Shown: one piece after another, positions 1-64,000 of the stretch
Layout: each line of letters opens with the position of its first letter
How positions within the stretch are numbered: position 1 is the first letter of the stretch
Source: an uncultured Verrucomicrobiae bacterium
Lineage (GTDB): Bacteria > Verrucomicrobiota > Verrucomicrobiia > Chthoniobacterales > JAFAMB01
Length of the DNA: 64,000 bases
NCBI GenBank assembly: GCA_963762565.1
Contig: CAVXLD010000005.1
Span: forward strand, 32,001 to 96,000
Reading direction: 5' to 3'
Translations under genes and position numbers: made by a program
Notes under the pieces: generated by a model
The model's input: only the letters and a program-made list of their open reading frames with translations
Told to the model about the DNA's origin: nothing
Database searches by the model: none

Positions 1-1041
1 ACGCAGACAACGCCTACCTGTCTGTGGAATGATTCGGCATCCATTGAAGAACTAGCTTATTCCATTGAGCATGGCGCGGTCGGAGCCACTTGTAACCCGG
101 TGATCGTGGTTGGGGTGCTCAAGAAAGAAATGCCTCTATGGAAGGACCGGATCCGGGCCTTGATCAACGAAATGCCAACTGCTACTGAGGACCAGATCGG
201 TTGGCAGATCGTTCGGGAGATCTCCGTCAAAGCCGCCGCGCTTTTGGAGCCGACGTTCGAACAGCAGAAAGGCAAGAACGGACGGTTGTCTGTTCAAACA
301 GACCCCCGGCTTTATCGGGACACTGAGGCAATCGTTAAACAGACTATCGAGTTCTCCCAGCTGGCGCCTAATATCATTGTAAAGATTCCGGTTACCCGCG
401 CCGGCATACCGGCAATCGAAGAAGCCACCTACCAAGGCGTGAGCATCAACGCCACGGTCAGTTTCACTCTGCCACAAGCGATCGCCGTTGCCGAAGCCGT
501 TGAACGCGGCCTTAAACGCCGGGAACGCGAAGGGAAAGATATCTCCACCATGGGCCCGGTCTGCACCATCATGGTAGGCCGGCTGGACGATTGGTTAAAA
601 GCCGTAGCTGAGAAAGAAAGCATCACCACCGATCCCGGGTACTTCGAATGGGCCGGTGTCGCTGTGTTCAAAAAAGCGTATCAGATCTATCGCGAACGCG
701 GCTATCGTCTCCGTCTGCTTTCAGCCGCCTTTCGCAATCATATGCATTGGAGCGAATTCATCGGGGGCGATGTCGTCATCTCGCCGCCTTACGCCTGGCA
801 AGTCCGGTACAACGCCAGCGATATCGCCGTCGTTCCGCGGATCGATAATCCCGTCGATCCGAAGATCGTGGCTGACCTCTCCAAGAAGTTCGTCGATTTT
901 CGCCGAGCCTATACCGAAGACGGGCTTACAGCGGAAACCTTCGATTCGTTTGGCCCGACTCGACGCACCCTCCGCCAATTCATCGCCGGTTGTGGTGATC
1001 TCGGAGCCATTGTCCGCGATTTCATGCTGCCGGAGTGGTGA
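1..1041 (+). CDS. tal: Transaldolase family protein (5' end truncated by window edge)
   Basis: Frame open from base 1 (TQTTPTCLWNDS...GATCNP); motifs LSVQTDP, NIIVKIP (Schiff-base Lys), INATVSF. Confidence 0.9.
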   Translation, partial: TQTTPTCLWNDSASIEELAYSIEHGAVGATCNPVIVVGVLKKEMPLWKDRIRALINEMPTATEDQIGWQIVREISVKAAALLEPTFEQQKGKNGRLSVQTDPRLYRDTEAIVKQTIEFSQLAPNIIVKIPVTRAGIPAIEEATYQGVSINATVSFTLPQAIAVAEAVERGLKRREREGKDISTMGPVCTIMVGRLDDWLKAVAEKESITTDPGYFEWAGVAVFKKAYQIYRERGYRLRLLSAAFRNHMHWSEFIGGDVVISPPYAWQVRYNASDIAVVPRIDNPVDPKIVADLSKKFVDFRRAYTEDGLTAETFDSFGPTRRTLRQFIAGCGDLGAIVRDFMLPEW

Positions 1042-1175
1042 GCGGGGGAAGTGAGAAGTGATTGGTGGGTTCGTGGAGGGCGCCTCGCTTGCGAGGCCCA
1101 CCTTGGCGAGTGTTGAAACCCAACGTGAGCTACGTGGGCGATCCGGCGGCCGCCCATAGGCGTCAAGATAAGGAG

Positions 1176-1367
1176 TTAGTGCTTGAGTTTGAGGGGCTTA
1201 GTCGGTTTCTTTCGACGCAGGATGAGGGTGTTTTTGTCTTCGACGAACCACTCTAATTCTTCTCCTTTGTCCAGTTCAATAGCGTCGGCCAGAGCGGCAG
1301 GCAAATTGACATAGAAGCTGCGATTGGTGGGACGATCGACTTTTTGGAGTTTGACCGGATAGCCCAT
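1176..1367 (-). CDS. AbrB/MazE/SpoVT-family DNA-binding protein
   Basis: 63 aa, pattern KLQKV...SFYVNLPAALADAIELDKGEELEWFVEDKNTLILR typical of the swapped-hairpin fold; lies inside the IS ends. Confidence 0.8.
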   Translation of the reverse strand: MGYPVKLQKVDRPTNRSFYVNLPAALADAIELDKGEELEWFVEDKNTLILRRKKPTKPLKLKH

Positions 1368-1454
1368 GGTTAGGAAAGAAGTCTAACGCTCTAAAGAGCA
1401 AGAAAGAGAGAGAAAAAAGCTGTGCAGGTATATAGTGTTTATACTATATATCAT

Positions 1455-2714
1455 ATGCTGCAACGCTTTTCCTATTTGCCTCTGCAAACCTTGGCTAGAA
1501 GCTCTGGTTTTGTCTTACGACGCCCTAAAAAACTCTCTCTGGAAGCATTCCTTCAATCCATCCTCTTGAGTCTGTGCTACCCAGCCTATTCTTTCCAAAG
1601 CTGGGCGGCCCAATTAAGTGCCTTGCAGGCGGGACTGTTCTCTAAACAAGCTCTGCATCAGCGCTGCGACAGAAGGCTGCTAGATTTTCTGCAACTTTGT
1701 TTGGCCAGCTTGTTAGCCAATTTTATGCACCGCTCTTGCCCCAGTCGGCTGTTGGAACCTTTCGGCCGAGTTTTGCTCCAGGACAGCACCGCTTTAGCCC
1801 TCCATCCCAGACTGGCGAGTTGTTTTCCGGCTTGTGGTAATCAACACCAAGCAAAGCTTGCCAGCGTCAAAATCCAAGCCGTCTTTGAACTGCGTTCTCA
1901 ACGCTGGCTTCATTTCCAACTCGGTGCCCTGACCGACAACGATCAGAAGGCCTCGAGCTTGATTTTAAGTTTGCTCCAACCCGGAGACTTGGTCATTCGC
2001 GACCTGGGCTACGCCGTCTTTAAAGTTTGGCGCCAGATCATCCAGGCCGGGGCCTATTTCTTGAGTCGGTGCCGCAGCGATTTTGTTTTCTTTGATCCCA
2101 AAACTCAAAAGCCGGTCGAGCTTTTGGCTTTAGTGCAAAACCATGGTCAACTCAGTGCCCAGCTGCTGCTCGGCGCCCAAGAGCGACTCCCGGTGCGTTT
2201 GGTGGCTTTGCGCTTGCCCCCAGCCTTAGCCGCTCAGCGTCGGCGGCGCGCTCGGGCCAACGCCAAAAAAGATCGCTCGCTAAAGCTCACCAAACGCTAT
2301 CTCAAACTTTTAGGTTGGACCCTCCTATTGACCAACGTCACCGCTGAACAACTCAGTGCCCAGCAACTCTGGGAAGTCTATAGCACTCGGTGGCAAATCG
2401 AAGTGCTTTTCAAAAGTTGGAAATCTCATTTTCAGCTCGGTCAGCTTCCCGCTCGCAATCCACTCTGGGTCCAGATTCAACTCTTAGCAAAACTACTAGC
2501 CATTGCCTTGCTGCAGACCGCTTTTGCCCTTCAGCCTTGGGGCGTTGAACTAAACGCTCTCAGTCCACTCAAAATCGCTGCCTATTTGAGTCGTTTGCTT
2601 CCCTTAATTGCCGCTTCCCCTCACCAAGACTGGCTCCAACATTTCTTTTACTTTTGCCGTTATGACTCCCGTTCCGATCGAACCAACCTCTTTCAAAGAC
2701 TCGCAGCTTTATGA
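1455..2714 (+). CDS. IS4-family DDE transposase
   Basis: LLQDST, IRDLGY and YSTRWQIEVLFKSWKS (YREK-type) motifs; ATG at 1455 (alternative GTG at 1422). Confidence 0.92.
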   Translation: MLQRFSYLPLQTLARSSGFVLRRPKKLSLEAFLQSILLSLCYPAYSFQSWAAQLSALQAGLFSKQALHQRCDRRLLDFLQLCLASLLANFMHRSCPSRLLEPFGRVLLQDSTALALHPRLASCFPACGNQHQAKLASVKIQAVFELRSQRWLHFQLGALTDNDQKASSLILSLLQPGDLVIRDLGYAVFKVWRQIIQAGAYFLSRCRSDFVFFDPKTQKPVELLALVQNHGQLSAQLLLGAQERLPVRLVALRLPPALAAQRRRRARANAKKDRSLKLTKRYLKLLGWTLLLTNVTAEQLSAQQLWEVYSTRWQIEVLFKSWKSHFQLGQLPARNPLWVQIQLLAKLLAIALLQTAFALQPWGVELNALSPLKIAAYLSRLLPLIAASPHQDWLQHFFYFCRYDSRSDRTNLFQRLAAL

Positions 2715-2827
2715 GTCGACTCCTTATCTTGACGCGCATGGGCGGCCGCCGGACGAGATTCCTCTTTTTTGCTTCCGTTTGCGGTTAGTCTCCGAAACTC
2801 TTGCTCCCGATCCCGGGAGAAGTGTTC

Positions 2828-3301
2828 ATGCATAGAAACAAACTTTACTTCATCGGTTTGTTCTTTTTAATTTTTCTGGGTGTCGGCGTTTATCTTATCA
2901 GCAAGGAAGTCATTTTCGCGTTTACTCAAGCGCCGGCCACCGCGCGCGTAGTCGATAAGACCGTTAGTCATTCAGGCAATCCGGGCAATCGCTCAGGTCG
3001 AGATGAACATTTTCTCGTGTGCGAGATTCGGCCGGATCCAGGGAACAAAACTTTTCGGGGCGATGTTCAAATTAATTACGTCAGCTGGAGTCTGACCAAG
3101 GTGGGCCAAGAGATCGAAGTTCGATATGAGCGAACTAACCCAACTATCATGCGGCTTCCTCGAAGCGTTGGAAATTGGCCCTTCGGTCTTTTTAGCTTAG
3201 CGGTCGGGGCCTTCGGCCTCTTCTTCGTTGGCAAAGCATGGTTACGTCCGCGACCCGCTGGCGTTGTTCGGGAAACGCCGGGAACGCCGACATCGCCGTG
3301 A
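2828..3301 (+). CDS. DUF3592-like membrane protein
   Basis: N- and C-terminal TM segments flanking ATARVV...VGQEIEVRYERTNP beta domain. Confidence 0.65.
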   Translation: MHRNKLYFIGLFFLIFLGVGVYLISKEVIFAFTQAPATARVVDKTVSHSGNPGNRSGRDEHFLVCEIRPDPGNKTFRGDVQINYVSWSLTKVGQEIEVRYERTNPTIMRLPRSVGNWPFGLFSLAVGAFGLFFVGKAWLRPRPAGVVRETPGTPTSP

Positions 3302-3461
3302 TCGCCAGACTTCGCCCAGTCGTCTGAAACTCCGACTTCGTCTGTCGCTTAGGCTCCTGGAGACTTCGTCGGGGGCCTGGAGGCTACCTCTGGCAGGGCC
3401 GGGAACGGAGAAAGGTAAGATTACGTTAGACAATATGACCTGTCCCTATTTTCATCTGCTT

Positions 3462-3670
3462 TTACGCCTGGCAAGTGCGTTACAATGCGAGCGATATACC
3501 CGTCGTTCCGCGGATCGATAATCCCGTCGATCCGAAGATCGTGGCTGAGCTCTCCAAGAAGTTTGTCGATTTTCGCCGGGCCTACACCGAAGACGGCCTG
3601 TCCTTAGAAACCTTCGATTCGTTTGGCCCGGCCCGGCGTACCCCGGCAATTCGTCGCCGGCTTCAGTGAT
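3462..3670 (+). pseudogene. Diverged remnant of transaldolase 3' end
   Basis: Aligns to about 789-1000 (YAWQVRYNASDI.VVPRIDNPVDPKIVA.LSKKFVDFRRAYTEDGL); frameshifted near its end. Confidence 0.9.
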
Positions 3671-3679
3671 TTGTGTTGG

Positions 3680-4387
3680 TTATCTTACGCTGCGCCTGCT
3701 AGGAGATTGGCGGACTGGTGAATTTTGCACTGGCTGGATGCGATAACAATTGATCGCAACAATCCGCTCCTGGCCTGGTAAAAGAGGGGTCACCTCATGA
3801 GGCACTATGCCACCTAACAGCACAGCGGTGTCGCCTCGTTCCAAAGTCACTGCCACTCCCGATAATTTTCTGTTGGCGTGAAGCTTTGATAACGGTTTTC
3901 CAATATATTCTGGATAAACATGCAGCCCGCCGGCGAGGCGACTCGTGTCGTTTGATGTGAGACATGTAATAAGGGCAACGTCACAACCTTCTTCGTCGCG
4001 GTGCAGGCCTAGGAAGTCACCCGCTTGGTCATAGTAGGTGTAGATGCCCGCGCCGGTTGGTTGGACCGAAGTATTGCATAAGCGGCCAAGCGCCCCCGTG
4101 ACTCGGGATGATGAGTGGATCCTCCAGTGAATGTCTCCGCCATCCGTTGATCTGAAGGCTCGCGCCGGAGCGCCTCCCCGTCCCTCACTACCGTCCGAAT
4201 TCATCACCAAAAAACGCTTGGCTTTCGCCCGCATCGCATTCGCCTCGGTCGCCAGAATTTTCAAAGTGTATTTCGACATCCATTCTGGCAACACTACAAA
4301 ACCGCCATCAGCAGCTAAGCGAGATCGCCTAACCTGCTCCAATGCCGGCAAATCCCAATCATCTATGCCAAATGCCAGGTCTCGCAT
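3680..4387 (-). CDS. 2OG-Fe(II) oxygenase-like protein
   Basis: YTYY...GDFLGLHRD (HxD), GGLHVY, distal His in VPHEVTP, Arg in ERIVAINCY. Confidence 0.75.
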   Translation of the reverse strand: MRDLAFGIDDWDLPALEQVRRSRLAADGGFVVLPEWMSKYTLKILATEANAMRAKAKRFLVMNSDGSEGRGGAPARAFRSTDGGDIHWRIHSSSRVTGALGRLCNTSVQPTGAGIYTYYDQAGDFLGLHRDEEGCDVALITCLTSNDTSRLAGGLHVYPEYIGKPLSKLHANRKLSGVAVTLERGDTAVLLGGIVPHEVTPLLPGQERIVAINCYRIQPVQNSPVRQSPSRRSVR

Positions 4388-4404
4388 CCTTTGAAAAGCA
4401 CCAG

Positions 4405-6243
4405 TTAAGGGGTAGTTTCCTCTTCGAACCCTGCTGCACAGCGGCTTCGGCTTGGATCTATTGCCAGACTGAGATAGGAGTCACCTTCCCGTAGCATCAG
4501 TTGAGAAGTTACCAATTGCTGAAGAAACGCATCTAGAGACACTGGTTTTCCAAATCGTCGGGCTGCGAAGAGATCGATGCTGGAGCGGCTTCGGATCTCG
4601 TCACAAAATTCGTAGATCTCTCGTTGCAGACCATTGAACGGATAGTGTAAAGGCTCACGATTGGGTCGACTGTCTAGAACCATTAGCTCAGGATCTGTGC
4701 CGTAGTTTTTTATAAGATCGCCTTGATTTCCCCTCCAGGTCTCGACCTTGTCGAGCACTGGCTGCATATACTGAATGGGCTCCCGACTGTCAGAGTACTC
4801 GTAATCAAAAAAATAGGCTAGGTTGGTCACGGTTTCGTCAGGTAGGAAATAAATGTGGTAATATAAAGAGTACGGCCGTACATCGACGAAGCCGAACTCC
4901 TCAGCTTGGTCATAATTCGGGCTAAAGCGGTCGAGGCGGATCTTGGCGACGACGCCGGGGGATGGAAGATGATAGATTGCCTCGATGACTCGCGCTGTTT
5001 CTTCGTAGTCTTGGACGGTTTCTCCCGGGAAACCGTATAACAAGTTCCAGGCGATTTCGACACCGTACTCGCGCGCGAGTTTAAGCAATTGCACATTCTG
5101 GATCGCGCTAACTCCCTTGCGCATAAGTTGCAAGACGTGGCTGTTCAAGCTCTCGATGCCGGGCTGGATGGCCGTCACCCCTGCGTCGCGCAACATCTCG
5201 ATCTGATCACGTCTAAGATTAGACTTTACTTCATAAAAAAGGGAAATCCCCGGATTGTGCTCCTTTAGCATCGGCAGCAGATCCCGGAAAAATTTATATG
5301 ACATGATATTGTCTACGGCCTGAAACTCACGTAACCCGTAACGGGCTCTCTGCCTTTCTAGTTCTCTATAGACGCGTGAAGCGCTTTTTGCTCGAAAGGT
5401 TAGCGTCGAGCCGTTCAAACCACAGAACGTACAATGCGACTTGGCAAACCACCAGCAGCCCCGGGCGGTCTCAATCAACAATGCCGGTTCTAATTGCGGT
5501 CCAAGCGAAGTGCGACGCACAGCGGTAAAATAGTCATCATAATCCGGGTCCGGTAAGCGATCCAGGTCATGAATCCGATCCGGGGGCGCTGTAAGCTTTG
5601 ACTCACCGTCCTCCCTACAAATCACGCCGGGTACTGCTTCGGCCGTATGACCGGTGCACAGCCGTGCAACTAGAGCTGGAAAGCTGTTGTCCGACTCCCC
5701 AGAACAGATGTAATCAATCCAAGGAAACTGGCGGTGGAGCTCTAACCCCATTATACCTTCGCAGTTCCCGCCCCCAAACACTATGATTTTGTCCTTGTAT
5801 CTCTTCTTAATGGACTGGGACAAGGCGAGGGAAGCTAGATTTTGCTCGAAGGTCGTCGAAAACCCAATAATCTGGTGGCCAGCGATATCGAATTCGTCAA
5901 AGCAAGCCTCGATAAATGGAGACACCTCTCCACGAAGGTTCATCACATCCTTGAACTCGCCGTCGTCTAGCTCCTGTCGCAAAAACTCGACATAGGGGGA
6001 GCGATCTTCTCCCGGAAATACGTACTCAGAAAACAACCAGTCACCAGTGAACAACCATCCGCTAAGCCGATCGTTAATCAGTTCGTACGCTGAGAGTCCA
6101 ACCCGCTCAGCAAAAAGCAAATTTCCGTATCCAATATCGCACCGGATCCCTTCTTCAGATAACCGGGCCTTAAGAATACTGATCCCGATTGCAGGCCTGG
6201 ACAGCGAAACGAACGGCATATTCAGAAGTAGAACCCTGAACAT
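4405..6243 (-). CDS. RiPP maturation B12-binding radical SAM C-methyltransferase (TIGR03975-like)
   Basis: N-terminal VLLLNMPF...PAIGISILKA, GFSTTFEQNLASLALS, FGGGNCEG; Cx7Cx2C motif ETARGCWWFAKSHCTFCGLNG; IQPGIES, WNLLYGFPGE, RLDRFSP; C-terminal RRE-like segment. Confidence 0.9.
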   Translation of the reverse strand: MFRVLLLNMPFVSLSRPAIGISILKARLSEEGIRCDIGYGNLLFAERVGLSAYELINDRLSGWLFTGDWLFSEYVFPGEDRSPYVEFLRQELDDGEFKDVMNLRGEVSPFIEACFDEFDIAGHQIIGFSTTFEQNLASLALSQSIKKRYKDKIIVFGGGNCEGIMGLELHRQFPWIDYICSGESDNSFPALVARLCTGHTAEAVPGVICREDGESKLTAPPDRIHDLDRLPDPDYDDYFTAVRRTSLGPQLEPALLIETARGCWWFAKSHCTFCGLNGSTLTFRAKSASRVYRELERQRARYGLREFQAVDNIMSYKFFRDLLPMLKEHNPGISLFYEVKSNLRRDQIEMLRDAGVTAIQPGIESLNSHVLQLMRKGVSAIQNVQLLKLAREYGVEIAWNLLYGFPGETVQDYEETARVIEAIYHLPSPGVVAKIRLDRFSPNYDQAEEFGFVDVRPYSLYYHIYFLPDETVTNLAYFFDYEYSDSREPIQYMQPVLDKVETWRGNQGDLIKNYGTDPELMVLDSRPNREPLHYPFNGLQREIYEFCDEIRSRSSIDLFAARRFGKPVSLDAFLQQLVTSQLMLREGDSYLSLAIDPSRSRCAAGFEEETTP

Positions 6244-6258
6244 GAGCACACTTACTCT

Positions 6259-6413
6259 TCACTTAGATGGCTTAGCCATCGAGATCGGTTCTAAGCTCGG
6301 CAATTCTCCGCATCGCTGGTTGGGTTTCGAGCTTTTGGCGTTTGTGGTTCTGGTGGCGAAGCGGTTCGCTCGGATCGTGTGATAGTTCTGATCAGACTAA
6401 CTGACTCGGACAC
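6259..6413 (-). CDS. Second putative precursor peptide (40 aa as written, about 51 aa if a 1-nt frameshift is repaired)
   Basis: Not in ORF track. GTG 6413 to TAG 6291 gives MSESVSLIRTITRSERTASPPEPQTPKARNPTSDAENCRA; similar to 6419-6601; the adjacent frame continues KPNQRCGELPSLEPISMAKPSK to TGA 6259. Confidence 0.55.
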
Positions 6414-6418
6414 ATAAT

Positions 6419-6601
6419 CTATCTCTCGGGCTTAGCCGGCCGGGCTTTTTTAGGCTCGGGCGGTGTTCTGATTGGTGGTTTAATTTGGCGGATCGGTGGT
6501 TTGCGCGCTGGTTTGGGCGCACTTGGCCGAGTGGACGGCTTGGCTGGGTTGGCTAGGTTGGCTGGCTTGACCGGTCTGATCGGATCAACTGACTCGAGCA
6601 T
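6419..6601 (-). CDS. Pro/Lys/Arg-rich putative RiPP precursor peptide (60 aa)
   Basis: AAGGAG RBS upstream of the ATG; first gene of the operon with the rSAM; 17 Pro and 15 Lys/Arg. Confidence 0.7.
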   Translation of the reverse strand: MLESVDPIRPVKPANLANPAKPSTRPSAPKPARKPPIRQIKPPIRTPPEPKKARPAKPER

Positions 6602-6793
6602 ATAGGATCTCCTTTATAAGCTCCGATGGTAATTGATTTCGCTGCGTGTCAGCAAGTCAGAAATAGGTTAGGATGCGAATGTTGAATGCTCGTAGCTGAA
6701 AATGGTCGACTAAATCGAATCCGCTCTGCAGGATAATCTCGTAGTCTCGTCCCGGGTTTTGCTACACAGTGTCGGAGTTAGGCTTTCTAGAAC

Positions 6794-8135
6794 ATGAGCC
6801 TGTTAAAAACCTTTTCGCCCCGGCTTTCTCCCGATTTTCAGGGGACTCCTGGCCAAGCGGAAGCTTGGCACAGTGCTGTGAATGCCTGGTTCCAGTCATC
6901 AATCGCACTTCAGAGGTCGTCCGTGAAATCGCGGAACTCAAGGTCTCGGGGAGTTGTGCAATTCTACAACCCTGCAAAATTTGACCCAGGTGGCCCAGCT
7001 GCGGAACAAGCAATTGTCTGGAACGCCTTCCCTAAAGAACTCGATAAGCAATACGGATTCGATCGTGCTTTGATTGAAGCGGATCGGCTACAGACTCTGA
7101 ATCGCTATTCCAAGGACCTGAATGCAGCAGTTCATTTCAGAACTTTGTATCGGCCACTTAATGAATATTGCGAATGGCATACCGTTCGCGATCCTAATAC
7201 TCAGAAGATAACAAAGGTTACGTTCTCCTCTGAACCTCCCGAATATTGGCGAGCACTATTCGGCGATGAAATAACGATCGACAGAAGGATGAGCATTAGG
7301 TTTCCAGGCGACCGCCAGCGGGTTCTAGCGCTCTACCGTGAATTGGTGAGTCCGGAGGTGCAAATGGACGATCTAATCTGCAAGGAGACGATACCGAATG
7401 CTGCTGGTCTTCCGCCGCTTGCCGTAAAAGGCGGTTACAATACCTATAATAAATGGAACACCTCGCATGGAACGTTCACTGTGATATCCCCGAAATTCCC
7501 TGGCACAGGAGATTGAGCTTGGAGCTGCCGCTACTGTCCTCCGAGCGACTGCTTCAGGCGGAGCTATCGTACAGCCTGAGCCGCTAACCTGCTGCAGCCT
7601 CGCTGGGAACCCAGATCGCAATAGCGATCCGACAATCAGTTCTTCCCTGAACGCTCTGGCGCGGGCTGGGGCTTCACTTTGCAGAATCCCGTCGGCCTAT
7701 ACCTGGACCACATCGATATTTTTGGATGGTGCGGACCGGAGTCGCGACGTTAGTGATTGTATAAGGATTGTTCGTGGCGCACCTGGGATGATTGAGCGCC
7801 TTATAATACAAGTACCGTCTGAACGTGGTTTCCTGGTGGGCAACATTACGATAGGTGGCGCCCCAATCGTTTATGGGGGACAGATTGCTGCCTGCATAAC
7901 CATGAAACTCATCGGTACAGCAGCTTGTCTCGGTACGATCTACAATGCCCCTGTCAGATGCGCTGGTCGCTGCTGCGTAGACCTAGCCAACCCGGTTCTC
8001 CTGAACCGGCGGGTCCCGTTCGGTTCTCCGACGCCCATCGGGATGGTCGACGCGTTTTTTGGCGAAATTTCTCGTCGAGTCGATCCGTCGAGAAAACACT
8101 ATAAGAATCGACAGTCGTTCCGACGCACCCGTTAG
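6794..8135 (+). pseudogene. Conserved-looking hypothetical protein upstream of DyP, split by frameshifts
   Basis: NEYCEW...KITKVTFSSEPPEYW...YNKWNT; continues in other frames as NSLAQEIELGAAATV...LTCCSLAGNPDRNSDP and LQNPVGLYLDHID, then the 7722-8135 ORF. Confidence 0.65.
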
Positions 8136-8211
8136 ACTCTCAACTATAACGAAACTTCATGAGACGGAAGAGAAACCACGAAAGTCACGCACCAATCAAC
8201 CGGTGCTCTCG

Positions 8212-9784
8212 ATGGACGACATCCAAGGCGAAGTTGTACCTGGCTTTTTCAAACCTCATCAGACGCTGTTGGGACTTCACATCCCAGATCGGATAACCGC
8301 CCTGCGGAGGTTTAAGAGAATAGTCAAAGATCTTCCGCAGAAATCACTACCGCAAGGCAAACACTCGACGATCGGCGCGCGCACCGCGAGTTTCGTCGAA
8401 GGACGAAATCTGGCGCATCCGAGGCTGAGCAAGCAGGGGTCCTTCCGCCATAGGATTTTCTTACCGCGGTCTGATTCGCTTGACACCAAGCGCCAGTCTG
8501 ATCACTAGCGAACCATTTCGATTGGGACTTGTGGCTCGCTCGACACTCTTGGGCGACCCGATTGATGCCTCCGAAGAGGGTGCTCCCTGGAATTGGGTCG
8601 TAGGTGCTCCGGGCGCTGAACTCGATGCTCTCGTGATCGTTGCCGGCAACCAGCGAAATTGGGTCACCAAGAGAGCCAGGGAATTAGCCGAGCGGTTAAT
8701 GAAGGGCGGCGTCACTGTCGCCTATGACGAAGACGGTGATGTTCGGACTGGCGAGGGGCGCGGGCGAGAGCACTTCGGCTTCAAAGACGGTATTTCACAA
8801 CCGGGTATCCGAGGGCGGGCGTCGGATAGTCCAAACGACTTTATTACCGAGCGTTATATCGCTTCAAGCGAAGTGCCTGAGCGTTGGTTGTACGGCTATC
8901 CTGGTCAGGATCTGGTTTGGCCTGGCGAATTTGTAATTGGATACCCAAAGACCGGCCCTGATCCGTTGGTTCCCGCCCCTCCTGACCCAATTGAACCGGA
9001 ATGGACGCGGAACGGTTCTTTTCTAGTCTTTCGTAGGCTTCGCCAGGACGTAGGCCTTTTCTGGCGCAGCATGCGTGCAATGGCCGCCGAGCTCGCAATG
9101 TTGCCAGGATTTGTTGGCATTGAAGAACAGCGATTGGCGTCGTTATTGGTTGGACGTTGGCCGAGCGGCGCGCCTGTTAACAGAACGCCCGCCGCAGACA
9201 ATTACGAATTAGGAAATGACGCATTAGCCAACAATAATTTTCAGTTTGACTCTAATGGTCTGCTTGTGAAGCTCGCTGGTAACCGCCGCGACGGATATCC
9301 ACAAGCGAAGGCCGACCCACTCGGAGCGACTTGCCCGTGGGCAGCCCATGTTAGGAAAGTCAACACCCGTGATTCCGCGTCTGACATGGGTGGTCGCGAA
9401 AGTACTTACAATCGTCGCATCCTGCGAGTCGGGGTGCCATTTGGTAAATTCCTGGACAGTCGCAACGCGACTGCGAAACAGGATCCAAAAAAACGCAACC
9501 GCGGTTTGCTTTTCCTTTCTATACAAGCCTCGATCGAGAAGCAGTTCGAGTTTCTCGTTTCGCGATGGATAAACGATCCGTCGCGACCGAAGATGCCTGG
9601 CGGACAAGACATGCTAGTCAGTCAAAAATCAGCTGCAGAAGATGGCATTCGACGATGTTTCCTGTTGGGATCTGGATTGCAGCAGGTAAAACTCTCCACC
9701 AACCAAGAGTGGATCATCCCGACCGGAGGTGGTTACTTCTTTATGCCCTCGATAAGCGCTCTTCGTGAGGTAATCGCTAAGTGA
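8212..9784 (+). pseudogene. Dyp-type heme peroxidase, frameshifted in the N-terminal part
   Basis: MDDIQGEVVPGF N-terminus; EHFGFKDGISQP (GxxDG), NGSFLVFRRLRQDV, AHVRKVNTR, RILR, GGGYFFMPS. Confidence 0.85.
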
Positions 9785-9824
9785 GCAAACAAACACACTG
9801 GTCAAACGGGACGCCGGAGCACGA

Positions 9825-12800
9825 CTAGCTACCGGGCGATCCGACTGGATTGACATGCGCCAGACTTTGCAATGCTTGACTTATTTCATCGATCAGCATT
9901 TGTCGGTCACTACCGTCGTACAGTTCCGCCAAGTCCAAACCCGCCTGAAGAAACCTTTGGGTTTGCGTTATGTTTTCATTGCCGCCTACTTTTTCCATAG
10001 TCATGGCAGCCTTATAGAGCGCCAAAATTAGATCCCGTCGCCAAGTCGAATTGGATTTGTCTTGCTCAGCTAAATTTCGTCGGATCTGCAAGCTTTCCTC
10101 GTACACCTCGAGTGCTTGCCGAATCCTGCCTTGTGCTGCTAACCCATCGCCAAACTTTTCATAGCTCACCGATAGCTCTCGTTGCCAGTCTAGGTTAGAC
10201 TTGTCCTCGTCGGCCAGTCGCTTGGCGATCGTCAAACTTTTACCGTACGCATCCAATGCATCTTGGAGCTTGCCCTGTGCTACCAATATATCCCCAAACT
10301 TGTAGTAGCCGGCCGAGAGGTTCTGCTGCGCGATCGAGCCGGATTTATCTTGTTCAGCCAGTGCTAACCAGATTTTTAGGCTTTGCTGGTAAAGCTCGAG
10401 AGCGTCCTCCAGCTTGCCCTGTGTCTGCAGCACAGAAGCAATCTTTTCATCGTTGTTTGAGAGATCCCATTGCCAAGTTGAGTTGGATTTGTCTTGTTCA
10501 CTTAAGCGCTCGGCAATTGCCTGTGCTTGCCGGTAAAGATCCAATGCATCCTGGAGCTTGTCTTGAGCCATCAGGACGTCGCCGAGCCGCGTGGTAATCG
10601 CCGATAAGTCTCGCTGCCAACTTGAGTTGGACTTGTCTTGCTCAGCCAAGTATTTGATCATCGCTAGTCCCTGCCTGTCAGTCTTCAGCGCATCATTAGG
10701 TGTCCTTGCGCTGTCAACACATCCCCAATCTTAATAAAGCTCACCGCAAAGTCCCGTTGCCAGGCTGAATTGGATTTGTCCTGCTCGGCGAGTTTCTGGC
10801 GGATGTGCCAGCTTTGCTGGTAGAGATCCAGTGCGTCCTGGAGCTTGCCTTGCCACTCGAATACCTCACCAACACGGTCGTAACTTACGGGCGAGATCTT
10901 GCTGCCAAGCAGTGTTGGATTTGTCTTGCTCACTCAGTGTCGTCCAGATTTTCAAGCTTTGTTGGTAGTACTCCAGCGTCTCGCGAAGCTTACCTTGCCA
11001 CTTTAGCTGATCGCCAACGTTGCGGTAACACAGCGCGAGAACTTGTTGCGACTCGGAGTTAGTTTTATCTTGCTCGGTCACCAGTTTGGCAAGCGTTAGG
11101 CTCCGTCGATACTCCTGCAGCGCTTCCTGGAGTTTGCCGCGTAAAGCGAGAACATCGCCAAGGTTATTCAACATGACTGTTTGCTGCCTTAGACGCGAGG
11201 GAGTTACTAACTCCTTTGATACGTTGTCTAAATATTCCTGCGCTTTCTTGGCAACGTCGTCAGTCCATGTCTAGTCGGCCAATCGGTTTCAATTTATCGC
11301 GCAGGTCGTACAGCATGAAGTTGATAATGCGGTCGCCCTGATCACGTGCATTGTTGGCTTGCTTTTGCGAGGTCTGAGCCGCGATTCTGGCTTGTTCTGC
11401 GCGGCGGTACTGACGATAGCTAACCACTCCGAAGATGATCGCTACGATAAGCGCGGCGGTGATCCCGGCCATTACGCCATACCGGATCCGTTCCCGGATC
11501 CGGTGTTGTCGCTTCTGTTCAGCAACGCTCGCGCGGACATAATCGGCCTGTGTCTGGCTCAACGAGGGTTCGAAGTCTTTGAGTAGCTTCTCTCCTTCCG
11601 CCAACGGCAGTCCCGGTCCGAGTAAATCATCTTTCTGTTTTCCGCGGCTCAGCCAGAGCTTCAGGCTCGAATCGAGCCGATCGCGCATTCGGAGGAAATC
11701 GCGGTTCTCAGTCAGCCATTCTCTGATTCGTTGCCATTCCCTGAGCAGAGCTTCATGAGCAACACTGACATTGACCTCGCCGTGGGGATCCGTATCCGCG
11801 ATGAAAAGGCGTTTGGCGATGAAGAGATCAACGAAGCCTTTCGCGCCTGACTTCCCATCTTCGCCATCGCCGGCGACAAATTCACGGTAAGGAGCGGTTC
11901 TGCGGTTAGGCGCTTCTTCCTCGCCTTGGCCCAGGGTAACCAGGTGCCGCATCACCAGCGGAAAGGCGAGTTGTTCGTTTGGTTGCAACGTCGCAAAAAC
12001 TGTCTCCGCATATTTGGCCAGCGCTCCCTTCAATTCACCGAGGTCGCGATAATCCGACCAGCGTAATAAGCCGTCACCGCGTTCAACCTGCTTATCATAG
12101 AGCAGGGACAAAACATGTTGGAGTAGGGGCAAAGATTCCGGCGTGGTCGATGCCGCATCGCGTAGCCCTTCATCCAGTCGCTGGCCGCTTTTCTGATCGA
12201 GCTCGAATTGAAGGCCGGCAGCTTCGGCCGGCAGTCGGATCATATTGCCAATCTCATAGGCCGTGGGCGGCCGCAGATCCACCTTCCCGCTAGGTCGAGT
12301 CAATTCGGTTAACTCAGGGAATTCCTGGTAGGAAGAATAAAAGTCGCTGCGTAGGGTTGCTAAAATAAAAACCCGGCCGCTTTGACTTAACCCGGCAATC
12401 GCCGAGACATATTTTTCCTGAATCTCCGTCGAAAAACCGCTGGTGAAGAGTTCTTCCAACTGATCGATCACTAACGCCAGGCGAGCTTTGGGAAGTTCAG
12501 GTGCTTCCGTCGGGGCGTCGTGGTGAAATGACTCCCGATACCGTCGTGGATGCCGAGCTCCGCGATTTCTCCGCTTTCGCCCGCAAATACGAAGTCCGTT
12601 GCAGTTTCCATTCTCTGGCGGCGTTATCGAGCGCGTCCCGGACCCGAAGTGCAACGGCGTCGGGATGATCACGCAATTCGGCAGCTAATTCCTCGACCGC
12701 ATTGGTCGACTCCGGATTCTGCAAGCCGGGCAGGGCGGCAGAGTCGAGCAAAGCATTCGCCAGTGCATCGAAACAATCGCCGCCGCTTCCGCCGCCGCCG

Positions 12801-14753
12801 GGTCGGGTCACAGCTCGACGCCATAGCCCGATCCCTTCGATTGTGCCTGGCTGGATTAACTGTGGGAGAACTCCTGCTCGCACTAAAGAGCTTTTGCCTG
12901 AGCCGCTCCCGCCTACAATGAGCACAAACGGGCGCCAGACTTTCCTCTGCTGGTCTAAAGCTTCTAACACCTCGCCGATTGCCTTGGTTCTTCCAAAAAA
13001 GATCGGTGCGTGCTCAAAATCGAAGACGTTCAGCCCACGAAACGGACTCGTTTTCCATCGGCGTACTCTTCTTTCCGGTAGTTTGGTTCTGGCATCATGT
13101 TTGACCTGATCCGCTAACAAAATCTCGGAAATGGTTCCGGAATTGTTCCTCAAATTGTTCTAAAGTCTTGTATTGATTAAAGTCAGTCGTGCCTTTCCGC
13201 TTGTCTTCCCATTGCGCCAGAAAATCGCGCTTCGACTCCGGTTCTTGTACGCTGGACTTCGCGTTCTTGTCGCGGTTCCAACGAGACCTGCAGCATTGAT
13301 TGCTGCGATAAACTCGGAGAACTGGCAGACCATGATTTCTGCTGGCATGTTCGGCTGCCCAAGCGATTTCGTATTCCGTGCCCGAAGCCGGAACCCCACC
13401 GTCTGGCAGTCTTAACTCAGGGTGAACGGGCAGGCCTGTTTGATTCCCTAAAAGGCAAACCACTAAATCAAAGTTTCCAGGGTCCGGCAGTCGCGCGACT
13501 TCGCCTTCTGACTGTGTAGTCCCAAAATTGCACACAAAGCACGAATTTCTGATGTTCTTGGTCATCACCGCTTTTCGTTGCCGTCGTGTTCCAAAAGGGG
13601 ATCAACTTCCGTTATGCGTTGAAAATCGGAACTGGATTCGGACACCAGCAGATCGAACTCGCCGGCGATCGCTCGGACGATTCGGTTTGCCAGATTTCGT
13701 TCGCTCTGGACATCGCTACTCGAAGAGACAAAGACTCTGATTGTTTTCCTGACCAGTTGCCCCGTTTCGACAGCACTGATTACCGTTGGCAGCACCGTTG
13801 CTAGTTCAGCCGGGGTTTGAAACCTTCGCGCTGGATCTTTCCTGAGCAGAACCTCAAGCAATGCAACGACCGGTTGGGGTACGTCTCGGAGTTTCTCCAA
13901 CGGCAAGAGGGCTGTTCAAGTGCTGGTTCATCACCGCATTCGGAGCTCCTCGAAACGGCGGTTGGCCGGTCAGCATCTGCCAGAGCGTGATCCCGAGGGA
14001 ATAAAGGTCAGAACGGATATCGACATCAGTCCCCGTGAATTGTTCCGGGCTAGCGAACTCGGGCGTTCCGACGAAAGCGCCCAGAATCGATATTTCCTGA
14101 GATTCGGACTCGCTAAGCGTCTTGGCCAGCCCCAGATCGATAATGTTTACTGAGACAGCGCCATCTGCCGCCGAGCTCACCATGATATTGCTCGGTTTGA
14201 TGTCGCGATGAACCAGATTCTGTTTGTGAATTGCCTCCAATCCGGCAGCAACCTGTGCGACGATTCCCAATGCCAGCTTAGCGTCGAGACAGGTAGAACG
14301 CTTGATGAGACTCCCTAAGGTCTCCCCCTCGACAAACTCCATTGCATAGAAGTAGTGTTCCTGACTCGTCCCGAGTTGGAAAACTGAGGCAACATTTGGA
14401 TGGCGAACGCTGGCCGCTGCTCGCGCTTCCCGCAGAAATCGGGATCGAGCCTCCTCATCAGCGAGGTAACGCGGGCTGATAACCTTGAGAGCAGCGAACC
14501 GACGTAAATCGACATCAAAAGCCTTGTAGGTAATCCCCATCGCGCCGCGACCTAACTCGAATGGGGATCCATCGTCGTGCCGCAGGATCTCATAGTGCCC
14601 AAAGCGGGTTAGCGGGGCCAACGGCTCGGATGGTTCGGTGGCTGCATCGTCGGGTTGAAGTGCTCCTCGAAAAGCGCAAACCGGACAGAAGTCGTCGTGC
14701 GGAGCCAGGGTGGCGCCGCAAATCTGGCAGATTCGAACTTTTGCAGCACTCAT
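9825..14753 (-). pseudogene. Ser/Thr kinase-DUF4062-like-STAND NTPase-TM-TPR multidomain gene, multiply frameshifted
   Basis: Eight consecutive ORF fragments: CxxC...CxxC, LGRGAMG, HRDIKPSN, DLGLAK; IRVFVSSSSDV; SPFRGL...FFGR, GGSGSGKSS, LVIDQLEELF, LRSDFY; one TM helix; QDKSNSxWQRDL TPR-like repeats. Confidence 0.85.
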
Positions 14754-15520
14754 GCCCTAAGCCGGCCCTCTGACGCGATCAACGCCTCGCAAAGTGAACG
14801 AATCTCGTCGTCGATCTCATTGGGATCCGTGACCGTTTGGGCCACCGCCTCTCGTAATATCTCAGAGTAACGCTTGCGAAGACGATGGATGAGTGTCTTC
14901 ACGCCCGCGCCAGTGACCTTCAGTTTTTCGGCGACGACCTCGTAACTGAGCGCCTGGGCTGCGCCGCTTACATCAAGAAAAGGTCTCAGGGTTTCGAAAA
15001 TGTTCCCTTTTCCTTGGGCTGAATACTCTTCTTTCAGTCGTTCCATGGCCCGCCCTAAAAGCGTAAGCGCCCAATTGGCATCAAAAATTTTTTCGGGGGT
15101 CAGCGAGTCAGTTGGTTCTCGACTGTATCGATCCTCGCCATCACTGAAATCGACCGAGACAAACTCAATCTTTCCGCCCCGCTTAATCGCGTTCTCACGT
15201 TGATACTCGTTTGAAAGATAATTCTTTAGCGAGCCTAACAAGAAAGAGCGGAACTTGCCCTTGGTGGGCGTCGCTCGCTGGAGAGCTTTGTGATCAAAGA
15301 TAAAGAGGAAAAAGCCCTGGGTTAGATCCCTGGCATCCTCAGCGTTGTATCCGCGCCTTCTAATAAAGGCGTACAGCGGATACCAGTAAAGCTGGCAGAG
15401 TTCCTCCCGGGCATGATCGGCGCCTGGGGCCTGGCTTTGGCCCGAAAGCAGAACAGCACTCCAACAGGTGGTCATGAACTGGCCGCCTTTTCCGGCAACA
15501 GAATCGTCACTCGGTCTCAA
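14750..15520 (-). CDS. ECF sigma-70 factor (kinase-associated type)
   Basis: FMTTCWSAVL...LCQLYWYPLYAFIRRRG...DARDLTQGFF...GKFRSFLL...VKTLIHRLRKRY; stop overlaps kinase start (ATGA). The 415-aa ORF call extends into repeat DNA. Confidence 0.9.
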   Translation of the reverse strand: MRPSDDSVAGKGGQFMTTCWSAVLLSGQSQAPGADHAREELCQLYWYPLYAFIRRRGYNAEDARDLTQGFFLFIFDHKALQRATPTKGKFRSFLLGSLKNYLSNEYQRENAIKRGGKIEFVSVDFSDGEDRYSREPTDSLTPEKIFDANWALTLLGRAMERLKEEYSAQGKGNIFETLRPFLDVSGAAQALSYEVVAEKLKVTGAGVKTLIHRLRKRYSEILREAVAQTVTDPNEIDDEIRSLCEALIASEGRLRA

Positions 15521-15697
15521 AGTGTCTCTATTTCCCCGGGGTAGAAGTTTACCAGAAGTACAACCGTTGGGAAGGGGACATTTATCTAAAAGCCGGATTC
15601 GAGGACAGCTTGTCCGTCGTACCCCACGCTCTATGTTGCCGACCGCTCGAAGTCGGCCTCGTCCCGCGGCCGCGCGGCACGTGCCGGACCCAGCGCT

Positions 15698-15820
15698 GGG
15701 AGGGATCGCGTCCCCGCGATCCGTTGTTCCCGAAGCCGAGCGTGTTTTGTCAGTCGAGTGATCGGAATACGTCTGCAAGCTTGGCACGTCTTTGCGGCGC
15801 GCGAGGACGCGCGCCCTCCC
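15698..15820. repeat. Palindromic REP/MITE-like element, family A (empty form)
   Basis: gggagggatcgcgtccccgcgatcc...cgcgaggacgcgcgccctccc; copies at 47655, 56144, 60329 and 61528, partial copies at 52069 and 52777. Confidence 0.8.
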
Positions 15821-15980
15821 GGTCAGGGGCCGGCCAACGCCTGCGCCCTTATGTTGACGCGCATGCGCGGCCGCGGGAAGGCGCGCTCCACGGAGCCGTA
15901 GCAAAATTTCTGAAACTTCGGCTCCGGAAATCTTTTGTAGCTCCTCTGAGGTCGGGAACCCGCCCGCAAAAGAATCCACT

Positions 15981-16250
15981 ATGAAAGCTAAAACCATCCA
16001 ATTACCAGCTCGGCTCAGCGGCCGTACATCACTTCCGGCGGGTACTCACCCAACGACGGCGGGACATCTCAGGCTCCTCATCGAAACCGATGACCGTCGA
16101 TCTTGGTACACGTTTTTCCGTTCATTACGAGCCGTTCTTTCCGCGGTCCTCGACAGTTCCGCCTATGACCAAATCTCGTTGGGTCGAGAGGTCTCGGTCG
16201 CGTTTACTTCACAAGGGCCGGTCGTCTATCGATCCGGTCGGAAAAGCTAG
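15981..16250 (+). CDS. Hypothetical protein
   Basis: 89-aa ATG ORF divergent from the ECF; no recognisable motif. Confidence 0.35.
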   Translation: MKAKTIQLPARLSGRTSLPAGTHPTTAGHLRLLIETDDRRSWYTFFRSLRAVLSAVLDSSAYDQISLGREVSVAFTSQGPVVYRSGRKS

Positions 16251-16759
16251 GTCGATTCTGTTTCTGCCACGCGGGAGACGAATCGGACGGGGCGATTCTC
16301 GGACAGGTCATGAACTCAAGCTGGGCGGCCCTCCGCCATCCCACTTTTCGACGCGCCGGTCTCGACCGCTATCGTCGCCCAGTGGCGCCTGAGACCGAAC
16401 TCGGCCTCGTGGCGGTTAGCCGCTAATAGCTTTGATCCATCAGTCCCATCTTTAATCCGAATTACCCAGACTGAACGCGGTTTCTGCGCGCGCCTTCAGC
16501 GCTAAACGGTTTTTATTCCTGGGTACCGAGGCCATCAGGCAGATTCCAGATTAGGCTAAAGGTCGTCTTACCAGCTGCTATCGCGCACTATTTCTCAGCG
16601 AACAACCGCGCTCCGTCGATGAAGGCACCAATCTGGCGCCCTTTCGCCCTCTCGAAGGGGTATGGACCGGTCAAGAGAGCTGTCAATGTGGTTGCAGAAA
16701 CGACAGCTGTTCTTCTCCCAAAGATATTCTCGGGTGCCAAGACCGAAATAACGTCAGCG

Positions 16760-17184
16760 TGAAACTCCGGGTCGCGAAATACTAAGTACTCCGATGAAGC
16801 CGGTGACCGGCTAAATAACAAAAACCTAAACGGAACAGAATATGTTTACTATTACCCACAATTTTATGCCGGCTCATCTGCTAGTTCGTCCGAAGCCGGA
16901 GGAAAAACCTGTAACTGAACAGAAGGAAAGCCCAGAGAGAACCGTCGAGCCGGAAACTCGGCTTTGGAAAGTGACCGCTGAGACGGTTAAGCCGAACCTA
17001 GTTAGGTCCGAGCTGCTGATCCTTTCGGTCTTCTTGGCCGTGGTCCTCTCGGCCACTGTTGTTAGTGTTCAGGAACTATCTCGCCTGATGAGATCGAATG
17101 CTATCGAGCACGTGGCGGCTAGGGCGCTGCAGGTCTCAGAGTAAAGTACGAAAATCAGGTGATTGGTGATAAGTGATTCGTGAT
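16760..17184 (+). repeat. 425-bp direct repeat, copy 1
   Basis: Matches 18449-18873 with 4 substitutions seen. Confidence 0.95.
16842..17144 (+). CDS. Hypothetical single-TM membrane protein, copy 1
   Basis: 100 aa, TM LLILSVFLAVVLSATVVSV; identical protein at 18531. Confidence 0.65.
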   Translation: MFTITHNFMPAHLLVRPKPEEKPVTEQKESPERTVEPETRLWKVTAETVKPNLVRSELLILSVFLAVVLSATVVSVQELSRLMRSNAIEHVAARALQVSE

Positions 17185-18448
17185 GGTTCTTCCGGGTTTA
17201 GCGTGGGATTTTTGATTAGGGTAGCGTGAGAGTTTCCGCAACAGAACAGGATACGGATACGGTAATTAGCGAAGCTGCGGAAGCTACGAGCAGCATGGCG
17301 TAGGGCTTGGATTTTGGAGTTGAAGCCTTCGGTGACGCGTTAGTAATGGGATGAAGGATGTAATTGAGCAGTCGCTCAAGATGGCTACGCAACATTTTGG
17401 CCGCGACTTTGAGCTGAGGGATACGGCTGCGAATGACCGGCGGTAAAAGTTAAAAAACTCTAGGGCGGCTTCACGCTGGGGTTTTGCAAATGAGGCGAAC
17501 AGTTCTTTAGCCAGCTAGGCCGAGCTGCTTTAAGCTCACTGCGCACTAAGAACTGGAATTGTTCTTTGCGTTCTGGGCTGAGTCGCTCGGGCCGCATTAA
17601 CACCATTGCCGAGTGCTTCCCAGACGCCGATCGCCCTTTTGATCAGCGCTTGATGTTCTTTACGTCGGATCAGATCGATGGCCTGATTGAGTTCTTGACT
17701 GACGTGAAATTTATCGTAGACGATGCGCGCTGGGAGCAACCAGATGTGGGAGGCCGTTAGATAGACTTCCCACATATCCATCGCCACCGCTTCAACGCTG
17801 TCGCGTTGAGCTTGGCTCAAGCCAACCAAAGCTCCCGCGTGGCCTCATAGCTACGGCTTAAAGTCACTTCAAGACTCGGTTAGTGACCTGATCGCACAGT
17901 AGACTGCTGCAGCTTTGACCATGAGCGAACTCTTCTGGTCTAAGCGAACATAGCGTAAGGCTTCGATTTGGCGCCGTGCCAAATGTCGCTCCACGGCTCG
18001 CTCCATGATCTGTAGGGCTTGGTCCAGCAATGCGCAATAGCTGACAGCCTGTCTGCAAACAGGCGCTGGCAACAATACCCGAATCGATAAAGCTTCAAAC
18101 ATACTCGTAAAACGACTCCGATCTTCGGCCAAGGTACCGCACCATCTGAGCGACTGTTCGTAACGCACCGTGGCCCTGGCCTGACCCAGGTCTTACATTG
18201 GCAGGTATCCAAATGCCGCCACCGGCGCTCCTCGTATCCATGGATATGGGCTCTCTTACCAGCCTCCACCCATTCGACCGCCTCGCAGCTGACTTCCACC
18301 TCCACTCGTTGATGCTCCAAATCCAGCTCCACTCCAGTCACTTTCCAGGGCGCTTCACCCCCAACAATCGTTGATAGAAATCCTTCTCATTCACCTCCCA
18401 ACCTACCAAACTCCCGCTTGCCTATCCCACGCTTTTCCCCGAAGAAGC
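17185..18448 (-). mobile_element. Degenerate ISL3-family IS
   Basis: Imperfect terminal IRs ggttcttccgggtttagcgtgggat / atcccacgcttttccccgaagaagc; fragments FYQRLLG..PWKVTGVELDL, RRWRHLDTCQ, VEAVAMDMW, IVYDKFHV; many frameshifts and stops. Confidence 0.88.
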
Positions 18449-18873
18449 TGAAACTCCGGGTCGCGAAATACTAAGTACTCCGATGAAGCCGGTGACCGGC
18501 TAAATAACAAAAACCTAAACGGAACAGAATATGTTTACTATTACCCACAACTTTATGCCGGCTCATCTGCTAGTTCGTCCGAAGCCGGAGGAAAAACCTG
18601 TAACTGAACAGAAGGAAAGCCCAGAGAGAACCGTCGAGCCGGAAACTCGGCTTTGGAAAGTGACCGCTGAGACGGTTAAGCCGAACCTAGTTAGGTCCGA
18701 GCTGCTGATCCTTTCGGTCTTCTTGGCCGTGGTCCTCTCGGCCACTGTTGTTAGTGTTCAGGAACTATCTCGCCTGATGAGATCGAATGCTATCGAGCAC
18801 GTGGCGGCTCGGGCGCTGCAGGTCTCAGAGTAAAGTACCAAAATCAGGTGATTGGTGATTAGTGATTCGTGAT
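18449..18873 (+). repeat. 425-bp direct repeat, copy 2
   Basis: Offset 1689 from copy 1; begins immediately after the IS end. Confidence 0.95.
18531..18833 (+). CDS. Hypothetical single-TM membrane protein, copy 2
   Basis: Identical translation to 16842-17144. Confidence 0.65.
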   Translation: MFTITHNFMPAHLLVRPKPEEKPVTEQKESPERTVEPETRLWKVTAETVKPNLVRSELLILSVFLAVVLSATVVSVQELSRLMRSNAIEHVAARALQVSE

Positions 18874-19062
18874 TGGTGGTTAGTGAGTGGTGGACGGCGG
18901 TGGGTGGCGGCGAAGTAGTCAGTGCTGATGCTCCGCTGCGCCGCGGGTTCACCATTCCTGAACTGGCCTACCGCTTACTGCTTACTGCTTACTGAGCCTT
19001 GCGCCCACCTCGCTGATGTTTTTACTTCCTACAATCGCTTCTCACCTCTCACCAATCACCTC

Positions 19063-19968
19063 TCAATTCTCACCAGTAAGCTCTACCGTATCGTTGAACT
19101 TGCTGTAGTCGACGGTGTACCGCCCGATCTCATCTTCGGTATAGATCTCCGCGAATTGCCGGTTCCAAGCGATTTGCTCGTGCACATATTCGGTCTGGGT
19201 TTGCACCCGAGCTTGAATGACTGGGTCGGTGCAAACGATCGATGCTAGCATTCGGCTATCGGTTAGTTTCAAATCCTCCGAAGATACCCCATGTAACGGA
19301 CTGGTTTCATCGATTACATGCCGGACCGTGAGCGCTGCTGGAAAACTGATCAGATGATCGAATTGCAGCCGTAACGGATAAAAGCGCCGGACGTCTTCGC
19401 CCTCCTTGGTCACTTCGCTGCGCATTAAGAGTAGTCGAAAGTCGGCTTCGACCATGGCGTGATGTCGAAGGTTCGCCAGCCGAATCATCAATGTGGGAAC
19501 ACCATCAAACGGCGCAAGTACGGCAACACTACTGAACCTGATTCGGGCCGTCGGCCTGGAAAAACGGACAAAGATCAAGCCGGTCAACACCGCCAGACCG
19601 AAAAGGCCGACTAAGATTTCGAGCGTCGCCACGCAATGTCCATAGAGAGTGGCGGGATAAGCATGTCCATACCCGACGGTCGCGAGCGTTTCTACGCTAA
19701 AGAAAAAATGGTCAGTGAATGATCCAGGAACAAGTTCGGCGACGCAGTTGCCGCCCAGAAGATATAGACCAGCGAAGATAAGATTAATACAAAGGTAGAC
19801 CCCCAGAATCATGAAGGCGAACTGCGGCCAGGTGAGGGTTAAAACCAGGTGATAAATGTCGCGCCAGTCATATTTCATGGCGTTGACTTTGACAAACTCG
19901 CGATGCCCGGCTCGGACGGTGATTGGGGTAGAGGATCTTTTCATGAATTGGCTCCGATAACCAATCAT
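19063..19968 (-). CDS. Inward-rectifier K+ channel (KirBac-like)
   Basis: DIYHLVLTLTW slide helix, FFFSVETLATVGYG selectivity filter, FSRPTARIRFS, PTLMIRLANLR. Confidence 0.92.
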   Translation of the reverse strand: MIGYRSQFMKRSSTPITVRAGHREFVKVNAMKYDWRDIYHLVLTLTWPQFAFMILGVYLCINLIFAGLYLLGGNCVAELVPGSFTDHFFFSVETLATVGYGHAYPATLYGHCVATLEILVGLFGLAVLTGLIFVRFSRPTARIRFSSVAVLAPFDGVPTLMIRLANLRHHAMVEADFRLLLMRSEVTKEGEDVRRFYPLRLQFDHLISFPAALTVRHVIDETSPLHGVSSEDLKLTDSRMLASIVCTDPVIQARVQTQTEYVHEQIAWNRQFAEIYTEDEIGRYTVDYSKFNDTVELTGEN

Positions 19969-20143
19969 GTTGCTCCCGGAGCGGCCTTAGAGGCAAGGAG
20001 CGGGTTATCGACCCAAAAAGAAATCTTTGGGTCCGACCCTCAAAGCCCAAGGAAACGAAGCGATCGGGGATTAACGGCTAAGCACAACACATTGGACTGG
20101 TGTCCGGACAGCTCTTGAGTATAATCCAGCCCGCTCATTCACT

Positions 20144-20299
20144 ATGAAAATTTACCGCATACCAACCGTTCTTGTTCTCGTCGGAATTTTTTTGGCAGGC
20201 TGTTGCGGGCAAAAAAACGTGACCCCGCCTCCGGCTCCTGATGGTAAGTCGGCTGCTGAGGGCCCTAATGGCAGCTACGTTAAGCCGAATCATCCCTGA
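20144..20299 (+). CDS. Small putative lipoprotein (51 aa)
   Basis: Not in ORF track. MKIYRIPTVLVLVGIFLAGCCGQKNVTPPPAPDGKSAAEGPNGSYVKPNHP; LAGC lipobox; TATAAT at 20120-20125. Confidence 0.7.
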   Translation: MKIYRIPTVLVLVGIFLAGCCGQKNVTPPPAPDGKSAAEGPNGSYVKPNHP

Positions 20300-20363
20300 G
20301 GTCGTTTTGAGGCACTTGGCGTAGAACCAGCAGACCTGCTTCCCAAGAGGCAAAGTAGATAAT

Positions 20364-23300
20364 TTACAGGCTGCCGATTGCGGCCTGTATCTCTTGCAAA
20401 TGGCGCTGATCAGTCGGTGATAGAGTGGTTTGCGTTTGCAATTTCAAGAGTATATCTCGGCCTCTCCCTAATAACGCTCGGGTCTCCTGGCTTGGTTCGA
20501 GGCCGGTTTTGGGCAGTGTGATGGCCGCGGAATAACAAGCTAAGGCGAGGTCGCTTGCCCAGTCGCCGTTGGTGGGATCTTTGCTGACAAGGTTTTCGCC
20601 TAACCCAATGCACTCGCGATAGCTGCTCAGCGCATCAGAGATTGTACCCTTGGCCCGGAGAAGATCCCCCACTTTTTGGCAAGTCTCTGCTAGATCGCTT
20701 TGAAATCCCAGAGTGGTTGAGTTCTTCTTGACTAGCTCCCTTTCGAGGCCCTGAGCAGTTCGATAATTGCTTAATGCCCCGTCTAAATCTTTTTTCGCGT
20801 AAAGCAAATCGCCGACAGTGATGTAACTCCAAGACAGGTCGTTTTGCCACTGGGCATTACTCTGGTCCCGATCTGCAAGCTTCTTTCTGATAGCGAGCGA
20901 TTCGAGGTCTTTGGCAAGCGCGCCCGAGAAGTCGCCCTGCGTACTGAGGATAGTACCCACTCTCTCAAGGCCGATCGATAAATTGCGTTGCCATTCTGAA
21001 TTGCTGGGATCCTGAGCAACCAGCGTACGATTTATCGAAAGCGCGACCTCATATTTTCCCATAGCGCCGTTTTTGTCGCCTTGTAATTCCAACACCTTAC
21101 CGAGGTCGTAGTACCCGGTGGATAAGTCGGCCTGCGCATTAGCGTTGCTCGGGTCTCTTTTTGCGAGCATCTGCTGAATTTCGAGGGCGCGCTGGCAGTT
21201 CTCGAATGCGTTCGTCAAATCGCCTCGCGAAATAAAAACGTCCGACACGTAACTGTAACTGCGAGCTAACAGACGTTGCCACGTCGCATTTGACGGGTCT
21301 TTTTCTGTAAGCTTCCGTCGAAGTTCGAGTGCGTCGCGGTGCATTTCCAGCGCGCCGGCGAGGTCCCCCTGTTGAGTCAGTCCTTTGCCCAGCCGTTCTT
21401 TGCTGACGGCGAGCTCCTGTTGCCACAGCGCATTCGTCGGTTCCGCGTCTGCCAGCTTCTGCTGAATGGCCAGACTGTCTTTGTAACTTTTGACGGCGTC
21501 TGCCAGGTTCGCTTGCTTAGAAAATACGTCACCAATTTTCAGAAGAACACGGGAGACATCATGGTCGCGCTCGATATTGTTCGGCTCTTTCATTTTCAAG
21601 CCTTCCCGGATGGCGAGACAATCCTGGTAGCTCTGCAAGGCGCTTGTCAGATCACCTCGACTGTCTAACACTTGACCAATGTTCTCCTCGATAACCGACA
21701 GATCATGCTGGAGATCAGCATTGTCTGATTCGCGAGTGACCAAGCCTTGCAGAATTTTGAGGGCCGCTTGATAGCGCTCCAATGCCCCTGAAGTATCTCC
21801 CTGGAGATACAAGACGTCACCCACGTTTCCGGTGGCCAACGCTCGATACCGCTGCCAATCATTATTGTTGAGGTCTTGTTGGGCGAGGCGCTCTTGGATG
21901 CTCAGCGACGCATTATAGCTCTTTAATGCGCCGGTAAGATCACCCCGGTCTTTCTGAATATCACCGGCGTTCGTAAGCGCGACACTCGATTGGCGGAGAA
22001 CGTCTGGGTTATTCGTGTCACTTCCAAGTGAGGCGTAGTAACCAAGCACACGCTGATTGACGTCGTCCAACAAATCTAACCGTCCAATCGGTTTCAGTTT
22101 GTCCCGAAGATCGGTCGTCATGTAGTTGATCAACTTACCGGCATCATTTCGGGCCAGAGTCGCTTGACGAGATTGTCTAAAGGCCAGACCAGCCAGGACC
22201 AACGCTAATACCAAAGCGGCACTGATGACGCCGATTACCACCCGGGTGGCACGTCTTTTTCGGATCAGCTCCGCATGAGCCCGCGCAGTCGAGGCTTCCA
22301 CGAAATCGCGTTCGGTGGAATCCAGGAAACCTTCAGCCAAAGTCTGGCGCGCTTTTTCGAGCGGCAAACCAGTTCGATACAAGTAGTCTGGATTCTTGTC
22401 GCTTTCCAGCCAGCGCTTGGCGTCTGCGGCTACCTGCGCGCGGTTCAAAAGTGATTCTCGATTCTCCTGTAACCAGCGGAAGAGTCGTTCCCAATGAGTC
22501 AGTAATGCCTCGTGGGTAACACTCACTACCACCCGCCCAGCGTCCGTCCGATCGACAACGAATAGCCGAGCATCCCGGTGTAAAAATGCACTAACAAAAG
22601 CTTTGTCACCCGCCGGTCTGGTCAGTTCGTCGTACTCTGCCCAGCGGCGATTGAACGCGACCGCTTCTTCGGTAACCACAGTGGTTACCCGGCGCATCAC
22701 ATGATCGAATTGGGCTTGAGCTTCCGGACCCAACGATAGGAATAGATCTTCTGCCCGGCGGGCCAAAGATCCTTCAACCCCTCCCATCGCTTCATAGTCC
22801 TGGTGGGTTAGTAATCCGTCATTACGGCGTTCTTGGGCTCGGTAGAGTTCTTCCAAACAGAATTGCAGTAAAGGAAGCGCTTCCGGGCTCCCGGTAGCGG
22901 CATCGCGCAACCGATCGTCCAGCGATTCCTTGGTTTCCGGGTGTACTTCAAATCGTAAACCCGCGGCGGCAGCGGGTTGTCTGATTATCTGACCCAATTC
23001 GGCGATGCTTGGCGGGAGCAAATGATACAATCCGTCCCCCTGGCTGAGATCTGCTAGCAGCGGCAACTCGGCACATCGGCCAAAGAAATCGCTCCGCAGG
23101 GTAGCGATCACATAAGCTTTCCCGCTTTTAGCTACTGCTGCCAACGCGGTGATGAACCCACGGCGTTGATTTTCGCCAATTCGCTCCAAGGTAAACAGCT
23201 CTTCAAGCTGATCGATGAACAAGACTAATCGAGCGGTCTTCGGTGCTAACGTCGGGGTAGGCGCTGCGACAGAAGAAGGATTAGTTTGGTCGGCGCGTTT

Positions 23301-24446
23301 GGCCCCGGCTGCGGCCTGATCCAAAGCGGTTACCAGCCCGAACTCGATCCCGGCCGGATTCCGTCTTAAAAGATCTGCAATCGATTCGACCGAAATGTCG
23401 CCGCTGACCAACTCTGGTAATGCTTCTGGGCGGCACAACGCCCGAGCTAAACCATCAAAGAGGTCGCCAGCCGCTTCACTGGGCCGCATCACCGCTCGTC
23501 GCCAGACAGCGATCCCATTTCCAGGCTCTACCAGGAGTGGCAGTACCCCCGCCCGGATCAGCGACGATTTGCCGACTCCGCTCATGGCGGAAACCAACAA
23601 AAAGGCCGCAGGTTCGATCTCGGCGCCCGGAGAGCGCGAAGCTCTGGCGTCTTCCACTTCCGCCATTCGTTTCCGGAGCCGATTGACGACGTCGCCGATC
23701 GCTTTGGTACGTCCGAAAAAAATCGGTGCGTGTTCGAAATCGAATGCCTCTAAGCCTCGAAACGGGCTTCTTCGTCCCCAGACTAACGATTGATCGCGGT
23801 TTTCGCTGCGTTCTACTCGTGCCTTAGGCAGTTTTTCATCAAAAAGCCGGTCAAGATGCCGTTCGATCAGCTCTTCGAACTGGCCAAGCTCGGCGTAAGT
23901 CATGTATGCGCCCTTGTTTTCCCCGGTCTCCGGATCGCGGCAGTATTCCGCGATGAATTCTTTTACTAGTCTAAGTTGTTGGATCGACCGCTCGAACTCG
24001 GTATCCGGGAATTGGCGGATCTGGGCTGGTGCCGTATTAAGATAGATCATTAGGTTCGGCCGCCCATTGGCCAGCCAGGCCGCTCGCGACGTGAGAACCT
24101 CATATTCAGTTCCGGACCGATACCGCTTGCCGTCTGGCGCTATCATAGGAGTACCCAGCCGGGACCAGAGTATACAGATAACGATGTCGAATCCGGCACA
24201 ATCAGGGATCTGCGCTTGGAAGGTCCCAGAGTTGCTCATCGGCTCGTACTCCCAAAAGTAGGGTTCGATCGTACCCCGGCTGGCGAACTTGGCCTGGAAC
24301 CGATTGATAACGCGTTCGGTTAGCTTCCGCTCGAGATCCACGTCCCCGGGAGACGAAATGAACACCCGGATGACGGGGCGTTCAGGGCTGGCGGCAGGAG
24401 GCGCGGTTCCATCTTCAGACGGTCCCGGCTGTAAAGCAGAACTCAT
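20364..24446 (-). CDS. DUF4062-like-STAND NTPase-TM-TPR protein
   Basis: IRVFISSPGDV...WSRLGTP...SGTEYE; SPFRGLEAF...FFGR; Walker A AMSGVGKSS; LFIDQLEELF; TM VVIGVISAALVLALVLAGLA; approx. 48-aa TPR-like repeats. Confidence 0.88.
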   Translation of the reverse strand: MSSALQPGPSEDGTAPPAASPERPVIRVFISSPGDVDLERKLTERVINRFQAKFASRGTIEPYFWEYEPMSNSGTFQAQIPDCAGFDIVICILWSRLGTPMIAPDGKRYRSGTEYEVLTSRAAWLANGRPNLMIYLNTAPAQIRQFPDTEFERSIQQLRLVKEFIAEYCRDPETGENKGAYMTYAELGQFEELIERHLDRLFDEKLPKARVERSENRDQSLVWGRRSPFRGLEAFDFEHAPIFFGRTKAIGDVVNRLRKRMAEVEDARASRSPGAEIEPAAFLLVSAMSGVGKSSLIRAGVLPLLVEPGNGIAVWRRAVMRPSEAAGDLFDGLARALCRPEALPELVSGDISVESIADLLRRNPAGIEFGLVTALDQAAAGAKRADQTNPSSVAAPTPTLAPKTARLVLFIDQLEELFTLERIGENQRRGFITALAAVAKSGKAYVIATLRSDFFGRCAELPLLADLSQGDGLYHLLPPSIAELGQIIRQPAAAAGLRFEVHPETKESLDDRLRDAATGSPEALPLLQFCLEELYRAQERRNDGLLTHQDYEAMGGVEGSLARRAEDLFLSLGPEAQAQFDHVMRRVTTVVTEEAVAFNRRWAEYDELTRPAGDKAFVSAFLHRDARLFVVDRTDAGRVVVSVTHEALLTHWERLFRWLQENRESLLNRAQVAADAKRWLESDKNPDYLYRTGLPLEKARQTLAEGFLDSTERDFVEASTARAHAELIRKRRATRVVIGVISAALVLALVLAGLAFRQSRQATLARNDAGKLINYMTTDLRDKLKPIGRLDLLDDVNQRVLGYYASLGSDTNNPDVLRQSSVALTNAGDIQKDRGDLTGALKSYNASLSIQERLAQQDLNNNDWQRYRALATGNVGDVLYLQGDTSGALERYQAALKILQGLVTRESDNADLQHDLSVIEENIGQVLDSRGDLTSALQSYQDCLAIREGLKMKEPNNIERDHDVSRVLLKIGDVFSKQANLADAVKSYKDSLAIQQKLADAEPTNALWQQELAVSKERLGKGLTQQGDLAGALEMHRDALELRRKLTEKDPSNATWQRLLARSYSYVSDVFISRGDLTNAFENCQRALEIQQMLAKRDPSNANAQADLSTGYYDLGKVLELQGDKNGAMGKYEVALSINRTLVAQDPSNSEWQRNLSIGLERVGTILSTQGDFSGALAKDLESLAIRKKLADRDQSNAQWQNDLSWSYITVGDLLYAKKDLDGALSNYRTAQGLERELVKKNSTTLGFQSDLAETCQKVGDLLRAKGTISDALSSYRECIGLGENLVSKDPTNGDWASDLALACYSAAITLPKTGLEPSQETRALLGRGRDILLKLQTQTTLSPTDQRHLQEIQAAIGSL

Positions 24447-24854
24447 CGCGTTAAGCTAGATGACTCAAGTCTTACCAAATGCTGGTGATTTGTCGACTTA
24501 TCGTGTGACGGAGGATCGCTTCGCGTGTCTTCATTAGCGTCCTTGCGCCGCGCGCGCATCGCTACGCGAAGCGTTGCGGGCTTTGGGCCTAGCCGTGAGA
24601 TTTGACCGATAAACAAGCTCGTGTGTTGCGACATGGCGATAGACAGGCGGACGCGTGCGTTTCGTTGGCCGAACGAGAATCTTTAGTCCGGCGACCGCCA
24701 AGTACATGTCGTCGATATGATACCTGCGGACTGCCCGCTGAAAACATCAATAAGATCACTGCTCTCCTCCTCTTTTCCTGAAACCTGGGTCTCGCAATTC
24801 CTAAGTATCCACTCGAGGCAGGTTTAAACAACCGGCCCAACAAATAAAAATAAA

Positions 24855-25211
24855 ATGCAAAAATCAGTTAGAACTCTACTAGCAGTCGGCGCTAGTGCCG
24901 TGATTGGGCTGCAGGTTGCTCACGGTGAATGCGTCCGGGTGAACTTCCAAAATTGGAGTGGCAGAACCATCCAGCATCTCTACATGTCGCCATCTGCGGT
25001 TCGCGGATGGGGCGGCGATGTCCTAGGCGATTATGTGCTTGGCGCGGGGCGTTACGCGATCATCGCACGTTGCTTCGATTCAGACGATGACGACTACGAT
25101 TTCAAAGCCGTTTACAGTGATGGCACCGTCGACGAATGGCGTCAGGGAGTGCCCATTTCTGGAACCGCGACTGTTTGGGTCGATGACAACTCCTTTCTTC
25201 ACTCGCGCTAG
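24855..25211 (+). CDS. Secreted hypothetical protein
   Basis: Signal peptide; NWSGRTIQHLYMSPS...WGGDVLG...YDFKAVYSDG small beta domain. Confidence 0.75.
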   Translation: MQKSVRTLLAVGASAVIGLQVAHGECVRVNFQNWSGRTIQHLYMSPSAVRGWGGDVLGDYVLGAGRYAIIARCFDSDDDDYDFKAVYSDGTVDEWRQGVPISGTATVWVDDNSFLHSR

Positions 25212-25286
25212 TCCTATCAAACGACTAACCCTGTTTTTCCTGAGTAAGAACTATAACAGCTAACTAATTTCAGAGAAGAACTATCT

Positions 25287-25559
25287 ATGCGTAAACTATT
25301 CCTCTCCACGCTGTTCCTAATCGTGGCACCCATTCAAATCCTCCATGCCGGCACGGTCGACTATGGTCTTACTGACTACGGAGTCGCCGACAGACAGCTG
25401 TATCACGTTTATTGGCGTCTATACAACCGTTTGTCGCCAGCGGACCGAGCGCTGCTGAAGGCAAATGAGATGCGCTGGATCGATTGGAAGGACACCCTCC
25501 CGTTGAACGAACGGATCCAGGCGACTTGCGAGCGAATCGCGCTGCTGGAGCAATTCTAG
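25287..25559 (+). CDS. Secreted protein, LprI/DUF1311-like
   Basis: Signal peptide; ADRQLYHVYWRL...LKANEMRWIDWKD...ERIALL pattern. Confidence 0.55.
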   Translation: MRKLFLSTLFLIVAPIQILHAGTVDYGLTDYGVADRQLYHVYWRLYNRLSPADRALLKANEMRWIDWKDTLPLNERIQATCERIALLEQF

Positions 25560-25628
25560 CGGTTTAAAAATTAGGCGGGTCTACTTCGTTGTGAAAAGAA
25601 CGGGGCGGACCCGAGACCGAAAATCAAT

Positions 25629-25928
25629 ATGGAAACGTATCAAATCGAACTTTCCGCGGCCGAAGTTCTCGTCATCGCGCAAATAACTGGCACCCTCGTC
25701 GATTACGCGGTACCCGATCGATATTGGGAGCGGGAAGTGGTTTTGAGCATATTTAACAAGGCGAATGATGCGCTGGTGAAGATTTTAACTGCTGCTAACA
25801 GAACTGCCGGTGCACACGATGTGCGGCAAGCTTCGACTTTCGCCACAAAAATGCATGCTATCGGATTTCTGCCAATCGGAGCTGGGGACCAAGGCGATGC
25901 GGGCCACGAAGTCGGTACTGGCCTGTAG
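25629..25928 (+). CDS. Hypothetical protein
   Basis: 99-aa ATG ORF after a hairpin. Confidence 0.45.
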   Translation: METYQIELSAAEVLVIAQITGTLVDYAVPDRYWEREVVLSIFNKANDALVKILTAANRTAGAHDVRQASTFATKMHAIGFLPIGAGDQGDAGHEVGTGL

Positions 25929-26052
25929 ACGATCGCCACGAGTCAGACAACCCGCTTGTTCTCGTACCGCGCTTCCGCCTCGGTCCCGCGACTGCGGGAC
26001 TTCGGCGGAACGTCTGGGACGAAACAGTATCTTTGAGAACGGATTCTAAAGA

Positions 26053-26265
26053 CTAGCGATTGGTTATGGCATCTCGGACTTGGTGAGCCCGATAATCGAC
26101 CGTTCGACCGGCTGTTCTTACCACGTTGCCAGCAGTGTAAGCGGCATTGGCGACGTGTCTCGCTGCCCAGTGTAACGGTCCTTCAGAAATTGGTCCTGCG
26201 TTCGCCCCTGAAATGAGGTAGGGCGACAACAGCGCAACCGCTAGTATCGCACACATCTTCTTCAT
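26053..26265 (-). CDS. Small secreted hypothetical protein
   Basis: MKKMCAILAVALLSPYLISGANA signal peptide within the 108-aa ORF. Confidence 0.6.
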   Translation of the reverse strand: MKKMCAILAVALLSPYLISGANAGPISEGPLHWAARHVANAAYTAGNVVRTAGRTVDYRAHQVRDAITNR

Positions 26266-26635
26266 ACTATTTTTGACGGGTTGAGACCGGGTTTTGTTCA
26301 AGGTTTTTCTGGAGGAACCGGAGACAGGAATAGCCTCAAAAAACGCAAAAAAACCGCGAATGGACACGAATCGGGACACGAATGGACGCGAAGATGAAAA
26401 AGAACAAACCTCAACCGCAGCCCCGAAATACTTCGGGGTAAATGCTTCGCACCTTAAGACTCCGCGTCGCCGTTTCGTTCGTAAGCCGACGCGCCTTTTA
26501 TCTGCGTAAATCTGCGTTCATTTCACCCCGGAGAATTTCGGGGCTGCGGTTAAGTTTTTTGAGCCTTTTGCGCCTTTTTCGCGGCTATTCAGTTTCGATG
26601 CTTTGCGTCTTGGCGGCTTTGCGTGAGATTCCGTT

Positions 26636-27913
26636 GTGGATAACCACTTCGCTGAACGCCGGAATCGTGTCGCTACTGCGCTTGGGTTAAAAAACGAGTT
26701 GCTCTTGATCGGTGCCGGTCAGCCGATTGCGCTGCCGGAAAACACCGACCAGACCTATCCTTTTCGTGCGCACACGGAATATTTTTATCTGACCGGGAAC
26801 GATTCGCCTGGCGGCGTTCTGGCTTTCGATCCTAAAGATGGCGCGGCCGGCTGGGTATCCTTTGTCCCTGAAGTCACCGACGCTGAAAGAACTTGGGAAG
26901 GACGGCTACAGCCCGAGGGCACGCCGATCGCCGTGTTGGAACCTTGGTTGACCAATCGTCGTGGACGGCCGCTCGTACTATTAGGTGAACCCATTCGAGG
27001 GGTTGCGGCCGATCCGTCGTTGATCGGTTCAGCACGCGAAAAATTTCGGCATGCGCGCCGGGCAAAAGATGCGGTCGAGATGGATGCCTTACATCGAGCG
27101 GTGCGAGCAACCGCGGCCGGTTTTTCGGGGCTTTGCCAAGCGCTTCGTCCCGGTGTCACCGAACGCCAACTTCAAATCGAGCTTGAAGCCGGCTTTTTCC
27201 GAGCGGGTGCGAATCGAACCGGATACGAAAGCATTGTTGGTGTGGGATCCAACTCGGCGGTCCTGCATTTCCCTCCTTCAAGCCGGGCTGCGGCGGCCGG
27301 CGATTTGCTTTTGGTCGATGCCGGCGCGGAAGTGGATCGTTATGTGATCGATGTCACTCGCACCTATATTGTCGGAGGTAACTATAGCCCGTTTCAGCGT
27401 GATCTATACCAAATCGTTCTGGCAGCCGAAGAGGCTGGTATAGCTGGTTGTACGGTTGGGACCGAGTGGAAGGAATTACATCTCCGGATCGCCAGGCAAA
27501 TAACCGAAGGACTGGTTCAGGTTGGTTTGCTCCGAGGATCGGCCGACAGCCTGGTTGAGCGCGGCGCTCATCAGCTCTTCTTTCCACATGGCCTGGGGCA
27601 TCTGGTTGGCCTCGGCGTGCGCGACGCCAGCGGTCTGTTACCGGGCAGACAGAAAGATCAAAACCCGATGTTTGCGACTCTCCGGATGGATCTACCGTTA
27701 GGAGAAAACTATGTCGCCACGGTTGAGCCCGGAATCTATTTTATCCCGGTTATCCTCAACCATCCTACGAATCGCGAACGGTATCACGACTGCGTCAATT
27801 GGGAGTTAGCCGAACGCCACCTGAACCTCGGCGGTATCCGGATCGAGGATAACGTGCTGGTTACCGCGAATGGACCAGTCGTACTTACCAGCGATATTCC
27901 AAAGACGTGGTAG
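26636..27913 (+). CDS. pepP: Xaa-Pro aminopeptidase (M24B)
   Basis: AVLHF, LLVDAGAE...DVTRT, PHGLGHLVGL, TVEPGIY, GGIRIEDNV. Confidence 0.9.
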   Translation: MDNHFAERRNRVATALGLKNELLLIGAGQPIALPENTDQTYPFRAHTEYFYLTGNDSPGGVLAFDPKDGAAGWVSFVPEVTDAERTWEGRLQPEGTPIAVLEPWLTNRRGRPLVLLGEPIRGVAADPSLIGSAREKFRHARRAKDAVEMDALHRAVRATAAGFSGLCQALRPGVTERQLQIELEAGFFRAGANRTGYESIVGVGSNSAVLHFPPSSRAAAAGDLLLVDAGAEVDRYVIDVTRTYIVGGNYSPFQRDLYQIVLAAEEAGIAGCTVGTEWKELHLRIARQITEGLVQVGLLRGSADSLVERGAHQLFFPHGLGHLVGLGVRDASGLLPGRQKDQNPMFATLRMDLPLGENYVATVEPGIYFIPVILNHPTNRERYHDCVNWELAERHLNLGGIRIEDNVLVTANGPVVLTSDIPKTW

Positions 27914-28033
27914 AGTGGTGGCCAGTTGTGGGAGTGGCGCGAAGAGTAATCAGTAATCAGTGTGTCAGTAATCAGTACTGATGTCCCTCAGGCGGTTTTA
28001 CCGACTCCAGAAAATCGAAGAGAGAAGCAGACT

Positions 28034-30109
28034 ATGAAAGGCTTAGGTAATGTAGTGGACCGGTATTCGCCGGTCCGTTTTGCTCTAGCCGCTGGAACAC
28101 CGCGGCCGTTAGCGTCGGCGCTATTGGGTATTGTGATCTATCTGGTAGTTCCTACCCGGGAAGCAGCGGCGGCATCGCGAGCGATCGTTGATCTCTCGCC
28201 GATGGTTGCCAAATCAATATTGGTCTCGCCCACGGACCTGTCCAAGGAGATCAGCGTGATCTTCGTGTTGCCGCTAAAAGATGGAAAAAGGGCGACAGAG
28301 TTCGCTGAACGTGTTTCTAGCCCCGGCGACGAATTGTACGGGAAATTCCTAACTCCGGACCAATTCGCAGCCGCCTATGGCGCTGATCAAGCCGACTATA
28401 CCGCGATAAAGAATTGGGCCGTTGGTAGCGGGCTTACCATCTCGGAAGACTCGATCAGCCGGACGACGTTAACCGTGACTGGCACGGTTGGACAATTTGA
28501 GTCGCTCTTTAACGCCCAAATCAATAACTATCGGTCGCCGGATGGGGAGGGGTTCTATTCTGTTGGGATTGAGCCGGTAATTCCCGGCAGTATCTCGGAC
28601 AAACTAATCGGCCTGATTGGACTCTCCAGTAGTACGAGGTACGCGCCCCTGATCAAAGTCTACAAGAAACTTAGCGAAACATCGGTTGGCAAAGAAGAAA
28701 CCAATACCCCCGGAGGCAGTGGACCTGGAGGCGCCTATAACGCTGCCGACTTGCACACGGCTTATTTCATTCCCACATCCTTCGGTGGCACCGTTCCGCA
28801 GACAGTGGCCGTATTTGAACAGGGTGGGTTCGCGAAGTCTGACGTCACCAAATACCTGGAAACTAACCATCTACCGCCCGTCCCTGCCGTCTTAAGGGGC
28901 GTAAACGGTTATCGCGGCGGGATTAATGATCCAAACGTGGAGCTCGAAGCCGTGCTGGATATCGACATGGTGATCGGGATGAATCCGGCCGTCCAAAAAG
29001 TGTTGGTGTATGAAGACGGCAAAGATCCGTTCGCGGTTGCGCTGCTCGACGCGTTGAAGGACGTGGCCGACGACAATCTCGTTCAGACCCTGAGCATCTC
29101 TTATGGCACTGATGAGGTGATTCAAGGTAAAAGGCAGGTCGAAGCAGAAGGCCAGGTATTCGTTCAATTGGCGGCGGAAGGGATCACCGTTTTGGTCAGC
29201 GCAGGAGACGACGGCGCTTACGGGCGTAGCGCCCAGGGACTAAACGCGAGTGATCCTGGCGCTCAACCGCTAGTGACTTCGGTCGGCGGAACCACTCTCT
29301 ATACTGCGCCGCACGCCGTGTACCAGGGTGAAGAGGTCTGGAATTTGTTAGGAATCGGCGACGGCGCGACCGGCGGCGGCGTTAGTAAGTATTGGCTCCT
29401 TCCTTCTTGGCAACCTGCCAAAGTCATGACCAAAAACGGGGGATCAGCGACGCACCGTAACTTCCCGGATGTGGCCGCTGTTGCCGACCCGCTAACTGGA
29501 GTCGCTGTTTACTCATCCCTTTTCGGTGGTTGGCAAGAGATTGGCGGAACCAGCGTCTCTGCGCCGCTCTGGGCAGGATTTTTGAGCTCGCTGAACTCGA
29601 GTCGCGAGACCGTTGGTCTAGGGAAGATCGGTTTTTTCAATCCTTTCTTCTACAAAATCGCGCGGGTGAATCAGGCCAATATGCTTAACGATATTCTCGA
29701 CGGGACTAACGGGAACGCAGAGCTGAACCATATTCCTGGCTATAACGCCGGCCCTGGCTACGACGATTGCTCAGGCTGGGGGACAATGATCGGTGAGGAG
29801 TTCGCTTCGGTTTATCTTACCTCACCCATTAAATCCGGAAAGCTTCCAGGTAACTTCGGTGGTGTAACTGGAACCGCGCAAGGTACTTCCGCCAAGCTGT
29901 CTTGGGCTCAGTCGAGTAGTGCAACCGGTTATCTAGTTGAGCTGTTACAAGGAGGATACCCCATCCCGTTCGACTATGTCTCGAAGGGCATCAACATTGA
30001 CCTCACCGGTCTTGCACCTGATACCACCTACGAGGTGCTGGTGTATGCATTGAACCTTAGCGGGTCCACGCAAAGCTCGAATACGATTAATCTTACAACC
30101 GGCGACTGA
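28034..30109 (+). CDS. S53 sedolisin-family serine protease with prodomain and C-terminal FN3-like domain
   Basis: ELEAVLDID, VSAGDDGA, FPDVAAVAD, GGTSVSAPLWAG, GYDDCSGWG; LTGLAPDTTYEVLVYALN. Confidence 0.9.
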   Translation: MKGLGNVVDRYSPVRFALAAGTPRPLASALLGIVIYLVVPTREAAAASRAIVDLSPMVAKSILVSPTDLSKEISVIFVLPLKDGKRATEFAERVSSPGDELYGKFLTPDQFAAAYGADQADYTAIKNWAVGSGLTISEDSISRTTLTVTGTVGQFESLFNAQINNYRSPDGEGFYSVGIEPVIPGSISDKLIGLIGLSSSTRYAPLIKVYKKLSETSVGKEETNTPGGSGPGGAYNAADLHTAYFIPTSFGGTVPQTVAVFEQGGFAKSDVTKYLETNHLPPVPAVLRGVNGYRGGINDPNVELEAVLDIDMVIGMNPAVQKVLVYEDGKDPFAVALLDALKDVADDNLVQTLSISYGTDEVIQGKRQVEAEGQVFVQLAAEGITVLVSAGDDGAYGRSAQGLNASDPGAQPLVTSVGGTTLYTAPHAVYQGEEVWNLLGIGDGATGGGVSKYWLLPSWQPAKVMTKNGGSATHRNFPDVAAVADPLTGVAVYSSLFGGWQEIGGTSVSAPLWAGFLSSLNSSRETVGLGKIGFFNPFFYKIARVNQANMLNDILDGTNGNAELNHIPGYNAGPGYDDCSGWGTMIGEEFASVYLTSPIKSGKLPGNFGGVTGTAQGTSAKLSWAQSSSATGYLVELLQGGYPIPFDYVSKGINIDLTGLAPDTTYEVLVYALNLSGSTQSSNTINLTTGD

Positions 30110-30206
30110 GTAGTTTTAGGCAAGCGCTCCGCTCGTCCTCGGAGTGCTCGCCATCACCCAGGACGCGCCTTCCACCATTCACCTTTCGCGTCCCTCCGCC
30201 CTTCGA

Positions 30207-30520
30207 TCTCAACGGTTTCGTGAAACTTGCTGTAATCGACGGTATACCGTCCGATGGCATCTTCCGCATCGATCTCCACGAACCGGTGGTTCCAAGCGAT
30301 ATGTTCGTGGATATACTCCGTCTGGGTTTGCACCGAAGCTTGAATCACCGGATCGATGCAAACAATCGATGCCAGCATGCGCCTCTCGGTCAGCTTCAAG
30401 TGTTCGGCGGTTAGACCAAATAACGGACTGATCTGATCGATTACATGCCGGACCGTTAGTGCTTTTTTCTCGTATTGACTTTGACAAGCTCGCGATGCCC
30501 AGATCGGACCGTGATTGGGG
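30207..30520 (-). pseudogene. Kir channel remnant with large internal deletion
   Basis: 30207-30460 aligns to about 19085-19335; 30475-30520 aligns to about 19883-19930; TM and pore region missing. Confidence 0.85.
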
Positions 30521-30618
30521 TCCGGGCAAAGGCATCGATGCGAAAATATGCCTTTGATGGCCGCTCTAGGACGACTAGAGCGGCCGTGGGTAGGGTTAGC
30601 AGCCGTTACGAATGCAGG

Positions 30619-32019
30619 CTAGTTGGTCTGAGTTGGGATCACGACAACTTGGACGCCGCCATCGTTTACATAAGGTACGACATCGTAGTTCGGATCCGGG
30701 TCAACCGTCACGACGCACGACTGATGACCGGCATCTTCGTTGAGGTCCGCGATCGAATCCAATTTTATCGACGTCGTCACCAACGATTTGCCGGCCGGAA
30801 TCACGACTTGTACCAAATGGCTGGTAGCAGATCGATCCCTCTTCGCGTGATCAGTCACTCTGATATACACTGTGAGAGCCTGAGTGATGTCACCGGTCCG
30901 CGATACCAAAAACGAGGCTGACACTTCTTTAGAGCCAAAAGTCAACGGAGCGCTTGCTCGTTGTAGGCGGATTTGAGGCAGGGCCGGCGCGAAGAAAGCT
31001 CCGTGCGGGCTAATAAAACCAGTCACAATTGGCGTGACTTGGCCACTGATCAGGTCGGTTCTCACCAAAGTACCGTCACTGTTGCTGGCCGAGAACGCGG
31101 AATTCGGCGGGATCGCGTTACTGGTCACAGCATAGATGACGTTCGCTGTGGTATCGGCGACGTAAATCGTGCCAGTCGTTGCCGAAGGAAAGACGGTGTC
31201 GTCCACCTGTACCTGATTGGTGGTACCATCGCTCAGGTGGAGGCGAAAGCCGGCTTGATTTGGGAACCCGGGTCCACGAAGGAAAATGAGATCACCGTCA
31301 GCTTGGCTATCCAACACAAGATCACCGGAAGGATCGATTGTCAGGGAGTCCGGATCAGATTGCGGAGACACAGTCGGCTGGCCAGTCGCGATATCGGTCA
31401 ACGTGGCGTTTCCCAACACGACGGGTGCTACATAAATCTTGTTTCCGACGACCGTCGCACTGACGATTGAGGGATAGATGTTTTGGCCCTGAGCATTGAG
31501 TTTCGGGTTGGATGCACTCAGGAATACCTGGTCGTTGACGAAGACGACATCGTCGTATCCGCCGCCATGGAGGGGGGCATTGGCGTAAACAAGATCTGTC
31601 GACGATCCGTTGGTGATGTCGAAGACGGTCACTGCGGGGTTAGCATCCTGGTTTCGGAGTGCCCAAAGGGTGTCATCGAACGGATTGTATTTAAGACCGT
31701 CGTTTGAACCAGGTACTGGTGCCAAAAGCCGGATAACCTGGCCAGTGGAAGAATATTGAACGATGTTACTGTTCCCAACGCTGCCATCCGGTGCTGCATT
31801 ATTAGTGTAGGACACGAAAACATAACCGAGGTGACTAGCGATTGAATCGGGATTCGTGAACCCGACGGCTGTACCCGTCGCAAACACGGAAACGCTGTAG
31901 TCTGGGTTGACTGAGGTCGGGGTGGCCCCGAGTTGTTGGTAGGACACAGCTGATAAAGCTGCCAAGCAGATAACCGAAGAGATGACACCGGTTCTCGCGA
32001 AAACTTTCTTTGTTTTCAT
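30619..32019 (-). CDS. Secreted hypothetical protein (beta-propeller-like plus Calx-beta/Ig-like tail)
   Basis: Signal peptide; repeated NPDSI/DPDSL/SPHGA blade-like motifs; FLVSRTGDITQALTV...VVIPAGKS. Confidence 0.7.
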   Translation of the reverse strand: MKTKKVFARTGVISSVICLAALSAVSYQQLGATPTSVNPDYSVSVFATGTAVGFTNPDSIASHLGYVFVSYTNNAAPDGSVGNSNIVQYSSTGQVIRLLAPVPGSNDGLKYNPFDDTLWALRNQDANPAVTVFDITNGSSTDLVYANAPLHGGGYDDVVFVNDQVFLSASNPKLNAQGQNIYPSIVSATVVGNKIYVAPVVLGNATLTDIATGQPTVSPQSDPDSLTIDPSGDLVLDSQADGDLIFLRGPGFPNQAGFRLHLSDGTTNQVQVDDTVFPSATTGTIYVADTTANVIYAVTSNAIPPNSAFSASNSDGTLVRTDLISGQVTPIVTGFISPHGAFFAPALPQIRLQRASAPLTFGSKEVSASFLVSRTGDITQALTVYIRVTDHAKRDRSATSHLVQVVIPAGKSLVTTSIKLDSIADLNEDAGHQSCVVTVDPDPNYDVVPYVNDGGVQVVVIPTQTN

Positions 32020-32242
32020 GGGGCTGGATTAGGTTTGACGTTGCCGCACCGTTTTGCCCTGGATGGAACGAGTGAGAGAGCCGCAGCATCCACGACACCG
32101 ATTCCCGCCTATAACGGGCAACCCGACGGGCGACAGCTGATACTAGATCACAAGCAATCGACTATCTGCGACTTTAGGGTAACGTTTTCGTAACACTAGA
32201 CAATTGGTCGCGTTGAATGCGAATGATGACTAGCGCTACGAC

Positions 32243-32986
32243 GTGCCGCGAACTAGTCTTGGCGACGTCTGTCGCGGCTATTCCGAGTTTTTACGAAGCC
32301 CAGCCTCGCATCCGAGGCAGCGCTCCACCACTCATCCATTCGACGCCTCGAATCGAGCTGCGGGCGAGGGTGATTTACTCTTGGCGGATGCCGGCTCGGA
32401 AATTAACCGTTACGTCATCGATGTCACCCGAACTTACTTCGTCGGCGGTAACCCCGACGCGTCTCAACGTGATCTCTATCAAGTTGTACTCGCGGCCGAA
32501 GAAGCTGGCATCGCTGGTTGCGTCGTTGGCGCAGAATGGAAGGAATTGCGCCTCCGCGCCGCAAAGCAGATAACCGAAGGATTGATTCAACTCGGCCTGT
32601 TGCGTGGCTCTGCCGAAAGTCTGGTTGAACAAGCTGCTCATCAGCTCTTTTTCCCGCACGGGCTTGGCCATCTTGTTGGCCTCGGTGTGCGCGACGCCAG
32701 CGGTCTGTTATCGGGCAGACAGAAAGATGAAAACCCGATATTTGCGATTCTCCGGATGGATCTACCGTTAGGAGAAAACTATGTGGCCACGGTCGAGCCT
32801 GGGATCTATTTTATCCTGGTTATCCTCAACCATCCTACGAATCGCGAACAGTATCACGACTGCGTCAATTGGGAGTTAGCCGAACGCCACCTGAACCTCG
32901 GCGGTATCCGGATCGAGGATAACGTGCTGGTTACCGCTAATGGACCAGTGGTGTCGACGAAGGATATACCGAAGGTGCTGGGGTGA
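32243..32986 (+). pseudogene. 5'-truncated second Xaa-Pro aminopeptidase copy
   Basis: Aligns to the C-terminal half of 26636-27913; N-terminal domain absent. Confidence 0.88.
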
Positions 32987-33037
32987 GCAGTGATCAGTGA
33001 TTAGTGATTGATGATTGGTGATTGGTGATTGGTGATT

Positions 33038-33277
33038 GGTGGGGCGAGGCTCCGATGAGCCGAGGCTTGTTACCAAGGGCTGCAAGCGTTTGATGTCCTT
33101 GTTGTTAATAGGCTGAGAAGTGTGCCGAGGCCTTGGTCTATGTCGTGGCCTGGCCGTGAAAGGTGGCACACCAGGGGAAACGGCTCGGCAGGCTATGCGG
33201 CCTCATGTCGGATCCCGGCCTCGGACTATCCAACACGCTGCTAATATGATCCGCTCTTTCAGGAGCCTCGCCCCACC
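33038..33277. repeat. MITE/REP-like element, family B, embedded in heptamer tracts
   Basis: 16-bp IR ggtggggcgaggctcc / ggagcctcgccccacc; related copy at 63779-63999; flanked by (ggtgatt)n and (aatcacc)n. Confidence 0.75.
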
Positions 33278-33307
33278 AATCACCAATCACCAATCACTAA
33301 TCACCAA

Positions 33308-34339
33308 TCACCTTCTCCGCGGCGCCGGCCCCGTGCTCTTTCGGATCATCATCTCCGGGCGGAACACGCGTCGAAGCACGGCGTCCGGAGTCCCTCGGAT
33401 TCTGGCAAACAAGATATCGAGGCTCTCACGAGCCATGATATCGAAATCAGAAGTCGCGGTGGTTAACGGCGGATGAAAGAAACGGCCTTCCGGCATATTA
33501 TCGAACCCAACCACCGAAACTTCATCCGGGACTTGGATTCCCGCCTCATGCAATGCCAACAGGGCGCCCATCGCGATCAAATCATTCGCTGCGAAGACTG
33601 CGGTAAATTTTCCGGCGGAGGTTTTAATTATTTCTTTCATGGCGTCGTACCCGCCGTCCGGTGTCCACGGGGTGTAGGTGGCCGGACCCGGTTCAAGCCC
33701 GGCTGCCTCCAACTCGGCCAGCCAACCTTTACGTCTGAGCTTAGAGCTCCGATAAGGTTGATGCCCGAGCAGGCCGGCTATCCGGGTATGGCCGAGCGAG
33801 ATCAGGTGACGCGTGGCCAATCTGGCGCCTCGAACATGATCCACTCGGAAGGATGGGAACAAATCGCCGCCGTCGATATCGAGGGTAACGAACGGAATGT
33901 TGCCCATCGCGGCAGCGAGTTTCGGTTTATCGATCTCGACCGGAACGTCGACAATGAGTCCTTCCGCGGAGGCTGCCACCAGCTGTTCGGCCCCGGTTTT
34001 CGCCTCTGCGATGGTCAAACTGCGCAGTCCAAAAATCATCAACGTGTAACCGTGCTGGCGAGCTTCCTGTTCCAAACTGAGAATCGCGTGAGCTGGGCCG
34101 TAAATCCCGGGATCATCGGTCACTAGTCCTATCACCGTAGAACGCCGATTGGCCAGAAATCGTGCAGCCTGGTTAGGTTTATACCCGAGGGCATTGATGG
34201 CTTGAAGAACTCGTTCCCGGGTTTCGGGCAAGACTCGGGGATGATTATTAATGACCCGGGAAACCGTCTGATGAGAAAGGCCTAAGACCTTAGCCACATC
34301 ATTAAGGGTTGGCGGTTTCACGCTCGAGTGATTCTTCAT
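33308..34339 (-). CDS. LacI-family transcriptional regulator
   Basis: PTLNDVAKVLGLSHQTVSRVIN HTH; AVFAANDLIAMG, VSVVGFDN, PPLTT. Confidence 0.95.
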   Translation of the reverse strand: MKNHSSVKPPTLNDVAKVLGLSHQTVSRVINNHPRVLPETRERVLQAINALGYKPNQAARFLANRRSTVIGLVTDDPGIYGPAHAILSLEQEARQHGYTLMIFGLRSLTIAEAKTGAEQLVAASAEGLIVDVPVEIDKPKLAAAMGNIPFVTLDIDGGDLFPSFRVDHVRGARLATRHLISLGHTRIAGLLGHQPYRSSKLRRKGWLAELEAAGLEPGPATYTPWTPDGGYDAMKEIIKTSAGKFTAVFAANDLIAMGALLALHEAGIQVPDEVSVVGFDNMPEGRFFHPPLTTATSDFDIMARESLDILFARIRGTPDAVLRRVFRPEMMIRKSTGPAPRRR

Positions 34340-34545
34340 AAATACAATTTCACCACAGAGACACAGAGGACACAGAGAGAAAGAGGAATCTGTTCACAGC
34401 AAAGGCCGCTAAGGTCGCAAAGATGAAGAGACACCATTTTGATAGGTTAGAACATTCATCTTTGTGGTCTTGGCGATCTTGTTGTAGAAGCCTTCTTCTC
34501 GGTGCACTCCGTGTCTGTGTGGTTAAATTTGAGTTGAGGTAGGGT

Positions 34546-34575
34546 TTGACGCCGCTTCATGTTGGCGCTAACATG
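34546..34575 (+). promoter_or_regulatory. Sigma70-like promoter with overlapping LacI-type operator
   Basis: TTGACG (34546) - 17 bp - TAACAT (34569); near-perfect palindrome catgttggcgctaacatg (34558-34575) with central GCGC. Confidence 0.75.
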
Positions 34576-34625
34576 GCCCGGTTTTCAAGCTGTTTCTTAA
34601 CCCGGTTCCCCACTTTGAAACTACC

Positions 34626-35897
34626 GTGAAATCTACGCTCCCCCTCTGTTTGCTTGCCGCCGGCTTCATGCTGGCGTTCAACTCCGCCTTCGCGCTGGAT
34701 GCCAACGTTTCCGCAAATTTACGGCTAATGGCCTTTGGTAGCGATGCTCAACTTAAGGCAGTCAATAATGCTGTCGCCCGTTTTAACCAGAAATATCCGA
34801 ACGTAAAGGTGGAGGTGGCCATCGATCCGATTACGAGCGGCTGGGGTGACTATGTCACCCACGTTCTCTCCCAGTTCAACGCCAACAACGCCTACGACGT
34901 TTACGGAACCGCCATCGAAACTTTTAGAACTTTCGAAACGCGTAATCTGTTTATTCCGCTAGACGATTACATCGCGAGTCACGCCACTTATTCCGATTTC
35001 GATCCCTCCTTGTTCAAGTACGCCTCGAACAATGGCAAGACCTACTTTATCCCGATCGGATGGAATAACATCATGATCAACTACAACCGGAAGTTATTTA
35101 AGGCCGCCGGGGTTGATTATCCGAAGACGGGCTGGTCCTGGAACGATTTTCGGGAGACCGCCAAAAAACTAACGGTGCGGGACGCGGCGGGTAACGTAAC
35201 CCAATTCGGGTACGAAGTGCCTAACCAGTTCTTTTTCATACAGCCTTGGTTTTACTCCAACGGTACTTCAATTCTGAATGCGGATTGGACTGCCTCCAAT
35301 ATGCTGGATCCCAAGGTCTCAGAATCTCTGCAGTTTCTGTACGATCTGATTCATGTGGATAAGGTGTCGCCCATTCCTGGAAAAGACACGATGGACAACC
35401 AATTCATGGCTGGCCAGGTGGCCATGATCTCGCGGGGCCATTGGATCGTTGAAAATGCGATGGCCGCTAAGCTGGATATGGATGTCGCGATTCCACCGTC
35501 TAAGGCAAATGATTATACCGTTATCGGGTTCGGCGGCTATGGAGTATCGAGGACGTCAAAAAATCCTGATCTAGCCAAAGAGCTCATCGGCGAGCTCACC
35601 AGCTTCGAAACCCAAAAAGAAGAAGGCGAAGGCGGTGGCGGCGTGCCCGGACGGAAATCCGCGGCCGAGACACCGGTCTTTCTGGCCTATCCGCCGAGCG
35701 CAGCGCTCTACTATCAAACTTTACCGCATACCTTGCCGGTGCCGTCGCCCGCCAATTTCCAGGAGGTAGAAAAGATTTTTATTCGTAACTACACCGCGAT
35801 GATGGCGGGTGAGGTCTCAATCGCGGACGGCGTCAAACGCGCAGACAACGAAATCAACGCATCATTCAAACGGCTAGCGGAACGACAGGCGAAATAG
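34626..35897 (+). CDS. Sugar ABC transporter substrate-binding protein
   Basis: Signal peptide; FNQKYPNVKVEV, INYNRKLFKAAGV...WSWNDF, FMAGQVAM. Confidence 0.92.
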   Translation: MKSTLPLCLLAAGFMLAFNSAFALDANVSANLRLMAFGSDAQLKAVNNAVARFNQKYPNVKVEVAIDPITSGWGDYVTHVLSQFNANNAYDVYGTAIETFRTFETRNLFIPLDDYIASHATYSDFDPSLFKYASNNGKTYFIPIGWNNIMINYNRKLFKAAGVDYPKTGWSWNDFRETAKKLTVRDAAGNVTQFGYEVPNQFFFIQPWFYSNGTSILNADWTASNMLDPKVSESLQFLYDLIHVDKVSPIPGKDTMDNQFMAGQVAMISRGHWIVENAMAAKLDMDVAIPPSKANDYTVIGFGGYGVSRTSKNPDLAKELIGELTSFETQKEEGEGGGGVPGRKSAAETPVFLAYPPSAALYYQTLPHTLPVPSPANFQEVEKIFIRNYTAMMAGEVSIADGVKRADNEINASFKRLAERQAK

Positions 35898-36135
35898 CGA
35901 CCACAGATTAGTTTTAATATCCGCAGATTACGCAGCCCCGAAAGTTTCCGGGGTAAAATTACGCAGATTTCGGTTAGACGGTAGCATCCGGTCAGCGTGC
36001 TAAAGACATTATGAGGGTATATGCGATTTCTTTTGACCTCGTGCTAGATCAGAGTCCAAAACGTAATCTGCGTAATCTGTGTAATCTGCGGATAATCATT
36101 TTCTGTTTGGCGGTTATTGGAATCTGCGGAGCAGG

Positions 36136-37038
36136 ATGTTGGCGATAGCGCGAACTAAATCCGATTTGGAGAAGGCGCAGAGCAGGGCAGGGTACCTGTT
36201 CATACTGCCGTCGTCGGTTCTCTATGCGGTTTTCGTACTGGCGCCGGTTATCGTTACCTTCATCCTGAGTTTTACCTACTACGACCCTATGGCCGGTTCA
36301 CATTGGGTAGGGTTCGAGAATTTTCAGCGCTTTTTCACCGGCGATCGATCGCTCCAGATTTTTGGAAACACGCTCTGTTTTGCCCTTTTCGCTGTCACGG
36401 GAAACGTTGTGGTAGGACTTTTGCTTGCGCTCGCCCTTAACCGGGCGATGCCCGCATTCCTGCTGTACCTGTTCCGGCTGGCGTACTTTTTACCCGTTAT
36501 CATTGCAGCTGCGTTCGTCTCAATTGTCTGGGGATATTTCTATGGCGACGATCTTGGGGTAATTAACTACTATCTCATTCATCTCGGTCTAACACCGATT
36601 CATTGGCTGACGTCAAGCCACACCGCCATGATGTCGATCGTCATTATGGACGTTTGGAAAAACACCGGTTTTTTCATGATCATTTTTATCGCGGCTTTGC
36701 AAGGTGTACCAAAGAACATCCTGGATGCTGCCATCATGGATGGCTCCTCTTACTGGCGCCGGTTCTTCCGCATCGTGTTGCCCTGGATCTCGCCGGTCGT
36801 TTTCTTCGGGATCGTCTATGCCTCGATTGGTGCGCTCCAGGTTTACGAGTCGATCGTGATTCTTACCCGCGGCGGACCGGGAGATGCCACCCGGTCGATG
36901 TCGATTTATATCGTAGAGGAAGCATTCGATAATTTTGAGATCGGTTATGCTGCCTCGATCTCGGTCATCATGACTTTAGTAATTTTAGTCATTACTACGG
37001 TCCAGTTGGTCGCCTCCCGCCGTTGGGTCCGGCACTAG
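36136..37038 (+). CDS. Sugar ABC transporter permease
   Basis: GYLFILPS, WVGFENF, EAA-type loop LDAAIMDGS. Confidence 0.93.
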   Translation: MLAIARTKSDLEKAQSRAGYLFILPSSVLYAVFVLAPVIVTFILSFTYYDPMAGSHWVGFENFQRFFTGDRSLQIFGNTLCFALFAVTGNVVVGLLLALALNRAMPAFLLYLFRLAYFLPVIIAAAFVSIVWGYFYGDDLGVINYYLIHLGLTPIHWLTSSHTAMMSIVIMDVWKNTGFFMIIFIAALQGVPKNILDAAIMDGSSYWRRFFRIVLPWISPVVFFGIVYASIGALQVYESIVILTRGGPGDATRSMSIYIVEEAFDNFEIGYAASISVIMTLVILVITTVQLVASRRWVRH

Positions 37039-37087
37039 AGAGGGGAGGTGATTAGTGAGAGGTGATTGGTGAGAGAGTGAAAGTGTA

Positions 37088-37927
37088 ATGCAAACTAAAA
37101 CTGCTCAGCGTTTGATTGACCGCATCATTATCGCCGTTATGGCGGTATTGGGTGTGTTCATGGTGCTGCCGTTCTCCTGGTTGTTTAGCATGTCGTTCCG
37201 AGCGCCAGGTGAAGCTTATAAAATGCCGCCGAGCTTTCTCCCGCCAAATCTGGACTTCAGGAACTATTGGGCCGTTTTGCATTCCAGTGTGCCTTTCTTA
37301 CAGATTTATTGGAACAGCCTAATGGTGGCGGTGGTGGTAACCGTTGGCCAACTCATTACCTGTACCCTGGCGGCTTTTGCCTTTGCCCGGCTGAAGTTTC
37401 CCGGACGGGACAGTATATTCTTTGTATTCTTGATCGGACTGATGTTTCCAGCCCAGGTTACGATCATTCCGATCTATCTCGGATTTGCCAAGGTCGGTTT
37501 GTTGAATCATCCCATCGGTCTGGCGCTAATGTATCTAACCTCCAGTTTTGGTATCTTCTTAGTTCGCCAATTCATGCGGTCACAGCCAAAAGCTTTGGAA
37601 GAGGCCGCCCTGATGGATGGAGCCGGTTACTTCAAAATCTTTTATCGAATTTCATTGCCGCAATTAAGACCGGCGCTCTCAGCGCTCGGGATCATAACCT
37701 TTACGCAGACCTGGAATTACTATTTCCAAGCCCGCGTATTGTTGGAGCCTCATTCTGCGATGACGCTGCCGATTGCTATGGACGTGCTCCGCGGATACAT
37801 GGCCTCGGGGAATCTATCGGTGGTGATGGCTGCTATGAGCATGGCCGTGTTGCCGGTGATCCTGATCTTTTTGTTAGCCCAGAAGTTGGTGATCGAAGGC
37901 GTGGCCATGAGCGGGATTAAGTCATGA
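37088..37927 (+). CDS. Sugar ABC transporter permease
   Basis: AAFAFARLKFPGR, LEEAALMDGA. Confidence 0.93.
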   Translation: MQTKTAQRLIDRIIIAVMAVLGVFMVLPFSWLFSMSFRAPGEAYKMPPSFLPPNLDFRNYWAVLHSSVPFLQIYWNSLMVAVVVTVGQLITCTLAAFAFARLKFPGRDSIFFVFLIGLMFPAQVTIIPIYLGFAKVGLLNHPIGLALMYLTSSFGIFLVRQFMRSQPKALEEAALMDGAGYFKIFYRISLPQLRPALSALGIITFTQTWNYYFQARVLLEPHSAMTLPIAMDVLRGYMASGNLSVVMAAMSMAVLPVILIFLLAQKLVIEGVAMSGIKS

Positions 37928-38079
37928 AGGGGGGTGCGTGGGATGGATTCGGTCGGAACGTTCCGACCGCTTCGGCCTTGCAAGCAAGGCGCGCTCCACG
38001 GTTCCGACCGGCCTCGCAAGCGAGGCAGCGCTCCAGGGTTCCGACCGAGTGGCCTCGCAGCGCTCCACAGTTTTAACCA

Positions 38080-40824
38080 ATGCAGGACACAATAAATTCC
38101 CACAACTCTCCCATCGATAATCGTTTCATTTATACTGGTGAACGCCTCAGATATGTCGCATTTCCGCTAGGCGGAATTGGCACTGGCAGCGTGTCGTTAA
38201 CCGGCAGTGGCCGCTTGGTCGATTGGAGCATTCGCAACCGGCCCGCTATCCATCAATTCAACGGCTACAGCCATTTCGCGATCAAGGCAGAACAGAACGG
38301 TAAGTTGCTAGGCGCACGAGTGCTGAATGGTCCATACGAAGGAGTGCCGGCCGGTTCGCCTAGCGTGCGTAAATTCGACGGCTTCGGATTTGGCGCCAAC
38401 CGCGATACCCTAGCCGGAGTTCCACATTTCGACGATGTGACTTTTATCGGCCGGTTTCCAGTGGCTGAACTGGAATTTCATCATGCTGGGTTTCCTGGCA
38501 AGGTCCGGATGACAGCGTTTAGCCCGTTTATTCCGCATAACGACCGGGACTCATCGATGCCGGTCGCCTTGTTCCGGTTCAGTGTCGAAAACAACACGGG
38601 GTCGCCGATCGACTACACAATAGCAGGAACCGCGGGGAACTACGGTTGTGACAGTGGTGTTCACAGCTTCTATCAGAAGAATGGGATAAGTATTCTCCAT
38701 TTCACACCCGCTGGAGGCGGAGCAGCGGGGGAACAGGGTGACTTAGCCATCATCACAGATGGTGAAGATGTCGAGCATGTCGATTACCATTTCCGCGGGC
38801 AATGGTTCGATAGCCTGGCTTGTTATTGGCGAGAGTTTTCCCGGCCAGGCAGACTCAGCCAACGCAGTTATCAAAAGCCGCGCGGTGTCGGTAACATGTT
38901 TCAGCAGCCTGAGCATGGCACCCTGGCAGTTCGGCTACGGATTGAGCCGGGGGAGACGCGGCATATGCGTTTCACACTGAGCTGGAACTATCCTTTCGGG
39001 AGTATCTACTGGTTTAATCGCGAAGGACCTGGCAGTCCCAGTTATGCGGGGATACCGCCAACCTGGAAAAACTATTACTCAACTCAGTGGTTAGACTCGG
39101 CAGCGAGCGGGATAGACGCATTCCAACGTTGGGAGACCCTGGAAACCCAGACGGTGGCCTTCCGCGATTCGTTATTTGATTCGTCATTGCCTCCGGAGAT
39201 CATTGATGCCGTAAACGGCACCCTCGGGATTCTTCGTTCGGCCACAGTTATCCGGCTGGAGGGCGGAGAGCTCTGGGGATGGGAAGGGCAACATCCCAGC
39301 GAAGGATCCTGTGAGGGAAGCTGTACTCACGTTTGGAACTACCAGCAAACACTGGCTAATCTATTCCCTGCGCTGGAAAGGTCCCTGCGCGAAACCGAAT
39401 TCACCTACAACCAGTTACCGAATGGCGGGCTAACTTTTCGGCAGCGGCTTCCGCTCGGGTCCGGGTTCGACATCATTGGTCCCTGTGCTGACGGTCATTT
39501 CGGCGCGATCATCAAAGCGTATCGCGAATGGAAGAACCTGGGCGACGACGAATGGTTGCGCCGGTTTTGGCCGAATATTAAACGCGCTCTCGAGTACGCT
39601 TGGTCACCGGAGAACCCGGATCAATGGGATCCTAAAAAAACCGGCGTACTATGGGGACGCCAACATCACACCTTGGATATGGAGTTGTTCGGTCCAAGCT
39701 CGTGGTTGACTACTATGTATTTAGCCGCGTTGAAAGCGGGTGCGGCGATGGCGCAGGCAATCGGCGACTCTGATTTTGCCGCAGAATGCTCAAAGCTGGC
39801 TGCAAAAGGGGGAGCCTACGTGGATAGCGAGCTATTCAATGGCCGCTACTATATTCAAAAACTTGATCTAACTGATCGGTCCCTGCTCGCGCCCTTCGAT
39901 CAGAATCGCAAAGCGGGCGTGCTTCGGGAGCCATTCATGGAAGCATATTGGTCTGAGGAATATGGCGAAATTAAGTACCAGATCGGTGAAGGATGCCTTA
40001 CCGATCAAATCCTCGGTCAATGGCATGCGGATATCGCTGGCCTCGGCGATCTGCTGGCGCCGGCAAACATGCTGACGGCTCTCAAAACCGTGTTCGAGCA
40101 GAATTATCTTGCTGACCTCCGAGATCATTTTAATCCGTGCCGGGTATACGCATACGAAATCGAGGGCGGCTTGGTGAATTGCACCTGGCCGGAAGGTGTG
40201 ACGAAAGCGGCATTGCCGGTACCCTACGCGGAAGAAGTCTGGACCGGGCTGGAATACATGATGGCTTCGCATCTAATTCTGCGCGGGCTGGTGGAGGAAG
40301 GTCTTATCATTGTTCGGAGCGCCCGGGCGCGCCATGATGGCTCCCGGCGTAACCCGTGGAACGACATGGAGTGCGGTAGCTACTATATGCGGGCGCTATC
40401 CAGTTATGCTTTGGTGGACGCGTACTCCGGTTTTAGCTTCGATCAGCGTTCCGGGGAAATCGGCCTAAGACCTGCCCGCTCCGAAGATGGGATTTATTTT
40501 TGGTCGGCTGGACGCGGTTGGGGTGTGATCGAAGACAAAAATGCTCGCGTAACGATCAACGTGAAAGGTGGCGAATTGAAAGTTTCCCGGCTTCGCCTTC
40601 CCGGTCGCTCTTGGAACTCGGTTAAAGTGGATGGGCTAACCGTTGGCCGCGATGACGATGTTATTTTACTCGGAAAAGAACGAATCCTGAAGGCCGGTGA
40701 CTGTTTGACCGTTGAATTCGAATCGCGAATGGATCCGACTTCGCCCAGAGTTGAACCAACGGCATCACAGAGCTCAGGCTCCGTCGGAGAGGCTGCGAAT
40801 AACAACACGCATGGCGAAGCTTGA
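38080..40824 (+). CDS. GH116 family glycoside hydrolase
   Basis: AFPLGGIGTG, SCEGSCTHVWNY, QHHTLDMEL, DQILGQW, EVWTGLEY, NPWNDMECGSYYMRALSS. Confidence 0.88.
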   Translation: MQDTINSHNSPIDNRFIYTGERLRYVAFPLGGIGTGSVSLTGSGRLVDWSIRNRPAIHQFNGYSHFAIKAEQNGKLLGARVLNGPYEGVPAGSPSVRKFDGFGFGANRDTLAGVPHFDDVTFIGRFPVAELEFHHAGFPGKVRMTAFSPFIPHNDRDSSMPVALFRFSVENNTGSPIDYTIAGTAGNYGCDSGVHSFYQKNGISILHFTPAGGGAAGEQGDLAIITDGEDVEHVDYHFRGQWFDSLACYWREFSRPGRLSQRSYQKPRGVGNMFQQPEHGTLAVRLRIEPGETRHMRFTLSWNYPFGSIYWFNREGPGSPSYAGIPPTWKNYYSTQWLDSAASGIDAFQRWETLETQTVAFRDSLFDSSLPPEIIDAVNGTLGILRSATVIRLEGGELWGWEGQHPSEGSCEGSCTHVWNYQQTLANLFPALERSLRETEFTYNQLPNGGLTFRQRLPLGSGFDIIGPCADGHFGAIIKAYREWKNLGDDEWLRRFWPNIKRALEYAWSPENPDQWDPKKTGVLWGRQHHTLDMELFGPSSWLTTMYLAALKAGAAMAQAIGDSDFAAECSKLAAKGGAYVDSELFNGRYYIQKLDLTDRSLLAPFDQNRKAGVLREPFMEAYWSEEYGEIKYQIGEGCLTDQILGQWHADIAGLGDLLAPANMLTALKTVFEQNYLADLRDHFNPCRVYAYEIEGGLVNCTWPEGVTKAALPVPYAEEVWTGLEYMMASHLILRGLVEEGLIIVRSARARHDGSRRNPWNDMECGSYYMRALSSYALVDAYSGFSFDQRSGEIGLRPARSEDGIYFWSAGRGWGVIEDKNARVTINVKGGELKVSRLRLPGRSWNSVKVDGLTVGRDDDVILLGKERILKAGDCLTVEFESRMDPTSPRVEPTASQSSGSVGEAANNNTHGEA

Positions 40825-41926
40825 ACTAAAAGACGTGCGCAAAAGCTTCCAATCGCTGGAAGTGATTCATGGCATCAATCTGACCGTTGAGGACGGATCT
40901 TTCACGGTGTTTGTGGGACCGTCCGGCTGCGGTAAGTCGACGTTGTTAAGGATGATCGCCGGCCTTGAAGAATTGAGCTCTGGTGAAGTCCACATCGGCG
41001 GCAAACGGTGCGATCATCTGCTGCCGTCGGCGCGGGGGATGGCGATGGTTTTCCAAACCTACGCTCTTTATCCGCACATGAGCGTGTATGAAAATCTAAG
41101 GTTTGGTCTGACGAATCAGAAACTACCGAAGGCGGAGATAGACGCACGCATCCGGCGTGCAGCCGATATTTTACGAATCTCGGAGCTCCTCTCGCGACGG
41201 CCATCTCAACTTTCCGGCGGCCAGAGCCAACGGGTTGCCATCGGCCGCGCGATTGTAAAGGAGCCGGATGCGTTTCTATTTGATGAACCGTTGTCCAATC
41301 TCGACGCAGAGTTACGGGTCAAAATGCGGAGTGAGATCGTGAGCCTTCATCGTCGGCTGAAATCGACCATGGTGTATGTCACGCATGATCAAGTCGAAGC
41401 AATGACCATGGCGGATCGGATTGTGGTTTTGCGGGAAGGCGTTGTGGAACAAATCGGCGCGCCGATCGAGCTCTACGCCCGGCCACGCAACCAATTTGTT
41501 GCCTGCTTTCTTGGCACCCCACAAATGAATCTCCTGAAAGCGAAGGTCCAGAGCACGAACGTAAAAGCGATGAATCTTACGATCGATGACGGGCGGGCGA
41601 CGATCGATGCCGCGGCGAATGGAGAGGGCGCTCCGATTGGTGCAGGTTGTAACCTAGGCATCCGTCCCGAGCATCTTTCCCTATCGGATAATGGCCCAAT
41701 CAAAGCGACCGTCATTGCCACCGAGATGCTCGGTTCCGAGACGATCGTCTTCGCTGGTCTGCAATCAGGCGAGAATGTAACCGCTTCAATCCGCGGAATT
41801 CGCAGCTTGCCTCAAGGCACAGCGATTCAGCTGTCCGTCAGTTCACGTTTTGTTCACGTGTTCGATGATAACGGGCTCGCTCTCCCTTCGCTCCGGCCGT
41901 GGCGGGAAGACTATCTCGAAGCATAG
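40811..41926 (+). CDS. Sugar ABC transporter ATP-binding protein (MalK-like)
   Basis: GPSGCGKST, LSGGQSQRVA, FDEPLSNLD; ATG at 40811. Confidence 0.95.
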   Translation: MAKLELKDVRKSFQSLEVIHGINLTVEDGSFTVFVGPSGCGKSTLLRMIAGLEELSSGEVHIGGKRCDHLLPSARGMAMVFQTYALYPHMSVYENLRFGLTNQKLPKAEIDARIRRAADILRISELLSRRPSQLSGGQSQRVAIGRAIVKEPDAFLFDEPLSNLDAELRVKMRSEIVSLHRRLKSTMVYVTHDQVEAMTMADRIVVLREGVVEQIGAPIELYARPRNQFVACFLGTPQMNLLKAKVQSTNVKAMNLTIDDGRATIDAAANGEGAPIGAGCNLGIRPEHLSLSDNGPIKATVIATEMLGSETIVFAGLQSGENVTASIRGIRSLPQGTAIQLSVSSRFVHVFDDNGLALPSLRPWREDYLEA

Positions 41927-42043
41927 GAGCTTCGAGAATAGCCAATAGCCAATAGCCAAGGTGGCCGCTTCGCAGATGACAAATGACAAATGACAGATGA
42001 CAGATTGGATCTGGGGGTGGCATGTCATGGAGCGCGGCGCATG

Positions 42044-42315
42044 AGGCGCGAAGCGTTTAGCCCGGAATATTTCGGGGCGGGAAAGACTTAAGCCTAGGGT
42101 GAGTTTCCGAGCCCTAGGTAAATCAAATTAAGAGGGTCTCGCGCTGAAGCCGCGAAAGAAGCGATTGGTCGGAGATTGGCGCGACTGGATCCTTCACGTG
42201 AGTACAACCCCAGAATCGATTCTTGCGCGCCTTCAGCGCCAATCATTTTTTCTAACCGCATACCTAAGGGCTCGCAGACTCACCTAGGCTATAATCTATC
42301 AGCGCTTCGCGCCTC
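42044..42315. repeat. Long imperfect inverted-repeat element (REPIN-like, family C)
   Basis: gaggcgcgaagcg...agcctagggtgagt...gcgctgaag / cttcagcgc...actcacctaggct...cgcttcgcgcctc; related structures near 60505-60808 and partially 16430-16560. Confidence 0.65.
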
Positions 42316-42388
42316 GAAACGCCGAACGCCGAACGCCGAACGCCGAACGCCGAACGCCAAACGCCAAACGCCAAACGCCAAACACCAA

Positions 42389-45300
42389 TCACTTCTCCAC
42401 CCCGGCCATCTGCTCTTCCTCGTCGAGGGTATCGTTGTCCTGTTCCCGGCCGCGGTCTGTTGCTTTCTTCCTACCAATCCTGCCTCCAAACAGCTTCATC
42501 AGAATGGAGAAAAAGATCGGCGTGAATAGCACGCCAAAGAACGTCACCCCAATCATTCCGGCAAACACGGCGGTCCCGAGCGCCTGATCCATCTCAGCAC
42601 CTGCTCCGACAGCGACAACCAGTGGTAACACCCCGAGGATGAATGCGAACGAGGTCATGAGAATCGGACGCAAGCGGAGCCGGGCGGCTTCCGCCGCTGC
42701 TTCGAATCGATCTTTGCCCGAGTCAATTTGTTGGCGCGCGAATTCGACGATCAGAATGGCGTTCTTACAGGCTAAACCAACCAACACCACAAACCCGATC
42801 TGGGTGAAAATATTGTTGTCCTGACCGCGTAGATAAACGCCGGTCATCGCCGATAAGAGGCACATCGGAACAATGAGAATAACGGCCAATGGCAGAGACC
42901 AACTTTCATACTGCGCAGCTAATGCTAAAAACACGAAGAGGACGCAAAGGGGAAAGATGAAGACAGCGGTGTTGCCTTCGCTGACTTCTTGGAAAGTCAA
43001 TTGGGTCCATTCGTAACTGAATTGGCTCGGTAAAGTTTGCCGGCAAATCCGCTCCATCTTCTCGATCACTTGCCCAGAACTAATGCCTGGCGCAGCGGCG
43101 CCCTGAATCAGGGCGGCAGGATATACATTGTAGTGGCCGACGGTATCAGGACCGTTGATCTGCTGAACATCCAACAGACTTCCCAGCGGCACCATACCGC
43201 CCGAGTTATTGCGCGTATACATCCTTCGGATTTGATCTGCGCTTTTCCGGAAATCGGCATCCGCTTGCACGTTTACCTGATAGGTACGGCCCAGGAAGTT
43301 GAAGTCGTTGACATAGTTAGCGCCCAGATAGCTTTGTAGCGTGTCAAAGACCGAACTGATCGGAACGTCCAGGGTCTGCACTTTCTCTCGGTCGATGTTA
43401 AGAAAGAGCTGCGGTACCTGCGAACGATAAGTGGTGAAGACGCCGGCTAATCCAGGCTCTGCATTCGCGGCAGTCACCACCGCATCGGTGGCCTCTTGCA
43501 AGGCGTTTAAACCAGCGTTTCTGCGATCTTCAATCTCCAACTGAAAGCCGCCGGCATTGCCCAGTCCTTGAACCGACGGAGGTTGAATCGCGATCACGAA
43601 CGCATCCTGTATTGAGCTGAAGGCGCCCTGTAACTTTTTGACGATCGCGCTGGCCATCTGCTCCGGATGTCCAATCCGTTCGCTGAACGGCTTCAATGGG
43701 AAGAACACAGTCAAAGCGTTAGATTTGGTTGTGTTATCTAAGATAGACAGACCTTCGATCGCAAAAGTCAGCTCTACGCCAGGCATGCCATTCGCGATCT
43801 CTCCGATCCGGCGCATCACGGCGTCGTTTCGTTGCAGGGAAGCGCCGTCTGGCAGTTGGGCAAATACGATGAGATAGCCTTGGTCCATCGTCGGGATGAA
43901 CCCGCCCGGTACGGTCTTGAACAAGGTTCCCGTCAGGAAGATCAACCCGAGGTAGACGGCCAATGCCAATCCGCTGACCCGAAGCAGTCGCCGGACAATT
44001 TTTCCGTAAGCGTTAATTCCGGCGTCGAAGGTTCGATTGAACAATCGAAAGAACCAGCCCAGCAGGGTGTCAATCACTCGAGTCAGCAGATCTTTTTTGA
44101 CATGACCGGGTTTGATCAACATGGCGGCCAAAGCCGGACTTAAGGTGAGAGAATTAAATGCAGAAATGAGTGTGGCGATCGCAATCGTCAATGCGAACTG
44201 CCGATAAAATTGGCCACTGATTCCGCTGACCAAGGCGGTCGGCACAAAGACCGCCGTCAAGACAACCGCGATGGAGATAATCGCAGCACCGACCTCATCC
44301 ATCGCTTTTCTGGTTGCTTCCTTTGGTGAAAAACCGTGCTCGATCCAGCGTTCCACGTTTTCCACCACCACAATGGCGTCATCGACCACGATCCCGATCG
44401 CCAGGACTAATCCGAAGAGCGAAAGAGAATTCAGCGAGAAGCCCATTGCCAGCATAACGGCCAACGTCCCGATCAAGGACACCGGAACTGCGATCAAAGG
44501 AATTAAGGCGATTCTCCACGATTGCAGGAATACCATGACGACGATCACCACGAGAATAATGGCGTCTCGTAGAGTCTCGTAGACAGCATCGATTGATTGC
44601 TGAGTGAAAAGGGTTGGATCGTAGGGAATCGAGTACTCCATTCCGGCCGGGAACGACTTGGCCATTTCCGCGATCGACTGTTTCACGAGCGCTGCCGTTT
44701 TCAGCTCGTTGGATCCAGGCAACTGAAAAATACCAATACCAATCGCCGGGATCGTGCCATTTTCGTAAGTGCTGCTGGTATAGGCTTCTCCGCCTAGCTC
44801 AATCCGGGCGACGTCACCGAGGTATACCAACTGCCCGTTACTTCCTCGTTTCAAAGTGATCTTGGAAAATTGCGCCGGAGTAACTAAACGACCCTTGGCG
44901 TTTAAGATTACCTGAAACTCTGTCTTAGGATTGGCGGGTTCAGCGCCGACCGCACCGGGTGCAACCTGAACGTTCTGCGCCTGGATCGCATTGACCACAT
45001 CATCAGTGGTCAAGCCGCGAGAGTACATCAAGTCCGGATTTAACCAGATCCGCATGCTGTAAGGTTGCGCGCCAAACACCTGAACATTGCCGACTCCCGG
45101 AAGTCTTTTGAGCGTATCCAAAAGCTGGGTGTAGGCGTAGTTACTTAAGTAAAGAGGGCTGTACGTGTTGCTCTTCGATGTCAACCCGATAGCCATTAAA
45201 ATGTTGGGCGATTGTTTCTGGACGGTGACGCCGATATTTCTTACCTCCGCGGGCAATTGCGGCTCCGCGATCTGGACCCGGTTTTGGACCAGGACTTGCG

Positions 45301-45613
45301 CGATGTTAGGATCGGTTCCTAACTTGAACGTCACGGTGAGCTGCATCGTTCCGTCCATCGCGGAAACGGAAGACATGTAGAGCATGTTCTCTACACCGTT
45401 CACTTGTTGCTCGATCGGCTGCGCTACTTCCTCGGCCAATGTCTTTGGATCCGCCCCCGGATATTGGGCCTCAACCACCACAGTCGGGGGCGCAATCTCA
45501 GGGTATTGGGCCACGGGCAATACCGTGTAAGCGATCGCCCCCAGCAACACCGTGACGATCGAAATGACAATGGCGAAGATAGGCCTATCAATAAAAAAAT
45601 GAGACAGCTTCAT
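42389..45613 (-). CDS. RND efflux permease (HAE1/AcrB family)
   Basis: FFIDRPIFA, LPVAQYPEIAPP, GIVVDDAIVVVEN, RLRPILMTS. Confidence 0.95.
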   Translation of the reverse strand: MKLSHFFIDRPIFAIVISIVTVLLGAIAYTVLPVAQYPEIAPPTVVVEAQYPGADPKTLAEEVAQPIEQQVNGVENMLYMSSVSAMDGTMQLTVTFKLGTDPNIAQVLVQNRVQIAEPQLPAEVRNIGVTVQKQSPNILMAIGLTSKSNTYSPLYLSNYAYTQLLDTLKRLPGVGNVQVFGAQPYSMRIWLNPDLMYSRGLTTDDVVNAIQAQNVQVAPGAVGAEPANPKTEFQVILNAKGRLVTPAQFSKITLKRGSNGQLVYLGDVARIELGGEAYTSSTYENGTIPAIGIGIFQLPGSNELKTAALVKQSIAEMAKSFPAGMEYSIPYDPTLFTQQSIDAVYETLRDAIILVVIVVMVFLQSWRIALIPLIAVPVSLIGTLAVMLAMGFSLNSLSLFGLVLAIGIVVDDAIVVVENVERWIEHGFSPKEATRKAMDEVGAAIISIAVVLTAVFVPTALVSGISGQFYRQFALTIAIATLISAFNSLTLSPALAAMLIKPGHVKKDLLTRVIDTLLGWFFRLFNRTFDAGINAYGKIVRRLLRVSGLALAVYLGLIFLTGTLFKTVPGGFIPTMDQGYLIVFAQLPDGASLQRNDAVMRRIGEIANGMPGVELTFAIEGLSILDNTTKSNALTVFFPLKPFSERIGHPEQMASAIVKKLQGAFSSIQDAFVIAIQPPSVQGLGNAGGFQLEIEDRRNAGLNALQEATDAVVTAANAEPGLAGVFTTYRSQVPQLFLNIDREKVQTLDVPISSVFDTLQSYLGANYVNDFNFLGRTYQVNVQADADFRKSADQIRRMYTRNNSGGMVPLGSLLDVQQINGPDTVGHYNVYPAALIQGAAAPGISSGQVIEKMERICRQTLPSQFSYEWTQLTFQEVSEGNTAVFIFPLCVLFVFLALAAQYESWSLPLAVILIVPMCLLSAMTGVYLRGQDNNIFTQIGFVVLVGLACKNAILIVEFARQQIDSGKDRFEAAAEAARLRLRPILMTSFAFILGVLPLVVAVGAGAEMDQALGTAVFAGMIGVTFFGVLFTPIFFSILMKLFGGRIGRKKATDRGREQDNDTLDEEEQMAGVEK

Positions 45614-45628
45614 CCCTGTTCTCCGTGC

Positions 45629-46855
45629 TTAGCGACTGGCGGTGTTTACGCTTCCGCCGCCGGTTGACGCGTTTCTTTTTGTGACCGTTGACGGGAAGGT
45701 GCCTTCGTTGGTGGCAAATTGCTCCATTGTACCGTTCTGCGGTTTCACTGGACTGTTCGGCCGAACTTTTATAATTCCGTTAATCACGACTACGTCATCC
45801 GGCTGGAGCCCGCTTTTTACTACCCGCAGGCCGTCTGCCATTGGTCCGATGCTCACGTGACGCAACTGAGCGATATTCTTGGAATCAATTACGTAGACAA
45901 AGTTCTGGTCTTGATCCGTACCCACCGCGCGGTCCGCTACCAGAAGCGCCTCGTATTTCGGGCTCGAGGCAATCCGGATGCGAACAAAGTTACCGGGTTT
46001 CAAGAAACCGTCATGATTCGAGAACGAAGCTCGGATGAGCAAGGTACCAGTGGTTGGATCATACGCATTGTCGGCGAAATTAACCGTTCCCTCATGCGGA
46101 AAGCCGGTCTCATCCTGTAACTGCAGGTAGACCACGGCTTGGCCATCGCTGGTACTGGCCAGTTTCCCCTCCCGCACCAGGCGCTGATAACCAAGTGCCG
46201 CTAATTCGTCCATGCTGAAATAGGCGTAAATCGGATCAATACTCACAATCGTGGTCAACTGTGTAGAATCGGCTTGGACCAAGTTGCCGATATTGACCAG
46301 TTGTCGGCTGACCCGGCCGTCAATCGGGGAAGTCACTCGGGTGAATTCAAGGTTGAGCTGCGCAGCATTGACGGAGGCTTGCGCGGAGATCACCTGGGCG
46401 GCCGCCTGATTCTTGTTCGACAACGCAGTATCGTAATCTTCCTTGGCGATGACGTTGGTCTGCTGCAGGCGGGCTTGTCTTTCGTAGGTTACTTCCTGCA
46501 GTTGTTGATTGGCTTGAGCCTGTTTCAATTGGCCGACCGCCTGATCGTAAACATCTTGATAGGGTCGGGGATCGATTTGATACAGCAAATCGCCCTTGTG
46601 GACCATGTCACCTTCTTTGAAAGGGATATTGACAATGTAGCCACTGACGCGGGCAGTGACATTCACCAGATTCACGGCGGCGGTTCTTCCGGTGAACTCG
46701 TTCCAATCGACGATCTCTTTGCGGACTGGCTTGCTGACGGTAACGCCGGCAGGGGGAAAGGACGGCGCGGCCGGGGGTGATTGGTTGCAGCCGGCGAGGG
46801 CCGCTATGAAAATGGCTAAAGCCAGTAAACGTGTTGTCATGAAGCTCCTTTTCAT
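45629..46855 (-). CDS. RND membrane fusion (periplasmic adaptor) lipoprotein
   Basis: LAGC lipobox, ARVSGYI, GDLLYQIDPRPY, SPIDGRV. Confidence 0.93.
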   Translation of the reverse strand: MKRSFMTTRLLALAIFIAALAGCNQSPPAAPSFPPAGVTVSKPVRKEIVDWNEFTGRTAAVNLVNVTARVSGYIVNIPFKEGDMVHKGDLLYQIDPRPYQDVYDQAVGQLKQAQANQQLQEVTYERQARLQQTNVIAKEDYDTALSNKNQAAAQVISAQASVNAAQLNLEFTRVTSPIDGRVSRQLVNIGNLVQADSTQLTTIVSIDPIYAYFSMDELAALGYQRLVREGKLASTSDGQAVVYLQLQDETGFPHEGTVNFADNAYDPTTGTLLIRASFSNHDGFLKPGNFVRIRIASSPKYEALLVADRAVGTDQDQNFVYVIDSKNIAQLRHVSIGPMADGLRVVKSGLQPDDVVVINGIIKVRPNSPVKPQNGTMEQFATNEGTFPSTVTKRNASTGGGSVNTASR

Positions 46856-46990
46856 TTACCTATCCTAAGAAAGACCTTTGGTTACTTGAGACCTTTATGA
46901 TGCTTAGTCACTATTTGCAAGAAGGCACCTAATAGAGAGTAGGTTACCTTTATGATACTAAGTATTGTTTTCGCCTAATTTTTAGCTATA

Positions 46991-47437
46991 GTGATGACCG
47001 ACGGGCAAATGACTGCTTCCACTGGCATAACTCGAACAAAACCAATGACCTGCGATCGAGCCGCGTTTAATGACCGTTTCTGTCCCGCTCGATTGATCCT
47101 GGATCATTTAGCCGACAAATGGGCGGTGTTGATCGTAGTCCGCCTGGCGTCTGGAACGATGCGTTTCGCTGAGCTCCGGCGAGCCATCGACGGCATCAGC
47201 CAGAAAATGTTGACCGTTACCCTGCGCGACCTGGAACGAGATGGAGTGGTCGTTCGCAAGCTGTATGCCAGCGTACCGCCCAAGGTGGAGTATACGCTAA
47301 CCCCGCTCGGCGTCTCCCTTGGCGATAAGGTGAGCGAATTATGCGCCTGGGCCGAAGCCCACAGCGCTGAGGTTGAAAAAGCGCGTGAACGGTTTGATAG
47401 GCGGAACGGGGCGCCGCTACGCGGCGATGACAAATAG
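46991..47437 (+). CDS. HxlR-family winged-helix regulator
   Basis: CPARLILDHLADKW, RFAEL...ISQKMLTVTLRDLERDG, PPKVEYTLT. Confidence 0.92.
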   Translation: MMTDGQMTASTGITRTKPMTCDRAAFNDRFCPARLILDHLADKWAVLIVVRLASGTMRFAELRRAIDGISQKMLTVTLRDLERDGVVVRKLYASVPPKVEYTLTPLGVSLGDKVSELCAWAEAHSAEVEKARERFDRRNGAPLRGDDK

Positions 47438-47980
47438 CAAATAGCAGATAGCGAATTGATTGTGGGCGTGGGGGCGCCGTTGCCCATGAGCGTGCGACGC
47501 CCATAAGCTCGGTCGGGCGTCGGTGTAAAGGTGTAAGGCAGGACGGCAATTGTCACGAGGGAAACATACCGTGCAGCAGGAGCTCCTCTCTCGGGTTTTT
47601 GCGCAGCTTGTCGGGTTCTTGCGGAAAAGGTGGTCTTGCGCGGACCCGTTGGCCGGGAGGGATCGCGTCCTCGCGATCCGTTGTTACCGAAGCCGCGGAC
47701 GTGTTGTCATTGTGGGCAAAAACATACCTTTTAGTTGTGGCACGTCCTCGCGGCGCGCGGGGATCCGACGTCGCCCCTTTGGGAGAAAAATCGATCGGAT
47801 GCCTTAGGCTATGTCGGGACAGGCAGCGCGCCCTCCCCGATTTGCAACCTACGACCGCGCGAGATTGGGATGCTTTTCGGGAGCGCCCCTCCGGCTGGGC
47901 GCTGCGACCACTTTTCACCTTTCACCTTTCACTTTTCACCCTTCAGGCTTTCCCTACCTTGGCGTGACATTGAATCACCT

Positions 47981-49705
47981 ATGGACTTCGCTAGATGGAC
48001 TCTGATTTCAGCCCTCATTTCGCTCTCTGCGATCGACCTAGTCCAAGCCCAGGCTGCCGATGGCGATGTTGGCCACGGGAAGGCGCTATTTCAGCAGAAC
48101 TGTTCGCTTTGTCATGCTGATACCGCTGGCCCGGGAACGGTTGCCAAAGAAGGGCCGAGCCTCGTCGGTGTGTTTGGGAGACGCGCTGCGTCCGGGCCAA
48201 ATTTCAATTACACGAAATCGCTGAAAGAATCTGGGGTCAATTGGGATGCATCGACTTTGGACCGGTTTCTGACGAACCCGACCACTATGGTTCCGGGGAC
48301 GACGATGGCGATGATCGTTGCTAACCGTGCAGATCGTGCGGATGTGATTCGTTATCTATCGAGCTTAAAAGCTCCTGCTGAAGTTGCCGTTGCTCAACCG
48401 ACCCCTGCGCCTCTCCGAAATAAAAACGATCCGGGCGACTGGCGTAATGCTGCACCTGGCGTCAGACATCACATCACCTTGGCCGACTTGCCTCCGCCTT
48501 ATGGCACCGGGTCTGCTGGAAACGGTCCGGATGTCGTGAGACAACCTGCCAATGCCAGATTATCCGTTCCCAACGGCTTCACGGTTCGGTTGTTTGCAGC
48601 CGGCTTTTCTAATCCTCGCCTGATTAGGGTCGCGCCTAACGGGGACATCTTTATTGCCGAGACCAGCCGGAATCGGATACGCGTGTTACGGGCGCCGGAT
48701 GGAGCGTGGGCTCCTTCGATCAATCAAATTTTTGTGGAAGGATTGGACCGGCCGTTCGGGATCGCTTTCTATCCGTCGAACTCCAATCCGGAATGGATCT
48801 ACATCGCCAACAACAATTCAGTTGTCCGTTTCCGTTATCAGAATGGCGATCTTAAGGCACGCGATGGCGCTCAGGTCATCGTGCCCAGGCTCTCGGACAG
48901 CCACGGCGGACATACCACCCGCGACATCGCCTTTTCGCTGGATGATAAACGGATGTTTGTTTCGGTCGGTTCGGGATCAAATGTCGCCGAAGGGATGGGC
49001 AGAAAAAGCAGCGATGCGATTCATAGTTGGGAAAGTGAGCATGGACGAGGAGCAGCTTGGGATGGCGAAACGAATCGAGCCGATATCCTGGTAACAGATC
49101 CCGAAGGCCATGAACCGCTCCATACTTTTGCCACCGGTATACGGAACGGAGTAGGGCTGGCTGTCGATCCGCAGACCGGTCAATTGTGGGTTTCTACGAA
49201 CGAGCGGGATTCGCTGGGCGATGATTTGGTGCCGGATTATGTCACTCGGGTAAAGGAAGGAGGGTTTTATGGCTGGCCTTGGTACTATATGGGAAACCAT
49301 GAAGACCCTCGCCATGCGGGCGAGCGTCCGGATCTCGCCGGCCAGGTTATCGTCCCTGATGTGCTGCTCCAGTCTCACTCGGCCTCACTTGAAATGGTTT
49401 TTTACACCGCAACCAAAGGGGTAGCGGCTTTCCCTGCTGAATACCACGGTGATGTTTTTGCTGCTTTCCATGGTTCATGGAACCGGAGTGTCCGCACCGG
49501 TTACAAGGTCGTCCGGGTCCGAGTCAGTCACGGCGTTCCCACTGGCGAGTACGACGATTTTCTGACCGGCTTCGTCGTAAACGACAATAGCGTCTGGGGC
49601 AGGCCGGTCGGAGTCGCCGTAGCTCACGATGGCGCTCTTCTCGTAACCGAAGACGGGAATGGGACGGTGTGGCGAGTGGCGTTTGCTGGGAGCAGTGAGA
49701 AGTGA
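47981..49705 (+). CDS. Cytochrome c fused to PQQ-dependent glucose/sorbosone dehydrogenase
   Basis: Signal peptide; CSLCH, GPSLVGVFGR, PGTTM; PRLIRVAPNGD, GIRNGVGL, NERDSLGDDLVPDY, HGSWNRS. Confidence 0.9.
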   Translation: MDFARWTLISALISLSAIDLVQAQAADGDVGHGKALFQQNCSLCHADTAGPGTVAKEGPSLVGVFGRRAASGPNFNYTKSLKESGVNWDASTLDRFLTNPTTMVPGTTMAMIVANRADRADVIRYLSSLKAPAEVAVAQPTPAPLRNKNDPGDWRNAAPGVRHHITLADLPPPYGTGSAGNGPDVVRQPANARLSVPNGFTVRLFAAGFSNPRLIRVAPNGDIFIAETSRNRIRVLRAPDGAWAPSINQIFVEGLDRPFGIAFYPSNSNPEWIYIANNNSVVRFRYQNGDLKARDGAQVIVPRLSDSHGGHTTRDIAFSLDDKRMFVSVGSGSNVAEGMGRKSSDAIHSWESEHGRGAAWDGETNRADILVTDPEGHEPLHTFATGIRNGVGLAVDPQTGQLWVSTNERDSLGDDLVPDYVTRVKEGGFYGWPWYYMGNHEDPRHAGERPDLAGQVIVPDVLLQSHSASLEMVFYTATKGVAAFPAEYHGDVFAAFHGSWNRSVRTGYKVVRVRVSHGVPTGEYDDFLTGFVVNDNSVWGRPVGVAVAHDGALLVTEDGNGTVWRVAFAGSSEK

Positions 49706-49855
49706 GAAGTGAAAGGTGAGAGGTGATTGGTGATTGGTGATTGGTCGCCCTCGTACTCGTGCTCGAATGGACGCGTTTCGCTGAGTTTTGCGCAGTATAT
49801 TGTAGCAAAGCGGATTGCATTGTACATTCTGTAGTGTAGTCTCACGGCGTTGTGA

Positions 49856-50449
49856 ATGAATAGGCACCGCCGTCGACCGTTGAGGCTCCAGCTAAGGGCT
49901 CCCAGACAAAGACTTGGTTATCGGAGTTCGCCAAAGGTTTCTCTTAAAATAATCCTGGCAGGGGTGTTGTTGGCGTTGATTATGGCGGCCGCACTTGGAT
50001 TTGCGGCAGTCGCTTTGATGAAAAGCGCGCGAATGAAACATCAGGCACATGCGCCTAGCCCCTCGCCGAGCCCGACAGCGTTAATTGCGGGAACGGTGAA
50101 TCCGGTAGCCACAACTATCGCCTCGCCGCCGATACCATCGGTTTCAGCCAGACCGGTGCCGTCAGTTTCGGCCAGACCGACGCCTTCTGTGTTTGTTACA
50201 CCGGTTTCGCGACCCACGGCGGCGGTCAAGGATCGAGTCCCGCAAGAAGCGAAAACGCCTTCGGAAGCAGCCCGCAAATCAGCGGAACAAAGACGTCGAG
50301 AAGCCGAACGAAAAAGAGCTCGTCTCGAGGCTCAATATAAGAATCACCAGATTTCCGATGAGGCGTATAAGCAGGGCCAGCAGGAATACCAAGCGGAGAT
50401 GGCAAAGTATCACAGCGTCGTGGCCGCCAGCCACTCGCCGAGCGATTAG
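49856..50449 (+). CDS. Hypothetical membrane-anchored Pro/Ser-rich protein
   Basis: Single TM, PSVSARP repeats, charged helical C-terminus. Confidence 0.6.
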   Translation: MNRHRRRPLRLQLRAPRQRLGYRSSPKVSLKIILAGVLLALIMAAALGFAAVALMKSARMKHQAHAPSPSPSPTALIAGTVNPVATTIASPPIPSVSARPVPSVSARPTPSVFVTPVSRPTAAVKDRVPQEAKTPSEAARKSAEQRRREAERKRARLEAQYKNHQISDEAYKQGQQEYQAEMAKYHSVVAASHSPSD

Positions 50450-50781
50450 CGGCTTCTCACACGCCGGGAATAACGATCGCCCGGCACGGGGGAGGCCTCT
50501 AGAACAAATCGCGCCGTCGGCGCACTTATGGGAGCTTCTCATCGGAGACGCTCTCGGCCGTCGATCAGGGTGAGGGTCTGGCCGGTGTTGAATGGGACAA
50601 GATTCGCGGGTGGTAGCGGAATACGGCGCTACGCCGGCCACAGCCTGACACGTAATCCTCATTTCGGAAGCAGCTTGAGGCCAAAGGAGTCGATTGGGTG
50701 GAAAAGGTCGCCGCTGAGGCATTTATTTCAGATTTCCATCAAGAACTTTTCGGTTATCGTCGTCTAACTAGATCATAGATC

Positions 50782-51918
50782 ATGAAAACGACGTGGATAT
50801 TAGCGTTCGGTGTCGCGATCTGTATCAGCATCGCGAATCTCGGATCGGCTCATGGAGGGGGTGGCGGAGGAGGTGGGAGCGGCAACGGCGGTGGTGGTGG
50901 CCAGGGCGGCGGCGGTGGTCCGGGCAGTTCTGGGAGCCACGGCGCCTCTAGTCACGGCGGTATGAGCTTCGGGCATAGTAGCACTGTGGCCAGCATAAAC
51001 TCTCATTCGCATTTCGGGCACGCTCGAACCGCTAGCCATGCAGCGAGAACTTCGTTATCGCACCACCAGACCAGGTCCTCCCATCATTCGACTCGATTCG
51101 CTGAGACGAAACACCGGGGAAAGGCCGCTGTCGACAGAATTACCGACCATGAGCAGAAAGCCGATCAACACGAAAAGGTCGCCGTGGATAGAATCACCGA
51201 CCACGAGCAGAAAGCTGATCAACACGAAAAGGCCGCTCTAGACAATGTTGCCGACCACGAGCAGAAAGCCGATCAACACGAAAAAGTTGCTGTGGATAGA
51301 ATTACCGACCACGAGCAGAAAGCTGATCAACACGAAAAAGTTGCCGTGGATAGAATTACCGACCACGAGCAGAAAGCTGATCAACACGAAAAAGTTGCCG
51401 TGGATAGAATTACCGACCACGAGCAGAAAGCCGATCAACACGAAAAGGTCGCCGTGGATAGAATTACCGACCATGAGCAGAAGGATGATAAACAAGAAAA
51501 GGAAGCTGTGGATAGAATTACAGACCATGAGCAGAAAGCTGATCAACACGAAAAGGCCGCTCTAGACAATGTTGCCGACCACGAGCAGAAAGCTGATCAA
51601 CACGAAAAAGTTGCCGTGGATAGAATTACCGACCACGAGCAGAAAGCCGACCAACACGAAAAGGCCGCCGTGGATAGAATTACCGACCACGAGCAGAAAG
51701 CCGATCAACACGAAAAGGTCGCCGTGGATAGAATTACCGACCATGAGCAGAAAGCTGATCAACACGAAAAGGCCGCTCTAGATAGAATCACCGACCACGA
51801 GCAGAAAGCCGACCAACACGAAAAGGCCGCCGTGGATAGAATTACCGACCACGAGCAGAAAGCCGACCAGCGTGAAAAGGCCGCTGTGGACAGAATTGCC
51901 GACCATGAGCAGCAGTGA
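50782..51918 (+). CDS. Secreted Gly/His-rich protein with 15 x 18-aa tandem repeats
   Basis: Signal peptide, poly-Gly, then (HEKxAVDRITDHEQKADQ)n. Confidence 0.85.
   Translation: MKTTWILAFGVAICISIANLGSAHGGGGGGGGSGNGGGGGQGGGGGPGSSGSHGASSHGGMSFGHSSTVASINSHSHFGHARTASHAARTSLSHHQTRSSHHSTRFAETKHRGKAAVDRITDHEQKADQHEKVAVDRITDHEQKADQHEKAALDNVADHEQKADQHEKVAVDRITDHEQKADQHEKVAVDRITDHEQKADQHEKVAVDRITDHEQKADQHEKVAVDRITDHEQKDDKQEKEAVDRITDHEQKADQHEKAALDNVADHEQKADQHEKVAVDRITDHEQKADQHEKAAVDRITDHEQKADQHEKVAVDRITDHEQKADQHEKAALDRITDHEQKADQHEKAAVDRITDHEQKADQREKAAVDRIADHEQQ
51115..51915 (+). repeat. 54-bp coding tandem repeat, about 15 units
   Basis: cacgaaaaggtcgccgtggatagaattaccgaccacgagcagaaagccgatcaa repeated without spacers. 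Confidence 0.95.
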
Positions 51919-52149
51919 TCAGAGTGTGACGAGGTCCTGGGAATAGGAGAAAGCGGAAGGCAGCGGTGGCAGTTGCTGGAGCGGTAGGCGGTGCCCAGAT
52001 GTGAGCACCGCTCACAACGAAACGTGGGTAGCGGTAGGCGCCGGCCTTCTGCTGAACTAGTCACATCTTGGGGAGGGCGCGGCCTCCCGGACAGCTAGCC
52101 TCAAGGCATCCGATCGATTTTTCTCCCAACGGGGTGTATAGGCCCGAGA

Positions 52150-52400
52150 ACGCGCCGAGCGATGGTGCCACGGTGGGTTTTGTACAAACTCATACACGGA
52201 AAGCGCTTTGGCCCGGGGTGCAAGATCACCCAGGGCGTAGTCCGGGATCAAAATGATCGGAACGCTACTTCCCGTGGCGCGCAGTCGTTCCGCAACGTCG
52301 AACCCGCTGCCGTCGCACACCCAGGTGATCCGGGATATAAGCGGCGTTGCGATCAAAATAGGCGCCGGCAAGGCGGTGCGAGCCGCACTGGCAGTAAGAA
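52150..52400 (-). pseudogene. Response-regulator receiver domain remnant
   Basis: GSGFDVAERLRATGSSVPIILI...AKALSVYEFVQ. Confidence 0.5.
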
Positions 52401-52479
52401 GGAGCATCTCTGGATGTTATACGTGATCTGTCTTTCCTTGGCGTCTTCGCGGCTTTGCGTGAGATTTTCTTCGGCCGAT

Positions 52480-53087
52480 TCACTTCGCTCGGATCTCGAT
52501 AACGAATGCCGGGCGATTATCGTCGGTTTCATTGGTCAGCTTGATCTTGCTAGACGAGAATGTCGTTTCCCAGGTCGAACTTGACCCATTCACGACTAAG
52601 TACGCGGCAGACGGCGTCGCCGGCAGAGTCGGGAGTTCGGACCGGACTAACAAAGTGCCCTTTACATCCCGGAATTGAATCTCGTCAGCGAGGTCCTTGA
52701 GGTTGCCCGCATCACTCTAGTTTACGCAATCCAGTAAGGAGCTCTTGATTAAATCACGAGCGTACACACCGTCCGCGGATCGCGAGGACGCGATCCCTCC
52801 CGACGATGGGCCCAACACATTCGGATTGGTCTGGACATAGATCGTTACAGGTCCCGGAAAGCAGCTCCGGATGGCTTGAAAGCGAGTAGCCGTTCCCCGT
52901 TTAAAGGTTGAGCCGACCCTATCGGTTCTAGATTGAAGAACCGAAAATAGTCCGCTTGCACTCGGGCCCGATTCAAATCCGCACCCAACAGCCCCCCAGT
53001 ATCGCCGTTGTTCGTTGCTGCCTGAATATCGTTCCTAGCCGAAAGAATCAGGAATGCATAAAGCAAGCACCGTAAATTCATAAGCAA
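52480..53087 (-). pseudogene. Secreted hypothetical gene broken by a stop codon and a family A repeat half
   Basis: Signal-peptide ORF 52845-53087; downstream frame VYARDLIKSSLLDCVN*SDAGNLKDLADEIQFR...IEIRAK*; repeat half at 52777-52801. Confidence 0.5.
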
Positions 53088-53373
53088 GCCTTCAACCTTG
53101 TTTGAGATATGACGCTGATTGAATACATGATTGCGTCACAAAAAATCTCGCATCATAAGGAGGGGAGAAGTAAGACTTCTCGTGGAGGCGGAACAGGCTC
53201 TCAATCACCTCCACTTTTCACCAATCGCTTCGTTCGCGTTTTAACTGGTTTTTGCTTGCTCCAACTATGGCGAGTCAGTTAACCCGGGAAATGGTGCAAA
53301 CTTCATCAAACTACACGAATTCGTGCTGCTATTCGCGCAGAGTGCCTTAGAGTCAATTTCCTAAAGGAAACAT

Positions 53374-53834
53374 ATGAGCCTCACCATCACGAAAGTGGAT
53401 GTATGGGCCGCTGAAATCGATGATACCCCCGGCGGCCTGGCAAAACTCTTAGGGGCTTTAGCTGGCGCGGGTGCCGACTTAGAATGCGTCATTGCACGAC
53501 GCGATCCTACCAAGACCGGGAAATGCGTTGCTTTTCTCACACCGGTCAAGGGTGCCAATGTTAAAAAAGCCGCCAAAGCCGAAGGGCTGGCGCCGGCGAA
53601 AAATTGGCGACGTTAAAAGTCGAGGGTGATGATGCTGCTGGCATCGGTTCTCGGATTACATCGGCGGTTGCTGAAGCCGGCGTTAACCTGCGCGGTGCTT
53701 CCGGCGCCGTTATCGGTCGGAAGTTTGTGGTCTACCTCGGTTTCGATGGCAGTGCCGACGCAACCAAGGCCGCTCGAGCTTTGAAAGCTTTGGCTAGCCC
53801 ACACAATTCGGCAAGAGCGAAGCGAGCCGCTTAG
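53374..53834 (+). pseudogene. Double ACT-domain protein, copy 1 (frameshift near 53598)
   Basis: VWAAEIDDTPGGLA...GADLECVIARR; LKVEGDDAAGIG...AGVNLRG. Confidence 0.8.
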
Positions 53835-53904
53835 AACTAGCTCAGGAAGGTGGCCTCGTAAGAAGAGGTTGGCTGAATTTATCTGCAACGCTCGTTAACG
53901 GCTT

Positions 53905-54060
53905 TGACTGGCTTGCTCCACTTTGGCGTGCTCAGTTCGTCAACGTGGCAAACCTCAACAGCAACAACGTTTCGGCCTACAGCATCGATGCCGACGGCTC
54001 CCTGACGCCGGTCACAAATTCGCCGTTCACTGTGGGGACCAGTTACCCGGTCAGTCGCTA
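53905..54060 (+). pseudogene. Fragment of lactonase-type beta-propeller gene
   Basis: AQFVNVANLNSNNVSAYSIDADGSLTPVTNSPF single blade. Confidence 0.55.
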
Positions 54061-54074
54061 TTTTCGGCTACATC

Positions 54075-54620
54075 ATGAATCGCCGATTCCGCTCTGTGTT
54101 GGTTGTGTTAGCCGTTGGTTCCTTACTGTCCTCCTGTAACAACGCAACGCCCGAGAATTATTTCGATGAGGCAGTGCTTAACGTTAACTTGATTACCCCT
54201 TTTGGCGGTCAAGCGGCGCTCTACTCCATGGCTCACCCTTCGGTTAAACTCGTGCCGGGAACGAAAGATCAGACCGCACCGATGACTCGGAAAGAGATCG
54301 TCGAGGACCAGATTCAGCGTGTGGAGCAGAATTTAACCAAAATAAAAACACTCCCAGACAGCGAAGAAGCTCGGGACATGGTGCAAACTTCGATCAAGCT
54401 ACACGAGTTTGTTCTACCGGTTTATAAGACCGAGTACCGTGAGCTAGCCAAGCTTTACGATGAAGGCGGTTCCCAACAAGACCGGATCTCGAAGGCTCAA
54501 GAAATCGACACGAAATACTTAGCTGCCTACAAAGCACTCTTTAGTCGATTGGTCGAGTTAGGCAAAGCCTACGCCGAAAAGCACCATATTAAGGTGGAGT
54601 GGCAAACGCTCCCGTTCTAG
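54075..54620 (+). CDS. Putative lipoprotein
   Basis: LSSC lipobox; helical body. Confidence 0.75.
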   Translation: MNRRFRSVLVVLAVGSLLSSCNNATPENYFDEAVLNVNLITPFGGQAALYSMAHPSVKLVPGTKDQTAPMTRKEIVEDQIQRVEQNLTKIKTLPDSEEARDMVQTSIKLHEFVLPVYKTEYRELAKLYDEGGSQQDRISKAQEIDTKYLAAYKALFSRLVELGKAYAEKHHIKVEWQTLPF

Positions 54621-54738
54621 GGTGGCGCGCTGGGTTTCCCAGTAATTAGTCCAATACAACACTCCTCCATTACTCCAGCCCCTTTTTTCCTTGCCGCAGC
54701 CAAACGGGGCCTTACTGTCAATTTCGTAAAGGAAACAT

Positions 54739-55192
54739 ATGAGCCTCACCATCAGCAAGGTGGATGTTTGGGCCGCCGAAATCGATGACACTCCTGGCGG
54801 CCTGGCAGAACTGTTAGGGGCTTTAGCTGGCGCGGGTGCCGACTTAGAATGTGTTGTTGCGCGGCGGATTCCTACAAAACAAGGGAAGGGAGTCGCTTTT
54901 CTAACTCCAGTTAAGGGCGCTAATGTCAGAAAGGCGGCCAAAGCCAAGGGACTGGCCGGCCGAGAAACTAGCAACGCTGAAAGTCGAAGGTGATGATACT
55001 CCCGGCCTCGGCGCTCGCATTACCTCGGCCGTTAGTGAAGCCGGTGTGAACCTGCGCGGTGTTTCCGGCGCTGTTATCGGCAGGAAATTTGTTGCCTACC
55101 TCGGTTTCGATGGAGCTGCTGACGCCACCAAGGCCGCTCGCGCTTTGAAAGCTCTAGCCAGCCCAAAGAAAGCCGGAACCGGCAAGCGCTAG
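54739..55192 (+). pseudogene. Double ACT-domain protein, copy 2 (frameshift near 54957)
   Basis: Close paralog of 53374-53834 with the same RBS context (aaaggaaacatatg). Confidence 0.8.
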
Positions 55193-55401
55193 GTCGCTTC
55201 GCAAATAGCCGATAGCCAACAGCGAAAGCGGAAGGGAAGGAGTAACGGAGTACTGGAGTGGTTGCTGAACAGACCAACTTCGTGTCCTTTGTGATCTTCT
55301 GTGAGTCGGTCTGTCTTTATCTGCGTAAATCTGCGGTTGTTCTGTAATTCGTGTCGGTTCGCGTCCATTCGCGGTCTTTGCCATTTGCTATCGCGAAAGC
55401 G

Positions 55402-56079
55402 CTACCTCTGAATAGAATAAACCTGCGGCTCTTCGACTAGGGCAAGCAAAAGCTCATGGTAGGCCCAGCGCGGTAGTTGGCATCGGATGATCCAAAGCTC
55501 GCGATCGTCTGCTGCCGGCTGGCGTTCAATCATTTTGATAGGAATGTGGAACTGTTCGAACAGATCTTCTAGTTTAACCTCGGTCTTACCTCTTGCCGGA
55601 TCGACTATCAGACTAATCACGTAAGCAGTTGCTCCGGCTAATTTGCTAGCTTCAAGTCGATTAACCAAAGAGAGCACTCCCCGAGCGAGTAGGGCGATAC
55701 CGACTCCGGCGCCGGCGTGGCCTGCGCCGACGGCCATCCCCATGGCAGCCACCAGCCAAATGGTTGCGGCTGTGGTCACGCCACGAATACCTGTGCTTCC
55801 GCGGAGCAACACGCCTCCCCCTAAAAAGCCAATCCCGGTAACGATCTGGGCGGCTACTCGGCCGGAATCGCCAGAGTTGCTGGCAAATGAGTACCCGATC
55901 ATAGTGAAGGTTGATGAACCGAGCGCAATTAAAGACATCGTACGGATCCCAGCCGGTTTCTCTTTCCGCTGCCGCTCAATCCCGACCCAGCCACCGCAGA
56001 GCAATGCCAGAATGCTGAGGGAAATTGATCCCCATGGGTAGGGGAACAACGTGTGCCAGTTATCGGTCAACAAATGCAT
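55402..56079 (-). CDS. MgtC/SapB family membrane protein
   Basis: GIERQRKEKPAGIRT, RVAAQIVTGIGFLGGG, GVTTAATIW. Confidence 0.92.
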   Translation of the reverse strand: MHLLTDNWHTLFPYPWGSISLSILALLCGGWVGIERQRKEKPAGIRTMSLIALGSSTFTMIGYSFASNSGDSGRVAAQIVTGIGFLGGGVLLRGSTGIRGVTTAATIWLVAAMGMAVGAGHAGAGVGIALLARGVLSLVNRLEASKLAGATAYVISLIVDPARGKTEVKLEDLFEQFHIPIKMIERQPAADDRELWIIRCQLPRWAYHELLLALVEEPQVYSIQR

Positions 56080-56331
56080 CTAGCAATGGAATAGAAAGGC
56101 GTAGGAAAAGTAAAGAGGGTGAAAATGAGCCGTAGCCGATAACGGGAGGGATCGCGTCCCCGCGATCCGTTGTGCCAGGAACGCGGGGCGCTTGTTTACC
56201 GAACGGTTGAATACGTCTGTAGGCGAAGAACGCCTTCACAGCGCGCGAGGATCCGACTTCGCCGAGCCAAAAAAAACGGCGAAAAAACCAAAGGCTACGT
56301 CGGACAGGCAGCGCGCCCTCCCTCTTCCGCC

Positions 56332-59300
56332 CTACCTATAACCAACCCTCACTTCCACGTTATGCTCTCGCTTATCGTCCACCAGCGGGACGGTATCGTC
56401 GGGAATCTCTTTCCCGTCCAAATAGGTCCTCGTATCTGATGCTCTGACGATACTGATATGGTACGGCGTCTCGCCATACCGATAATGAATCTTATACTCG
56501 TTCCACGTCTTGGGAAGACGCGGCGCCAGGCGTAGTCGGTTTCCTTCTGGTTGTAAGCCTAACAAGGTCTCGATTAACGTTCGATACATCCATCCGGCAG
56601 AACCGGTGTACCAGGTCCAACCGCCGCGCCCGGTGTGAGGAGGAACCCAATAAACATCGGCGGCGATAACATAGGGCTCCACTTTATAGGTCGCGATATC
56701 GGCAGCACTTCTCCCATGGTTCACTGGATTCAGCAACGCGAACAACTCCCAAGCTAACTCGTCGTTTCCTTCTAGAGCAGCGGCTAGAACTGTCCAGATA
56801 GCAGCGTGAGTATATTGGCCGCCGTTTTCGCGAACTCCGGGCACATAGCCTTGGATGTAACCCGGACTCGGCGTTGACCGATCAAAGGGCGGATCTAACA
56901 ATTGAATCAGCTTGGCCTGGCGCCGAACTAACCGCTCGTTCAACGACTGCATAGCTTGCCGGGCGCGTTCCGGATCGCCGGCGCCGGAGATCACGGACCA
57001 ACTTTGCGGTAGGCAATCGATCTGGCATTCATCGTTTAGATGAGAGCCAAGCGGTTCGCCATTATCAAAGTAAGCCCTCCGATACCAGTTTCCGTCCCAG
57101 GCGTATCGCTCTATATTCGACTGGATCTCTTTCGCCTGAGCTAAACAACGGTCTGCAAAAGCGGTATCGTTGCGTTCGCGCGCCAATTTGCTGAACTGTT
57201 GCAAAACGTCGTAGAGAAACAAGCCGAGCCAGACGCTTTCACCGCGGCCGTCTTTCCCGACCAGGTTCATGCCATCATTCCAATCGCACGTACCCATCAA
57301 GGGCAAGCCATGCCGGCCGAATCTCAATCCATGTTCGATGGAGCGAACGCAATGCTCGTATAACGAGGCCGAATCATCGGATTGCTTCGGTGAAAAGTAG
57401 GCGTCTGCTTCATCCGGCTTTAACAGCCGTCCTTCTATAAAAGGGACCTTTTCATCGAGAACGCTGGTGTCTCCGGTTCGGGTGACATATTGCCAGGTGA
57501 CATAGGCTAGCCACAAGTAGTCGTCGGAAGTGTGGGTCCGCACTCCCAGACCCGTCGGGGGGTGCCACCAGTGCTGCACATCGCCTTCGACGAACTGGCG
57601 GGCGGCTGCTCGGAGTAGATGTTCTCGGGTCAGTTGCGGCTGGGCATGGACCAGCGCCATCACGTCTTGCAGTTGATCCCGGAAACCGAACGCACCGCCG
57701 GATTGATAGAACCCGGTCCGTCCCCAGACACGGCAGCTGAGTACCTGATACAAAAGCCAACCATTCGCGATCATATCGACAGAAGGATCGGGAGTTTCGA
57801 CGTGGACAGCGCTCAGCGTGTGAATCCAATATTCTTGGACCGCCCGGAGCGCGGCTTGATTGGCATTAGGCTGGCGAAACGGTTGAACTAACTGTCGAAC
57901 TTCGGCGAGGTTAACACCCGCACCCAGCCGGAAACAGATTTCTTGTTCTGCGCCAGGCGCTAGATCGACGATCGTCTGCACAGCCGCGCAAGGATCTAAT
58001 CCGGGGCCGACGTTCCCGGAGAGCCGCTCGCGACCAAGAGCCGCCGGCTGAGCCAGGTTGCAGTTGCGCCCAAGAAACTCGTTTCGGTCCCCGGTGAATG
58101 TTCGATTGGGATCATCGACATCGATGAAAGCGATCCAGCCGGCAAAATCGTTGCTATAAAAATTGCGAGCTAACAGGGCGCCGCTATTGCTGTCTATCTC
58201 GGTTTGGATATGCAGCGCCGTTCGTTGCCGGAGATCGCTGAATACCCATTCCCAATACCCGGTTGCAGAGATTCGCCGTGGGCGGTCAGAGATATTGCGT
58301 AGCTTTAACGCTGCGAATTTGACCGGCGCATCGATGGCGACATAAACGGTTAGCTCTGAAGAAATGCCGTGTTCCGAATGTTCGAATATGGTGTAACCAA
58401 ACCCATGCCGGACGACATAGGGAGTGTTGCCTGTCGCTGGCAAAGGGGTAGGAGACCAGATTTCGCCGGTCTCTTCATCCCGAAGATAGAAGGCTTCACC
58501 GCTGAGATCAGTGATGGGATCGTTATTCCATGGCGTAAGCCGAAGTTCATGAGAATTCTCGGCCCAGGTGTAAGCGCCGCCAGTCTCAGAGATAACTGTG
58601 CCAAAAGTTGGATTTGCCAGAACGTTAACCCAAGGAGCGGGCGTAGTGACCCCAGGGCTCAAGTTAATAACGTATTCGCGACCGTCCGATGTAAAGCCGC
58701 CGAATCCATTATTAAATAGCAAGGGCTGCTCTTTGGCTGGCGAGGAAGCGTTTTTTGCGGGTGGCGACCCCGTCGGCCTCGCACTTGTCGCGCCAAAGCG
58801 AAGCGCAGGCGGAAGCGAGGCACGCTCCAGGGGTGGCGACCCCATCGGCCTCGCAAGCGAGGCACGCTCCACCAGCGACTTCAGCTGTTCCGCTAAGGGC
58901 CGATTGGTAAGAACCACGCGGGCCGCCGCTTGAAAGAGTAGATGTTCTTCGGGGGTAAGTTGTCCCAGATGCCGGACAAATATTCCGCCCGGTTTTTCCA
59001 ACGGCTGAGTTTGTAGACGAGAGGCAATGAAACTTTCGATCCTGTCGATCAGCTCCTGACAGGCAGCAGACGTTTCTTCAATCAAGATAATTAGATCGGC
59101 TGCTAATCCCTGTTTGTGCCAGTAGGAGTGAGCTTGGATCAGCTGTTTTACCAGCTCGAAATTGATTGAACCCTCGCTGGCGCTCAAGACGTGTACCAGA
59201 GCAATCGGTAGATCACCCGAGATACCCTGACTCCAGAGCGCCTTTGGTCCAAGCTTGTTTTGAGCTAATACCTCAGGTGGGGCGCGAAACGTTGAGCGGG

Positions 59301-60231
59301 GATAAATGAGAGCGCTGGCCAACTGTTCATAGAGATCGAGCTCGGCGTCCTCTAATTCCGGCGGCGCTAATTGGCTCTGGGCCAGCTCCTGGGATACCGC
59401 GATCGGTTGAGACGCCCGATATTTCTCGGCCAATGCTAGCGCTGCATGTCGGTCGGGAGCAACCCCGATAACAAAATCAACTGAGATGGAGGCTTTGGGT
59501 CCTAGTTGGAATGTGCGTCGCAGCGAGATGACGGGATCGAGTACCGAACCGACCGTATTGGACAATCCTCCGTGCATGGCCGCTGGGTTTGCGACGGTTC
59601 TTCCTCGTCCGATGAACCTCGCGCGATCGGTTTCGCAGGATAACTCGCCGCCGCTATCTCCCACCATCAAATGTACCAGCCAAGGATGATCCGCGCCTTC
59701 GCCGCGCGGTCGCCGCTTGCAGAGAATCGCCGAGGCCGCTCGCACCAGCTCGCTCTGGATAAAAAGATTACTGAAGACCGGATGGGCCAAATCCGCTGCG
59801 GGAACGGCCAGGACGACCTCTGAATAGCTGGTGAGCTCGATTGCGCGTTCGCTCCCTGAAAGATTTGTGATCAGAACGCGCCTGACTTCGACATCGTCCT
59901 CCGGTGAAACCCAGATTCGGGTCACGATTTCGAAGCCGGCGTGACGTTGCTGAAACTCCACCCACGACGGTGTAAACGTCGCCTTGTACTGGTCGGTCAG
60001 ACGCAGCGTGGGCTGATAACCCACGGACCAAAACTCTCCGCTACCCGGGTCTCGCAGATAGATGAAGCTACCCCAGCAATCCCGGGTCGCATCCTCGCGC
60101 CATCGAGAGACAGCCAAGTCGTTCCAACGACTGTACCCGCCTCCCGCATTGGTGACGGCGACGTGATAGCGGCCATTCGATAGAAGTTGGGCCTCCGGTG
60201 CAGACGTGAACGGGCTGTCGAAGATGCGCAT
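56332..60231 (-). CDS. GH94 glycoside phosphorylase (cyclic beta-1,2-glucan synthase C-terminal-like)
   Basis: LLSNGRY...GGGYSRW, PAPWVNVLAN, YQSGGAFGFRDQLQD, DWNDGMN, RENGGQYTHAA, GWTWYTGSAGW. Confidence 0.92.
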   Translation of the reverse strand: MRIFDSPFTSAPEAQLLSNGRYHVAVTNAGGGYSRWNDLAVSRWREDATRDCWGSFIYLRDPGSGEFWSVGYQPTLRLTDQYKATFTPSWVEFQQRHAGFEIVTRIWVSPEDDVEVRRVLITNLSGSERAIELTSYSEVVLAVPAADLAHPVFSNLFIQSELVRAASAILCKRRPRGEGADHPWLVHLMVGDSGGELSCETDRARFIGRGRTVANPAAMHGGLSNTVGSVLDPVISLRRTFQLGPKASISVDFVIGVAPDRHAALALAEKYRASQPIAVSQELAQSQLAPPELEDAELDLYEQLASALIYPRSTFRAPPEVLAQNKLGPKALWSQGISGDLPIALVHVLSASEGSINFELVKQLIQAHSYWHKQGLAADLIILIEETSAACQELIDRIESFIASRLQTQPLEKPGGIFVRHLGQLTPEEHLLFQAAARVVLTNRPLAEQLKSLVERASLARPMGSPPLERASLPPALRFGATSARPTGSPPAKNASSPAKEQPLLFNNGFGGFTSDGREYVINLSPGVTTPAPWVNVLANPTFGTVISETGGAYTWAENSHELRLTPWNNDPITDLSGEAFYLRDEETGEIWSPTPLPATGNTPYVVRHGFGYTIFEHSEHGISSELTVYVAIDAPVKFAALKLRNISDRPRRISATGYWEWVFSDLRQRTALHIQTEIDSNSGALLARNFYSNDFAGWIAFIDVDDPNRTFTGDRNEFLGRNCNLAQPAALGRERLSGNVGPGLDPCAAVQTIVDLAPGAEQEICFRLGAGVNLAEVRQLVQPFRQPNANQAALRAVQEYWIHTLSAVHVETPDPSVDMIANGWLLYQVLSCRVWGRTGFYQSGGAFGFRDQLQDVMALVHAQPQLTREHLLRAAARQFVEGDVQHWWHPPTGLGVRTHTSDDYLWLAYVTWQYVTRTGDTSVLDEKVPFIEGRLLKPDEADAYFSPKQSDDSASLYEHCVRSIEHGLRFGRHGLPLMGTCDWNDGMNLVGKDGRGESVWLGLFLYDVLQQFSKLARERNDTAFADRCLAQAKEIQSNIERYAWDGNWYRRAYFDNGEPLGSHLNDECQIDCLPQSWSVISGAGDPERARQAMQSLNERLVRRQAKLIQLLDPPFDRSTPSPGYIQGYVPGVRENGGQYTHAAIWTVLAAALEGNDELAWELFALLNPVNHGRSAADIATYKVEPYVIAADVYWVPPHTGRGGWTWYTGSAGWMYRTLIETLLGLQPEGNRLRLAPRLPKTWNEYKIHYRYGETPYHISIVRASDTRTYLDGKEIPDDTVPLVDDKREHNVEVRVGYR

Positions 60232-60833
60232 CTCTCGACGTTAGAAAGGAGTTCGAGGAGTTCAAGGCCTGCCGCGACGTAGGCCTTGCGAGTCGGGCCT
60301 GCCGCGCCGTAGGCCTTCGGCGAGCTCAGGGAGGGCGCGCGTCCCCGCGCGTCGTGAGGACGTGCCATAACGCAAGGCGTATTCTCTTCCGCGATCGCGA
60401 GTGTCCCCGGCTTCGGTAATCCCGTGGCCGCGGGACGAGGACGCGATCCCTCCCAGCGATGGGCATGCTCGGAGAATGTGCTGCCTGGATGTGTGTCGAA
60501 TTTTGCCGCGAAGCGGCAGTACATCATAGCCCAGGGTCCTCCAGCCGGGGTTAGTCGCACGAAAAGACACGCCCTGAAAGTGGCGTCCGAAAGCTTTGGT
60601 CCTGCTTCCGTGCGGTTAATTTAAGCGGAAACGGATGTTGCGTGACCAGTGCGATGAACATGCAAGGCATGAACATACACCCACGGGACGCCACTTTTCC
60701 TCCTTCGCTCGATAACGCGAAGCTACGGCGGACAGGCAGGGCGCCATCTCACCCCGGAGATATCCAGGCTAAAGCCCTGGGCTATTATCTATTACCGCTT
60801 TGCGGTAAATCCGACACACGCGCTAGGCCGCTC

Positions 60834-61373
60834 TCAAGGATGTTGCCCTAATGCCGCCATGATGACGATAAGAAGTACATTAACCAGGAAGCCGATCGTC
60901 CCGAGAACTAATCCGATCCAGGTTAACAGTTCTCCGGAGCGATCCATCTGGCCGCGAGACATTTTGGTTAGATCAACGATTCCCTGAATCAGAGCGACGA
61001 GCCCGAATATTCCGATAAAGAATCCCAGAATGCCAAAGACCAGAATCATTGTCCCGTGATGCCCAGCCGTAACCGGTGTCCCGGCGACTAAGGTTGCGTC
61101 CCTGGAAGTCAGCTCGTAACCGCTGGAGAACCAGCCCATCTTCATTTTGCATTCGATGTGCACGGTTTCACCCGGAGCAAAATCGATCGTGTTTTCAGCA
61201 CTAGGGTTGCCACCCAACCAGGCGGTCAGGACATGCTTGCCGGGCGGCACTTCGACGGTTGCGGTTTTACCGTTCGCAATCCTGGCTAGTTCGGCTCCGT
61301 CCATCGTAATGCGGGTTCCACGTGCCCATCCGATGACGTGGAATTTGTGGGCGATCTCAAGCTTTGCGTTCAC
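60834..61373 (-). CDS. Membrane protein with DUF4190-like C-terminus
   Basis: N-terminal small beta domain; GTMILVFGILG...DLTKMSRGQMD..G..LTWIGLVLG. Confidence 0.65.
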   Translation of the reverse strand: MNAKLEIAHKFHVIGWARGTRITMDGAELARIANGKTATVEVPPGKHVLTAWLGGNPSAENTIDFAPGETVHIECKMKMGWFSSGYELTSRDATLVAGTPVTAGHHGTMILVFGILGFFIGIFGLVALIQGIVDLTKMSRGQMDRSGELLTWIGLVLGTIGFLVNVLLIVIMAALGQHP

Positions 61374-61751
61374 GTGTCTTATTTGTAACGGGTACCGCGG
61401 GAGGGGGTTAAGGATCTTCGATTCGCGGGCGGGTTGGCGAGAAGATTTTTGGCCCGAAGGCAGTTTCTAGTTTAGGCCGAGACTGAGAAACGTCGGGCGT
61501 TTGCAGAGTGAGCAATGGACACGACATGGGGAGGGCACGCGTCCCCGCGCGCCGCGAACCGGCCGATAATTCTGGATCTAACCGATGCTCGATCGGGTCT
61601 GTCGTGTGCTTCGGGAACAACGGATCGCGAGGATCCGACGTCGCCAACATCTCGAAGAAAAGAGCCTGAAAGCAGAAGGCTATGTCGGACAGGCAGCGAT
61701 CCCTCCCAGAAGACGCAGCAGGACGACGAGGACGATTACGAAACCGAGCCT

Positions 61752-62162
61752 CTACCACCAGGGATTCCACGGGCCCCAGTAAGGTCCCCAATATGCTTGG
61801 TTGTAGAGAGTGGCGTCCTCGTTGATCTGGGCGGCTTGCAGTTGGCTGTCGGCAATCGACTTTTGCAAGCCTAGCTGCTTATACCTTTGATATTCAGCTT
61901 CGCCTCCAATGTAGGCCAGATGCTGTTGTTTATCGGCGTAGATGTAGAGAATCTTACCATGCCGTTCGTGGCGCTCCACCGTGTAGGGGGTCAGCCGGGC
62001 AAACATTGCCTCCTGCTGCGGAGTTGAAGGTGTCCGAGTCTTAAACCCGGCCGCGGAGAGCAACGATTCTTGACTTGCGGCATCCCAGCTGGCACAGCCG
62101 TCAAAAAGAGCGAGCAAAAGAAGAATAAAAACCGGAGCAATGATCAATTTGTGCTTGTTCAT
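61752..62162 (-). CDS. Putative lipoprotein
   Basis: Signal peptide ending FDGC; ESLLSAAGFK...YIGGEAEYQRY; W/P-rich tail. Confidence 0.7.
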   Translation of the reverse strand: MNKHKLIIAPVFILLLLALFDGCASWDAASQESLLSAAGFKTRTPSTPQQEAMFARLTPYTVERHERHGKILYIYADKQQHLAYIGGEAEYQRYKQLGLQKSIADSQLQAAQINEDATLYNQAYWGPYWGPWNPWW

Positions 62163-62247
62163 AAGACTCGAATTTTGGGGGAACAATTGGCTACTCAGTG
62201 GGTCGAGTAACGACTGGGATAGTAGCACATAACGGAAAGAAGCAGCA

Positions 62248-63669
62248 ATGATGCACTGGAGTTTTCTTTATCTTTGCAGTGAGTGGGCGGTCAGATTGAC
62301 CATGCTGCTTTATGTTCCGCAGCGCCGGAGCGCTTCCGCGGCGCGCACCTGGTTATTATTCATTTTTTTGCTTCCATGGCCCGGTCTCGCCATCTACGCG
62401 CTGGTCGGGCGGATCCGCGTTCCGGCTTTCCGGCGCAAACTGCAGAACCAAGCCGCCGAACAAATAAAGAAGGCTCAGGCGCAAATTGGAGCTCAGATAG
62501 TTGCCCAACCCGATCTTCCACCTCAACTCCGGATCATCCCCGAACAAGCTAAGAGGTTGGGGATGTTCGAGCCATTTGCCGGGAACGCATTCGAGTTTTT
62601 GCGGGATTACGAGGGTAGTATCGATCGCTTGATCCAGGACATCGATTCCGCCAAGAAACAAGTCCATCTCTTGACCTATATCTATCGAGCTGACCGGACT
62701 GGAAGAAAGGTTACCGACGCTCTCAAGCGAGCCGCTAAACGCGGGGTGGTTTGTCGAGTGCTATTAGATGCCGTCGGATCAGGCGCCGCACTCAAACAAT
62801 TCGGGTCTGAACTTCGCGCAGCCGGAGCTGAAGTGAGATCCATGTTACCGGTCGGTCTGTTTCGCCGGAAAGGGGAACGTTTTGATCTGCGAAACCATCG
62901 TAAAATCGCCATCATCGACGGAACCATCGGTTATCTCGGGTCACAGAACATTGCTGACCCCGACTTTGTTAAGAACTATTCCAACGAAGAACTCGTGGTC
63001 CGGATCACCGGTCCGGTAGTCTCACAACTGCAAGCGACTTTCTTAGGTGATCACTATTTGGAGACCGAAGAGGTATTGGATCGAAAAGAACTATTTCCTG
63101 ATCTTACGCCTACCGGAGACTCTGCCGCGCAATTGTTGCCCAGCGGACCTGGTTATGGCCAGGAGAACGGCCGCGAACTGATCATCTCAATGTTATACGA
63201 GGCTCGCCGGCGGGTCGTGATCACGACTCCTTACTTTATTCCGGACGAGCCGTTTCTTAATGCCATCTGTGCCGCCGGCCGGCGCGAGAACGTGCGGGTA
63301 CACCTAGTCGTCTCCAAGCACGCAAATCAATTGATCTCCCAGTTAGCACAGCGCTCCTATTATGACGATTTATTGGAAGCCGGAGTCGAGATTCATCTTT
63401 ATCGGACACATTTTCTGCACGCGAAACTAATGACGATCGACGACGAGATTGCCCTGGTTGGGTCGACGAACATGGATATCCGTTCGTTTGCGTTGAACGC
63501 GGAGATCAATCTCCTGATTTACGATCGCCGGGTGGCTGAGCGACTAAAAGTAGTGGAGGAGGATTATTTTCGAAACAGCGATCTACTCACTCTGGACCAA
63601 TGGGGGAAACGTTCAGTGTTAGAAAAAGTGGTCCAAAATACCGCGCGCCTGATGGACTCGTTTCTCTAA
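62248..63669 (+). CDS. cls: Cardiolipin synthase
   Basis: Two HKD motifs NHRKIAIIDG and LHAKLMTIDD; N-terminal TM hairpin. Confidence 0.93.
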   Translation: MMHWSFLYLCSEWAVRLTMLLYVPQRRSASAARTWLLFIFLLPWPGLAIYALVGRIRVPAFRRKLQNQAAEQIKKAQAQIGAQIVAQPDLPPQLRIIPEQAKRLGMFEPFAGNAFEFLRDYEGSIDRLIQDIDSAKKQVHLLTYIYRADRTGRKVTDALKRAAKRGVVCRVLLDAVGSGAALKQFGSELRAAGAEVRSMLPVGLFRRKGERFDLRNHRKIAIIDGTIGYLGSQNIADPDFVKNYSNEELVVRITGPVVSQLQATFLGDHYLETEEVLDRKELFPDLTPTGDSAAQLLPSGPGYGQENGRELIISMLYEARRRVVITTPYFIPDEPFLNAICAAGRRENVRVHLVVSKHANQLISQLAQRSYYDDLLEAGVEIHLYRTHFLHAKLMTIDDEIALVGSTNMDIRSFALNAEINLLIYDRRVAERLKVVEEDYFRNSDLLTLDQWGKRSVLEKVVQNTARLMDSFL

Positions 63670-63778
63670 AGTTATCAAACGCGCCGGGGCGGAAAGAAAA
63701 GACGGAACAACCGCAGCCCCGAAATTCTCCGGAGTGAAATGGACGCAGATATACACAGATAGGCGCGATGCGCCGCGT

Positions 63779-63999
63779 GGTAGGGCGAGGCTCCCGGAAG
63801 ACCGAAATTACTAAACAGAGAGATGTTGCTTGTCGGCGCTCTCTCGTTTTAGGGGTCGATACGCGCGCCGAGCCTGGCCCTGGAGCTGCCACGCCGAGGG
63901 TCCCGGCTCGGCGCGCGAATTGGCCTCGCAAACGAATGAGCTGCGGAACCTGTATCCCTTTGCGCTCACCTTCCGGTCTTTCGGGAGCCTCGCCCTACC
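63779..63999. repeat. MITE/REP-like element, family B
   Basis: ggtagggcgaggctccc...gggagcctcgccctacc inverted ends. Confidence 0.75.
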
Positions 64000-64000
64000 A

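What the first reader, a model, noticed from the sequence alone, without database searches (positions are those of the whole stretch)
3680..6601. Candidate undescribed RiPP system: Pro/Lys/Arg-rich precursors + B12-type radical SAM methyltransferase + 2OG-Fe(II) oxygenase
Seen: a tight minus-strand operon (gaps under 20 bp if the second peptide's frameshift is repaired). It runs from a 60-aa peptide with an AAGGAG RBS, to a related small ORF, to an intact rSAM with Cx7Cx2C, a cobalamin-type N-domain and an RRE-like C-terminus, to an HxD...H oxygenase. The 60-aa peptide has 17 Pro, 15 Lys/Arg, no Cys or aromatic residues, PxxPxxP spacing and three PIR motifs (two as KPPIR). Known: as I recall, this rSAM family (TIGR03975) includes the peptide C-methyltransferases of polytheonamide and bottromycin, and 2OG oxygenases hydroxylate Pro, Lys or Arg. 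Inference: the product is a C-methylated, hydroxylated polyproline-II cationic peptide with no NHLP/Nif11 leader and no local protease or exporter. It could be a bacterial analogue of proline-rich antimicrobial peptides or a modified intracellular peptide.
Basis: partly seen in the sequence, partly recalled or inferred. Interest (0 to 1): 0.88.

Follow-up and report, generated by a model that had tools for sequence, protein, structure and literature searches.

The report
Proline-rich peptide with methylase and hydroxylase
A small operon encodes a very proline-rich peptide next to a vitamin-B12 radical methylating enzyme and an unnamed oxygen-dependent hydroxylase, and the same hydroxylase sits beside proline-repeat proteins in many soil bacteria, pointing to an undescribed way of decorating proline-rich proteins.

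Summary
On the minus strand lie a 60-aa peptide gene (6601-6419, AAGGAG RBS), a diverged 40-aa copy (6413-6291, in-frame GTG start, no frameshift needed), an intact TIGR03975 B12-type radical SAM enzyme (6249-4405, Cx7Cx2C) and a 235-aa 2OG/Fe(II) oxygenase (4387-3680, HxD...H...R).

The oxygenase belongs to a compact family with no Pfam or NCBIfam model. In 45 of 49 informative related loci it lies just downstream of a proline-periodic repeat gene. Its partner enzyme is either this radical SAM type (21 of 57 loci) or a hydroxyproline O-arabinosyltransferase-family glycosyltransferase (28 of 57).

The window's peptide carries the substrate family's N-terminal motif; ESVDPIRP is identical in one relative. 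Most likely the oxygenase hydroxylates prolines and the radical SAM enzyme C-methylates Ile/Val that follow Pro.

- The RRE-like C-terminus is not supported.
- The cationic, antimicrobial-like character is not a family trait. Relatives are long, often acidic P-I/V-x repeats, sometimes fused to proteases or beta-propellers without signal peptides.
- No chemistry was tested.
- No description of this system turned up in ten full-text searches.

I rate it a new variant of a known kind, with high interest.

The parts
6609..6614 (-). AAGGAG ribosome-binding site, 7 nt upstream of the pepA ATG
   Evidence: Read. 21 of 22 stand-alone substrate genes in related loci have GGAG in the 20 nt before their ATG.
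6419..6601 (-). pepA: 60-aa Pro/Lys/Arg-rich peptide, the probable substrate. It carries the N-terminal family motif L-E-S-V-D-P-I-R. Its P-[IV]-[RK] sites are I8, V11, I37 and I44 (plus Q-I40-K).
   Evidence: the only ORF of 679 with at least 35% Pro. ESVDPIRP is identical in the L010 substrate, and pepA is 32-40% identical to most of the stand-alone substrates (25-40% over all of them except L021, 17%); all four Pro codons are used.
6291..6413 (-). pepB: 40-aa diverged copy of pepA with a GTG start 5 nt after the pepA stop. It keeps E-S-V-x-x-I-R but has lost the flanking prolines (5 Pro in all). It is either a second substrate or a decaying duplicate.
   Evidence: 30 of 45 nt identical to the pepA 5' end. 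(32% identity).
4405..6249 (-). Class B (cobalamin-type) radical SAM enzyme of 614 aa, family TIGR03975, with a Cx7Cx2C cluster motif. Probable peptide C-methyltransferase.
   Evidence: 647 bits against a cutoff of 281.85. Radical_SAM E 1e-18, B12-binding below cutoff; weak matches to TokK and CysS; 39-75% identical homologues directly upstream of the oxygenase in 21 related loci.
3680..4387 (-). 235-aa 2OG/Fe(II) oxygenase of an unnamed family, with H129-x-D131...H197 and R208. Probable peptidyl (prolyl) hydroxylase.
   Evidence: 138 homologues, none carrying a source name other than 'hypothetical protein'; invariant residues; the model matches HalB/BesD, PHD2 and P4H; 361 representatives; the nearest named clusters are HalD and 2OG-FeII_Oxy_3.

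Best explanation
This is a four-gene operon for post-translational modification of a proline-rich peptide. pepA, and perhaps pepB, is the substrate.

The 235-aa protein belongs to an uncharacterised family of 2OG/Fe(II) hydroxylases. Its constant genomic partner is a protein or peptide with periodic prolines. It most likely recognises the conserved N-terminal motif ([IVL]-E-x-V-x-P-I-[KRQ]) and hydroxylates prolines.

The TIGR03975 enzyme is a PoyC-like cobalamin radical SAM C-methyltransferase. It most likely adds methyl groups to unactivated carbons of the Ile/Val residues that follow Pro (PIR and PVK sites).

The product would be a hydroxylated, C-methylated peptide prone to a polyproline-II shape.

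Shown here:
- gene integrity;
- family membership of the rSAM;
- the oxygenase fold and metal/2OG ligands;
- the tight, cross-phylum linkage of the oxygenase family to Pro-periodic genes;
- homology of pepA to those substrates.

Inferred:
- which residues are modified;
- the order of the two steps;
- the fate and function of the product.

From the relatives, I judge a modified structural or scaffold segment, or a cell-associated peptide, to be likelier than a secreted antibiotic.
For: 1. rSAM identity: TIGR03975 at 647 bits against a cutoff of 281.85. It has the Cx7Cx2C motif, which a review (PMC11285071, passages read) calls unique to PoyC, a C-beta methylase of Val/Ile.

2. Oxygenase identity: H129, D131, H197 and R208 are invariant in 34 sequences. 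The model has pLDDT 82. Best PDB matches are HalB (E 2e-12, TM 0.71), the BesD-family hydroxylase, PHD2 and P. putida P4H. The triad is HxD, the hydroxylase form as I recall it, not the halogenase form.

3. Linkage to Pro-rich genes: of 57 loci fetched with the oxygenase profile, 49 have enough upstream DNA.
- 41 of these have a same-strand ORF with at least 35% Pro per 40 aa ending within 600 bp upstream of the module.
- Four more (L031, L033, L038, L050) have such a stretch below the threshold or outside the rule.
- Elsewhere in the loci there are 8 such ORFs in 628,829 bp.

4. pepA belongs to that substrate family. ESVDPIRP is shared with L010 at the same N-terminal place, and IESVPPIKP occurs in L019. 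Identity is 32-40% to the substrates of L010, L019, L009 (also 60 aa), L008, L022, L020, L051, L018, L015 and L023, and 17-33% to the other seven aligned.

5. Proline as the hydroxylation target:
- 28 of 57 loci carry a gene next to the oxygenase that matches the L011 glycosyltransferase by tblastn.
- 3 of 3 of these tested score 63-80 bits on Pfam HPAT (hydroxyproline O-arabinosyltransferase family), cutoff 23.9.
- 11 of the top 150 family representatives are fusions of about 527-571 aa with an N-terminal extra domain. One of these hits Glyco_transf_8 at E 4e-7.
- Pro is the only residue common to all substrate types.

6. Ile/Val as the methylation target: in rSAM-linked substrates the residue after Pro in 391 P-x-x-P triplets is Ile 72%, Val 26% and Leu 0%. 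In glycosyltransferase-linked ones (489 triplets) it is Leu 30%, Ile 27%, Val 26% and Thr 12%.

7. Precedent for the enzyme pair: polytheonamide uses B12 rSAM methylases together with a putative Fe(II)/2OG hydroxylase, PoyI (PMC9505594, passages read). Clavusporins show B12-rSAM methylation of Val, Ile, Thr and Pro (PMC10849626, passages read).

8. The reading frame is under selection: all four Pro codons are used in pepA and in the long repeats.
Against: - No chemistry was tested, and expression and translation of pepA are unknown.
- pepA is atypical. Pro-to-Pro spacing of 3 occurs for 35% of its prolines, against 44-96% in most rSAM-linked relatives (27% in L047). It has only four P-[IV]-x sites.
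- A search of 5.8 billion predicted proteins found no homologue of pepA; there was 1 candidate and none scored. Gene callers rarely predict such ORFs, so this is weak evidence.
- The best structural matches of the oxygenase are enzymes that act on free lysine or ornithine (HalB, HalD, BesD family), ahead of prolyl hydroxylases. Pfam does not place the window's protein in PF13640.
- The contrast in Ile/Val use is smaller when only triplet-type glycosyltransferase-linked substrates are compared (Ile/Val 76-92% in L012, L024, L025, L027 and L028). The loci are also not phylogenetically independent.
- The window has no HPAT-family gene, so the hydroxyproline argument is borrowed from relatives.
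- Two rSAM loci (L035, L041) have extra SPASM rSAM genes and no Pro-rich ORF.
- The operon abuts an IS4 insertion and a duplicated transaldolase fragment.
Confidence: 0.6

Rival explanations
1. One reading: a leaderless RiPP that matures into a secreted, cationic, polyproline-II antimicrobial peptide, a bacterial analogue of the proline-rich antimicrobial peptides of insects and mammals.
For: pepA is 28% Pro and 25% Lys/Arg, with PxxP spacing and no Cys or aromatic residues. The tailoring enzymes are of RiPP type.
Against: - No exporter, protease or immunity gene lies within about 10 kb, and none is conserved among related rSAM-type loci. Only the rSAM and the oxygenase cluster with the window.
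- Cationic charge is not conserved. In rSAM-linked relatives the third triplet position is Glu 34%, Gln 18%, Arg 12% and Lys 7%.
- Many substrates are 145-235 aa long, or are tails of enzymes without signal peptides.
Confidence: 0.1
2. The oxygenase does not hydroxylate proline. Instead it hydroxylates aliphatic side chains (Val/Ile/Leu, as PoyI and EreI are said to do) or acts on a free amino acid like its nearest structural matches. The prolines would only provide the scaffold.
For: The top PDB matches are HalB, HalD and the BesD family, which bind free Lys/Orn. The nearest named Atlas clusters carry PF23169 HalD. PoyI is described as hydroxylating Val and N-methyl-Asn (PMC9505594). An aliphatic residue after Pro is nearly universal in the substrates.
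Against: - The oxygenase pairs with an HPAT-family glycosyltransferase in 28 of 57 loci.
- Linkage to Pro-periodic genes is near-universal (45 of 49 loci).
- The model also matches PHD2 and P4H at TM 0.56-0.61.
- A free-amino-acid enzyme would not explain a conserved N-terminal peptide motif.
Confidence: 0.2
3. The enzymes are intact, but pepA and pepB are decayed remnants of a longer repeat gene, so the window's system is no longer functional as a unit.
For: - pepA is short and irregular.
- pepB has lost most prolines.
- An IS4 element with 35-nt inverted repeats and a 182-nt duplicated transaldolase fragment flank the operon's 3' side.
- No homologue of pepA was found among predicted proteins.
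Against: - Both enzymes are full length with all catalytic residues.
- pepA keeps a strong RBS, an ATG and the family motif.
- Equally short stand-alone substrates exist beside intact oxygenases (L008 57 aa, L009 60 aa).
- The IS lies beyond the oxygenase stop codon and does not interrupt the operon.
Confidence: 0.1

Closest known systems
Polytheonamide (proteusin) pathway: PoyB/PoyC cobalamin rSAM C-methyltransferases plus the PoyI Fe(II)/2OG hydroxylase
   Same: The rSAM is in the family named for these enzymes (TIGR03975). It has the Cx7Cx2C motif reported for PoyC (PMC11285071). The same pairing of a B12 rSAM methylase with a 2OG hydroxylase acts on a ribosomal peptide (PMC9505594). That PoyB and PoyC themselves score in TIGR03975 is recalled, not tested here.
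   Different: - There is no NHLP/Nif11 leader.
- No epimerase, N-methyltransferase, dehydratase or protease is present.
- The substrate is a Pro-periodic sequence with its own short N-terminal motif.
- The oxygenase belongs to a separate family without a model, whose partner can be a glycosyltransferase instead of the rSAM.
Clavusporins (mpc clusters of Actinobacteria)
   Same: A B12 rSAM hypermethylates unactivated carbons of Val, Ile, Thr and Pro in a short ribosomal peptide. Many of those precursors have an acidic follower (PMC10849626). The protease-fused relatives found here also end in an acidic tail.
   Different: The mpc clusters need a DUF5825 partner, an S9 peptidase and a transporter, and are confined to Actinobacteria. 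None of these genes is in the window. The mpc clusters have no oxygenase.
Plant hydroxyproline-rich glycoprotein pathway (prolyl 4-hydroxylase, then hydroxyproline O-arabinosyltransferase, on extensin-type repeats)
   Same: In 28 of 57 related loci the oxygenase and the Pro-rich repeat gene sit next to a Pfam HPAT-family protein. This is the same three-part logic: a Pro-rich repeat, a 2OG hydroxylase and a glycosyltransferase for the new hydroxyl.
   Different: - The window itself has the rSAM instead of the glycosyltransferase.
- The repeats are P-[IVL]-x or PP-x-x, not Ser-Pro(3-5).
- Neither the substrates nor the enzymes have signal peptides or membrane anchors.
- The oxygenase does not reach the Pfam P4H-type model PF13640.
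BesD/HalB/HalD family of 2OG amino-acid halogenases and hydroxylases
   Same: These are the best structural matches (TM about 0.7, E 2e-12) and the nearest named clusters in the ESM Atlas.
   Different: Those enzymes act on free Lys/Orn. The family here has an HxD triad and is genomically tied to Pro-rich proteins. Sequence identity in the structural alignments is only 15-21%.

Membership tests
TIGR03975 (RiPP maturation radical SAM C-methyltransferase) | Full-length HMM score above the curated cutoff | tested here: met
   647 bits against 281.85, residues 6-597 on model positions 1-606.
TIGR03975 / PoyC-like class B rSAM | Cx7Cx2C [4Fe-4S] motif | tested here: met
   C-WWFAKSH-C-TF-C read in the translation. 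The motif is reported for PoyC in PMC11285071.
Class B (cobalamin-dependent) rSAM methyltransferases | N-terminal cobalamin-binding domain | tested here: inconclusive
   Pfam PF02310 scores 20.2 bits, below its 32.1 cutoff. Many B12-rSAM NCBIfam models match residues about 125-425. Weak PDB matches to TokK and CysS.
Class B rSAM methyltransferases | Methyl transfer to an unactivated carbon of the peptide | not testable with these tools
   Needs co-expression and mass spectrometry.
Proteusins | NHLP or Nif11-type leader on the precursor | tested here: not met
   pepA and pepB match no NCBIfam or Pfam family at E <= 0.01.
RiPP recognition element (PqqD-like) in the rSAM C-terminus | Sequence match to a PqqD/RRE-type domain | tested here: not met
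   The last 157 aa give no Pfam family at E <= 1.
2OG/Fe(II) oxygenase superfamily | Double-stranded beta-helix fold | tested here: met
   The model (pLDDT 82.4) matches HalB, BesD, PHD2 and P4H at E 2e-12 to 6e-9, TM 0.56-0.71.
2OG/Fe(II) oxygenase superfamily | HxD/E...H iron triad and a basic residue for the 2OG carboxylate | tested here: met
   H129, D131, H197 and R208 are invariant in 34 of 34 sequences. Their roles are assigned by analogy, not by measuring the model.
2OG/Fe(II) oxygenase superfamily | Pfam model above the gathering score | tested here: not met
   Only PF03171 at E = 0.1, 13.4 bits against a cutoff of 23. There is no NCBIfam hit.
Prolyl 4-hydroxylase type (PF13640) | Sequence membership and proline as substrate | tested here: inconclusive
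   The window's protein gets no PF13640 hit. PF13640 is precomputed for 1 of 120 listed homologues and scores below cutoff in 2 of 16 fused or long forms. The substrate is inferred from the HPAT and Pro-repeat neighbours only.
Plant-type hydroxyproline glycoprotein module | HPAT-family glycosyltransferase beside the hydroxylase and the substrate | tested here: not met
   tblastn finds no HPAT hit anywhere in the 64-kb window. The feature is met in 28 of 57 related loci.
Substrate family of this oxygenase (defined here) | N-terminal [IVL]-E-x-V-x-P-I-[KRQ] motif followed by a Pro-periodic region, directly upstream of the enzymes | tested here: met
   pepA residues 2-9 match. ESVDPIRP is identical in L010. 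See alignment A2. pepA reaches 35% Pro per 40 aa.

The most novel reading that the evidence does not exclude
Bacteria of several phyla possess a dedicated system that makes hypermodified polyproline-II-type proteins and peptides. The phyla seen are Acidobacteriota, Verrucomicrobiota, Deinococcota, Gemmatimonadota, Pseudomonadota, Vulcanimicrobiota and Binatota.

The system has three parts:
- a previously unnamed prolyl hydroxylase family;
- a substrate family with a short recognition motif and P-[IV]-x or PP-x-x repeats;
- interchangeable second enzymes, either a PoyC-like B12 radical SAM C-methylase or a plant-type hydroxyproline O-glycosyltransferase.

The glycosyltransferase branch would be a bacterial counterpart of the plant extensin pathway. 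The window's branch would give C-methylated, hydroxylated proline-rich rods or peptides, a modification pattern not described for any protein.
Probability: 0.4. Interest if true: 0.85.

Novelty: new variant of a known kind. Interest (0 to 1): 0.75.

Why it matters
If the model is right, three things follow.

1. An unannotated family of 2OG hydroxylases gets a substrate and a role. The family has 361 cluster representatives among 1.84 billion proteins, and every source name listed for its homologues is 'hypothetical protein'.

2. PoyC-type radical methylation extends from sponge-symbiont toxins to a widespread class of proline-repeat proteins in soil bacteria.

3. Proline hydroxylation followed by O-glycosylation would not be confined to eukaryotes. 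This is the hallmark chemistry of plant cell-wall glycoproteins.

The system is also small: one peptide and two enzymes here. That makes it a tractable test bed for how B12 radical SAM methylases choose sites on repetitive, leader-poor substrates.

Tried and rejected
- Single-sequence AlphaFold of the oxygenase gave pLDDT 34.5 and was discarded. The model built from the alignment was used instead.
- A profile search of the oxygenase family against PDB sequences gave nothing significant; the best hit was E = 0.3.
Binding of pepA to either enzyme therefore stays untested.
- A search for pepA homologues among predicted proteins found none.
- The promoter/terminator scan of 3300-7100 found fewer sites than shuffled sequence gives and was not used. 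The composition profile showed nothing unusual.
- The first maximum-likelihood tree run did not finish in time. A FastTree tree was used instead, without L033 and L055.
- I checked a sedolisin (27962-30109) and an Xaa-Pro aminopeptidase (26636-27913) about 20 kb away as possible processing enzymes. The sedolisin has its own hydrophobic N-terminus and no Pro-rich tail, and neither gene is conserved with the module. Both were rejected as parts of the system.
- A conserved Ser/Thr kinase next to the glycosyltransferase-type loci (21 loci) has no counterpart beside the window's operon. I set it aside as possibly shared ancestry among Acidobacteriaceae.
- Literature: ten full-text searches found no paper describing this oxygenase family, P-I/V-x repeat substrates of rSAM enzymes, or bacterial HPAT-type systems. 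Subscription journals and supplementary files were not searchable.
The gene neighbourhoods of the closest oxygenase homologues (69-99% identity) and of the closest rSAM homologue (83%) could therefore not be inspected.

Full report
**What is in the window**

The minus strand between 6601 and 3680 carries four tightly spaced genes.

- pepA (6601-6419) encodes 60 residues with 17 Pro and 15 Lys/Arg. It has no Cys, His or aromatic residues and three PIR motifs. An AAGGAG box sits 7 nt before its ATG.
- pepA is the only one of 679 ORFs of at least 30 aa in the 64-kb window that reaches 35% Pro in a 40-residue stretch. The runner-up has 29%.
- Five nucleotides after the pepA stop, a GTG at 6413 opens a 40-aa frame (pepB, to 6291). 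It starts M-S-E-S-V-S-L-I-R, and 30 of its first 45 nt are identical to pepA.
The ATG two bases upstream is simply the wrong frame.
- The gaps are 5, 41 and 17 nt.

**The two enzymes**

The 614-aa protein (6249-4405) scores 647 bits on TIGR03975, 'RiPP maturation radical SAM C-methyltransferase'. The cutoff is 281.85, and the match covers the whole model.

- It has the Cx7Cx2C cluster motif. A review reports this motif as peculiar to PoyC, the Val/Ile C-beta methylase of polytheonamide (PMC11285071, passages read).
- Pfam sees the radical SAM core (E 1e-18). The B12-binding domain scores only below its threshold.
- The last 157 residues match no Pfam family even at E <= 1, so the RRE-like C-terminus is not supported.

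The 235-aa protein (4387-3680) has no Pfam or NCBIfam assignment; the best is PF03171 at E = 0.1.

- It has 138 homologues in the 5.8-billion-protein set. The only name any source gives them is 'hypothetical protein'.
- In an alignment of 34 of them, H129, D131, H197 and R208 are invariant.
- An AlphaFold model built from that alignment has pLDDT 82.4 and pTM 0.80.
- The model matches 2OG oxygenases. HalB/HalD/BesD-family amino-acid hydroxylases and halogenases come first (E 2e-12, TM about 0.7), then PHD2 and a Pseudomonas prolyl 4-hydroxylase.
- The ESM Atlas gives the same neighbours, HalD and 2OG-FeII_Oxy_3.
- The family is compact: 361, 221 and 129 cluster representatives at E 1e-3, 1e-10 and 1e-30 among 1.84 billion.

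**What the relatives show**

I fetched 57 loci from species-representative genomes with the oxygenase profile. tblastn and ORF analysis gave the following.

- 55 loci have an oxygenase hit; L056 and L057 do not.
- 21 have a TIGR03975-type rSAM (39-75% identical to the window's) directly upstream of the oxygenase. Two of these also have SPASM rSAM genes.
- 28 instead have a protein of about 300 aa next to the oxygenase. Three of three tested score 63-80 bits on Pfam HPAT, the hydroxyproline O-arabinosyltransferase family, whose cutoff is 23.9.
- 6 have neither. Four of these are contig ends (L044, L045, L054) or a distant 28% match (L055); the other two, L014 and L048, have full flanks.

The constant feature is a proline-periodic gene just upstream on the same strand.

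- Of 49 loci with enough upstream DNA, 41 have an ORF with at least 35% Pro per 40 aa ending within 600 bp of the module.
- L031, L033, L038 and L050 have such a stretch that my rule missed, giving 45 of 49.
- The misses are L032 (truncated oxygenase), L035 and L041 (the SPASM variant) and L055.
- Outside these positions there are 8 such ORFs in 628,829 bp.

The substrates come in several forms.

- Stand-alone proteins of 57-235 aa.
- C-terminal tails of about 530-aa BNR-like proteins.
- Tails of about 600-aa S8 subtilases, followed by an acidic end. None of these has a signal peptide.

In 22 stand-alone genes the start is ATG, and 21 have GGAG just upstream. All four Pro codons are used in the repeats, which marks this as the selected reading frame.

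**pepA is one of these substrates**

Many stand-alone substrates begin with a conserved motif, typically M-S-S-P-x-H-P-[IV]-E-x-V-x-P-I-[KQR]-P.

- pepA begins M-L-E-S-V-D-P-I-R-P.
- The eight residues ESVDPIRP are identical in the L010 substrate at the same place.
- L019 has I-E-S-V-P-P-I-K-P.
- pepA is 32-40% identical to the substrates of L010, L019, L009, L008, L022, L020, L051, L018, L015 and L023, and 17-33% to the other seven aligned.
- L009 is also 60 aa and L008 is 57 aa.
- pepB keeps E-S-V-x-x-I-R but has lost the prolines around it.

In a FastTree tree of 53 oxygenases (L033 and L055 left out), the window groups with L001, a Verrucomicrobiae genome (support 93). Together they sit next to the large Acidobacteriaceae clade that uses the glycosyltransferase.

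- This fits pepA's resemblance to those substrates.
- The strongly supported branches force at least three to four changes of partner enzyme.
- The rSAM type is spread over more phyla.
- The tree is quick and unrooted in effect. I draw no direction of change from it.

**Mechanism**

The only enzyme shared by all loci is the oxygenase, and the only residue shared by all substrates is proline. The oxygenase has the HxD form of the triad. It is repeatedly paired with glycosyltransferases, which need an acceptor hydroxyl:

- the HPAT-family neighbour in 28 loci;
- fusions of about 527-571 aa (11 of the top 150 representatives) whose N-terminal domain hits Glyco_transf_8 in one of 11 (E 4e-7). In the three I read, this domain contains a D-x-D and looks alike by eye.

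I therefore think prolyl hydroxylation is the most likely reaction.

For the rSAM, the clue is the residue after Pro.

- In 391 P-x-x-P triplets of 17 rSAM-linked substrates it is Ile 72%, Val 26% and Leu 0%.
- In 489 triplets of 25 glycosyltransferase-linked ones it is Leu 30%, Ile 27%, Val 26% and Thr 12%.

The exclusive use of beta-branched residues, together with the PoyC-type motif, points to C-methylation of Ile/Val. In pepA the candidate sites are I8, V11, I37 and I44.

This inference is softer than the first.

- Triplet-type glycosyltransferase loci are also 76-92% Ile/Val.
- Proline itself can be methylated by B12 rSAM enzymes, as in bottromycin and the clavusporins.

The pairing of B12 rSAM methylases with a 2OG hydroxylase has a precedent in polytheonamide, where the hydroxylase is PoyI (PMC9505594).

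**What it is for**

This is open. I doubt the antimicrobial-peptide reading for three reasons.

- Charge is not conserved. In rSAM-linked repeats, Glu and Gln dominate the third triplet position.
- No exporter, protease or immunity gene is nearby or conserved.
- Many substrates are long repeats or tails of enzymes.

A sequence with Pro at every third position would, in a polyproline-II helix, put Pro, Ile/Val and the charged residue on three separate faces. That is my inference from textbook geometry, not a computed result. Hydroxylation and methylation could stiffen or protect such a rod. The window's short, basic, irregular pepA may have a different role from the long acidic repeats.

**Comparison and novelty**

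- The rSAM is a member of a known family.
- The oxygenase is a member of a known superfamily, but of a family without a model or name.
- The substrate family, its motif and the modular pairing with either a B12 rSAM or an HPAT-type enzyme did not appear in ten full-text searches. Subscription journals and supplements were out of reach.
- It is not a proteusin, because it has no NHLP/Nif11 leader.
- It is not an mpc/clavusporin cluster, because it has no DUF5825 protein, S9 peptidase or transporter.

I file it as a new variant of a known kind: ribosomal peptide or protein tailoring by a B12 rSAM plus a 2OG oxygenase. The wider system has a fair chance of being a new class.

**Limits**

- Nothing was tested chemically.
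- The closest relatives are in collections that were closed.
- The organism was not identified. The best relatives suggest Verrucomicrobiota, but that is inference only.

Noticed in passing
window 1142-2753, and 789-970 versus 3462-3643: An IS4-type transposase gene (1422-2714, DDE_Tnp_1 E 6e-23) is bounded by 35-nt inverted repeats that are 94% complementary. A 182-nt piece of the transaldolase 3' end is duplicated at 88% identity on the far side, right next to the oxygenase stop. This suggests an insertion or rearrangement at the operon's 3' flank.
   Followed up: partly
L002-L028 and others (for example L011 6623-7552 minus strand; L003 6431-7321 minus strand): 28 of 57 related loci carry a Pfam HPAT-family (hydroxyproline O-arabinosyltransferase) protein beside the oxygenase and a PP-x-x or P-x-x repeat gene. 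Most are Acidobacteriaceae. This is a plant-like proline hydroxylation and glycosylation module in bacteria.
   Followed up: partly
proteins P0168, P0179, P0182, P0188, P0197, P0199, P0201, P0204, P0208, P0226, P0246; also P0124 and P0144: Fused forms of the oxygenase exist. About 527-571-aa proteins have an N-terminal glycosyltransferase-like domain, of which one of 11 hits Glyco_transf_8. One 422-aa protein carries a Methyltransf_24 domain. One 356-aa protein has an N-terminal part that looks, by eye only, like the small Pro-kumamolisin-like protein of the protease-type loci; Pfam found no family in it at E <= 0.001.
   Followed up: partly
L037, L039, L040, L043, L046-L050: In Deinococcales, Thermoanaerobaculia, Pyrinomonadaceae, Gemmatimonadaceae and a Roseovarius genome, the P-I/V-x repeat is the C-terminal tail of an S8 subtilase of about 600 aa. 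The tail ends in an acidic segment. A 123-126-aa protein weakly like the Pro-kumamolisin activation domain lies between the rSAM and the oxygenase, or just upstream of the oxygenase in L048, which has no rSAM.
   Followed up: partly
L035 5114-6136 and L041 5145-6152: Two Bryobacterales loci have SPASM-type rSAM genes upstream of the B12 rSAM and oxygenase, and no Pro-rich ORF nearby. They may act on a different substrate.
   Followed up: no
L002-L008, L010, L011, L015, L017-L023, L032, L038, L051, L052: A conserved protein of about 860 aa with a Ser/Thr kinase domain and PD40/WD40 repeats (60-80% identical across loci) lies next to the glycosyltransferase-type module in 21 loci, usually just downstream of the oxygenase. 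This could be a functional link or merely shared ancestry.
   Followed up: no
window 9825-15997 and 20364-24446: The window holds a run of TPR, nSTAND1 NTPase and protein-kinase ORFs that look like pieces of one large STAND signalling gene (9825-10661, 11260-12672, 12497-13153, 13854-14753). An intact 1360-aa nSTAND1-TPR protein lies further on.
   Followed up: no
window 6794-9784 plus strand: Three genes are transcribed divergently from the operon: a 240-aa and a 137-aa ORF without family, and a 434-aa protein with a weak DyP-peroxidase C-terminal match (E 6.5e-5). None is conserved with the module in related loci.
   Followed up: partly
window 19063-19968 minus strand: A 301-aa protein has inward-rectifier potassium channel domains (IRK_C E 8e-27, Ion_trans_2), a eukaryote-typical family seen here in a bacterial window.
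   Followed up: no
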